A stretch of 64,000 bases of DNA from Catajapyx aquilonaris (taxonomy: Eukaryota), in assembly GCA_000934665.2 (NCBI GenBank), contig JYFJ02000553.1, positions 1-64,000 on the forward strand, in the 5' to 3' direction. The notes beneath the pieces were generated by a model. It had not been told where the DNA came from and searched no databases. It saw nothing but the letters and a program-made list of their open reading frames with translations. The position numbers and the translations under genes were made by a program. Below are positions 1-64,000 of the stretch, in pieces (within the stretch, counting starts at the first letter, position 1; every line of letters begins with the position of its first letter).

Positions 1-3000
1 AAAAAAAAACACTGAGCTCCATGGGGCCCATAGTTTCCCATCGAGTTATTCCAGCACTTTTCTGTGTTCCCTTTTCCGGATAAGATGAGGCCCATTTAGT
101 ACGGAACCGGTCGCAGACAAAAGGTCGTGGGTCACCCACAGGCGGTTCGGTGCCGATATTCAAAGCTGGCATCATTGAAAATCATTAAGTTGGATTGGTT
201 TCCCGGGTACGCTTATCGATTAAACAACGCGTTGAATTATCCAGTCTCACTCCATTCCAGCGGCAGATGAACGAAAATAATACATGTACATTTTCCCAAT
301 TATTTTTTCGGAGAGTTGGTCCGCCTACACTGCAGGTACGTTAAAGCTGGGAGCTTGGGTTGTAAAATATATCCCAGCGCACTCTAATTACCGAGGTTTA
401 AAGCGCAATCTCCTGCAGCCTACTCTCTAAGCGCAAATGACGCACTAGCCAGCAGCCCCAACTAACGCAACAACCCGGTATTAATAAACAATACACCAAC
501 ACAAATATAATTCCCCCGGGCATTTGGGCCGTGTAAATGACAAAACATTCTGTCCCCACCCACGCGTGCTGACCAATTTTTAAAGGGCTTCGCGGCGTCT
601 ATCACCATCCCACACCATCCTTGCATTTTATTTAAAGCCCTTTCTACCCACTTGATTCAAGTATACATGCCATGTGCGAAGGGATCAACAATTTAGGGTT
701 TCACACACACTGATGCAGTGATGCCAAGTTTAGCCATAGGCTACTTGGTATAACTTTAACTTTACAAACTGTGGGACGAAGGGGTTGGGGCTAGGCCTAG
801 TTCCATGTGTCGCTGCCCCCTATAGAGCCGGGAATGCACGTCACAAGACTATACGTTCGTATCCATTTGTGCAGACACTGTGCATTGAAGAGAAAGAGTT
901 GGAACCGATACGTATCGACCATAATTTCCATTTGGATCGACACATCTGGACCCCCGAATCGCAGCATCTGGGCCCCTTCGACCTCCTTTTAAGTTCCCTG
1001 TCCTGTTGAAACCTTCTTCTGTTTCCAATCACCCTATGCAGTTCCTATATAGGTGGAAGTTTTTCTTTTTTTTCCTTCGAGATGTTTAAAAATAGGTTGG
1101 GGGACAAAAGGAAGGAGGAACCGGCTACAGTGCCAAAGACGGGCCTCTTTTTTTTATATGAAAGGAAATGGGCAAAGAATCGATGGCGTCTTGGGCGCCG
1201 ATTTACTGGCCAAAAGGAAGAACTCATGGCAATATAGAGAAACTACTCTCTGGAGATGGCCTGGTAATGAATGGGTCCTCGGTCCATTCCCTTGATAAAT
1301 TTCCTCGCACCTTAATGATTTATTCATTCTATAAAAGTTGCAATGTGGGCTCCAGACCAGGTCGTGGGCCAGTGACCCGTTCCCTAAAGAATGTATCGAG
1401 TATTGGTAACGTAATTCCCCCGTGTTTACACTGGGTCCGCTTTCAGGCAGTCACAAAAAGCTATTCACGTGTAATCCCCTTGCAAATACCCGAAAAAAAC
1501 CCAGACATTTTCACCACTAATGAGTTATCCTCGCTGTATTGTTGATGCATGATTCAATTCCGATTTGAATTCCGTCAGGTCTACAGGGTGTCACATAATT
1601 CATGTCCGGTGTTTGGCACGAATTGTATAAGTTCCCCAAAAAAAGGAAGCTCATTAGCAAACATGTCATACACGACCTAGTTCCGCGTCCTGAATACTCG
1701 ATAGCAAGTCAGGTGCAAATTCCTGACAGACTTTGGGCATAAAACTTTCCAACTCAAGCTGCGTACACGCAACAACTGCTGCGAATTAGGCACTTTAGAG
1801 GTCTCTCCACAAAACCCGAACCTCTTCCAGTCTTCTCAAGCAGTCGTGTCAGATGCAGCTTTTACAACCCCACAAGATGCCTGAGAGAGTTCGATACCTC
1901 TTGCCAATTTATTTAGTAACTTGCGGACCTCCCCCCACAAATTGAAGTTTCCCTTGCAAAATCTATTCAATCTATGGGCATTCACCCATTCATTGCGCGG
2001 TAAATGGGTTGCGCCATGCACAAATTTGCTGGCTTTATGTGCAGCAGACGGAGGCATTCGTACGCAAATAAGGGATGCACCCCCCCCCCTCCTCTCATGA
2101 CTTATACCTCTCAGCGCTATGTAATTAAGTCCAATAGGGGGGGCCTTAACCGCAGTAATTTCCGCAATTAATCGATGCCGCAAGTTATGCAGGCTCGCCA
2201 CAAATTCGCCGCTTCCAACAATGCGATGAAATATAATCTTTTTCTGTGCTCAGCCAAGCCTGCAGTTTTTTTCCGTTTTTTTCGCAAAAAAAAAGCGGCT
2301 TACTAAGCCAGATTTAGCTGGAAGTAGACTTAAAAAAAGGAAGTGTTGGTGGAATACGTTGGAGCCTCAAAGTTCTCATCGCGGTTTCTTCCCCTTCGTC
2401 CTCCACCATCGCAGCTCGGAATTAGTGTCCCTAAGCCTGCGGAATCCTCTTTTACCGCCCAAGTAATGGCAACACTTCATCAGGAATTTATGCACCAGAG
2501 CCACAGACAACAATGTTATCAGTTGAGTGGGTTCTCTTTGCCAACTGGAGTGCAATCCAGCTGCGCATTGGACCAAAATTTCCTTCAGGACATCCTTTTT
2601 TTCTCACTCTCTCTCTCCCCCTCCTCCTCCTCCTCTTCTTCTTCTTCTCAGCATACCCTGAAACCAACCAATCCGTCACTCGTAAATCTGTATCGAGCGA
2701 AACGACGTGACGCCAGCCAGCTCAACCAGAGGGAAAATAAATCGATGCATGAGGTCTAATCTCCTTTTTTGGGTCTTATCCCGCGATTGCCACCATAAAA
2801 TGCACACTTCAATCGGGCACTATAAGGAAACTAATTGCAGCAATTCAACTACTCATCGACTTCACCTTGACCATGCAATACCTTTGGCATTCAGTATTCT
2901 CTCAGGCATTGTTCTCAACTCAGATATGTGCCTAGCGTCTATGTAGGACATTATTTTGTACAGAAATCTTACATTAGCTATTGTGTTAGTTCAGTTGTTC

Positions 3001-6000
3001 ATAAAAATTCTCGAGTTTAACTGACAAAAAAAAAAAAACCTTTTGTCTTTCATTACCTAACAAACCAACAAATTTTCCTGCTGTACTCGTTTTTCTCAAA
3101 TGTCTGTAAGCGGATACAGTTGTGACTGAATGTAAATGGCGGTTGTGTGTCCCCCTAATAATGACCCAAAGGTCAGAGAATGAGGTATGTAATAAATAAA
3201 TAAAATAAATAAACTTACAAAAAAAATTCAGTCATATCTGGGTTAGACTAATCGGAAGGACTTCAGTATTGGGAGACAGAATGTGGCAGGGGTCGGGCAC
3301 GCTGCACCAACCTACCCCATGACCTAACTTTCATTCCAAGCAGATCCACGCATATCCTTCAGCAGAAACAAGCCTAAGTAGCTAAGAAAGTAGCTAAAAG
3401 TGCGGGGTCTCTCGATATGAAAGCGTAGCCGAAAAATCATTCGATTAAGTTACAGTATAGGTTAGGTGACCTTAATCTGTGCTGTAGAAAGAGCGCAGGA
3501 AAATTTTGTTTGTACCTATAGGACAACAGAGATTAGTGTCCGAGTTAGTGTCATGTCCGAATCTTGGGAGGTGACCATAAACAGGTCCGATAGAAATGCA
3601 ACGACCACAGCTGCTGGCTTTAACCTTTTTGATGAACCTTGGGTCGTTGGGCACTTCTGTCTCTCCCAACGGTCGTTTCTGCCCAGCCAAATGAGGCTTA
3701 AGCCTCTTGCTGCAGCACGCCTTAGCTTCTCTCTCTAGCTCTGGCAACAGCAAGCTACGGAAACCCCCCTCCCAACAACCTATTCCGGACCATGCAAGCT
3801 CCAAATCTCCAGGGGTATACCCCACTGCATAGTCATCGGTCCCAGTGAGTCACGGGTCCTAAAAAGAGTGACCGCCATAGGCACTGTATCACTGTGAAAC
3901 GCAGGGCTCTACAGGGACAGAAAGAGGTTTCGTTCGTGTGCAAAAGGGGACACGACCAACGACTACTTTTCAGCAGTATTTTTTTTCCTGGATGGGTTAT
4001 ATAGCTAGGACCAGTTTTAATGTGGTAATCCGGCCAAAATACACTCGTTATTTGCGGGATGCGGATAAACCTGGGTGGATTATCCACGTCCAAATATTTA
4101 AAAGGCGTGAGATATTGAGATGTGTGTCCTTGTCACACTTTACGCCCGGGTATTTTGTTCTCGTCTGTAGTGAGAAGCTCGGTATTGGCAGGTAGCTCTG
4201 GGCGATGGATTATACTCGCGCCTGATGTGCATCCATCTTCTGCACAGCCCTTTGCAAATCCGGCAGCATAACTTTTCAAGGACGATCCGTTTTCAGCAAC
4301 AATAAGCTCAATTGGTCCTGCATATTCGGATAATTCAGCATCACAAGTCGTGCTGTGAAAAGACGAATGCGGATTATATTTCCCCACCTTGTTTTCAGTT
4401 TAATCTCAAAATGTAGAGCCGGCAAAAATCAATCTTGCCGCACTTCCACCAACAAAAGAGCGAAAGGGGAAAGAATGGAAAAAAAGGCAATTCCAGTATA
4501 TACACCTCCGCGACCCCAATATTGATAGAAATCCCAGACAGCGGCGGTGGGCCAGCTCAAGTCAGCTTTTGGGTTGAGCAAGGGCAGCAAAAGTGAGTTG
4601 TGCACTGCCTTTTGCAAGAGTGCGAATAGTTGGCAAAAGAGGCTCAAAAGCTGCTGGGGAGGGCCAAAAGGCAGCAGTGAAGGGGGGGGGCAAACAACGT
4701 ACAGTGCTTTCCCAGCCAACAGTTATTGGACTCTTTTATGGCGAAGCTTTTATTGGTTTATTGTAGCCCCCCCCCCCCCTTCTACACCAAAAGAACTCTG
4801 ATTTGGCACAATGTCCAAGCCAATATTATTTTCTTGCAAGGTATCTTTTTTTCCTGCGTTGCAAATTCGCGCGGCTCTCCTGCAAAATCTGATAACATTT
4901 TTCACCTTACCGCCCATTTGCTCTCCGGAAATTAAAACCTGATTGTCTCCCCCCGTCCCCTCCCCCCTCATTTTTTGTCATGTCCTCCCACACCCTCCCT
5001 AAAAAAGCGAGACATCATTAGCAGCTGATGTTCGATGTCTCCAGCCTGTCGCGCCCGAACAGTAGGCGTCCCTTTTAACAAATGAATGCGAAATGAGAGG
5101 ACGTGCTTTTTTTCCCCCTGGGGACAAACCTTTCGGCTACACCTCCTCCTCCTCCCTATATACATGGCCGACCATTGATCGAGAGGACTACTCTTGTCGG
5201 AGAGGGGGAGCTTTAATTAGATTTTTGTCCCCGAAGCGAATGTGCCGCATCCCTGCGAAAAAGATGTGCGTCCAGCCAATTCAACATTTTTTGCTTAGTG
5301 CGTTTTCAAAGGCACCCTCCGTTGGTCCTAATGCGTCAACACGGTCATCAACAGCCCCAGAATCGCCCCACGAAACCCACTCTGATGAGAATGGCATATC
5401 ATTCGGCCCTCTAATTCCGCTCTGGGGAGTGTTTAATGCGGCTCAATATCGGGCGAGGAAGCTGCGTTTTAAATATCCGGGGGAGATAACCCTGCAGAGA
5501 AAAAATATATGGCGGAATGCGCAGTATTCCAGAAATGGTTGGTCATGAATTGGGCTCATTAAGTGCTAATTAAAAAGTTGAGTGATTGATTACGAGCGTT
5601 ACGCGCGAAATCGAGTGAGTCCCCGGTTCTCTCAAGTTTGAGGCGGGGAAATTAGATATTTTGTTCTCGACGGAGTTTAATTACTCATTTTGCTAATTCA
5701 GCTCCAGTGTACAGTTGCTGGAGTATACTTCGCAGGAAGAGATGGTTAAAGCGAATCGTACAGCAGCGTGAGAGTCAATTAGTTACTGTTATAGTGTTGA
5801 GAACGTGTCTCTTTAACCCTATACTATAGCGAATGGATAGTTCCCCCCTCCCACCCACCAGAGGCGCTGCCTCCAGACCATTTCGCAGGCGCAGAACTGG
5901 GCCAATAGGAAGCGTCGCGGTAACAACAATATGCTGCGGACCAATCAGAATGCTTTTACAAACAACGAATGAAGGGCTGGGTGTATGAACGTAAAAACCA

Positions 6001-7537
6001 GATTGGTAAATAACGCGAGTGTTATTCGAGTAGACTTTTTCTCCTTGACAAGGAAATTCGAATGGGACAATAATGGCATAGAATGTTGTCAAGTCTCATT
6101 TCCGTTCCCAAGTAGCCCAAAGTCACCCGCTTGTAGGCTTGATTTTGGCGGATAGAATGTACCCGGAAAACCGGGAATTGGCCATGACACTTATTTACCG
6201 TCCACTGAATACGAATCCTAAAACCGTTTGACGCTATCTCTTTCGGTTTGAGCCCTGATACCTGACCACGGACGGACCCATTCTACTTGTATAATACTTT
6301 TTTCAATTAGAAAAAGTCTAGAGCTGCAATAGAAATGAATTTGTCGGAAAAATCAAGAATACCACTTTTCAAGTTGAGTCTGCAACTATAGCCTTCAGAG
6401 GTGGTTCTCCCTCCCAAATATTCTCGGCCACATTGCATTGTAATCATACGCGTCGACCCCCTGCAGAGTCGGCATTGTTGTCCGTGTGAAATATGCACCA
6501 ACGTTCAACCCCCACGACCATCGATTTGATTATGTGGGAACCGGCCATTAAAGAATCACCGGCCAAGTTAGACCTTTCCCCTTTTGTACCGTCGTCCCCC
6601 GATCGCAACAGTTCAAAGAGACCTTATACCGCCATAATGAAATTGGTGCGAATTAGCCCATAGTGCACTCCATCGTTGATTAATAAAAAAAAGGGTGGCC
6701 TTTGACTTTTCCCTGAAGTTCCGGACACTTGAGTTGAACTAATTTTTCACAAACATTTTCGCACATGTCTCTGCTGATTACAGATTGCATCTTTCTTTGC
6801 TAATTAAGTGCTGAGCTGGGGAAATGTGGGGGAGGATGGTATTTATAGGGCCCGAAGGTGTTTTGAGGGGGTTGCAAGGCTGGGAGCCGGCCGCACCAGC
6901 TCATCATTTTTGCAACCACCTCATTACTCAACGTCACATTACTCGGGAGGTCCGCCAGCCCACAATTAGAGCCCTGTTTCGCATCTGTTGTTTATCACCG
7001 CTGGTTATGAATGGTAAGGGGCGTTATGAGTAAACCTGCAATAATTATCCTGCTTTGCCCGCTGACCTGCTCAACCGACCTCGCTTTTTTCCAGTAGGCT
7101 ATTGACCGCATGCTAAACAATAATTGTGTTAATTCGGGTTTGTCACCTGTTGCGATTAAAGACTCACTTTGTTGACGGGAAAAATAACAATGAACAGGTC
7201 ACTCATAAAAACTTGGTCTGTTGCGCCATTTTATTGCTTTTGTCCAGTACGCTTAGGGGCATAGCATGTATCGAAATTGTAGGGAATTCACCTCAGGCTG
7301 TTCATAGAATCTGGGTTAATTAAACATAATGAACTGCCCAGCTGGCAGACTCGGTTATTCTTTCATATCGAGCGTTTTTCTTTCATCTTCCCTTGAGAGG
7401 AATACATGGTGGTTCACTGACCAGGTTTCTAACAGGGTGAATAGATGAAGCAGTTACTTTCGTCAATTTTTTGCACCATTACCTTACCTCAAATTTGTGT
7501 ACAAAAACCTATGAAGGATGTGACCTATTAGACTTAC

Positions 7538-7653
7538 CATGAGGGCATAAGATGTTCGCCAATAAGTGAAGTCCGGTGTTCACTGCTCCACACGTGACAG
7601 TCACAGTCAACTTCGACAGGACAACACAACCTTCGACAACAATTCGACACTGA
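7538..7653 (-). promoter_or_regulatory. Candidate core promoter and first exon of a minus-strand gene that continues off the left edge of the window
   Basis: TCAGT initiator-like motif at 7653-7649, followed ~115 nt later by a consensus donor ATG|GTAAGT (exon end 7538). The downstream 1-7500 region has no convincing coding exon. Confidence 0.35.
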
Positions 7654-9269
7654 AACGCGGCACGAACTCACACACGCACACACTCCCGGCATACGATGAA
7701 GACTCATGTGTTGCGTGTGTGGCATGAACCCGAGTCAAATAGATGTGGCTGTGAATCACATTTGACACATGCTTGTCCAAAAACTTACATTTGACGGCCG
7801 ATTTGAAAAACACGGCTGTGTGAACTTGTCTAGCCGCAAAAAAAAAAATGCATGACAATGAGGAAGGACTTGACCCAAAATGCTGCAGCCTTATCACATA
7901 TAGAGTCGCCTTTTTAAGAGACACAATAACAAGTTTGACTGAATTGACCATGGCTTTACATGCACATCTACTCATCCCAGGACAGCAACTTGCTTTTAAA
8001 GCAGCCCTGGCATAACATCAGGGATCCGGATGACCATGCCACTGCAGTGCATCATCAGCAGGCCAGGGCCAATGCAGTATGTGGGCCGAATGTGGGGCCT
8101 TGCACGCAGTCTGACACCCGTTCCAACACTTCAAGTTATTTGTGAGCCATCTGTGGTCATGCATTACTCCTGCTCAGCTGCCAAATAATGCTGGGAGTGC
8201 TCTCCCATCACAAGTGAAGCAGTGGTCAGATGGCTGGCAAGCAGCCAGGCAATGCACCTTGGGGCGGCTCTCCATGCAAGCACAGGGCATCACTCACCTC
8301 GGCCAACAATTTTGACTGAATTGGACGCACCACTTGAAACAGATCGAAAAATTATGATGCCAGACATTTGCTGTTAATTTCACAACCTTTAATACCTTTA
8401 ACACCACCACTACAGATGATAGAAAATTCAGTCACATTTCACCAATTCTTCACTTGTGAGAAATGAAATTGATAGAAATACAGGTCACCACAGAATTTGC
8501 CCAACTCTACAGTTGAAAATTTATAACAATAAGTAAACTATGAAGCACATGTTAGCACTACTGTCACCTTGACCAAACATATAACCGGGTTTGACTTCGT
8601 TCATATTACATCTCCCTTGCTCAGTTGATAACACCATGGACACTGTTAGCCTACATAAGTTCAAGAAAATTTACACTAATAAAGTATTGCACTAATAACA
8701 TTGATAACTGTAGCCCATAAAATGTGATATTACACAGTCTCATACACGTCACAAGACTGTGTTAGATGAGTATGGATACCTCCTTACACAAAGAGAGAAT
8801 AAAACCTTACATGGGGTCAACTTTCCCAATGGAGTAGGCCAAACAGTAGATAACTGGGATAAAGTCAATCTTAGAATTTGGACATAAATTTACATCATTA
8901 ATTTACATTTTATGGAAGACCACTTCCCTACATCAGGAATATTTTTGATGCACTCAGCCACTAGCATTTTCATAGATTTAGTTTACCATCACATGTTATG
9001 GATCCTGCCAGACCTCGTATGTCAAAAACAATTCACTCCAGTCCATCATCCATAAAACCAATAAAACAACACATTTATTACAGTAATCACAAAATGAGCA
9101 GCGCGCATAGCCTCTCATCACTTCCACCCATAAACATGAATGTTCATTAGTGATCCACGTAATGGCTGTCAACATTGGTCCTTGCAGTTCTCCATGCAGA
9201 CACAATTTTTGTGTGTGAACAATTATTAACAAGAAAGGACAAAAGTAGTGCATTACAAAAGTGATGCAC

Positions 9270-11210
9270 TTATGACAACTCTTCAGTATGTGACTTCTTA
9301 TGCTTTGCCAATTTATTTTGTGTTGAAAACGATATAGAACAAACCTCGCAAGTGAAGGAGTTGTGAGTCCTCTTGTGCACTACTAATGAAAAGCGTGCAG
9401 TGAACGACCTGTTGCAAACTTCACATGTGAATGGTTTTTCACCAGTATGTATTCTCCTGTGAGCAACTAATGAGGAACGAACGGTAAACGACTTTGGACA
9501 GATGTCGCAAGCAAAAGGTTTCTCACCACTATGTAATCGCTTGTGCTCCATTAACTTGTCAGGACCTGACAATATCTTATGGCAAGTTTCACACATGAAG
9601 GGATTGTCACCATGCGCTTTCTTGTGCTTGGCAAGTTGGTCACCGGCAGTAAACGACTTATCACAAATATCACAAGTGAATGGCTTTTCGCCTGAATGCA
9701 ACTGCTTGTGCCTAATCAGTGCCTCCAGTTTAGAATACGAATTCTGGCAGATTTCGCATATGAAAGGCTTCTCTCCTGTGTGAGTCCTTGTGTGTACAAC
9801 TAATGAATAATGTGCTGCAAATGACTTACTGCAAAGTTTACATGCATAAGGTTTTTCACCGGTATGTATCCTTCTGTGTGCAACTAATGACGTACGGACA
9901 GTAAATGCTTTCTGGCAGATGTCACAAGTGAAGGGTGTGTCACCGGTATGAATTCTCATATGTTCAATTAATTTACCATTAATCGAGAATGACTTCTGAC
10001 AAAAGTCACAAGTGTAAGGCTTCTCACCAGTATGTATTCGCCTGTGCTTGACCAGTTTATAATTAGCAACAAACGATTTCTCACAGATGTCACAAGTGAA
10101 GGGCTTTTCACCTGAATGCAATCTCTTGTGCTGAACCAGTGCACCGAGCCTAGTGTACGATTTTTGGCAGACTTCACAAGTGTAAGGCCTCTCACCAGTG
10201 TGTGTCCGCATGTGGTATATCAGTGTACTGTTGTTAAGAAATGACTTTTGGCACATGTCACAGGTAAAAGGAGTCTCACCTGTATGCAACCTCATATGCT
10301 TCATTAACCTGGCATGAGCCAAAAATGCTTTCTGGCAAATATCACACTCGTAAGGCTTATCACTAGTATGTACCAGCTTATGCCGCGTCAGATGGTTACT
10401 AGCAGAAAATGATTTTGGGCAAAGGTCACAATTAAAAGGCTTTTCACCAGTATGCACCTTCTTGTGCTTCACCAAAGCATCAAGAGTGGGATAAGTCTTC
10501 CGACACACCTCGCAAGCATATGGCCTCTGGCCGCTATGCCTCTTCATATGGTCTTTTAGCGTGTTGTTATGAGAAAACGATTTTTGGCAGATGTTGCAAG
10601 TGAAAGGCCTCTCACCTGTATGTACTCTTCTGTGCACGGCTAACTGACTGGGGGCAGAAAATGTTTTGAGGCAGTATTCGCAGGAGTAATTCCCACCAGA
10701 ATGGGTCTGCATGTGCTCTGAGTAGCTATCATGATCATGGAATGACCTCGAACACACCTGGCATGTCAAAGACTCAGAATCTGAATCACTGCTCGCCTGT
10801 TGCTGCACATTCTCCTCTTCGTTGTGACCACTGACCCCAGAATTAACTTCAAGAGAGTCCTCCCCCTCAGCTCCTTCCTCCTCTTCTTCTTCATCATCAT
10901 CCTCATCTTCATCATCCATATCTTCCATATCAGGGAGCTCCACTTTTATGATCATCTCTTCAACCGCTGCCTTATCTTCTGATGATGGAAGCTGCTCTTC
11001 TTCTGACACCTTCTCTGTCTCTACAGTGATCTCTCTTGCCTCTTCTTCTGACAACTCTACCTCTTCTGCAGACCCTCTTGTCTCATCTTCTGACACCTCA
11101 GACTCTTCTGGAGTCTCACTTGCTTCTTCTTCTGACATCTCGCTCTCTTCTGTGGTGCCCTTAGCCGCTTCTTCTCCCTCCATTTCTTCCTTCTCTTCCA
11201 CCAAAGACAT
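9270..11210 (-). CDS. C2H2 zinc-finger protein, 646 aa, acidic N-terminus plus 18 tandem fingers, single coding exon
   Basis: 18 CxxC...HxxxH fingers with TGEKPF-type linkers. A splice acceptor (ttttctctttaaccag) lies 4 nt before the ATG. AATAAA on the minus strand at ~9074-9079. Confidence 0.95.
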   Translation of the reverse strand: MSLVEEKEEMEGEEAAKGTTEESEMSEEEASETPEESEVSEDETRGSAEEVELSEEEAREITVETEKVSEEEQLPSSEDKAAVEEMIIKVELPDMEDMDDEDEDDDEEEEEEGAEGEDSLEVNSGVSGHNEEENVQQQASSDSDSESLTCQVCSRSFHDHDSYSEHMQTHSGGNYSCEYCLKTFSAPSQLAVHRRVHTGERPFTCNICQKSFSHNNTLKDHMKRHSGQRPYACEVCRKTYPTLDALVKHKKVHTGEKPFNCDLCPKSFSASNHLTRHKLVHTSDKPYECDICQKAFLAHARLMKHMRLHTGETPFTCDMCQKSFLNNSTLIYHMRTHTGERPYTCEVCQKSYTRLGALVQHKRLHSGEKPFTCDICEKSFVANYKLVKHRRIHTGEKPYTCDFCQKSFSINGKLIEHMRIHTGDTPFTCDICQKAFTVRTSLVAHRRIHTGEKPYACKLCSKSFAAHYSLVVHTRTHTGEKPFICEICQNSYSKLEALIRHKQLHSGEKPFTCDICDKSFTAGDQLAKHKKAHGDNPFMCETCHKILSGPDKLMEHKRLHSGEKPFACDICPKSFTVRSSLVAHRRIHTGEKPFTCEVCNRSFTARFSLVVHKRTHNSFTCEVCSISFSTQNKLAKHKKSHTEELS

Positions 11211-11350
11211 GGTCCTGGTTAAAGAGAAAAACCAGTCAGAATCAATTAAATTGCAATGTATTCAGATAACGACTTCTCATTTTTTTTTGTATCTGTACTG
11301 ACCCAGGAGCACAACTGAATAAAAATACCAATTAACATAATGATTTAATT

Positions 11351-11640
11351 CAGTAGAACCCCAACATTATCTGTCACCCACAGGACTGGGGCATTGTCGG
11401 ATAACAGAAAAGGTCGGATAATCCTAGGAACAAAGGAAAATACAACAAAGAGCATAAAAAACACTGAAATAAAGTACAATATTATGCTTTTTTAAGAAAT
11501 AGTGAATAATTTAACTTTTATATGCACACTCTGCTGTTTAAAATATAACGAAGGCAATACAAAACAAATGATTAGTACATTACAGTATTTGATGAGAAAA
11601 CATTAATTTATTGCCGGAGCGGGACCGGCCTTTCGAGTCT
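11351..11640. mobile_element. MITE copy (pogo-like CAGT terminus), right end degenerate
   Basis: Begins CAGTAGAACCCC..ATTATCTGTCACC and is colinearly similar to 15654-15977 over ~280 bp. Confidence 0.7.
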
Positions 11641-12549
11641 GTTATAACCGAAAGTCAGTTATGGCTGAAGCTGTTATAATTATGGTACTTGTCCAATTAC
11701 CATTATTATTTCTTTCATGAGCAAGGAATTATGTGAGGAGTTCAGGTATTTGTCAGCACTGACGCATCAATATTCTATTCTAACTTTAAATTTTATGATA
11801 TTGTTCTCATAATGTAAAGTACATTTCAACATTCTGCTACATACTTCTGATTGCTCACCTTCCCAAAGCTACCTGGCATCTCCATTACACACTTTTAAAA
11901 AGGCAACACATCCGTGAGGACTTGCTAAATAAAAGGCTGGCATTTCTGGCAATTGCGCAGATTGACAAAACCAGAATGTCTGGCCAGAAAGAACACTTCC
12001 ACACCACACTTTTGTGAACGATGCAAACACATCTGATCAAAATGACCCTTTTTACGCAGGCTTACTGTATGTGCTTTCCAGACATCATTGCGCAGGCAGC
12101 TATTGACAAGCACGCAATGACTTACACACTGCTACATGCTCTGTGTTACCAGACGTTACCGTAAACTACAAACTGGGTGTACAGGAAAGAGCGACCACGA
12201 CACCAAACCACCGGTTGTTACTAGTAGCAACCGAATTCCAAACATGGCCCAAACTAATAAAATTCTGGGTTCTGTTCCTTTCAGGGGGCCAATACGGCAA
12301 CAGAATCAATTCGACAACTATAGCTCCGTAATCCGACAGGTCCAATGCGCAACTATTGCCTGCACAACCTGCACACTTACGCTGCATTGCGCTGCAGGCC
12401 AATGGCAACATATTAATGCGACACCAACATGTATTCGCAAAGCACAGTGCACCAGTTCACCTAGACTCCTTACTCTCAGCTCATTCCATTCTATTTTTAT
12501 TTTTTTTTGGTCCTTGTCGAACACAGATCCTGGCTGCACCCCAGCTCAC

Positions 12550-12760
12550 GTCCGCCTCAGTTTGAAGGGATTCGGTCCCCGCATCCCATCAGCCTTCAGG
12601 CCATCCCAAGTTCACCAGGAATCCTTCAGAATTCGGGCAGGAAAAGGGTCTGAATTCTTCGTTCTACTTTTTTTTTTTTCTCTCTCTTTCTCTCCCATCG
12701 AATAATGGCTGCCGTTCTGGGCGCGTTCGGACCGATGCACACTTGATGACGCGTCACCGA
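12550..12760 (-). promoter_or_regulatory. Candidate promoter and non-coding first exon of the zinc-finger gene
   Basis: CpG-richer patch, palindrome TGACGCGTCA at ~12747-12756, YY1-like GCCATT, and a candidate donor GAC|GTGAGC at 12550/12549 that could join the acceptor at 11215. Confidence 0.35.
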
Positions 12761-13312
12761 ATAGACTCTATCGAATAAACAAAAAGGATTTAATTAATAT
12801 TAATTGACACAGGATTTATCAGGAAAATTAATATTTAGTCCTGGCAGACTTACCAGTCGATTCTTTTTAATCATCTTTCCTACAATGCAAGTTGGCGCCA
12901 ATTTTGAATCGTGGAGGGAGAAAATGTGTTTCTAAAAAAATCTATAATATTAAAATCCTTGTAGTGTTTAAAATATTGGAATGCTTCGTGTGTGCAGTAA
13001 AAACAGGATGGGGGTCATGCATGTTAAACCATCACTTCTCCCGGTGCATGCCGACTGAAATTTTATTAATGTAGAAATAATTGTTAAATGCATGGTACAC
13101 AGTACCTCTTTTACACACTCCGGTCACATTTAAAAAATGAGGAGATACATGTCAAATACTCATAAATATAATGTAAATGTTCAAAACCTCAGAGAGACAC
13201 TTGACTCGTATTGAATGACACAAAAATGCTGGATCACACAAAAATCAATTTGTTAACTCGGAACAACATGCTGCTGAGTAATACACTGAAAAAAAAAAGT
13301 TGACATAATGAG

Positions 13313-14929
13313 TCACTTATGAGTTTCCTTGGCTTTGCTTTTCTTACTTTCAGCAAGGTTGCGCCACTGTGTAAATAGAATAACGTCGTCAGGAGTTGCC
13401 TCCTCTTGCTGTGCGATGTAAGCCAGTGCTGCTTCAAGGGCCTTCAGTCCTTCGCTATGATTAATTCTCTTCACATTGTCTCTTCGCACCTCTTCACCGC
13501 AAACCATTCTCTTCCCATTTTCATTCGTCTCTTTGTCTTGTCCCAGTCCAACATCTGCATCATCTTCGTTGACACTCCGATTCACTAGAGCTATAATGTC
13601 AAGATCAGTCAGCTCTTGTTTCTTGTCTTTCTCCATCCACTCCTGTATATCACGAACACTCACATTCTCACAGCCTAGAACTTGTTGTAACAAAAGTAGC
13701 AGGTTATCACAATTTTCTCGCGCTATATCCAGAACAACTGTGCCGTCCAAAAGTAAAGGTCTCCATGATCTTGCCAATACACGTGGTTCAATCCTCTCCC
13801 ACGACTGAGCAATCCAGAAAAAAATTTCCCTTAGGCTCACATTCCTCAGCTTGCCCAGTATACCACATACAAAGTCTCTTTCCTGAACAAGAGCAGTTAA
13901 AAGCTTATGACGATACTTGATCTTCAATGTTTCAACCACATCCCGGTCCATGCGACAACATGCGGCGACATTCGAAGGAATAAGCATAATTCGAATGTTC
14001 CTGCTACACAGTAAGCCCTCCTCAGGAAGATACGATGCATTTTCAAGGAGAAGAATTGCATTCCGTGGTAGACTAAGAGATCTCAAAAAGTGTGTTACTG
14101 AAGGTACAAATTCCATGAAGAACCATCTTTGGAAAATTTGTCGATCTACGCAGCCATCCTTCTGGTACTGATATGAAACTGGCAAAGTAGGATTTAGGGT
14201 TTCCAAAGCCTCTTGACATTTGTCCTTTCCAATTAATGTCAGTTTCAGTTGGTGGCTACCATTAGCATTACTGCAGCCTAGAATTGTCACTCTTTCCTTC
14301 CCCTGATGATAATCAAGAGGCAAAGTCTGGGCCTGATATCGTAATATTGCTGAAGGCAACACTTTACAATTCAAGCCTGTCTCATAGAAAGCGTACAGCT
14401 GGTCAGAAGACAGCCCTTCCTCTATGACGTAGCTACGCAATTTACTTTTAAATTTCACAAATTCTTCACAGTTTTGTGACAGCTTTTCACTGGAGATATT
14501 GAGCTGCCTTATGCCGTATCGTTTTTTCCAGCCATCAAGCCAGCCTACACTGGCTGTGAAATAAGACTCCCCTTCATTAAGTTCCTTTTGGAAAAACAGG
14601 GCTTTCTCTTGCAGTATTTTGTCTGTGAGAAGAGTGCCCTTATTCCTCTGCTGTGTGTACCACAAGTACAGACCCTCACTCACCTTCTCATATTCACACC
14701 TCTTTGTCTTTCTGTCCTTCAGTCCTTCATTTGAATCCCGCTCAATGCACCCCTTCTCCAAGTCACCTTTTCGCTTCTTCCAATCACTAATTGTGACTTG
14801 CCCCACACCTAAGTCGGTTGCTACGTTTCTCAAGCTCTCTCCTTTGTCAAGTCTCTTTAAGGCTTCACATTTTTGTTGAATTGAAAGAATCATTTTCTTT
14901 CTCTTTTTATCTGCTATGTTCTCGCTAGA
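13313..14929 (-). CDS. Tigger/Jerky-like transposase-derived coding exon (538 codons, uninterrupted)
   Basis: pogo-family motifs are present but the catalytic residues are altered: NxDETG becomes AFYETG, LLLDN becomes LLLEN, QPMDQG becomes CRMDRD. No flanking TIRs were seen. Confidence 0.92.
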   Translation of the reverse strand, partial: SSENIADKKRKKMILSIQQKCEALKRLDKGESLRNVATDLGVGQVTISDWKKRKGDLEKGCIERDSNEGLKDRKTKRCEYEKVSEGLYLWYTQQRNKGTLLTDKILQEKALFFQKELNEGESYFTASVGWLDGWKKRYGIRQLNISSEKLSQNCEEFVKFKSKLRSYVIEEGLSSDQLYAFYETGLNCKVLPSAILRYQAQTLPLDYHQGKERVTILGCSNANGSHQLKLTLIGKDKCQEALETLNPTLPVSYQYQKDGCVDRQIFQRWFFMEFVPSVTHFLRSLSLPRNAILLLENASYLPEEGLLCSRNIRIMLIPSNVAACCRMDRDVVETLKIKYRHKLLTALVQERDFVCGILGKLRNVSLREIFFWIAQSWERIEPRVLARSWRPLLLDGTVVLDIARENCDNLLLLLQQVLGCENVSVRDIQEWMEKDKKQELTDLDIIALVNRSVNEDDADVGLGQDKETNENGKRMVCGEEVRRDNVKRINHSEGLKALEAALAYIAQQEEATPDDVILFTQWRNLAESKKSKAKETHK

Positions 14930-17900
14930 CTGTAAAGAGAAAATACAATTAGAAAGGAAAGCAATCACAGTTCTGACCAATGCAGCACATGGATTATTCA
15001 CGCGTAAAAATGAATGAATGAAGCTATGCTGATAACTCTCACACAGCCCTCATGACTGGCCACTGACGGAAGGAATTATAGTTTCCACTTGATATTCAGT
15101 ACTTCTGTCATTGTGCTCACGACTGTACCACTAGCACCCAGCTGAGACTAATGGCATTGTAAAAATTATTTCCTCACTTTACATTTCAATTGAACCACCA
15201 ATACATCTTCAATCTAGCTTTTACAAGCAGACACATGAGATATAATTTAGTTAGTGTTTTTTATAGGAACAGCATAGATTCCTATTGTAACCACTACAAT
15301 CAATCAACAAATGTTACAAGTCTCAAGCTTCAAGTCACGTATTGCGACTTTCGATTTGCATTGCCCTTAATCAGAAAGTACGTCTCCTCAGGAGCTCCTG
15401 GTCTCCTACGTTTGTGGCCAACTGGGAGTAACTTGCAAATTATTTCAAACATGACACTAGTGTGATGATAATTGAAGCCATCCTTACATTCACAGCAACA
15501 TTATATCATGTGGCTATCATGTGTGATATGGAGTTGTCCAACGAGGAAGGTCCACTGCTTACAGAAATTATGTTACGAAGATACGGGGAACTCATCGCAA
15601 TCTTTGTCTGACTTAATCGTTTTGTGTGATGTCACTGCTGTTGGTGCAAAATACAGTTGAATCCCGATTATCTGTCACCAACGGGACTGGGGCATTGTCA
15701 GATAACCGAAAAGGTCAGATAATCCGAGAAGTAAAGAACTTCAATAAAACACAACAAAACATAAAAACACGAAATAACATTCAATATTATGGTGCTATAA
15801 GAAATAGTGAAGTATTTATCTTATACACACTCTACTGTACAGTATTTACAATTTAACTATGGCAGAATAAATAAATGTGTAGAAAACATTACAGTATTTC
15901 ATGAAAAAAAAAAATGATTTATTGCCAGAGCGGGACGGTCTGATAAATCGAGGAGTCGGATAATCGAGGTTCTAATGCAGCTCCTATTGTGTGCACAACT
16001 GCTGTGTGCTGATAAATCAGGAAGATGCAGTGAGAGAATACGGGCTTAACCAGTTGGAAATAATGAAAACCCTGAAACCTGAAATTCAAATATTATTAAT
16101 TTGAGAGGGGAGAGGGATAAGGGTGCTGGAAAAACTGTCACACCACCCAACAGAACAGGCCAATGCAGAAAGCAGGGGGAAAAAACTACTTCAAAATTGT
16201 CTTCCCCTTACAAAATTTCAGGTGTTAAAGTCCAACTGCAAGTTTCTGTTCAATAAAATATTTTCTACTACTACAAAATATCTCTTCCACTGTATTTGAA
16301 CTTTAAAATCTGCAATGTACAAGTAATCACTTCTATAATAATAAAGAGATAAATCTGTCCATCTCTCCTAATCAAACAGCAAGGTTGTCATCTTCATTTT
16401 CCTTGTTATCATCCGAGTCACTTCCTCCCCGGGCTCCAGTGTTTCTGCATCTCCTGTCATTCCTGCCAATGACCTTGTGGCAATACTCCTTTGCCTGCAT
16501 CCAAAGCTCAATTGGATTCAGGTGGCAGTGGTACGTCGACAGGCGAACAACCCCGCCGTGGCCATGCTGCTGCAGGTACTCATCGACAATGTAGCTCTTG
16601 AACGTCAACTTGTTCACCCCCACCAGAGCTACCAGTTGCTTTTTAAAATCAGCATCGTTGAAGATGCCGTGTGATGATACCCTAAGTGTCATGTTGGTAA
16701 TGTGGCTCGGCTCAAGCAGGTGCAGTCATCCGTCTACTTTCAATCACTATAGATCCAACTGCTTCAAAACTATTCGCAGGCTGCTCAAGCCTCCATTAAA
16801 TCCTACTTTCTGGGCACGCAGCTCATTGAGGATTTCCTTCCCGGTGGGCTGATGGCCCCTCGACATCATCTCCTGCACAATCCTCCTTATGGCAGACTTG
16901 GTGAGGTCATCTAGCGCCGTGACTGGTGCAGCCCTATTTCGCTTCTTACCAGGAGTTTTGAGTGGCTCTCCTCTCTCTGCCTTACTTGAGATCCTGCTCA
17001 GCGTGGAAAGAGAAATCTGGAAAGTAACACTGAGAATTATTCTCCTGCCCACATGTTACATACATGCGCAACCAACTACTATGTCGCAGAGAAGGGCATC
17101 AGAAATTTCATCAATATTTTTTGTCCATCATGGTCTCTAGTTCAGCAGAACTGTCTGCCACTGCACCAAGGTAAAAGTTTTGGGTCCGAAATAATTTTAC
17201 TATGCTGTTCAAGTTTCATGACATATTGCAAATTATCACAGCTGTTATTATGTGAAATATGCAGACATTACTTAAGAAGAGAGGAACTGAGAGAGACTCA
17301 CATAAATAATGTACGTAACACAATTATCACTCACCTTAAGTATGGCAGCAGCTCGTTCATTGACGGACTCAAAGGGAATGATGGGGCCTTTGAGGTCCCT
17401 CTCAGCCTTGCAGAACTCGAGGGCCGCCACAACCATCTGCTGGGCTTGGCTATTAAGGGCTTTTCCCTGAAACGCCATTATCACAACCAGTCGAAAAGAT
17501 CATACCAACACAACCACAAGCAGACAAGAAAGTAAAGAAAGGAAAGGGTATGGAAGGGAAAACGCAGTATATCCAAAGCAATTCCTTCTCTCTGTGTGCA
17601 TATGCCGAGGAGACAGGTAAGTTGGTACGTGATCAACGATTACGTCAGACAAAGGCTGAGTTCCCTTTAGGCAAGAGGCAGAAACACCTGTTTCGCCTGG
17701 TTCACTAAGATTTTTGGAGCAACTGATGCTTGACAGTGTGTACCAGAAAAGTGAAAGCTAGTAGTGCAAATCCGAGTTGTATAGTTCAAAAGTCTGGGTC
17801 AATGCCACGTGCATTTGAAACTGGAAAAAACTTATACGAATATGAGGATGGCTTCAACTATAAAACTGAAGCTCTAAATTTCCCAATCATTTTGTATGTG

Positions 17901-18405
17901 CATAAACAACTTATAAAAACGACAGGCTTTTGGCCCATGGAGCCCGCGAAAGGCCTTTTCCCATATTGTGCGCACTAAATTGACTGGAAATTAAAATGAT
18001 CTGTGGCAAAATTCACCCAAGCGCTTCTCTGCCGCATGTGCCTGTGCATGTTGACAGAGGCTGTCACCATCACTAACAAATGTCCCTGAAACGCACCTGG
18101 CCTATGAAAGACTCTTCCCCTGAGTCACTGCTCGTCTCCTGCTGCACATTCTCTTCCTTTGTGTCCACAAAAGCTCCAGATTCATCTCCACGAGTGTCCG
18201 CCACTGCCTGCTTAGGGTCATCTGGTTCCTCCATTTTCACAGCCACCATTTCAAACGCCGGGGATTCTTCTTCAGGGGGTTCCTCCTTCACCTGAGTCAT
18301 CCACGTCTCCTCCGTGGTTATCTCCTCTTCCTCCTCCTTCACCTCAGTCTTCACCTCTGCGGTTATGTCCTCGTCCACCTCCGTCTTCACTGTCACCAAT
18401 GACAT
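13313..18405 (-). CDS. Chimeric gene: zinc-finger-paralog acidic N-terminal exon fused to a domesticated pogo/Tigger (Jerky/CENP-B-like) transposase, ~641 aa
   Basis: Exon A 18405-18097 (309 nt, donor CAG|GTGCGT, phase 0) joins exon B 14929-13313 (acceptor ttttctctttacag, phase 0) in frame. Exon B encodes two CENP-B-type HTH regions (KRKKMILSIQQK..., LYLWY...FTASVGWLDGWKKRYGI) and a DDE_1-like domain. AATAAA on the minus strand at ~13062-13067. Confidence 0.8.
15654..15977. mobile_element. MITE with ~20-bp imperfect TIRs (pogo-like)
   Basis: TA|CAGTTGAATCCCGATTATC ... GATAATCGAGGTTCTAATG. A second copy is at 11351. Confidence 0.75.
16372..17478 (-). mobile_element. Internally deleted IS630/Tc1-superfamily transposase remnant containing a spliceosomal intron
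   Basis: Exon 17478-17335 (…ERAAAILK|GTGAGT) joins an acceptor at 17016 (ISLSTLSRI…) in phase 0. The C-terminal fragment YIVDE..HGH.VVRLSTYHCHLNPIELW resembles the LPPYHCELNPIE motif. The middle of the gene is missing. Confidence 0.75.
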
Positions 18406-18697
18406 GGCTGTAAGTGGTAAGATAAGCAAGTTAGAGCCAACCTGTACCTTGCAAAGTGTGCATTAAAGATCGGTACACCACCAGACCTCCTCCGATCCGA
18501 TTCAGCCGGACGTCTCAGAAGAAACGAGGAAATGGAAATTCGGGAAAGCTCAACAGCCCAAGTGTGGCAGCCATGTTGGGTGCGTTCGAACCTATGACGC
18601 CTCTGTAGGCGAGATTCCGTAACCCACACCGTTTGGCTCAGGGTCGGAAGGTCGGTCGGTCGTGCCGGTCCGCCGGTCGTGCGGCCGTGAACCAATA

Positions 18698-18731
18698 GTG
18701 TGGCTCCCGGAATATATTCCGGAAGCCACAC
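18698..18731. repeat. 34-bp near-perfect palindrome in the CpG-rich region upstream of the chimeric gene
   Basis: GTGTGGCTCCCGGAATATATTCCGGAAGCCACAC, with one mismatched pair. Confidence 0.85.
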
Positions 18732-19468
18732 CACCTGGCTTGAGGTCGCACTCGCACGGCCCGTGTGTCGCGGTTTCAGTATAATATAGGCCAAAGAAAC
18801 TTCACATTTTCGCCCGGACATTACAAAATGAGCCGAAATATGTAATACAAAACGACGCTGCAAAAGTGCATCAGGCTTGCAGGAACATGATAGTCTACAG
18901 TTCACATGAACAGGGTGACTATGAGAGTGACAGTGTAACTAACGGAGAAGCAACTTCACATTTTCCCCAATATATGGCATTCAGACAATTTATTTAACGT
19001 GGCCATCGGGGTCAATGCTGTCAATAAGGGTGACAGTTTATGTTGTTGTTGTCGTCATTGTTGTATAGACTGCTTCACTGGCAGCCTTCACTGCTGGCCA
19101 GCATACTTTGATTTAACCACGAGCTAATTGATTTAACTCAACCTGTACATATCTGAATAGCACGTGACGCTAAAATTCTGCAATGAACAATAAGTTTCCG
19201 CTATACCCTCCTGAGACCCGAGAAGCCACTTGTGCAATTATTTAGTAATACTTTGGAAGAACCCTGTGTAGTGGAGGTGTAGAAGCCATTTTTCAGAATT
19301 TCATATTTTTGTTGCAATCACTTATTGCAAAATTAAATGTCCAATATATACGACATTGGGTCTTAGCTATAACATTCCTTCTCTATATTTTTCAATGAAT
19401 TTAGAAAAAAAACCTTTACAGCAGTCTGTATCTTACGTTTTCCTTGTACAGTATAGGGCTCCATACTA

Positions 19469-20199
19469 CTGGGTGTCCCACTACTTCCCGAACCGGCAAA
19501 ATGCCGCATAACTGGTAAACCACTTCATGTAGGGCGATGAAATTTTACGGGGACATAGCTTGATCCATGAGAAAAACTGGCTGCAGGTGAGTGCTTAGCG
19601 GAATAAGGCGCAAGCATGTACCGCTACACTCTGGAAGAGCGCGTGTTTCTGGTGCGCACGTACTGGAGAACCCAGTCATTCAAGCAGTGTCAAGTGGAAT
19701 TCGTGAAGGAGTTTGGTGGACGGAAGCCTCCGGTCAAATCGTGTATCCATGATTTGGCTACTTTCAGCAGGACGGAGCAACATGCCACACATCGAGGGTC
19801 AGCATGGCCGTCATCAATTCCTTCATCCCAGGCCGAGTCATTTCCAAGGGGATTTGGCCACGACGATCACCCGATTTAACTCCACCGGATTATTTCCTGT
19901 GGGGTTACCTAAAAGGACAGGTCCACAAAACAAACCAAGAACTATCCCAGCACTGCAGGAAAATATCCGTTCCGCAATTGAAGGGATAACTCCCGAGATG
20001 CTGGCCTGCACTTTCGCGAACATGGAGCGTCGTGTTCAGTCCTGCTTGGACACAAATGGGGGCCATTTTCAGCATCTTCTATGACAATATGTTACTGTCA
20101 CAGACCAAGGTATGTACCCGTAAAATTTCATCGCCCTACATCAAGTGGTTTACCAGTTATGCACCATTTTCCCGGTTCGGGAGGTAGTGGGACACCCTG
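19469..20199 (+). mobile_element. Non-autonomous Tc1/mariner-superfamily element (DUF4817-type), internally deleted
   Basis: ~89-bp TIRs (19469-19557 and 20111-20199) flanked by TA on both sides. The N-terminal HTH fragment (MYRYTLEERVFLV…) abuts the catalytic C-terminus FQQDGATCH…WPRRSPDLTPPDYFLWG…GGHFQHLL, with frameshifts. Confidence 0.93.
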
Positions 20200-20479
20200 T
20201 AGATGTTACATTTGCCGAGTGTCCCCTGTAGGGGACGGCCCTTTTCTTACAATCTAGCATTCCATAATTTTTTTATCATTCTTGTTGTGTTTTGGGGACT
20301 ATTATGAACTAATAAAAAAAAAACAATAAACAACAAAATTTGAACAAAAAATCTTTCAGGCATATCTGGGTTAAATAGGATTATTGTTGGCACAAAAATG
20401 AAGAGAGAGGATGCCAATGCACAATAAATTTCGAGTACCCCCAACATTGAGGTGTCTAAGATCTTTTGGTTGTAAATTG

Positions 20480-22453
20480 AGCAAAAAGTGATGTTCATTG
20501 AACAGGATTTGCTTCTGGCTCTCCCACTTGTTCATGAGTGTGGGATATATGTAATCTTTCTGGACATTGTAGAAGTGGGTCTCGCTCAGATGGGGATGGC
20601 CATATCTTCCAGTAGCTCATGCATCCTGGTGTATGCAAGACGACGATGCAGGTGGGTAGGAGTATGTTCCCCAAGGCTGGAGAACGTCCACCGGAGAGTG
20701 TCTGGTCACTCTCCCAATTGACTTATGCCAAGCTTATGCCCATTCATGCATTCCATGCTGACTCTCACCATGCTACCCTGTGTGGCTTGGCTCTTTTCCT
20801 GGACAGGTTCGCCACAGCGGAGGCACTTCAAGAATAACTGTCCTAGTTGTTCTTCATGAACAAGATGATAGGGACCCTTATTGCAGCTGAACTGTTTTGT
20901 CGACGTTTCAGATATTGAGTCCAGATCTATTATCAGAATAACTAGACTCATTCGGTATTTGATAATATGATTCCTCATACGGTGCAGAATGACTCAATGG
21001 CGTGAGGCTGACATCGAGAGTACACTCTGTGGGTGAGGTCAGGGAAAAGGTTCACTTCGGTATTTGCCCACACCATTATAGTAACAATGTCATACAGGGA
21101 CTACTGTCAAGCTATTATGTCATGAGGTGCAAATAATTAATGGTGAACTACAGAGAGAAAATCACACAGGGTTTTGTGGGATGGTATCAGTTTGCAAACT
21201 TATTATTGTTAGCTGTAATAGCAATACTCAGGCGTAAATGGACTTCTTGCAATGAACATTGGTACCGGTAGCTCACCTAGGTCAGGTGCTTTGTTGCGTT
21301 TCGGAGTTGATGTCAATGGCCCCTCTGCATCCTGAATGCCTGCACACGTTTGCACCTCTTTAGAGATGCAAAGAGGAGGACATTCTGTTTGACTGCTCTT
21401 GTTAACTGCCTCCTTTCTGTCATTTAAGCACTGTGTGAATGCATTTTTCGTGGGCTTGATGTATAAATTGCATTGCACAGAAGCACGTCTGAACCTCGTT
21501 TCATCTCTTCTCATGTTCTGCAAGGTGAAGGAAATAACAATGCCAAAGCCTGGGGTGACAACATGGGTTCCTAGTCAGCAAAGGGTGAGCATGGGTTCCC
21601 TAGTCACCTCTGGTGATAGCCAATGTGAATGTCATGCATCAAATTGGATATATGTGACAGGGGTAGGTGTTATTGTTGTTGCAAGTACCCCATTCGCCTC
21701 GTACCTTATCATGCTTCTTCTACTGTACATTGACTGGCAATAATGGAAATAAACTAAGACACCTACCGGTGTGCAGGTAGACAGATCGTCACCTGAACCT
21801 GTTGCGGATGGTGTGAAAGATGTGCTCTGTGGAGAACAAATGGTGCACTTAGATATGACATGTTCCAAATGTGAACTTGCCTGGTCGTGAAAGCACCTAC
21901 CTGTGTGCAGGTTGACAGATCGTCACCTGAACCTGATGCGGATGGTGTGAAAGATGTGCTCTGTGGAGAACAAATGGTGCACTTAGATATGACATGTTCC
22001 AAATGTGAACTCGCCTGGTCGTGAAAGCACCTACCGGTGTGCAGGTTGACAGATCATCACCTGAACCTGCTGCGGATGGTGTGAAAGATGTGCTCTGAGG
22101 AGAACAAATGGTGCACTTAGATATGACACGTTCCAAATGTGAACTGGCCTGGCCGTGAAAGCACCTACTGGCAGTATTGGGACAGCGTTGGCCTTTAGAA
22201 GCCGCCTCATCTGCCCTGGTCGACGAGGAAATATTCCCTGCTTGTCAAAGTGTTCCATACACACCCTATGTCTTGGCTGGGGTGCATGAGTTGCCGGTAA
22301 ATTCAGCGATGCTAGCCATGCTTGCATCAAATCCGGATTGCCTCTGGGAAACGTGAAGAAACTGATGCCGTCGCCTATTCTCCGTCGGCGACGACATACA
22401 ACGCAAAAATCACTCGTGCAATCTCCACTACCAGGTGCTTCTTGCTCCGCCAT
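20480..22453 (-). mobile_element. Truncated THAP-domain transposase gene (Kolobok-like), multi-exon and degenerate
   Basis: THAP domain (CVVC..FFTFP..W..RVCMEHF..LKANAVP) at 22453-22169. Downstream fragments include LVHEEQLGQLFLKCLRCG…CMNGH, ALGNILL and LSETHFYNVQKDYIYPTLMNKWE, with frameshifts. The DDE core is not visible. The Kolobok assignment is from motif recall. Confidence 0.65.
21767..22168 (-). repeat. Three tandem 134-bp repeats, each a 74-nt intron plus a 60-nt in-frame mini-exon
   Basis: Units are 22168-22035, 22034-21901 and 21900-21767. Each starts GTAGGT, and a CAG acceptor precedes STSFTPSAxGSGDDLSTCT(P/Q). Confidence 0.92.
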
Positions 22454-24557
22454 GATTATCAGGCTGTCAGTCAGCTCCAGCCGTTCACATGATCGTACAT
22501 GATACAGCGACCATGATACATGCTTCATTGGCGGCCATTTTGACGGCCGCATTCGGATGGCTGCAAAATCAGTTACTTCAGGTCTTCACCACCAGATGCC
22601 TCAAGAGTTTGCCACTCCCCTACCGTATCCAACCTACCGTCCCAATAGTCACCAGAGATCACAATAGTGATTCTGCTAAATCACAAGGTTCACATGGACT
22701 AGTAATAATCAGATTCATTACAATATGAAATAGGATCTATTTTATTTGCACTTTCTCCTCTGATTTCAACAGTGTACGACACATCTGAATAAATTACCTC
22801 ACCATAGTAGAGCATGGGGACACTGTGTTCTTTTTTTTTTATATAAGTTTTCTTTTTTAGCTTTTAACTACAACTCTCTATACAACAATGTACAAAATAC
22901 CATGGCCTGCAAATCAAACCATTGTTTTTTTTTTCCTGAACATAATTCGTCGTTCACTTGCGTCAGTCATGTAACAAGTACATGCCACCAAAAACAGAGA
23001 AAAAGAAAAGTTCCGTCGTTTCAATCTTTCCTGGGGTGAGTGTTAAATTGTAGGGCGGGACACACTACCCAATACATACTTATATAAAGGTACTTATACC
23101 GTATATATCTATATGCATATTATTACAACACTAACAGACATAATCTCAGGACATCAAACAGGTTGAGGGGAGGATATTAAAAAATTGGGGAACAAACACA
23201 ACAAACAATATAAAAGGGTGGTGAACTGTCTATAAAATTAGGTGACTTAGTAACAAAAAAAAAAGAGAGAGAGAGAGATAATAAATGAGAGAAAAGAAGG
23301 AAGCCTTGGTCATTTGTACCATGACAGTTCTTTTTTCGACCACTGAATAAAGTGGAGGAAAAAAAATCACACGTTAATCGCTTCTTTTTTTCCCCACTCT
23401 CAGCAGTGCCTGAAGTGAGCCAGAGTTATGCTCCGATTCCCCATGTCCCTGCAAACATTACGTATTGCACCCGCAAAAGTTCAAGAATCCAAAACACACC
23501 CGTGAATACAAGACGATGTATAGTAAGTACCCTTCTGAAATTGTTAACCTAACCCCGCATTCTCACCAACCCTCGATAGAGACTTGTTAAATATATTTTT
23601 AAGAGGTATAAAATACACAAATTAATTAAAAATCTTTGGTTTACTCTCACTTCAAGCACTGGCATGACCCATCGGTACCAGTAACAAACCCAAAACATTC
23701 ATTACGTCTGGGATTATTCACACTTCGCCTACTCTTTTTTTGATCTACACTGAATGAAAAATAATAATACACCGGCTCGTGCCGCACTTCTTTCGCGTCA
23801 CGGCATGATTGATCCAAAAGCCTCTTTTTTGTACAGATATTTTGCAGTCAAATTTAAATGTGAATCTGGCCTCTAAATTTTCACGATCGATTTGGATTGG
23901 TCATTGTGAACACAATCTAATTCAAACTAATGTATCAAAAAGGTATGAAAAAACCAGTAGTTGAAACCCTGACAACTGTCCATACTATTGAAGACAAGAA
24001 ATTTTCAAGGTCTATCGACTGGGCATCTAAGACCTAATGAGTAAAATCACACAACCAACGCAGCAATCGGGAGATTGAAACTGTAGCCGCAGAGTCAAAA
24101 ATCACAATGCGAGAAGCACTTGCTTAAGAAAATGAAGTGTTGGGGGGACGGCATTGAGTCAGAAACGAAGCAAAGAGAACCCAAAAAAGTCCTCCAAGTT
24201 TACAAAAATAGTGTTGACTTTACAACAATGCCTACCTCTCTTTTCTGCACGTGCGTGTATATCTCCAACCCGATATGATCCCATGATTGTTGTTACGTTA
24301 TTTCTTTTTGATCTCTACTGTACTGCACAATTTTTGAAATGGGCAAATACTTAAAAAACTGGCCTAGAAAATTTGCTCCGAAAGTTTTTGTCATGTTGTT
24401 TTTTCCTGAGGGATGGAAGATATCAACCAACCTTTAATACGTCTCCCAGTTTCTTGAGCCAGGTTGGGGGGGTATGTTGGGGGAGGGCAAGTTAAAATAC
24501 TGGTAGTGAAGAAATTCAAGACAGTTGGCAAAACAAATAAAAAGATGGCCACAGAAA

Positions 24558-28269
<3,712 letters not shown>

Positions 28270-28900
28270 CGCTGTTAATCTCCATGCAGACCCGACGTTC
28301 ATTAGGCTCCCCTAGGCTCACAAGCCAACAACCCTGTGGTAGGGGGAAGGAAGTCAAAACACTGAGCATCAACGGTAATTCCAAGCCTAGATCAGATTAC
28401 GAATTTCCTTTTCTTCAACATCTAGGTCGAAACAAACACTTTTTCCCTAACTGATAACAAAAAGGCTGTTTTGGGACTGTGAAAAACAAGGCGATATTTA
28501 CACTTTCCTAAATGCAGCCAGGTGCTTAACGACATGTTCCGAGAGGTTAGTCACTTGATCCTGTAGCGTACGGCGGACGTCACCGACTTTAACCGTACAA
28601 GCACTTCACGGATTTCAGTTTCGGTGCACAAGTGACTTTGCAAGTGACTAGCCCCTCAGCTCGTTTCAATCCCAGTTCTAATAATGCCTCACACTCTCGA
28701 CCTACTTGCAAATTTGCGCATAAAAGAACGACCCAAATTCAAAATGCCATAGTTCACACGCACATCACATGACCCCGTACTTACCCTCATTAATAACCCC
28801 CCCTCCCTTCCCCCCTTCCTCCCCCATTAATACACGCAATTCATTATTCCACCCCAACCGCCCCCTCCGCCCCCGCCCGGTTTTTTAGCAAGTGTCGCAC

Positions 28901-29240
28901 CTGCGGAGTGGTAATACTATCAAAGCGTAGTACGCACACTCGTAAAACTCGGGGATCTGATTTTCTTGTTGTTGTTGCTCCTTCTGCGTATGTGTTCGAT
29001 TCCGACGCTCTGGGGCTCGCCACCTGCTGGATTCTGGCTGTACGCTTTTGGTCGCGTGGAGAGGGCCGCCCCTGGTCTGGAAGGGGGCAGCCGGGCAGTC
29101 CAGGGAGCAGAGTCAGCAGGCGGGTCTGGCTCGGCGGAAATCCGCCACGGATCCAACGCCCTCCATATTGGAATTCGATTTGTGGATGGGGAGGGGGGAA
29201 GGGGATGGAGGAGGGAGGGGGGTGGCTCTGACGTCATACG
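28901..29240 (-). promoter_or_regulatory. Probable Csk promoter and non-coding first exon
   Basis: GC-rich island with a CRE (TGACGTCA) at 29229-29236 and a donor CAG|GTGCGA at 28901/28900. The matching acceptor is at 28334/28333. Confidence 0.55.
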
Positions 29241-29350
29241 TGGATGTGTGTGTGTGTGTGTGAATCACGTCGCGGTTACTACCCCCAACCCGCGATTTTG
29301 TACTACATGTAGCTGCTAGTGCGAATCGCGTTTATGGGGTGAAAGGGAAA

Positions 29351-29419
29351 TGGCGCCTAGTTGTGGAGAACGCCGCTAGGTGGCACTGGCGACTGCTGAA
29401 CAGTGCTGACGCCTAGCGG
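29351..29419. promoter_or_regulatory. Cluster of CTCF-like motifs
   Basis: CCGCTAGGTGGCAC at 29373-29386 (+), CCGCTAGGCGTCAGC at 29419-29405 (-), and a weaker CAACTAGGCGCCA at ~29363-29351 (-). Confidence 0.55.
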
Positions 29420-30124
29420 ACGGTCCAAAGCGACATGAATGAATGTGTGTGTGCGTATGTACGTACGCACAGTCGTCGTAATTCAACAGAATAATGGAGT
29501 ATTTATGAGGAGGGGTTGCGACTGGGTGTTTTAATAATTACGCGCCTGTCTTGTTGAGGTGTAGGGTCAAGAATTTGCAGCGGGTTAGTAGGACGCGCAG
29601 TGAGCCGAGAAACTGCAATTTTTTTTTGCGTACAAAAGAGAGAGGATTGCGGAAATCGATTATCTGGCCATCAGCACACTATTGGGGCTTAGGATAATGG
29701 AGCTATACACACGCTACACCCTATATGGTGAAGGTAGAATCATCGTGCGTTTATTGGTAAAGCGGCCTCGCTGGGAGTCCAGCATAAATGAGCATATTAA
29801 AGGCGTATATCGATGAGTGTATTTATGGAACTCAAATTTTACAACCTTCCTAATAAAACACACACCCGGGCAACACCGGGTAACATGCTAGTGTTAGAAT
29901 AAGACAGTCGAGGGATGTACCTTCCCCTCAAGCTTTAACGGGTCCCTAGGGGTAAATAAATAAATAAATAAATATAAATAAATAAATCCAGAAGGGCGTA
30001 CTATTGATACGGCCTGAAAACGTGTCACTTCGCCAATCAATTTTAACCTGCACGTGTGAATGGAGGGCAAGATGAGAATTGTACATATTTTTATTTCTGT
30101 ATCCATCTGATCCTGATGCATATA

Positions 30125-31075
30125 CAGGTGTGTAAAAATAAGTGTCAGACCCGAAACATATTATAAATCTGAACACATATAACTTTATATCCAAATATTC
30201 ACATAATATGATTCAGGGATGTTATAGTCAAGATGTTAGTAGTGTGTTGTTGAGACATTCTGCAATGCGAGATGGGAAACTCTCAATAAGTGAAGTGTTG
30301 TCTTCTTGCGTGATTGCATCCCATGACCTCATCACTCTGCAGATCAGTTCCTGGCGGTTCCTCGGTCTTGGTGATTGGAAGACACTGTCCTGTAGACGCG
30401 CCCAAACATGCTCCACAGGATTTAAGTCAGGGGAGTTCCCTGGCCAATCTTTTCAGATTGCAGGGATTGTTTTCTCAATTGATGCAATTGACGCCTTAGT
30501 GTGTGGCATTTGGCTCCATCTTGCATAAGAGTAACCAAATTTGGTTTAGGGAACATCATGCTTATGGTTTTTCCTGCTGCACTGTAGAGGGGAAGGATTT
30601 CTCCCTGTAGTATTGACCATCCACATATCTCTCCTCCTCAACAAAATGAAGCTCAGACTTGCCATATCTCGATATTCCACCGGCAACCCTAATTTTGACA
30701 GAAAATTTCGGTCACTGTATTGGTTTGATCTTATCAGGATTATCTATCCTGATTCTTCCGTTTTGTCGACTGGGAGCTGGATTAAGAAGAATTGGAGACT
30801 CATCTGTAAACAACGTGTGCTCGAACTGGACGAGGCCTTTAGGTACGTGTCTTCACAATGACCTTGCGAAAGAGCTTCGATTTTTGAACGCAGATGCTCA
30901 GGGTGGACTCATCATTGTCTGGAATGGATAACAGTTGTAGCGATGTTCAACTATTCTGATATTATTTTAATATTTATATGCATATGATTTGCCTTCAAAT
31001 GTACCTAACGAATATGTCATGGCCCTCTCACTGTGTAAAAAATTTCTGACCCGCGTCAGGAATTTTTTACACAAC
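30125..31075 (-). mobile_element. Degenerate Tc1-type transposon remnant
   Basis: Minus-strand fragments FTDESP, QDGAKCHT and WPGNSPDLNPVEHVW with a stop and a frameshift. The left end is TA|CAGGTGTGTAAAAA, and a related inverted sequence lies at 31032-31073. Confidence 0.8.
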
Positions 31076-32605
31076 TTTCAAGGAGCAAATATTTCTCAAA
31101 AACATAAATTCTTCAAAATTTCATAATTATGTAAGTAATTCCTCATTCCATTAGGAGTAGCTTGAACATCACATACCTTGGAATGCAGTAATACCTCGCT
31201 TATAGAGGAGCAATAAGTCTTAAATCATGGTGTTCGACAAGGCAAAGAAATCCGCAGCTTTCCTTTGTCTAACCAGGAAATTGTCAGAAATGAGTCTATC
31301 CTTGGTGATAAAGTGTCAAATAGTAGAGAAGAGTACGCTTATGACACACCACCTGCACGCCAGCATCAATTATAGTAACTTCATAATAAGTGACTTTGTC
31401 ACATGCGCCAAATGGCTGGTGGGGGTCAGAAACTCCTAGATACTGTAAAATTGAGCTATTAACAGCTTTAAGCACTTATGCTTTGTTGCCTCCAAAATAA
31501 GCCAAGCACAACAGCTGGTTTTTTAAGAAAGGAAAAAAAAAAATCGCGCACACCTCAACACTACTGCCCCCTTTTCAAAATAAACGATGTAAAAATAACT
31601 CTAACCTGCACATTCTGTAGCCTGCCAGCTCACCATCAGGCCCAGACTTCAGAGGACTTCAGATAAAATAATAAACACGCCGCCGTATATGGACAGTAGA
31701 TTTGCTGCGTCCGTAAGTGTCACAACCAGCAGGTGTTGTTTGCTCCACATATGGCATGATGACAATGATTGGGAACCTGACGCGTATTGTTTTATGTACA
31801 GTTAATAGGTTGACGTGTACGATGCTCGCTTCTACACATGATGGGAAATCCGTTATTGACGATTTTTTTGTATCATGCTGTTTATTTTTAAGTAGTTACT
31901 TTTATTGGTTGTTACGGTATAAGTATTGCCTGCTTACATTAGGGTTCCGAGTTCAATCATCTATCCTAGATGTGAATTTCTAAAAATACCCGGCTGGGAC
32001 TGGCCCATTGAACGTCGATGGACAATGAGGTAGTACCCATATTTTTCAGGGCAGATCCCCTTGCAGCCGGTAAAGGGAATGGATCTGCGCAACCTAATCG
32101 CAGCTAATGCTTTTGATAACCACTAAAGGTGATTATTATTGCAACACCTTGTACCCCGAAACAGGGAATAGAGAAGGAATAGATCATTCAAACTTGGGTA
32201 GTGTAAATAACTGCGGCGACGTTACGTACGTGTTTTATGGACTATTTATTTTATAGGACGCATCAAGAATGCCTAATAATGACCTGCTAATGACTTTAAT
32301 GTATGAATATCTAATAAGCTGTAGCCAATAAACTTTCGAAAACCATATTCAACTGGAAAGAGCAAATTCGCAGATTAGGTATAATAATAGTGTGTTAATG
32401 AGGACATCACATGCCTTTGTCAATAGCGCGACGACCCATATGTGAACAATGCGTAGGTGAGACTTCTATTGATACTTGATAGAATTGCACGTGAATAATG
32501 TGAATGGACACTTGAATGATGCTTGAATGGATAAATGAAGAAAATAATCGGTATATAAACTGTATAAGAATCCGGTTGTGTTCCGTTGAACCGAAGACAG
32601 CCACT

Positions 32606-33383
32606 TTACACGAGCAAGAAGACAAACACTAAGGTCACAGCATAAAGCAGGCTGATGACCTGCTGTGACCTCGACGTAGCAGATATTTCGCCGTGAAATT
32701 CGGCCACCACTCGACATGGAGCTCCGGATCCTTCCTGGAGCTTCATGGGCAGTGCGTAGATGGTGGCTCCAGAGGCTGGGATCTTGTCCAGGTTGGCCAC
32801 GTTCTCCAGGTTGAACATTTGGCCCTCACTCAGGGCGAAGTGGACAGGGTTTCCGGTCGAATGGCCAGAGTCGATCGAAAGGGTATCGATGCCGATGCCC
32901 ACGAATCTGCCCTTTGACCGGATCCAAAACGCGGCGGATATGTCCACTCCTTTAAAAAAATTAATTACATTCCATTATTATCTCCAGACTTCTCGACTCG
33001 TTGCGTCACCAATTGAAATGCGGGACACTTTCACGCTTAACAATGCTGTTTTTATTTGCTTCTCAATCACGGTTCATAAAAAAGTACACCATTGTCATCC
33101 CGCTTCTGTTAGCAAACTTATTATTCCGGTCGTATTATCACCTTCACAGTGAAATGGGAAGCCCAATGTCACCGTGGCAGTAACGTCACCGCCGAAGTGT
33201 ACGCCGTAAATTATTGCGGGAAATGTATGGCACACAACGCACTTCTTCTGATATCCTTATGAGTTATACAAAACGAATCCAGTTAATTTTGAACATTTTG
33301 GTTCTCCTGTTTCGTAGAAAAATTCAGCACTAGATCCGACTATATCCGTGGAGAGTAGCCTACACATACAAGTAATTACAGTA

Positions 33384-33428
<45 letters not shown>

Positions 33429-34345
33429 ACGTGCGTTTTCCCAAAAGATTTGGGGTATAGCCAGCGGATAACGAGGAGGAGAGAGTATACACTTGTGTGA
33501 TGATTACGCGTGTATAATTACTTATGGTAGGCCTGCATGTGACACTGAAATTCATGCAATTTATCCGGCTATAGACAATAAATAAAATATCGCGACGCAG
33601 TTAGGCATACAATTTCCTGTTCTTTTATTCTGCTGAAAAAAGTACGAACTAACCTGGGAAATGGTAGAGGGTTGTGTTGTCTCCATCTGCTCCAAAGTAC
33701 GCAGTCTTGTTGTTCCAGTACTTCCCCCATCCAGTGTAGACCAGAAGGATGGCACCCTCGGGAATCTCTCCGTGAGTCTCTACCCATTTCTCAAGATCAT
33801 GCACTTCCAAGACGGCGTCGCTTCCGTCCTTGTCCACTTTCTCTCTGATGTCCACTTTGACCCCAGGTCCAACAAGTCTGTTGAACGGTATTTCCCCAAC
33901 CTTCCATCCATTCTGGTTGAAGTGAAATGGGGCGTCCAGATGTGTCCCACTGTGCTCGGCTATGCAGAAGTTATTCTTCGCTATCCTGTAACAGTGCAGT
34001 CAATGTAAATAGGTTAATTATTATTAGCTGACTAGACATAAAAGCCTGTTGTAACGAGCATAATTTGTGCAAAAAGTTGGGAAGGAAATCAGTATAGATA
34101 GATGGCTCATGCTGCTTCTTTCCGAAATTATGCAGCACGACATATGACTGATGCATTTTAGTAGAAAGGATAATACAGTACCTTTTCCCATTCCCTAAAT
34201 CTTTGGTCAAGTTGGTGTACGACAGGACCTGTCCTCCTGGCCACTGGTTGGTATGTCCGTCGTATGGGTAGCTCATGTCGATTCGAGTTACTTTCAGCGA
34301 ACTTGCAGGTGACAGAAGAAAGATGAGGACCAGAATTCGGCACAT
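32606..34345 (-). CDS. Cyclase-family metal-dependent hydrolase (kynurenine formamidase KynB/isatin hydrolase-like), paralog 1, 279 aa
   Basis: Exons 34345-34182, 33985-33654 and 32949-32606. Motifs: EHSGTHLDAPFH, VGIGIDTLSID, NLENVANL, PMKLQEGSGAPCRV. N-terminal signal peptide and hydrophobic C-terminal tail. Confidence 0.92.
33384..33428. repeat. (CAT)15 microsatellite
   Basis: Perfect trinucleotide run in intron 2 of cyclase paralog 1. Confidence 0.95.
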
Positions 34346-34895
34346 TTTAGCACACACGGATGGCAAAATGTGATGAGGTGTGACGCTTCCTCAGACTGAT
34401 ATCATTAGACGAGAGGTGTCGAGCCTTTTAGCACAGGAGCACCGGTCATGATCTGCATAATAATGAAGGCTGACAGGAAGCAAAATTGCATCGACACACG
34501 AGGTTACAGTATTTGACGTCAACTATACAACATCATATGTCTGCACCAGTGCCAAAGGTATTACCCGACTCTGATTACGCTGACATTCATGAAAGTTCAT
34601 TACAAGTATAGGAAAATGGTTGAAAGTACGAGTTTTGCGAATAGATGGTATCTGTCGTTTATTACTCAATAGCATCATTTCCATATAAACGTTCAGTTCA
34701 CTTGTTACAGTTGGAATATTGTATTAACTGTCATTAATGGTACGAAAGTAATAAAAAATTGTAAAAAAAAATGTTACATTTGTACCAGCAGTGGCCGGAA
34801 TTTTGGCAGTTGCAAACATGTTATGGAGGTATTCTGTTAGTTTAAAAAATCACAAAAAAATTGGCAGCCATTTTTTTTTACAGAAATGATCATTT

Positions 34896-36830
34896 TCAGA
34901 TAAATCTAGCAGCGATGACGATGATCAGCATAGAGAAGAAGGTCGCGGCCTGACCCGTGGCAGCGTTTGACCCCAAGTCTGCGACCACGCGACAGGGAGC
35001 GCCTGTACCAATCTTGAGCTTCATTGGAAGGACATAAATCTGTGCTCCTGAGGCTGGGACTTTGTCCATGTTGGCCACATTCTCCAGGTTGTAGATGTTG
35101 CTCTTGCTCAGGGAGAAGTGGGCCTTGTTTCCTGTCGAGCCTCCAGAATCGACCGACGGAGAATCGATCCCAACACCTACAATCTTACTGGTCTTGCGGA
35201 TCCAGTCGGCTGCTTTTACATCCACACCTACACATGAATGAATTATTACGAATGAATGATTACGTGCTGAAACACTGCAATTTTAATAATAAATTCTCAT
35301 TAGATGAACCAAGGCAGTTGAAACGATGGAAGTGTCGTAGGCTGAGTCTGCAGCATATGCTAGTATAATGCATTGTTATTACTTATAATGCTAATTATCT
35401 TAGTAAATGCGGCTGCGGTGACCAAATGACACTTCTACATAAAATGAGGAGGAGTTCACACTAAAAGTTGCCAGCTCTTATGGAGTGTGAGGCCATGCAC
35501 TGCATGGCTGCAAATTCTTGGCAGGGGCTCAGACATTAACCCCTGTTAAGAATCTACCCACTGCATGTCCTACCCATTCAGGACAATGAGTAACACTGAA
35601 AGTCTGCAAGCACATGCAGATTCCCTTGAAACCTGATAGCTGAAGAAAACAAATGTGTGGACATTCTGATGTTAACTGAAGCTATACATATACTGTAACT
35701 TACTGTACGTTAAAAACAATGTCTACATGCAATTTCTGCTGCATTACATCACCAGATGGTCCTGTCTACAACACTATCAAAACTTGAAAATTTCCATTTT
35801 TTTGCTATGTAACCATAGGATTTAATAATTACCACTTACCTTGTAAACACAAAATAGCTACTCATAGTAAACAGATCTACTCGTCAACTACTGATGCATA
35901 ACAGTAATACTATGCTTATCATTAGACCATCTCATGACCTCACCACTATCACATGTAGCTTATTATGCAATAAGTTCTGAGTTAATTGATTTCCAGCCCC
36001 AACAAATTTATCCCAAATATTATGAGAAAACCAATTGTCTTTAAGGTCGAACCTGGGAAGTGGTAGAGACTTGTGTCGAGGCTACCATCTCCAAAGTACT
36101 TTGCCCTGTCATTCCAGTACTGCCCCCAGCCGGAGTACACCAGAAGGATTGACCCTTCCGGAATTGGACCATGCTCCTGCTCCCAATTCTCAAGATCTTC
36201 AATTTCCAGCAGAGCGTCCCTGTTCTTCTTCGCCTTTTCACTGATGTCCACCCTGACTCCCGGGCCAAACAGCCTTTCAAATGGGATATCAGCCACTTTC
36301 CAGCCGTTCTCATTAAAATGGAATGGTGCGTCCATGTGAGTACCACTGTGCTCTGCTATGCAGAAGTCCTGAGCTGCAATCCTAACATGAAATGCAATTT
36401 GGTTTAATTCATGTTTCTGTAACACGATCTTAAAAAATTATGTCATAACTATCATAAGTCATGTCGTTGATGATTTGTAATAATTTGTAATAAGCCATGA
36501 ATAGGTCACGTACAGCCCTAATGCCCCTCTCAAGCTATAATAAGTACTGAAACCAACGGTACGTAAAATAAATTGCAATGCCAAAGAAATAATAATAGTA
36601 ATACCCATTATACTGTGCATGTATAGCAAGCCAAATGGAGAGGAAATGCCACTCAATTATGTAAAGTATCACTACCTGGATCCATTTGGGTATCGTGTAG
36701 TCCTATCATTATATGTGAGCACCTTTCCTCCAGGCCACATGTTTGTACTCTCGTCATAAGAGTAGCTCATGTCCACCCGAGCTCCATTCCCAAAAAGGGG
36801 CAGGAGGAACAACACTAAAAGCCGGTCCAT
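34896..36830 (-). CDS. Cyclase-family hydrolase, paralog 2, 271 aa
   Basis: Exons 36830-36676, 36381-36053 and 35227-34896. Motifs: EHSGTHMDAPFH, GVGIDSPSVD. Signal peptide MDRLLVLFLLPLFGNG and a hydrophobic tail. Confidence 0.92.
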
Positions 36831-37406
36831 TTTTTGAGCACTTCTGGTCACCAGGAAAGCCAGAACCCAGAGTAAGCCTCTTCTTATCCTTGGATGAGGG
36901 TCAGGGACAAAAAAAAAAGGCGACTCTTATGCAAGAATGTGGAATGAGGGTGGGGTCTGCTTCTATAATTACACCCTCAGGCTGAAAGATGAGACATCCT
37001 CAAGGCCTCTTAGCATGTTGAACCTGGTCACATGGCATTTATGTGTAAACTGGTTGCAATAATTCACTTGTAAGAGAACAAAGGTCACATGTCATCACTA
37101 TCATAATTTTTATTCACTCAGCTTTTGCAGCAATAGACACAAGTAGTAAAAGAATAGTTTTATATAGAATGTAGTGATGCGTAACATTATCAAAAAGGCA
37201 ATATGCTCTTACTGTTAGTGCTTTTGCACCCAGTGGCAACAAAAGCAAGAATCACGGACAGGCAAAGATTAAAAGACTTCATGAAAAAATTCAATATATC
37301 GCAGCAGGTACATCAATCGATAAGTCAAACCATGTTAGTTTGAAGACATTTCAAAAAGACACACAATAACCAAGATATTCCTATTCCATCATATCAATGC
37401 ATTAAT

Positions 37407-38516
37407 TCAGACTAGATAGGCAATGACCATGACAGCAACCATGTATGTCCAAGCTTTAGCCTGACCCACAGGAGCAGCACCGCTTGTGTCCAATTCTGCA
37501 AATACACGGCAAGGAGCTCCGGTTCCACGCATCAGCTTCACAGGCATGACTGTAATCTTAGCTCCTGTTGCAGGTATCTTGTCCACATTGGCAACATTCT
37601 CCAGGTTGTAAATGTTAGCGTCACTCATAATCAAGTGGGCTCGGTAATCAGTCGTAGGTCCAATGTCAACCGAGGGTGTGTCGATTCCAACGCCCACGAT
37701 CTTCTTGGTTGCGACAATCCATTCGGCAGCTTTTCCATCTACACCTACATAATTGAATGAAGCTTTTAGGGCACACAATTTGCACATTAAACGCATGATC
37801 ATACCTGGGAAATGGAAGAGACTCGAATCGGTACCAGGATAACCAAAGTATGCTGTCTTGTTACCCCAGTTTTTTCCCCAGCCAGAGTACACTAGTAGGA
37901 TGGACCCTTCTGGAATTGGCCCATGATCCTGCTCCCAATTCTCCAGATCCTCAATTTGCAGCATGGCATCCCTGTTCTTTAACGCCTTGTGACTGATATC
38001 CACCCTGACGCCTGGGCCAAACAGTCTCTCAAACGGGATCTCACCTGCTTTCCAGCCATTCTCGCTGAAGTGGAACGGTGCATCCAAGTGCGTACCACCA
38101 TGCTCACCCATGCAGAAGTCATTTGACATAACTCTGAAATGCAAAAAGGGCAAGTGTCACATATAACGCCAATTGTGGTCAATGGTAATTTAATGAAACA
38201 TTTAACAGCTCTGCAAATAATATTTCCAGTTCATAAGTACCTGCTGTGCAACAAGAATTGTCGCAGCGGCAGCGCACAAACTACAGTCTCTCGTGTCCCT
38301 GTGCTCGTAGATTGTAGTTTGTGCGCTGCCGCTGCGACAATTCTTGTTGGACTGATAGTACCTGTTTCCATTTGGTAAGGGCTTCCTGTGTTCCGAGTAT
38401 TCCAGAACCTTCTGTCCAGGCCACATAAGCGTCTTGTCATTATACGGATAGCTCATGTCCACAAGAACTGCATTTCCAAAAATCGGGAGTAAGGCGAGAA
38501 CCAAAAACCACCACAT
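37407..38516 (-). CDS. Cyclase-family hydrolase, paralog 3, 273 aa
   Basis: Exons 38516-38362, 38133-37805 and 37744-37407. Motifs: EHGGTHLDAPFH, GVGIDTPSVD. Signal peptide and hydrophobic tail. Intron phases match paralogs 1 and 2. Confidence 0.92.
38240..38358. mobile_element. TA-flanked fold-back mini-element inserted into a splice donor
   Basis: Perfect 37-bp inverted repeat (38249-38285 and 38313-38349), with TA at 38238-39 and 38359-60. Confidence 0.8.
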
Positions 38517-39978
38517 ATTTTGACACGCTCCTTGTTTCCACCCTGGTCAGATCCAAGAATAAAGCCTCATCCTTGAATAGGGGTCATGGGCAAAATAGCC
38601 TCATGCACAAGGTCGCACTCTGGGGGGGAGACATAGTCTGGGTCTAAAATTACTCCACTTGGCTGAAAGATGAGGCTAGTCTCAAGAGCTTTTGGCAACT
38701 CCCCCACTTGATTTCCCCAGTAGAAATAATGATATCAACACCGAGTTCATCCGTGTCATCATATTTATTCCATCAATTTCCAGACGAGGTCACAGGTCGC
38801 TGACATCATTGGTTTGAACATACAAGTGACAAATTGGGTGGGTCACAAGCTTTGCATTTATAATCATTTTAATATATGTATCTCTCTGTGTGCGGCATCC
38901 CAACAAGTTAATCGCCTCATCAAAACACATCATTAAATGTGAAGGTGACTAACTGTTGGGGACGCTTTGCATTTTAAAGCAATTACTGTACAAAAGAAGA
39001 TCCTTAACACTTAAGAGCCTGGTGGCAAATAAAAACTCGCGAGAAAAAAAATTGTCCATTTCTGGGTGAAAATTATGTACAACTGCAAACAATTGTGTGC
39101 GTGCAGGGCAATTATGGAACGTAAAAAGGTGACCATCTAAAGCTACGAAACCCGGCATTTTCCCCATGCATAAGATGTTCAAAAAGCAAAACTACGCGAA
39201 CTAATCTGTTTCAAATCCAGACTTCGTTAAACCTATTCCCGTTACGTTGAAACGAAAAAACCGTGAACACGCATGCACAAAAAGTTTACCACATAAGTAC
39301 TCTCATTGCAAAACATCTTTCGATTTGCATTCTAGACTATGTAATTCCTGGGAACATCGGTCAACAAATAAAATTTTTGCTGCAAGGTGGCAAAAAAAAA
39401 AAAACTACTTTGGTAAGCAAAATTAAATGCCAATGTCATGTTTTCAGCCAGGTTGGCCCCCCTGCCCAAACCTGAGCCAGAGTCACGAATAAATATCACA
39501 AGAGACAACACTTATGACCCCGGCACCAAAATTTCACATTTTCTGGTCGCCTTGGAATGTCAAACACTCCCTTTCAGACCTGCTCTCCTTGAAAGGGGTA
39601 CCAACCTTAGAAAAACTAACAAAAAGAAAGCAAGGGTGCCAGCCCTGCCAAAAATCTGAAGGGTTCCAATCCCCCAAAATTTGGAAGGAGATCAATCTCA
39701 TAAAAAAAAATACATGGAGGTGTCAGTCCTGTCAAAGAAACTGGTATTGGCAGCCGTCTGCCAACTAATAGTGAAGGGTGTCAGCTACCCTAAATTAACT
39801 GGGTTAACGCGTCAGTGACGTACAGTCCCACCAAAACATTAAAAATGAATGGCCAAAAACCAGAGGGAGATGTCACAAACAATCCCCAATAACTTGCGGG
39901 GGCCCATTCTGTCAAAAGTTACATCAGGTCAACCATTGAAAAAAATTGAAGGGCATCCATCTGTCTCCAAAACTCCTC

Positions 39979-42900
39979 TTAAAAATCCCCCCNTTCATCC
40001 CCTCCTCCCCCACCCCCCATACCAAAGATCCCTTTGCGATCTGCAGGGGGCCACTCATCATCCACATCATCGGATGTGATGGCAGCATTCCATCTGCGGC
40101 CCCACTTCTTGGCAGGGGGCTCGTAATCATGGTCATCCACCAGGATGTTTGTGGTGGTGTCCATCTCCTGAAGGAGGGAGACCTTCTCCATGAATTCCTC
40201 CACTGGTGAGGCGGACTTTGACAGAAGGGTGCGGGAACGACCTGGAATCAAGAAGGGACAATTGTCAAAACTAATGTCTCATTCCAACAAGTTTTCCAAC
40301 AACATATATGCTGTGTGACTTCAGTATTACTATGCACAACGAGTCCGTTTCAGTGAATTAATTTCTCACAAGAATTATTTGGACTTATGCAGTGTTTACA
40401 AGCCTCATAAGGTTCACATGGTTCAGGTCATACACTGTAGATATGTCAATACACCAGAAATTTTGCAATGGGTGCCTGTCACAATTATTTATTATGTCTC
40501 AGAGTTTGCTTGTTCTGCTTCGGAAACACACCCAAATGACAAAAATTCTCAAGGTGAAGCTGTACTGAAGGGTGCATTACTGCTTTCCAAAAATTACTCT
40601 CTCATATTGCCATTTCCTTCGACCAATGGCTTGTACCGGCTTGTACAATTCATGTACGTACTACTGTGCTCAACATGATCAAGATGACATTAAATTTCGT
40701 TCTGACACAAAATCATCCATATCGTTTTCAGCAATACAGTACATGAGGTACTATATCGCCCAAAAAGATAGAGACGATTTTGCATTTGACTCAAGTGCAA
40801 CTTGCACTTGAATCAAATGCCAATCGTCTCTATCTTTTTGAGCGATATAGTACATGCCATGCAATTTAAACAAACCTTGCTCTAAAACAAATGTGTCAAG
40901 ATATTATCAACAAGAGATACGCAGAAGTCCTTTGCATGATATGAAAATTGTGTGCAGAATTGTCATTCTACAAAGTCAAGGAACTATTTTCAACTTATGA
41001 GAGGTTTCAAATTCTGATAATATTCCTTGGGGACATGTTCTGGAGGTAACCCTCACCAGCACGTACTCTCCCTTCATGCATGCACAAAAAAAATTGATGG
41101 TGCCATGCTGTAAGTCGCACACCAAATCAAACGTATCTCTGATGTTGTAATGTTTAATCATTCGCTGATAACATATTGACTTTGCAGGAGGCTTCCTAAT
41201 GGATTAACCAGCTGACTGATAACTACCTTGGCATTCACCTTGAATATTGACTAACAGTAAGCAATGGCTATCTGTTGACATAACAGCAGGCCCTGCAATA
41301 ATTTAAACCTCCTGAATAAAAAGGCAACATGAAGCTGTAAACAAGAGGCAACATTCTTCTGCCAAGTCAACAAAATATCTATCATGTTTCACTAACGTGA
41401 AAGCTTGGAATTTGTGGAATAATCACCGACAGTGTTTGTAATGCCTCCTATAATAAAATGCAGTCAACACATTCCCAAGATTGCCACTGAATGCTCACCT
41501 CTTCCACCAACTGCGGGGACCCTTGGCATCCCGACATCTCCTTCCCCACCTCCGCCGCCTTCCCCTCCTCCTCCGCTTCCACTTTTGTGCATGTTGGGCA
41601 CTAGGAAGAGGGCCATGGAGAGCAACAGCACCATGAGGCAAGTGCTGGTCTGCACAGGTCGGGTTGATCCATGGACAATGAGACCTTGTAACTTCTTCAA
41701 CTGCTGACTTAAGGTCTGGTTATGCGTCTCTAATAAACGAATACGTTTCTGAAGCGCATGGTTTTCCTCTGTGCATTTCTGAACCCTAGCTTCCAACCCG
41801 TCAACATACTCCTTCTTGCGTTTGCGAGAGTCTTGTGCAGATATTTTGTTGCGAATCTTTCTTCTGATGCGCTTAAGTTCACGCTCCTCCTGTTTGGTTA
41901 ATGGAAAATGTGAAGGCAAGGATATCCCTTCTTTTATCAGCAACCTCTTTTCCTCATCGGAAAGGTCTAAACGCGGATAGGTGCCATCTGCGTTTTCTGT
42001 GGGCTGTTCTGATCCGGAACATGACGACGACGATGAATTTGACCTCTCAGGCTTGATGGGTGTGGCCATTCGCCTGAAGCTCCCATTGACTGTGATGGCA
42101 TTCGTGGCAATTATCTTCACACCTTTAAGGTCCTTCATGTCTCGGAGCTTCACTGGCAAGAGGATGGAGCGGGGATTGCCATGATGAATACTTCCGGCTG
42201 GGAGGGTGATGATGCGAGGCTTGTTGTTACTACTGCGAGGGGACTTGGAAGGGGGGTCTATTGTTATTGTGGTGGACGTCACATCTGCTGGAAAAAAATG
42301 AAAACCATTTTTATTAAAGGAAACATTTACTTCCTTACAGTTAATGCATAGCATCCTAAAACAGCTTGCCTATTGCTTACAGCTAATAATACCGGCTACT
42401 CCACACAACAACCTCATTTTTATGGTCTTTTACACTCCAAAGAATAGCAACATATCACACTCTTCATGTAGTATTTCTCCCCATGAGGTGAGTTCTTTTA
42501 AAGTGATTATTCTAATCATACACAGATTGGACAATAAGTCACTTGGTAAGGCATTTTCTTGCACACTGGAACACAATGCACAATGGTGGCATTTATGAGG
42601 TGTTGCTGTCAACAGGAAGTTCTTTCTCACTATGTAATGCAGGTAAGTCATATATTTTAGGACACACATAGCTGGCAATGAGTGTATTTCCTACCTCATA
42701 TCAGAGGTAGCCTTGAAAACTGAGAGCCATGTACAACTTCAGGAAGTGCGGTACAAAACCTCTCAAATATAATTGCAATGATATAACATTTCTTTTCTGC
42801 TAAGGTAAGTAGTGTATGTTCAAGAATTAAAAATCATTGCTCTTTTACATCAGCTAATATCCAGTAAATTTTAATTACAACCACTAGCCAAGGGTGGCCT

Positions 42901-44223
42901 TAATTAGTTGGCCAGCCTTCCCTCTTTCAAGAAGGTCCCAAAGGCGACATCCAATTTCCAAGTACAATATGAGAAGTCACTGGCCCCCAAAGATCAACAT
43001 GTGGCGGCAGCATTGTGAAAGGGTGCAATCTAGGCTGCACGAACAATAAAACCCAATGACTAGTACTTCTATATGCGGAGAAAATCTGCAACAGGAATGT
43101 ACCCCAGATCTAGAACAAGGCCAGAGAAAGGCCATCTTTTCCCTTTCCCACACCGGTTGTGCCATGTGGCAGGGTCTAAAATTCAAATCAACTCTTGTTG
43201 CATGAGTATTCTAATGAAGCTCTGGATCAACATATGGCACATTACAAATGCTAAAAACAGATGGGAAAAAAAAGAAATTATCAAAATTCTAATTTTTAAA
43301 GGTCCAGAACCATCTACATGAGCGGCGAAAAAAACTGCCAACATTTCATGTCATATGAAACACATGAAAATTCAGCAGGAATCACTGAAGATTGCATCAC
43401 AAAACATGCCAAAGTTCATAGCCTGAATCAGCACCAGCCAATTATATTAATGCATGGCTATATTATATTGGGCCAGTAATTTTCGCAACAAAATAGAGGA
43501 ACAGAAGAACCCACACGTGAAAAAATTATCTCAATGCATTCGGTGCAACTTTTTCTGATATGTAACACAAAGTTATATTAGGATGTTACAAAACACTTAA
43601 ATGAAAGAGTTCACAACCGAGTGTCACAGTTCACGTTTATCACATAATCCTTCCTGAAGATTGCACCGTAATAAAATTACTCTGAGATTACGAGTGTATA
43701 TACACAGTTTGTTATCAAGAACTTACGAAATATAAGTTATATAAGATATATAAAAAAACTGCGTGCCTGGTGAAAGGGGGTCGGCGAGGTCCTGAAGAAA
43801 CTGCACCTCTTCGGTCATCTCGGTCAAAGTTTCTTCTTTCAGGGTGGTCGTAGATCCCAGTTCCATCTCACCTCCGTCCAGCAGGCTGGCCAAGTCCGAG
43901 TTGGTATCGGTGCTGAGTGGGGACAGCCCTCCAATTTCTCCAATCCCTTCCATTGGGTCCAATCCACCATCAGGAAAAAGGGCAAACTGTTGTTCTGAGG
44001 AACTTGAATGCCCAGAGTCCGAAGCACTGCTGGCAAAGCATCCATCAGGCAGATCCAAGAGGTCGTCAGGTGGCGAGTCCATTAAGACCAGGTCAGCATC
44101 CTGGTCGATTTTGTCTCCATTGAGGATTGAGTCCAAGAATGCGTCAGTCGAGTCGGGCCAAGACGACTGGCCGAAGCCAGTCATGCGCATCGCAGCATCC
44201 ATGATGTCTCCAGTGTCCTTCAT
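39979..44223 (-). CDS. Membrane-tethered bZIP transcription factor, CREB3/Luman/CREB3L family, ~502 aa
   Basis: Exons 44223-43767 (donor uncertain, possibly GC), 42287-41499 and 40241-39979. Motifs: ATB motif [28 protein letters not shown], b[28 protein letters not shown] segment [15 protein letters not shown], and S1P-like site RTLL. An N at 39993 makes the extreme C-terminus uncertain. Confidence 0.88.
40751..40850. mobile_element. TA-flanked ~100-bp near-perfect palindromic mini-element
   Basis: Arms of ~50 bp with a 1-nt centre at 40801 and TA on both sides. An older, similar copy is adjacent at ~40658-40742. Confidence 0.8.
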
Positions 44224-44485
44224 CTTTCCATAACTACCAGGTCACACTCTGCAAAAAGACACAAAGTTTAGCAGATATTCCCACTCGCATGTCTGGACGG
44301 CAGAAGTGAAATAGTCTACAATCAAGGAGCACATGTTGTGTCTGGGTACTAATTACAGAACATCTGATGTGTGAGTAACATTTCGAAAATGATTCATTCA
44401 GCACATATGTATGCAAGGTGGTTTTAAACCTGGTGTTTATTTCTACACACAGAGCTTGAACGTTGACTTTACATTTTCTTCTTAA

Positions 44486-44646
44486 AGGTGCGTCTACAAG
44501 TGAGCGGTTTGATGAACGAAATCTTTGCAGAGGCTGAAATTAACAATAGATTTTCGCCTCAAACAATATTGGTTACTTGGGTACTTAGCCTCTGCGAAGA
44601 TTTCACTCTGCTTCGCTCATCAAATCGCTCACATGTAACCGCACCG
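44486..44646. mobile_element. PIF/Harbinger-like MITE
   Basis: Imperfect TIRs GGTGCGTCTACAAGTGAGCG… and …CGCTCACATGTAACCGCACC, internal inverted repeats, and TAA on both flanks. Confidence 0.7.
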
Positions 44647-47600
44647 TAAGCTGGAATCAGCAGCATGTCTAATTAGTTATTTCAGAAAAATTCTTGAAAT
44701 ATTTAACATTCGTCGTCATTTAAATGTTACATTTTTTTTAAAAAAAAGGACACCTTTGAAAACAATAGCAGTGATGCATCTATTAAAATGTTTCAGCATT
44801 ATATTCAACAATATGTAGCAGGCACAGCTTACAACTTCAATACACACTACCAGGCACAAGAAAGCTGTATGACTTCCTGATACGTAGGGTATGCCAAAAA
44901 TTCCATCATGTATACACAAATTCTTGCGGGGGCCCACTCCAACCAACAACAAAACAACATCCGCGACAAGATAACAACACCCATGCCCTTATCACATGTA
45001 ATATTCATGCAAAACATGACAAAATGGCAAAAACTTGCGAATGCAACCGGCACTGATTAAACTGCACAAAAACACACAGCCAAGGTCAAGTGCGGTGCTG
45101 AATTGCTTTTCCCAATCAGCTACATGTTCCATGCTGCCAGTAATGGCACAAGAGCTGCGTACCACACACACCTGTCCATATGCCAACCGCATTCCATATG
45201 GACACGAGTCCCACCTCCCCCAAAAAAGTGCCACATCCCAGAGAGGGCCAACGACCTGACCTCACCCCCTCCTCTCCCTCAGTCCCTCCACCGCACCCAC
45301 CCGTAACAACAGGCCCTGTTAGAAGAAGTAGAAGGGGGGGGGAAAAAAAAGAACAGTTACGGGACAGTATGGCGGTGTCTTTACCTCCGCCCCGTCCTCC
45401 AGCCAGAGATGGAATGTCCGTCGGTTGTTGTCATGCAGAGTCCCTCGCGGCACGAGACGTGTCCCAGGCCAGGTGGTCAACTCCAGCAGGGCGGATGATG
45501 CAAGCCGGCTGTAGGGTTGCCCTTCCCTACTAGAAGAGTGATTCCCACCTCAACAGGAGGGGATGAATCAGACTGGGAGTACCCCTCACGAGTAAATGAG
45601 CGAGGGAAGGAGAGGCCGATCCGCACCCCTCCAACGTGGAAGGAAGACCCGTGGCGGGATCTGGTGGGAAAGGGTAGACGGAAGCTACATGGGTCGAATC
45701 GAGCAGAGCTGCTTCAAGGAGGGAATATAGCCAAATTCTGGTATGACGTCACTGGGGAGGGGCGTAGCCATGCATCTGTGCTGCTCACCTTGTTATTTTC
45801 GCGAGGAAACGAGGTCCGAGGATGATCGATGATTGCATGAGACATTACATTACATTGTATAGTGTATTGACAGTCCAATATGTAATGTAAATGGCCTAAT
45901 GTCTCACCGATTTTTGGCACGTGCAGTCATTATACATATGGAGAAGACATCCTCAGCATACAAGTTGGCTTTTTAAGATCTACTTTTTTGTCTCTTCAAG
46001 GAAATTGATCTGCTTGGACTTATCAGGACTGATGACACAAATTCACATTAATTTTGCCAGATAATTATTCTGAGAATATAGGGAATGTCTGTTATGCAAA
46101 CGCGACACTTGTCGCTACAATTAATGATCACACAACATTTTTTTTTTCTTGAAAAGCATGACGTCAAGATTGAAAAAAACTTTATCCTATATACCCCAAT
46201 GTCGCGGTCATAGTTGTATAGTATAATTATATGACTGTTAATTTGTCTTAGACGGGGAAAGGCGTGCTGTAATTAGGATTGTTAAAAAGACAATTGCATT
46301 GCCGGTGAACCAAGCACACAATTATGTTTCTTTACACATATATAATGTTACGTCACGATGTGCATGTAAAGTGTCGGAAACGTGACTCGATTATATTAGG
46401 AGGAAATCCCCTGGTCGCAAACACGTACAAAAACTATGCCGTCTGACCTCGACGTTGATTTACACTTCCTAGGCGAGAACAAAAAAACTGTGTACTACTG
46501 GCAATAAAAAAAACTGTGCACTGGTGTAGTCATTACGGCTGCAGCGCTGGCCAGATGCTGCTCATGTCTCATATCACATACTTGGTTTGTTATGCCCATA
46601 CCATCAGCAAGTGGAATGAGTCAACAGCGGCTGTTTACAAAATATGTGACAGTGAAGTACTGTTCGTGTATCTTGTGCTATACATTGTCACTACTTGTAT
46701 ACGTGTACTGTTCAAATATCGGAAGCCATTCACCGAGCTGATAAGAAGTGTGAGTTTTTTTTCTAAGTAAGATCAAGATCTGTTGCATCATGCGGGCTGC
46801 CATCATTGATTGTCAGATACTGAGAGGATATAGAGGAAATATTATACACAGTACAACAACACATTCATTTCCCGTGATGGGTTATTGCACTCGCGGTATA
46901 CATCAGAGGACAATAGTTGTTTCAGTGATGAAGCGGAACGAAAAAGTGCTTGCTGACATGTGGGGGGCTGAAATAATAGTCAGGCTCAGAGCGCAATATC
47001 TGAAAAAGAAAATGAGGGTAGTAAATATTTCGACCTTCATATCTCAGCGTGAACTTTCATTGAAAATATAGATAAGAATTAAACTTGTTACGACTAAAGT
47101 ACTGGACTTATGAGGGCATCAAAAATTGGCATGCAATTTTGCACTCATTGATCAAAAGTCAACTACAGAGTTTGATGATTGTATCTTTACAACAGGCTGG
47201 AAATAAAATAATTCAAGACTCGCTTGTCATGACTGTTATGCCTCTTAATTATCAGAACTAACATACTTATGGCACTCTTCTTTCCATTCTACACTGAGAT
47301 CAAGTATACAGAGTTTTAATCTTGTTTGGAAAGTTTGTGCAATTTTTTGTGTGAAAAGTTATCCACCCCAGTCTTCTAATATTAGATTATGCACTCTGTA
47401 AAACAGATGGCACAATGCACGTCATGCATCAAAAAGTGGACTTTGAGGTCAAGCAGACGGTTTTTGTAAGATGTCACTTGTTTCACTATGGTAAACAAAA
47501 TTTTCCTATGGATTGTAATAAAAACGTGCAAAATGCGACATAAGGATTCCTAATCAATCATGTAATCACTGCCACCACTGACCTTTGCAGCGCTCAGGCT

Positions 47601-50600
47601 TCATAACGTGGCACTCTAGACCAATGTTGCGACTGTTCTGAATGAAACACATGGTGTAACATGAAGCATATGAAGTCCGAATTCATTTATATAGGTCCAA
47701 ATGCGATTATACCAGGTGTAAGGGATAAGTTACGTAGCACACACCAATGGTGCGGGCCAATAAATATTGCACAGCACAAAGAATTAAACGGTGTCTCTTT
47801 CCATTGGAGGCAGTAATTATTTACCTCTGGTTTATTTAAGGCTTACCTCTGTACATTCTTCCGATCCACTGAATTTCACATCCAACAATGCAAGCGCAAA
47901 AAGAGTGGAGACAAAAAGAAAACTATGGTGCTGTGACAAATAAACCAAAGACTGTTGTGTTCAGCCTTACCACCAGCTGACCTTTGTTTTTTGTTTGTTT
48001 TTTTGCTTGTTTTAAAACCATTTCTGTATATTACTCCAAGTATAATTGGCGCGGCAATCGTTGAGCTGGAGAATGTTACAAATGGGACGTAGTACTTGTC
48101 GTATTCTGGCATTTCGAGATTTGTACCGGACAGCACGAGGAACGATTGGAAACGAGAGAATAAACGATCACTGGCTACGATACCACTATTATATATACTT
48201 TTTTGTTTAAATACCGTACACTACGAGTCCACAAGATAATTGTATGAGGTATGTTTGATACTGGCTGTATGGTCAAAAAATTGTATATAAGTGAGTATGT
48301 AGCTACAGATTAAAATGGGAAAAGTGTTTACTTTATTGTCCAAGTTAGTTGCTGAGAAAGGCTTCTACGTGCAATTGTCGTCTAGGAAGTGGAGGCGTGT
48401 TTTTATTATATTTTTTTATTAGGATCTCACGGCGCGAAAAAAATGAGCGCCGTTTATTGTCCTGTAGCATGTGACTATATATCTTTGGTGGCGCTGCTGA
48501 TGTCAACTAGGTTTACTTGCAAAAGTCTCCAGCTCAACAAAACCTCAGCTTTTTTTTTTTCAACAAAAAAAAATAACCCACCAAGAACAAATTGACATGA
48601 ACCCAAAAACAAGTTTGTCGACTACATTTGGAAAAACGGTGCGTGACCCCAAAAATATACACTTGACAGACGATATGGATTATTGAGATAGATATTAGAA
48701 GGGAGAAAAAATATATGTGTGTGGAAGGCCAAAAAACGTGGATCCCATTAGAAAGAAAGTAAACTTCGTGGTCACCTGCGGAGTAACCGACAGTTCGATT
48801 CAAAACCCAGGGGTATAAGTTACAAGCATTACGTATCATCATTGTAAGCAAAGTTGACGCGTCGCACCTCACCGAGCCATCAGGTACACTTTCCTTCCTC
48901 TCGTTTGGAAACAGACAAAAAAAAACATGTTTGAGGGAGAGGGTAGGGAGTAACAGGCGGCTGTGGGGGGAGAAAGGGGAGGAGGAGCAATTACAGGTTA
49001 TTTACGGGTAATGAGGGAGGGGGATTTAAACACTCCACCGCTGATATGACCACTCGAATTCAACAGTTACAAGTGTAGGAGGTATACAAACATGGCGGGA
49101 TCTACGTTCCTACCGCGTATTCAGTTGGCGCCTACATCGATTTATTTTTATTTTATTAATTATTTATATTCCTACAGTTCGAGGCTTTGGGGAGTTGGAC
49201 TAGAGTAAAAAAGGGATATTTCTCTAAATTTGCCAACGTTTTCACGGATTGGAGCAAACTCAAAACATGTTTGATATACCTCCCGACACGTTCGTACAGT
49301 AATGGAAGAGCGAGAAATAATTGTTGTTATATACAGTCAATTTACAAGTACGGAAAAAACTGCATTTACACCAACAAGTTAAGTGTTTTGCTTCTTTTCT
49401 TTTAAGGTTTGTCTTTTTTGTTAAGTATCCTACATCATTCACATTATTATACATCATGTAGAAAAGACGACAACATACCTTGAACCACACACGACCGTCG
49501 AGGGAAAAAAATAAATGAAATGGAAAAAGGAAAAAGATTCTGAGAGCGTATAATATTGTCCCTAACTGTTGTGTATCGTGTCCTGTTGAGTGATTTTTTT
49601 TTACTTCTTCTTACTCTTTGTCTCCCTTTTGCCTCCGAGATATTCAATCTTTGGAAGAAATGCAGACCACTGGCAGACAAAAAAGGGATGTCAAAAATAA
49701 AGTATTGAAAAATCTGTATAGAAACGCTCACTTATACGTGTATACCGTACGAAAGTGACACGGTTGTATTTTTTCTTTCTTTCTTTTCTTCTCTTTAGGG
49801 AGAATTGCTGGTTAGGGTTAAAGGGGTGGATGGATGTGATGGTTGAAACGTAATAAACCTCACACACACGCACTCACAATTATTATTTTTATACCCATCG
49901 TAGAGGCCACAATTCCACCTCATTGCAGAGAACAACGTCACGCATACCGTTCACCCGTCACAAAACTGTCTTTTGAATCCGAAAGCAAAGCAGTACCAAC
50001 AATACACCAGTTGGGAATAAGCTAAGCATGCTGGTCCCAGTTCAATGCCAATGAGGCTTCATTGCAACCTTTTTTCATTCCTTTTTCCTCCTTCGGGAAG
50101 CAAAAAATCCTGGCGCAGTCGTGCTGTGTGTGATGTATTATGTGTGTATGTGTGTGGTATGTACGTGTGTGACGAAAACTGGATAGAAGATTGGGGGAAT
50201 TAATGACACAGAATAATCACAGGCCTCACAATATCACAGAGTACCGATAAGAAAGACTTCTCTCGAAGCCAAACCAAAATTACCGAAAATCGGGGACTGT
50301 AGGAAAAAAATGAATAAAACCTGATAGCAACATATGACTGTCCAGTCTTGTTAAATGATATGGAAAAGTACGTAAGAGTTCATAAACCCCGCTGGACTCT
50401 CTCTCTTAAAACCATCTTTTTTTCACTCTTAAATATTCACCCTCATTAGTGTGCGTCAGTCGCCCGCGGACGAGTATGACCACATTAATTACCGTAATTA
50501 GTAGGGCCATCATTCGCTGGGAGTCCAAAGTCCAAAGGGGACATTTATGTCACACCCGCGGCAAAGGTGTAAGATTTTTTGTTTTTAAATCGTGGCTTAT

Positions 50601-50626
50601 TTCAGGGAGTTTTTTGGCGAGTCTTC

Positions 50627-53600
50627 TCACGGGGGATTGGCCAAGGGGTTTTCTGGTCGAACGTCCGACTTGAGTTTGACGAACTCTTTGGCCACCTCGT
50701 CGTTGGGCCGTTGCGATAGGATTCGGAGGATGGTCCAGCCCGTCTCGTCCATCTGGATGCGCTTGCCCAGCGACAACCAACACGCACAAGAACCCTGAAA
50801 ACCAAGTCCATTTTTGTTGAATGAAGCTATTTTGTGATAGTGTATCCAGAGATTTAGATTAGACAGAGACCTGTTCCACAATATCCTTCAGCTGCATGAC
50901 AGCCACTCCAACCAAGCGATCGTCTCGGGCGAAGCAGTAGTCCTTCACACATATGTGGAGATCAAAATAGTCCAAATGCTCCTCGTTTCCAATGATGCTG
51001 GATAGTAAAAGATTTCGAAGTTAATAGAGTCGTTTAGCACATGGAAAAAAGGTCTGATGATACTTACAAGTGGAACGTCTCGTTGTACTTTGGCGACCAG
51101 TTGTTCGACTTGGATTTGGTAGCGTTCTTCCTCTTCTTGTCCGCAAGGTGAGGGCCTATAAGGTTCACCTCTACGAAGGGCCTGAACATGCCCGTAGTCG
51201 TGGGCCACTTGAGGTCATTCGCTGCAACCACTGCGACAATTAAAGAATCCAGTCAGAAACAAGAGGCTATGAACTGAAATTAGATACTTAATACTCTCTG
51301 AATTATCTCCAGTGGTTTCCAGTACTTGAAGTAGCATTCACATCTTGTAAAAAATTTCCTCACTGCACTCACAAGTAAGTTTATTTTAAAAGCAATATTT
51401 TCGACAAAAGTGGAAGGAAAAATGTCTTTGATAAGAATTGTGCTGTTCAACTTGATAGTGAAGTTTAACCAGAATACATTATAAGTAGAGAGTGACAAAT
51501 TTAGACTTTAGAGAGTAAAATTATGTGGTTATACGACCTTTGACGGTGATTTTATGCTCCCCTGTTCCTGGGTGGGTGAAGAGGTCAACCTGGATGGATA
51601 CTTCGCCCACACTGCCATCCTCGACGCTGGCCATATCTGCGAAAGTGTTGCGTTAGAAATCTTGTGCTCAAAAATATTGCATGCTTTAGGCGTGCTGATT
51701 TCTCTCACAAGATGCTGAAAAATTCCCTCAGTCAAACGTGTGCATCGGAAAACATCATGCACAGCATTGGTCATGAGTCTGAGTAGAATTAGCAACAACA
51801 ATATTATCTAACTTTATATTAAAAGTAGGCTAATGTAAAACGTTGCTATATGAATTTGACATGCAATGGAATAAATTTATGTAAGAGAAACGTCCTTATG
51901 TATCACCTACGTGTGAAACAGTATGCTAAGACACTCTCATTGTATGAAGCGTTGTATGTGACCGGTGCAATGCATAAGCTGAGAGTACTGTATATTGTGC
52001 AAACTATATTGTTTTAAAGCAGCTGCACTGAATCTGGTGTGATTGTTTTTAGGCCTACTACCAAGCAGTATACCGGTACTGCGGTGCCACATGTCTCATG
52101 GAAGTGGTGACCAAATGACACTACTAATATTTTAAGCACGATGTAAATCTAGTGCGTTTCCACTGTATGAAATTTCAGGGTTTGTTTTTCTACACTAATA
52201 TGATAAAAAGGGGGAGAGAATAAGGGTATGTAAATGCATGCTAAGCAGCACTAATAAATACGCAGCGCACTATTTTGCCACACCAGACCCAAAATGGACA
52301 AAAAAAAGGTGTCCGAGAGGACCTCTCAGGCGACTATGGAAAGTTGTAAATCCTCTCGCAAAACAAGGCTTGTCACTCCTTGCTTTGTTTTGTTACCTTT
52401 ACTACCCTTTCGAAGCTCTTTGGATTTCCGGGACTTTAGCGGTTCCGCAAGACTCTCATCCTCATTGTCATCATCCCTGTCTGTTGACAGCGAGCGCTGC
52501 TCTAACGTTTTTTTGTCGTTTAGGGGTACTTTTAATTCGCAGCGTGGAGAAAGGGCACAACAGAAGGATCAGCATTTTTTGGGTGGAGGGCAGGTTAAAT
52601 ATAACACACGAGGGGTGGGTTGGGTCACAGGCACAACGTCAAAAAAAAAAAAAAGGTTCGGACATGTGTGAATCAGCTCACCTTGATTGGACTGAGATGT
52701 GATGAAGGTCTTGATGAGAGTGTCCGTGGTCTGAGTGTAGAGAGACAGGGCGTATCGCAGGGATTGCAACTCTGATGATTTCTCCAGGAAGGTCTTTTTC
52801 AGTCCGTTTCCTCCTGCGTGGAAATACTGCTTGATGGTGTCCAGAGCAATGTCCAGAACCGCACACTGCTTCGGGGACAGGTTCTTCTCCATCTCTTTAG
52901 ATATGTCCTAAAATCATACGAGTCGTGTTATCCTCATTCATATTGAATGCATCAGTATGTTCTCATAGAGTCCCTATACGGTTTTACTAAATCCCCATGT
53001 GACTACATTTCTGGATGTGCACTAGGTATTGCCCGATCAATTATTTAATTTCAATTTCATGTTTAAAAATGCCGGTTCAGGACATGCACAATTAAAATGC
53101 AACTCAGGCTGGGTGTAAAGAAGGTGTAAAACAAAGCCCGACAAAGCCCTTCCCTGCCACATTTTAATCCGAAACACAATCGTAATATGTGTGTCAGTTT
53201 TTAAACTGTGCAGGATACCATCCGTTTTCCACCCATGCGTCATGCGTCATGCTTCAATCAGCATTTTGTTACGCACCATGACCCCACTGAGAGCCGTCTT
53301 CATGTCCTGTTTACCCACCATATTGTTTTTGAACAAGCGAGTCATGTCTTCAATCTTGGCGTTGGCGGCCAGGTTCTTGGCATTGTCTGTCAGATTCTTG
53401 AAGATCATCTGCGGACAGAAGGGGGAAAAATCAGTACCAAAAATTGAGGGATTTACAGGTACAACGAAGACACATACGCTCTTATCAGTCATTGGCGGAA
53501 GCACGACGGCCTTCTCTAGTGTTCTCATGACAATCTTCCAGAGCTCCTTGAGAAGGCGTTTCAGGACGGTCTTTTCACATGATTGTGCGTAGAGGGAGAG

Positions 53601-56600
53601 AGATCCATCGAGGAGATCCATCAGAGGTCTCAGGACATCGTCGGCCTGTGCAGCAACCTCGTTCCTCTGAGATGGTTGGTTCATGGCCACCTGACCACCG
53701 CCCTTGATGGACAGGAGAAGGTCACCCAGTTCCTTCACACTCTGAGTGATCCTCGGGTCCAAGCTGCACGTAAAAAAGAGTAATTCAATTATTGTTTAAC
53801 TACCTACCTACATGTAGTACATGCAAATTAGTTAAAAGAAAAAAAGTGGCAGACCTCTTGGAGAAAATGAGTGCCAGTTCGTCCAGGACAGTGTTGAGCG
53901 ACTGCTGCAGTTCCTTGAGAATGGAAGCTGCATCTTCTTCGAGCTTCTCACCGCCCATGGATTCGAACATCTTCTCAAGCTGTACCCTGAGCTGTTGGAC
54001 GTTGTTCATGAGGATGCAAGCGATTCGCTCGTCCTTCAGGTGCGTGGGAAATTCCTTCTTGACGATGTCCGCGTAGGCCAGGAGCACCTTCACTATGGTC
54101 TTAGCAAATCGCTTCATGTACCTCTTCCAGATGTCCGGATCGGGACACTCCAATTTGGACACGACGTCGAAGCACTGGGTCAGCTGGGTGAAAATGTCCA
54201 CCACCGAGTTGGAGAAGAGGGCATGCTCGCTGCTCTTTTGGAACTGCAGAAGGCATACAATGTCATTAAATGCAGAGTCTCTTGGAAATCACACCGTACA
54301 CAACGTACAGTACATCAGACCAACTTAAATGTGCAGACATTAGTAATGACTGATCCAGAAAAATCCGTTTGACAATCCTTATCCTGCTAACTATATTGCA
54401 TGAATGGACTAAGCATTTCTCCAGAGAAGAGTACATAGTGACACGTACCCCGTCCTTCTTGTCCCTGTTGAACGCTCCGTGGAGATACTCCAAAGACACG
54501 TCGTCATTCTCATTGAGCCACTGCATAACAAACGGCTCGAACCACCTGCGGAGTCAAGTGACACTGATGTGTGAACTGCTTCACAGGGCTTTGTATGCCG
54601 CTAACGAGTTTGTTGTACTTACGCTGGGTACTCAGGCACGGATCCTTTGTAAGGAGGCACATCCTTCACGTAATTGTTGTACAACCACTTGACTTTGAAG
54701 TGTAGGTTCATATATGCGGAGGACTTGCACAACCGATGCTGTTCGTGTTCCTCCAGCGCGTACTTCATATCCACTGCGAACAAGCTCCACATCGTGGCAG
54801 CAGACAGCTGCAAATTTAAATAATTCTCATCGTGTGTGCATCACTTTCAACACATCATGACTAACCTGCCCAATGTTGAGCTCTTGAGGAAACTGGTTCA
54901 GCACTGGGGCGTAGCTGTTCTTGTCCTCCTCAACCACAGACACTATTAGGGCTATTAGCTTGTGCCAAAAATCCACAGTGTCCAGCCGTGGACCATGGTC
55001 CTCTGGGTCCCGCTTTGGTTCGTTCGGATCAGCCTGCAACAGAAGTACAATCCAAGATAACTTGCGGATTTCCACAGCATTTCAAAATTCATTTAGATCT
55101 GTCAAAAAGGCATGGTTCTGACCTGAAACTCTCGGTTGTAAAGTTCGTAGCAGTTTTCGAATAGGAACTGGTAGGTCGACCGCAAGCAGGCCTTGACGCA
55201 GTCTTTCACCACAGTGCTGGCTCGAGGAGGGCTTGATAGTTCTTGTACCTGAAATGGAGATGGTCTTATTAGTGAGTCTGCTATATTTCCATAAGCCACA
55301 CTGTACAGTGCAACTTACCTTCATCCTGAAGAAAGTTATGCTCGTGAGGAGATCGACGGTGGATTTGAGGTCCATAAGCTTCTCATTGCTGGAGGCAGGG
55401 AAGTTGTTTCGGTACATGGAGAGGTCAATTCGGAGGGAGTTGTGCAGTTGGTCCAATAACTTTACAAACTTCTCTTTCTGCAAAAAGATGGGACCGTTGT
55501 GGTTTTGACACACACTCGTTAACAGGGCTTGTCTTACCCCAAAGTTTGATGCAGAAAACCTATCACTGGCTGATACAGCCGAAGATGCTGTTGTATGTGC
55601 ATAGTATGCGTTGATATTTGCTAATAAGGTACTCATGACTGCAGGCACTCCTGGACATAAATACTTGGTAGATAAGCAGTGGAAGTGCCTGAAAATGACG
55701 GTTATTTTGTTAGCCGCTTCCACACAAAATTAGCACAACTTATAGTCATCGAAAGGATTAGGCTCTTACGTCATGGCCAGGTAAATGGATTCAATTCCGT
55801 AGCGCATTCCGAATTCATCCGTAATCTCCTGACCAGGATCCTCAAAATAGATCTTCCAGGCATCGTCTCCTTTTGCAGCTGGGAGTTTCACCAACCCGCA
55901 GTTTTGCACTTCACACAAATAGTGGAACAGGTTTTCGTGCAGGCAGGTATACTGCACGTGGTAAGGAGCCACCTGCACAGGAGAAGACAACAACATTAGC
56001 ACACCTGTGCACTCCGCAATATCTCTAAATTAATAATTTTGAGCAGTTTAACCTTTCTCTCTATACTATATACACTTTACTGAGTCAACAACATTTGGTG
56101 CTACTACTAGTGTAAAGAGTGAGAGAAACTGCCCAAAAGTAGTTCAAACAAATGGCAATACCTTCTCCTCTCCTTTGATTTCAACACTGATATGCAATCG
56201 AATAGCACCGGAAACAGCGGACTTGTCCGTCCGCTTCTCCAAGTTGTACCACACGTCCATCTCTCCAGATAGCGTGCGGACCTCGATAATGGTCTGGCCA
56301 AGGAAATCGTCCGATTCACGAGTCAGCTTTTGGCGGAGCTTGGACTTGAGGTCGTTATCTTCGTCCCAAACGCGAACCTTGATGCGATCGGAAGAGTTGT
56401 GGCACTCGCTGCAGGGGGGATTTGAATGTGTTGTCGTGTCGTTAGCGCATAATGGAAACTCTGGTGATATCAGGACCACACCAATGGAAGTCACACACGA
56501 TCGTACTTACAAGTAAAACTTCTCATTCCACACAGGGTTCAGCTCCTGTGGCATGGTTCTAGTCCGCTTCTTGACTTTGCCCACTTGTACTGTTACGTAC

Positions 56601-59600
56601 GGATCTGATGTGCCACTTTTATCCTTTGCAATTAAACCTTGTGCGCAAATCACTGCAATAAAATGGCAAGTCAGTGAAATCGTGCATTGGCTGGTCCGGT
56701 TTCTCGTGAATATAGTGCCTGAAGGTTGCGTGAATATCAGTTAAGATTGCGCCGTGGCCAATGTGGATGGTGTTCAAAAATTTTGCTTTTTTTTCGGTCG
56801 CAATGCAAAGTGTGAAATGTTGAATGATTGTCAAAAAAGGATTGTGTTAAGCAGTGTAAGGAGTTTCAGAAAGCAATAATAGAGTATACGGTATGCAATA
56901 TATTACTGATCTTAAATGGTATATCAAGTAGTGAGTAACGCATGCAACCAAGCCAGAAAGCATCAAGAAACGTGTCTTTTTGTGTAGAGAGAAATTAAAA
57001 TGGAAAATGGGTATAAAATGAAAATATAGTTGGTTTTAGAGTGAAGAGTTGTCGTGTTTCATGCCATGTGTAAAATGCTCTGTTGCAGCAGTCCGAGATA
57101 GATTCATATATTCTGCTGCCTCCGCCATATATCAAGCACCTTGTCCATACACCTTTCCGCTACACACTCGAAAGTGCGCGCAATTCAATCAATCAATCAA
57201 TCAATCAATCAAAAATTCTCTGGAGGCAGCAGATTCAGTCAACTGCCAAAAAAGTGTACGTCACGCAGTACACATGCTCTCGTCTCGGGTTGAGAGAAGC
57301 CGGCATGATTCCCTCGGCACACAACCACATAATCTACAGTAACACAGAAGTAACACAGAACCGCTATGTAAAAGACCCTGTATCTCGGCCCATGGACCTT
57401 TAGCTACATGGCACATCATATAATAATATGCACCATATACACATGCTACCATTCGCAACAGTAGAGGGCGGGCGACTCACAGGAAATCTAGGAGAGATGC
57501 GACACACACTGAAAGAGAAGGACAAGAGTACGTGGCAAAACACTTGGGGACAACATGGCATGCGACTCACACACACAGCACAAGAAGACGACCCTAGTGG
57601 ATTGTTCTTTTTTTCTCTCTTTTGATCTCTTTGTGTGTCGTGAGTTGTTTGTATGTGAAAAATGTATAATCCAATCGATTCTACTGCCTTATTTCTGATG
57701 CCTGGGAACCCAAGTGTTGTGCTCTAGTCTACCGCGATACCTATTCGAAAAGTCGGTCAACACCTAAGTGTTGGTAAATTCCCCTACCTAGTTAATAATA
57801 ATACATCTGACCAATAAAATATTGGCCTACAAAATATATAATATGCGATACGTTCTTATCCTGCACATGCCATGCTCTAGGAGGAAATCCGGCAGCAAAA
57901 AAACGTATATATGAAAAAATAACACAGGACAACTCCCGAGTGCCAGAATGTACAGAAAGGGTGACTGCGGCATTCATTCAGAAAGCTGAAGCATGACAGG
58001 CAGATCGAAGAGAAAAGTGTTCTGGGACGTGTCACTAAGCAAAGTTCCAGGAGGCATGTGTGCACCTCCATGGGGGGGTTAGAACTAGGAACACAGTAAA
58101 CAGTCGGGGGAGGAACTTTGACAAATTCCAGCCAAGATGGTTTCTGCATAGCATAGAATGGAGCTTTGGCTACAGCAGGAAGTGGAAGAGTATAGTGAAC
58201 CCTTCTGGTCGGTAAACCAATGGATACCTGTAATGGCAATCTTGCACGACCAATTTGAGGTCCCATCTAAAACATTTCCTTCGGCATGTTCGATTGAATC
58301 AATGTGAGTATCGGGATCCACTGAAAAGGTCATTCTGCGAAGAAACAAACACCAACACAAAACATAAATACCACAGCAGAAGCACACAGGGACAGTGCCA
58401 GGCTATCCCTTGCTAAGAGGAAGAGAGAGCCTCTATACACAGAGCGCGATATGTACACAGGTCATAGAATGCAGTCACATCGATCATCAGAGTCGAAACG
58501 ACCTGAAAAACTAGCAGATAAGTCAGCTCCCAGCCAATTTTTGCAACTAGATTCGACTCGAAGCAACAGATATGACGCATCCGCACGATCTCGAAAGTCC
58601 TTCAAAGTATTGAATGTAATAAAAAAGAGGCTGTAGTACTATCCATACGTTCAAGTGAATCCGGGATGGCAGCCAGCAAGTATTGGTCCAACTGTTTCGC
58701 CTCATTGAGGAAAAAGCACTTCAGATGGCTCCTTTCCAGAACCTTTCTTTTTGCATTTTGCTCCGTGCCACGCAGTGAATGATTTTCTTTTTGGCAAACT
58801 TTCTCAGTACTCCCTTGAAACTTCATTCATTGTTTTCAAACTCCGCAAGCCTAAGATGCGAAAACCACGTTTAGGGATAATAAATTACTCCGTCACGTGT
58901 AATTAAGAAAACGCTCTAGCATCTCTCCCCTATTTATCTGAAACTCGTGGGTCGTAGCTGGAGAGTAGGAGGAGGAGGAAAAAAATGAGGCCTCATTAAG
59001 AAGGATGGTTCTGATAGAGCTCGCTAACGACCATTACTCTCTGCCAGAGCAAGGCAATATTTGGCAGGACCCGAGAGGTTCTATGCCAAAAGAGGGAGGA
59101 CCCCCGTGTCGGGCAGGTAATAGACTTGTCAACCGTTGGTTCAAACTCGTAATTCAGTTCTGCCCAACGCCCTCCCACCATTTTCTTTTCTCATGGACCA
59201 GATAGACGCGGAAAAAAAGTCATCTCCAAAACCCAGCCCCTTCTCTCAAAAGAGCATTGGCCCAAAAAAATCTATCGGTGTGCAAAGCGTCAATGGCCCG
59301 CACACTATTTTTGGAGCAGACGATCGATCCCCATAAGTAATTGATGTGATGGTGGAGCAGGGATTCTCTCGGAAAGTTTTGGGTGAAGCAGCTGGACCAC
59401 AAAATTGTAGGGGGCAAGGATTTCTTCCTTTTGTACGAAAGTTTTGGCAACACAATTTGCAGTTGGCTCTCTCTTTCCCTTAGACTACAAATGGCAGGCA
59501 TGAAGACAAGTAGAGCCAAGCCAAATGAAAGCTCCTCTCCTCCCGTTTCCCTCACTCCAGGGGGCCGTGGAAAGAGCGATATATAAGAAAGCATTCCTCC

Positions 59601-62600
59601 ATCTAGTTGGGGGCCACAACATGAACAGCACTGGGACACAAACCTGTAATTGCTATTTTGGCAGACCACTTGCTTGTGCCGTCTAAGACTGACTGTTTCA
59701 CGGCTTTCATGTGGCCAATGTGGCTTTTTTCTTCCACTCCAAAAACGGCCCTGTTTCGTTGGAAAACAAGAGTGAAAGAAAAGGCTCAGTGTCAGCACAG
59801 AAAATTATGGGTCCTCAAAAAAACCTCTCTCTGAATTTTTTTGAGGTTGTACTCCAGCAGTCCACATCTGCAGGAAAGGTGAGGAATATAAAAAAACTAG
59901 TCTGGTCAAAAATCCTAACTCTTACCTAATCCTTTGGTTTGCAAAAATATTTGTTAACAACTTGGAGGAACAAGCAAGTTATCGTGATTTTTTAAATATT
60001 ATAGATCTTAACATTTTCAGTCCTATGGGAGGAGAGTCTACAGCACCTGCCACTTCCGCATTGATTTTCCCCAAGTGCACTACATTTTCAGCTACTCAAT
60101 GTGAAAGTGGCCTCGTTAATTCTGACTCCATACAAAAAGGAGTTGAACTTGCAAAACTTGAGAGCTGTGCAATTTTTTTTATATAGACTATACTCTCTCT
60201 CTCTCTCTTTCTCACTATGCTTTGAAGAGCCAATAGAGAAGTGTGACGAATCGATCATCGTTTCAAAAGTTCCCCCCAGTTACCTAATCAGCTCAAAGAT
60301 TTCTGGCTTTTCTCGCTCTCGCTGCTTCATCCTCTCCTTCATTGCAGTGATGATGCTGTTAGCTTTGTCTTCAGCTCCGTGCTTGGAACTCTTCTCAGCA
60401 GCTCCTGGAGAGAGAAAAAAAGGTACACCGCCCTTGGAATCCTCCGAGTTTCCCGAGGCAATTGCAAGAGAAAAGGACGCATTTGCAGTCTTGGATAGTA
60501 ACTTGACGATTTAAGTACCTTTCTAGCTGAGAGCACAGTTACTTTTCAACCAAATTATTTTACTAGAAAATCGACATTCTTGGAGTCATTGAACTCTCAT
60601 TTCCACCGTTGGATACATCAATGTTACTATCCAACAACTATGCACACTTGAGATCTGACACAAATTACGTACGTTGCAAGCAGTCGGCGTTGAGAAGGTC
60701 TTTGCACTTTTCGTGACACTTGACCCCGCACTCGGTGCATCTGACCCCCTGTCGAGCTATGCCCCACAGAAGACCCTCGCACTCGTAGCAGTAAGTGGGT
60801 GATGTGGCGGTCCAAAGGACAAAGTTGTGAGGAGTGGTGCTGGAGATGGGATATATCAGCGCCTGCAACGTCTTCTTGTACACGTGCATTTTCTGCGATG
60901 GTTGGGGGAGGAAAGCAGACGGAAACAAATGATCCATCAGGTCCCAGGCTCTCCCCAAAAGTTTCCTAAATACATCACTGTCGGCTGCACGTGGCGGGGG
61001 TTGTCTCCCCCCACCAAACTTTTCCAACCCCCTACTTCCATTTACGTGATGCGACCCCTCCAGCAGTGAAATTTCAATTCCGGCTCTCCAAATCTCTCCG
61101 GACACACACATTCACAAAAAAGGGAACCAAATCGGACGCGTCCAGTGAACCGTTGGCTTTTCGTCTCCAAAAAAACTTCAATCCCCAATTTTGGGAGCCA
61201 TAATTTAATTTTTTTGTCCCCTAAACTGCTTCCGATTGGTGAGGCTAATTATGAATGACTGGAGACTTAATTAGTTCCGCAAGGTGAGAAAGAATAAAAG
61301 ATTTTTGTGACTTACCAGTTCTTCGTCGTTCAGGGTAGCCCTGGGCACGGCAGAAGTCAGTCCGGCGTTTCTCTTGGTGGCAGCCATGGTCTGAAAAATC
61401 GCGAAGAGAAATGATAAGAAACAAAAATCTCAGATCGGAACTAATAAATCAATTTGCTTTTTAGTAAGTTAAGAATGTCAGAGAGTGAGTGAAGAAAGAG
61501 TAAATAGTAAATACCTTGAGCACCTGGTTATTGGAAGCAAAAGAGAAAGAGAGAAGATCAGAAAATGGATTAGTAGAATGTCGGGGAAGAAATTGATATT
61601 TTTTGTTGCAATAATGAAGGGCACAAAGTGGAAAATTTGAGGCAAATTGGCGGCCAAATTTTGTGATAAAATGTTTGATTGTAGTAATAATTAGGGACTT
61701 TTGCTCCTCTGATGCTATACAGAGGAAATGTGAGCAAATATGTACCCTTCATATTTGTCTTAAGTGTCAACAATTTAAAATTACTTCTTAAAATGTTAAA
61801 TCAAAATAATTTGACATTTACACCAGGAAAGGGATTATTCGTCAACCCACAATATCCTATGGAAACTGGAGGCCTATACGTGCGATATATGATACGAGCA
61901 GGCAGTTGATGCTTGATAAAAGGGAGCCCTTTGTAACCTTGAGAGTTACAGCGTTCTCCTGGAAAAAGTTTTTTCCCCTTCCCTTCTTCTTTTTTTAGGT
62001 ATAGAGCTCTAACAAGCGTGGCCTCCAGTGCAGCTTTCCACAGCCTGGGCCCCACCTCTATAGCCGATAACCCCTAGCGAGATGGCAAGGAATGGCACTT
62101 TGGAAACCCCGAGGACAGGACAACGTTGTTGCTAGGGCGGCTCTCAACTCTCGTGATTCACTGCCCCAAGTTGGAAACTGCCAATTTTTCCTCCCGTTTT
62201 CAACCTGCCCTCCTTTTTTTTTTTTGTTGGTAGAATCGACTCAACATTGTCCAGGTGGCCCCTAGGCCTGCTAACAACTCTGCACGGTTGGCAATAAGTT
62301 TCGCCAAGTGTTTTTTTGAAGATGGCTGTGAGACAACTGAAATTAATTTTGGTCTGTTTCTGCCGCAAAACCCCCCCGAAAATTTCCATTCAGCTCGTGT
62401 CCAATGAAACGGTCTTGCGGTCGTGGCGAGGCGTACTTACCAGCTCGGAAACGAGAGGAATCGACTTGCGCCGGGGTCGTATGTCCGGCATGCTGTCGAT
62501 GTTGCTGTAGAACGGGTTGTCTCCTGGGTGGCTGCAATGAGAGCAACGGAATTCCGGCCATTGTCATCTGCCTATCGCAGAAACGGCTCGTAAAACCCAT

Positions 62601-63276
62601 GTGGAGCCGGCAAACAAACAGTAAAAGGGAGACCCAAATAGCCTCAAGGTATTTTTGTGGCTGGACTGGTATTCAATAAAATTGGCAAATTCTTTAAAAA
62701 TCGCCAAATTTCATATAATATTATGTTAAAGTTAGCGAATTTTTTTAGAGGAGACGCTCTGTGAATATTATACAGGGTGACTCTAAAGTCTGGACACATG
62801 GTTGGTCGACAATTGGTCACCCTGTAGTATTCACAGAGAGTCTCCTCTTTTAGTACTACTTTTTAGTAACTACTTTTAAATACTGCGCTTATGAATAATT
62901 TAAATAAATGGCCTAAGTTGAGTTCTTGAAGGCAAAATTTTTCTTTCCTTAAAAAGTACAGTTTGCAAAAAGGTATCAGCCCCGAAAGTGCCTGAATCAT
63001 TACCGACTATGTCATCAATTTCACTCAAATTTGCATGCAACTTCCCCAGGCAAAATTGGAAACCTACAGCAAATCCCCCCCCCCCCCTCTTCTCTCACGC
63101 TTTTGGTGAGGGTGGGTGGGCCTTCGACAAAAAAAAAAAAGAGAAAAGCGGAGAGGCAGCACAGGCATTATAAATAATTCATGGATCCGCAAAATCCGTG
63201 CAAGATTTCCCCAGAGTTGGTTGCAACATACGTACCTCGTGCGACTGCCGCTGTCTCCGGCTCCACTGCCGCCATT
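50627..63276 (-). CDS. unc-13: Protein unc-13 (Munc13 homolog): C1, C2B, MUN and C2C domains; 5'-partial
   Basis: Phase-compatible exons: 63276-63236, 62531-62441, 61523-61515, 61390-61316, 60892-60673 (C1), 60404-60284, 59750-59644 or 58334-58228, 56652-56511, 56408-56162, 55972-55770, 55688-55538, 55477-55319, 55248-55123, 55033-54866, 54807-54623, 54545-54449, 54243-53855, 53763-53478, 53408-53277, 52907-52682, 51636-51538, 51230-51068, 50997-50871, 50794-50627. Motifs: [43 protein letters not shown]. Confidence 0.96.
52397..52528 (-). CDS. unc-13: Candidate alternative exon of unc-13 (44 codons)
   Basis: Phase 1 to phase 1, open frame, AAG acceptor after a pyrimidine tract, donor AAG|GTAACA. 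Confidence 0.5.
58228..58334 (-). CDS. unc-13: unc-13 mutually exclusive exon B (107 nt)
   Basis: Encodes [35 protein letters not shown], phase 2 to phase 1. Confidence 0.85.
59644..59750 (-). CDS. unc-13: unc-13 mutually exclusive exon A (107 nt)
   Basis: Encodes [35 protein letters not shown], phase 2 to phase 1. Confidence 0.88.
62747..62848. repeat. Nested hairpin: 52-bp TA-flanked mini-element inside a ~22-bp-arm palindrome
   Basis: TA|CAGGGTGAC…GTCACCCTG|TA (62773-62824), flanked by AGAGGAGACGCTCTGTGAATA and TATTCACAGAGAGTCTCCTCT. Confidence 0.8.
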
Positions 63277-64000
63277 CTGCAACAAGAGCGGAATGGTAAA
63301 TATGAGCACGGTTGACACGCTGACAAATTACCCCTTTCTTTTTTGCAGGTTACAAATTAGAGTCGGCTCAAGTCCCCCAACTCAACCCTTAAACCGATAT
63401 CTGCCAGAGGTGCTGGGTGTTTTATACCAAACTCCACGGAGAAAACTGGCTGGAATATTCCAGCGGAAATATGCTGGAGACTCAAGAGACAGACACGAAA
63501 AGCTGCCTCTCGGCAAAAGGTGAAAGACCACAAGTCGTGGTCAACGGTGCGTGCCTAGAAATAGCTCGAGCGAGATTAGTTTTGGCGGACTGAATTGCGA
63601 GGAATGGCGCGCTGGGCCAGGAAAACAAGGACGACCGTGGCTTTTAATCAAGGAAATGCAAGACAGCTCAAAGGAAGAGGAGGAGGAGGAGGAGATATAT
63701 ACACGGTGCACTTACAGCTCTCTGCTGGCTGCAGGAAGGTGCGGGATGGTTCAAGTTCCAGGTAATGAAATTTTTTTGTGTGTGTGTCTGAAGGAAATAT
63801 GCACCAGTATAGGTCTCGGGTAATTCAGTGTTGGAGACCCTCTCCGCGCTTCTAGCGTTTATTATGACTTGATGACGCCAGTGCATGGAGATGAAAGGCA
63901 GCACGTACTGTACACTGTTAGGACCAAGTGGCCAAAATGGCTCACTCTGCACTTGAAAACAGCGCATGCTTCTGTTGAGCAGAAAATCGACACTGCAAGA

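Follow-up and report, generated by a model that had tools for sequence, protein, structure and literature searches.

On the minus strand of the 64 kb stretch of DNA analyzed here (the window), an exon encoding an acidic protein segment lies upstream of a Tigger/pogo-type transposase ORF, and the locus probably represents a host-transposase fusion or, alternatively, a pogo gene that has been domesticated. Fusion of the two exons by an 18097>14929 splice, which the sequence signals would permit, is in our judgment an evenly balanced proposition. Both exons are transcribed, as seen from their presence in RNA-like contigs. The earlier note on this DNA had proposed that a Tigger transposase replaced the finger array of a duplicated zinc-finger (ZNF) gene; the decay of the array in the duplicate, the signs that the Tigger ORF is no ordinary mobile copy, the strong in-phase splice signals and the presence of both exons in RNA-like contigs bear this out in part, the 18097>14929 joint itself staying a proposal.

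The Tigger/pogo-derived coding exon (13313–14929, minus strand) runs from 14929 to 13316 for 538 codons without an internal stop and ends with a stop codon at 13313–13315, within a stop-to-stop frame of 578 codons (13313–15049, minus strand). The pogo/Tigger-derived domain set is complete, and all three Pfam families score above their gathering cut-offs: CENP-B_N (residues 9–57; E = 3.4e-08, 33.4 bits against 21.2), HTH_Tnp_Tc5 (residues 80–141; E = 3.2e-16, 59.5 bits against 22.2) and DDE_1 (residues 211–389; E = 8.8e-26, 91 bits against 22). The DNA-binding region also matches the solved CENP-B domain 1HLV over profile positions 7–135 (E = 1.7e-24). The uninterrupted 538-codon ORF of the earlier note is confirmed. 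Protein collections yielded 63 homologues with E values down to 1e-148, the best being “jerky homolog-like” Tigger sequences at 48–54% identity. The exact sequences of the locus were not found in the collections searched, nor was any orthologue sharing its substitutions or its proposed fusion (best match 54%), and no second copy of the ORF occurs within the 64 kb window. A neighboring cyclase gene has best matches of only 42–45% identity, spread across echinoderms, hemichordates, cnidarians and crustaceans, which leaves the arthropod host proposed in the earlier note a conjecture.

To assess catalytic residues and conservation, the ORF was aligned with 14 of the 63 homologues, hand-picked from the top, named and distant matches. 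The D1, D2 and D3 columns, which we take to be the DDE catalytic residues of the family, hold Tyr182, Glu296 and Asp328 (D328), respectively; D3 is thus kept, whereas D1 and D2 are Asp in 14/14 aligned homologues. The intact DDD triad of an active Tigger/pogo transposon is missing, and by this alignment the DDE domain is full-length but predicted to be catalytically disabled. The ORF has lost 38 of 131 family-conserved residues and one conserved Pro codon. When a column is called conserved if the same residue is present in at least 12 of the 14 homologues, conserved columns are kept on the DNA-binding side at 8/8 positions in CENP-B_N and 20/24 in HTH_Tnp_Tc5, against 12/20 on the catalytic side in residues 142–210 and 45/69 in DDE_1 (DNA-binding versus catalytic part, Fisher’s test, p = 0.013); the C-terminus keeps 7/8. 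Since 4.9% of random substitutions in the ORF would make a stop, a neutrally evolving copy would stay free of stops with a probability of 0.019 once it had diverged by as little as 5%, falling to 3.6e-4 at 10%.

Terminal inverted repeats (TIRs), named in the earlier note as an observation that would count against its proposal, were not convincingly present: at seed 9 no TIR pair flanks the ORF, and there is no TA duplication. Lowering the seed to 7 gives a single flanking candidate, which pairs 12959–12975 (plus strand) with 15283–15299 (minus strand) at 15/17 positions, and its arms would enclose a 2341-bp element including the acceptor at 14930 and the AATAAA. This candidate, which would represent a decayed TIR, is weak: GA and GG stand outside it instead of TA, it is found nowhere else in the 64 kb window, and the probability of such a match by chance is roughly estimated at about 0.05. 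These observations give the Tigger ORF the look of a domesticated gene and not of a mobile or decaying element.

The acidic coding exon (18097–18407, minus strand; ATG 18405–18403) encodes 103 residues beginning MSLV, of which 25 are Glu and 8 Asp (32% Glu+Asp). It contains no Pfam family, and no relatives were found elsewhere than in the neighboring ZNF gene. That gene, still adjacent as previously stated, is a C2H2 zinc-finger gene with a single coding exon (9270–11214, minus strand; ATG at 11210) whose 646-aa protein is encoded by 9273–11210. Transcript evidence for both genes comes from the contigs of run X1, the kind of which is unrecorded; we call them RNA-like only on the ground that, of the 8 joints listed, 6 show GT..AG ends when read on the minus strand. 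One X1 contig spans 9106–11213 of the parent gene and is spliced to approximately 12473 (joint 11213/11214>12473/12474), while joint 18407>18487 defines a 79-nt GT..AG intron (18408–18486, minus strand; donor GAG|GTCTGG) ending 2 nt before the ATG of the acidic exon. Both joints show CT..AC ends on the plus strand, that is, GT..AG on the minus strand. Beyond the second joint, 98 letters of the contig give the minimum extent of a 5′ non-coding exon (18487–18584, minus strand). The claim that both genes have an acceptor just before the ATG is confirmed by these joints; the presence of such a 5′ UTR intron, closing immediately ahead of the start codon, in both ZNF-type genes also means that an acceptor preceding a coding exon is no proof of fusion.

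Homology of the acidic exon (18405–18097) to the N-terminus of the neighboring ZNF protein, as the earlier note had claimed for both protein and DNA, was recovered by BLASTP (29/92 identities, E = 1e-6), by a MAFFT alignment with 43% identity in which every gap is whole-codon, and by a DNA match of 18090–18202 to 10751–10863 (85/115, 74%; E = 6e-14). This protein and DNA homology points to a host-gene origin for the host part. Identity to the parent is 73% over the final 100 nt of the exon and falls past the donor to 58% and then 53% in two 100-nt blocks (z = 6.7 and 3.7), with none beyond. What is left of the fingers, corresponding to the first one or two C2H2 units, occupies roughly 200 nt after the donor (17885–18096, minus strand) and is degraded by a stop and by indels that break the frame; a tblastn search with the ZNF protein gives 33% identity over 33 residues including a stop. 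Both Cys codons of the first finger now read Gly and Arg, and the duplicate retains no intact C2H2 finger. The reading frame of the acidic exon stayed open, and the sequence right after the donor decayed. Compared with the parent, dN/dS is 0.35 over 103 codons, a value from a low-complexity alignment with saturated dS (1.5), and 0.34 over the last 30 codons (dS 0.8). The sequence comparisons support the view that the acidic exon is part of a duplicated copy of the neighboring ZNF gene with a decayed finger array. From these data we infer selection on both ORFs, for Tigger by an indirect argument from one sequence only.

The signals required for joining the two exons, a phase-0 CAG|GTG donor and a phase-0 acceptor at 14930, are both present as reported. 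The donor after 18097, CAG|GTGCGT, matches the donor consensus MAG|GTRAGT at 8/9 positions, and the acceptor consists of a pyrimidine tract followed by a CAG ending at 14930, so that the Tigger exon begins at 14929. Both sites are as good as RNA-confirmed sites nearby. An acceptor directly 5′ of the transposase ORF and in frame with the host donor is thus found, as a sequence motif only, and an in-phase pair is expected by chance alone in one case in three. The proposed intron of 3167 nt (14930–18096, minus strand), defined by splice motifs only, contains the finger remnant together with an interspersed repeat (15650–15936, 75% identical to 11347–11625) and ORF fragments; three ORFs there gave no Pfam match. 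For the Tigger exon, X1 contigs account for the 3′ half of the ORF together with the 3′ UTR (13049–13797 and 13844–14079, 0 differing letters). The probable 3′ UTR (13049–13312, minus strand) contains an AATAAA at 13067–13062; the contig stops at 13049, which cannot by itself prove an RNA end. X1 contigs also carry pieces of the proposed intron (16388–16622 and 16638–16972, 0 differing letters), which leaves room for unspliced RNA, repeat-derived RNA or DNA carry-over. No read or X1 contig spans 18097>14929, and the fusion model accordingly rests on motifs, phase and conservation.

In the fusion model, an old duplicate of the neighboring C2H2 gene would have lost its finger array, and a same-strand Tigger/pogo copy located 3.2 kb downstream would have been immobilized and then retained as a coding exon. 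The predicted transcript would lead from the 5′ non-coding exon (at least 18584–18487) into the acidic exon (18407–18097, ATG 18405), which a phase-0 splice would join to the Tigger exon (14929–13313), and would end after the AATAAA. The 641-aa product would comprise an acidic, probably disordered N-terminus, a CENP-B-type paired helix-turn-helix and a dead DDE domain, and its function would be sequence-specific DNA binding rather than transposition; we infer an effector role for the acidic part. A translation start upstream of the Tigger exon is suggested by four features of its sequence: (i) the column of the family start Met (4/14 homologues) is ATA (Ile5), (ii) no in-frame ATG occurs between the upstream stop and Met13, (iii) the family KRKK motif (9/14 homologues) is still present upstream of Met13, and (iv) the Pfam CENP-B_N match begins at residue 9 (profile position 1), also upstream of Met13.

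Somewhat less probable, yet a serious contender, is domestication of the Tigger ORF as an independent gene of the JRK/TIGD type, with a non-coding 5′ exon, a start at Met13 (ATG 14893–14891) and a product of 526 aa, the acidic exon then belonging either to a pseudogene that is still transcribed or to a small ORF of its own (112 aa, stop 18073–18075). Met13 is the first in-frame ATG of the Tigger exon and indeed the first past the acceptor in any frame, it has an A at −3 (AAAATGA), and since its column is V, I, L or T in the homologues it could be a compensatory new start. The homologues are themselves stand-alone proteins of ~500–540 aa, vertebrate pogo-derived genes are described in PMC7386202 as mostly derived from complete transposases without extra domains, and the evidence for domestication fits such a gene equally well. 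A start at Met13, however, would lose the conserved KRKK and the first four CENP-B_N positions, all of which are still kept; no alternative exon or promoter is known upstream; and an acidic exon that remained open with whole-codon indels despite the decay of the fingers would stay unexplained.

That there is no functional gene, and that a transcribed ZNF pseudogene remnant lies beside an inactive Tigger copy not yet hit by a stop, with coincidental splice motifs, we regard as improbable. The unseen 18097>14929 junction, the intron pieces in X1 contigs and the weak 15/17 TIR candidate would fit this explanation, as would the transposable element remnants common in the window, such as a DUF4817 mariner-like piece at 19607–19879, and an inverted-repeat pair at 19466–19565 and 20103–20202. 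A young copy should nevertheless have TIRs and a target duplication, and, given the stop probabilities above, stops or frameshifts should be seen in a neutral copy already missing its start codon, two catalytic Asp, a conserved Pro codon and 38/131 conserved residues; moreover, the deviations cluster in the catalytic part and are not evenly spread. Very unlikely, finally, is use of the acidic exon as an alternative first coding exon of the neighboring ZNF gene that bypasses the Tigger ORF (18097>11214). The two genes share a strand, and the ZNF acceptor at 11215/11214 is RNA-confirmed, but a phase-0 reading from 11214 does not share the frame of the ZNF ATG and runs into a stop 17 codons on, the ZNF gene already owns a 5′ exon at ~12473, and an AATAAA sits between.

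Host-transposase fusion genes, such as KRABINER and other KRAB-transposase fusions, have been documented systematically in tetrapods, according to bioRxiv 10.1101/2020.05.07.082677. As in those genes, a host N-terminal part would here join a transposase DNA-binding domain in a parental ZNF-family context. The host part is in contrast acidic and without a known domain instead of KRAB, SCAN or SET, the host is apparently non-vertebrate, the junction is proposed from sequence, and the entire transposase including the dead DDE is kept; because the host copy lost its own DNA-binding array, the event would be a swap and not an addition. POGK and POGZ, given in PMC7386202 as pogo-derived chimeric vertebrate genes from the Passer family, similarly combine a whole pogo-type transposase (HTH_Tnp_Tc5 + DDE_1) with N-terminal host parts from the KRAB/ZNF gene world, and the POGK triad is partly altered (DN35D). 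The Tigger ORF differs from both in grouping with “jerky homolog-like” Tigger (48–54% identity) and in having no KRAB or zinc fingers.

JRK, JRKL, TIGD2-7, CENP-B and Drosophila CAG, described as stand-alone domesticated pogo transposases in PMC7386202 and PMC4231638, share with the Tigger ORF the CENP-B_N + HTH_Tnp_Tc5 + DDE_1 architecture, a retained DDE domain with a partly or wholly lost triad and the lack of TIRs. With no match above 54% identity, the ORF is orthologous to none of them, and whereas they are defined by cross-species conservation and Ka/Ks, it is known from one sequence. Similar in arrangement are Anolis “jerky protein homolog-like” isoforms (automatic predictions, named from the database) of the same Tigger clade (43% identity), with N-terminal additions joined just before KRKK: P0022 (825 aa) combines SCAN with Tigger, and P0009 (690 aa) an acidic N-terminus without a Pfam family with Tigger. 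Both keep D1 and D2, unlike the ORF described here, and the isoform N-termini are unrelated to the acidic exon (BLASTP of P0002 against P0009, best E = 0.29).

Pogo domestication has been recorded in vertebrates and a few insects (PMC7386202 and PMC4231638). Should the fusion fail to be borne out, what is left is probably a domesticated, lineage-restricted Tigger gene, an ordinary kind of finding. Slightly short of even, in our estimate, is the broader reading that a DNA-binding domain was swapped with the parent still adjacent, such that a duplicate in a non-tetrapod animal dropped its C2H2 array and spliced to a dead Tigger to become a lineage-restricted transcription factor; its target sites would be relics of that Tigger family at scattered places in the genome. 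Parent gene, decayed finger array and Tigger transposase still lie side by side at this locus, which, if confirmed, would be a clear example of a transcription factor exchanging its DNA-binding module, extending this mechanism beyond tetrapods.

The uninterrupted 538-codon Tigger frame claimed by the earlier note is borne out: 538 residues are encoded on the minus strand from 14929 on, within a stop-to-stop frame of 578 codons (15049–13313). The product carries three domains above the Pfam cut-offs, namely CENP-B_N (residues 9–57 of 538), HTH_Tnp_Tc5 (residues 80–141) and DDE_1 (residues 211–389). A profile built from the Tigger protein and 14 homologues matched 1HLV, the solved CENP-B DNA-binding domain, with an E-value of 1.7e-24, in agreement with the proposed CENP-B-type DNA-binding part. 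Among the 63 homologues given by a word-indexed protein search, identity is 48–52% for the best that cover nearly the whole length (Logan contigs, Pelodiscus) and up to 54% for shorter ones; those that are named are “jerky protein homolog-like” proteins of reptiles, a scorpion and insects. On exact look-up, the Tigger protein starting at Met13 was absent from the protein collection.

The state of the catalytic core was analyzed in an alignment with 14 of the 63 homologues, which we picked from the top, named and distant matches, a column being counted as conserved when at least 12 of the 14 agree. At the first two catalytic positions all 14 homologues have Asp, as against Tyr182 and Glu296 in the Tigger protein; the third catalytic Asp is retained (D328), and a one-codon deletion beside it removes a Pro present in all 14. 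These three columns are taken to be the DDD triad of the family. The Tigger protein departs at 38 of 131 conserved columns, compared with 1–9 of about 120 for close family members, and since three distant homologues likewise depart often (31–63 columns), part of its deviation may reflect phylogenetic distance. Conserved columns are retained at 8/8 positions in CENP-B_N, 20/24 in HTH_Tnp_Tc5, 12/20 in residues 142–210, 45/69 in DDE_1 and 7/8 in the C-terminus; Fisher's test of the DNA-binding versus the catalytic part gives a p-value of 0.013. Stops would be created by 4.9% of random substitutions in the frame; frameshifts not counted, a frame that had diverged neutrally by 5% would be free of stops with a probability of 0.019, and one that had diverged by 10% with a probability of 3.6e-4.

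With a seed of 9, no inverted repeats flanking the Tigger ORF were found; with a seed of 7, one pair appeared (12959–12975 and 15283–15299, 15/17 positions), lacking a TA duplication and occurring nowhere else in the 64-kb window. Given a rough chance-occurrence estimate of ~0.05, this pair may be a TIR relic, and would delimit an element of 2341 bp with both the acceptor and the AATAAA inside. Neither the ORF nor its flanks recur elsewhere in the window. The Tigger frame thus looks like neither a mobile copy nor one left to decay, and its domestication, fused and stand-alone forms taken together, is likely. In passages of PMC7386202, JRK, TIGD, CENP-B and POGK are described as keeping the DDE domain with the triad partly or wholly lost, and the Tigger locus resembles them in its open frame, conserved DNA-binding part, broken active site and lack of ends.

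The acidic exon (18405–18097, minus strand) encodes 103 residues, 25 Glu and 8 Asp among them, in which no Pfam family was found. Its claimed homology to the N-terminus of the adjacent zinc-finger gene holds at the protein level (BLASTP E 1e-6; 43% identity by MAFFT, each gap a whole number of codons) and in the DNA at the exon end, where 85 of 115 positions agree between 18090–18202 and 10751–10863 (E 6e-14); the parent, a C2H2 gene of 646 aa at 9273–11210 on the minus strand, does still adjoin it. We compared daughter and parent DNA in 100-nt blocks anchored at the common CAG/GTG, with 300 shuffles per block. Identity is 73% in the last 100 nt of the exon (z 12.7), 58% in nt 1–100 past the donor (z 6.7) and 53% in nt 101–200 (z 3.7), with 0/300 shuffles reaching the score in each, and 44% in nt 201–300 (z −0.6; 218/300). 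Past the donor, the alignment requires indels of 1, 3, 2 and 2 nt, the translated finger remnant is broken by a stop (HAQAHAAEKRLGEFCHRSF*), and both Cys codons of finger 1 have changed, to Gly and Arg. No homology was detected between the 3′ flanks of the two loci.

For the exon itself, NG86 dN/dS is 0.35 over 103 codons, with a saturated dS of 1.5; for the final 30 codons it is 0.34, with a dS of 0.8; 4.3% of substitutions create stops, and the probability of an open frame after neutral drift to d = 0.2 is 0.07. The block identities, the indels, the stop, the lost Cys codons and the open exon frame argue that the acidic exon is the remainder of a ZNF duplicate, that the duplication is old and that its fingers are dead. 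The exon appears to have been retained as coding sequence, although the low complexity of the region makes the argument moderate rather than strong. A word-indexed search among longer proteins gave no relatives of the exon (0/658 candidates at E ≤ 0.01), the ESM Atlas gave no match ≥ 0.9, and exact look-up in the protein collection found neither the 109-aa acidic ORF nor the ZNF protein. The single HMMER match to a parent/daughter acidic profile (E 5.5e-4) was discarded as a repetitive 971-aa protein, by inspection unrelated.

The earlier note had a phase-0 donor at 18097 joined to a phase-0 acceptor at 14930, and as motifs both are in place. The donor, CAG/GTGCGT, agrees at 8/9 positions with the donor consensus MAG/GTRAGT, and the acceptor has a pyrimidine tract followed by CAG, with CTAAT ~20 nt upstream; their quality equals that of nearby RNA-confirmed sites. 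Two donor candidates in the acidic exon score at least 7/9, at 18097 and 18292, both in phase 0; the one at 18292 (CAG/GTGAAG, 7/9), with the same acceptor, would leave an in-frame N-terminus shortened to 38 residues. A joint from the acidic exon to position 11214 of the ZNF gene was rejected, as its product would be out of frame and would stop after 17 codons. Spliced in phase 0 at 18097>14929, the host exon would form with the Tigger exon a reading frame of 103 + 538 = 641 codons.

Transcription was examined on 8800–24000 in X1, a single public run of contigs whose kind is not on record, and which we treat as RNA-derived because 6 of 8 listed joints show GT..AG ends on the minus strand. The acceptors proposed just before both ATGs are seen in it: a 79-nt intron (18486–18408) stops 2 nt short of the acidic-exon ATG, the contig carrying 98 letters of an upstream exon, and a 1259-nt 5′ UTR intron leads to an exon start at 11214/11213 in the ZNF gene. 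At 18294–18297, one of two contigs on the acidic exon has one nucleotide inserted and, 3 nt away, one deleted relative to the window; allelic variation, a paralogue or misassembly could account for this. Contigs 13049–13797 and 13844–14079 agree in every letter with the window across the 3′ half of the Tigger frame and the 264 nt that follow its stop; the end on the 13049 side lies 13 nt past AATAAA (13067–13062) and fits a poly(A) site, though the end of a contig is no proof of an RNA end. Pieces 16388–16622 and 16638–16972 of the proposed intron are also among the contigs, and other cover in this intron is explained by an interspersed repeat (15650–15936) common to the ZNF intron. Among the pieces listed, 14377–15390 and 17419–17925 are without a contig and there is no 18097/14929 joint; judged by depth, the contig entering the acidic exon appears to end short of the donor.

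The start-Met column of 4 of the 14 homologues reads ATA in the Tigger exon, the others starting within one column; after the upstream stop, the first ATG in frame is that of Met13 (14893–14891); and upstream of Met13 both the KRKK motif (found in 9/14 homologues) and positions one to four of the CENP-B_N match are kept. These features speak for a translation start upstream of the Tigger exon. Against this, the Met13 column is V, I, L or T in homologues, so that Met13 could be a compensating new start, and an untranslated 5′ exon joined to 14929 would give a stand-alone domesticated gene with a 526-aa protein; this start would, however, lose the retained KRKK and CENP-B_N positions. We consider such a gene possible but doubtful. 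The reading that the locus contains no gene is unlikely. Fusion of the acidic exon to Tigger by splicing is an even bet, and the interest of the locus rests on it.

Genes are dense on the minus strand of the window, among them a THAP-domain exon, an SH2 tyrosine kinase, two tandem cyclase-family genes, a bZIP gene and a MUN-domain gene; introns of 74–79 nt occur in it (X1), and an Rfam search gave 0 matches. The THAP-domain gene upstream (21500–24000, minus strand; ORF 22031–22585, Pfam E 2e-11) has RNA-supported introns, two of 74 nt and one of 249 nt, and two alternative joints around 21826–22170, which suggests either that a unit with a 74-nt intron was duplicated or that splicing is alternative. 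The tandem genes at 35982–38156 (minus strand) are cyclase/kynurenine formamidases (isatin hydrolase-like, PF04199), with best matches of 42–45% identity in echinoderms, a hemichordate, a soft coral, decapods and others. At 19466–20202 lies a short mariner-like relic with inverted 100-nt ends (19466–19565 and 20202–20103, 91% identical), containing as ORF pieces a DUF4817 helix-turn-helix (19607–19879) and a DDE-like stretch (19753–19989). The interspersed repeat of ~290 nt in the proposed intron is 75% identical to 11347–11625 in the ZNF 5′ UTR intron, and suggests a transcribed repeat family because several X1 contigs have loose ends at its borders. ORF fragments at 16372–17055 (minus strand) resemble by eye a Tc1/mariner-type transposase relic (...HCHLNPIE...), with no Pfam match at E ≤ 0.01; X1 contigs cover 16388–16972 with 0 differing letters.

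[quoted passage not shown] Two predicted Anolis “jerky protein homolog-like” isoforms, P0022 (SCAN) and P0009 (acidic region), belong to the same Tigger clade and have N-terminal additions joined just before KRKK, but these are unrelated to the acidic exon; a likeness of the exon to the P0009 N-terminus was dismissed, the similarity not being significant. All sequence features named by the earlier note are present on the minus strand; its observation is confirmed and its interpretation partly supported. Transposase capture and pogo domestication are already known, and what would be particular here is a host copy without its own DNA-binding array, with the parent gene still adjacent, in a host that seems to be non-tetrapod.
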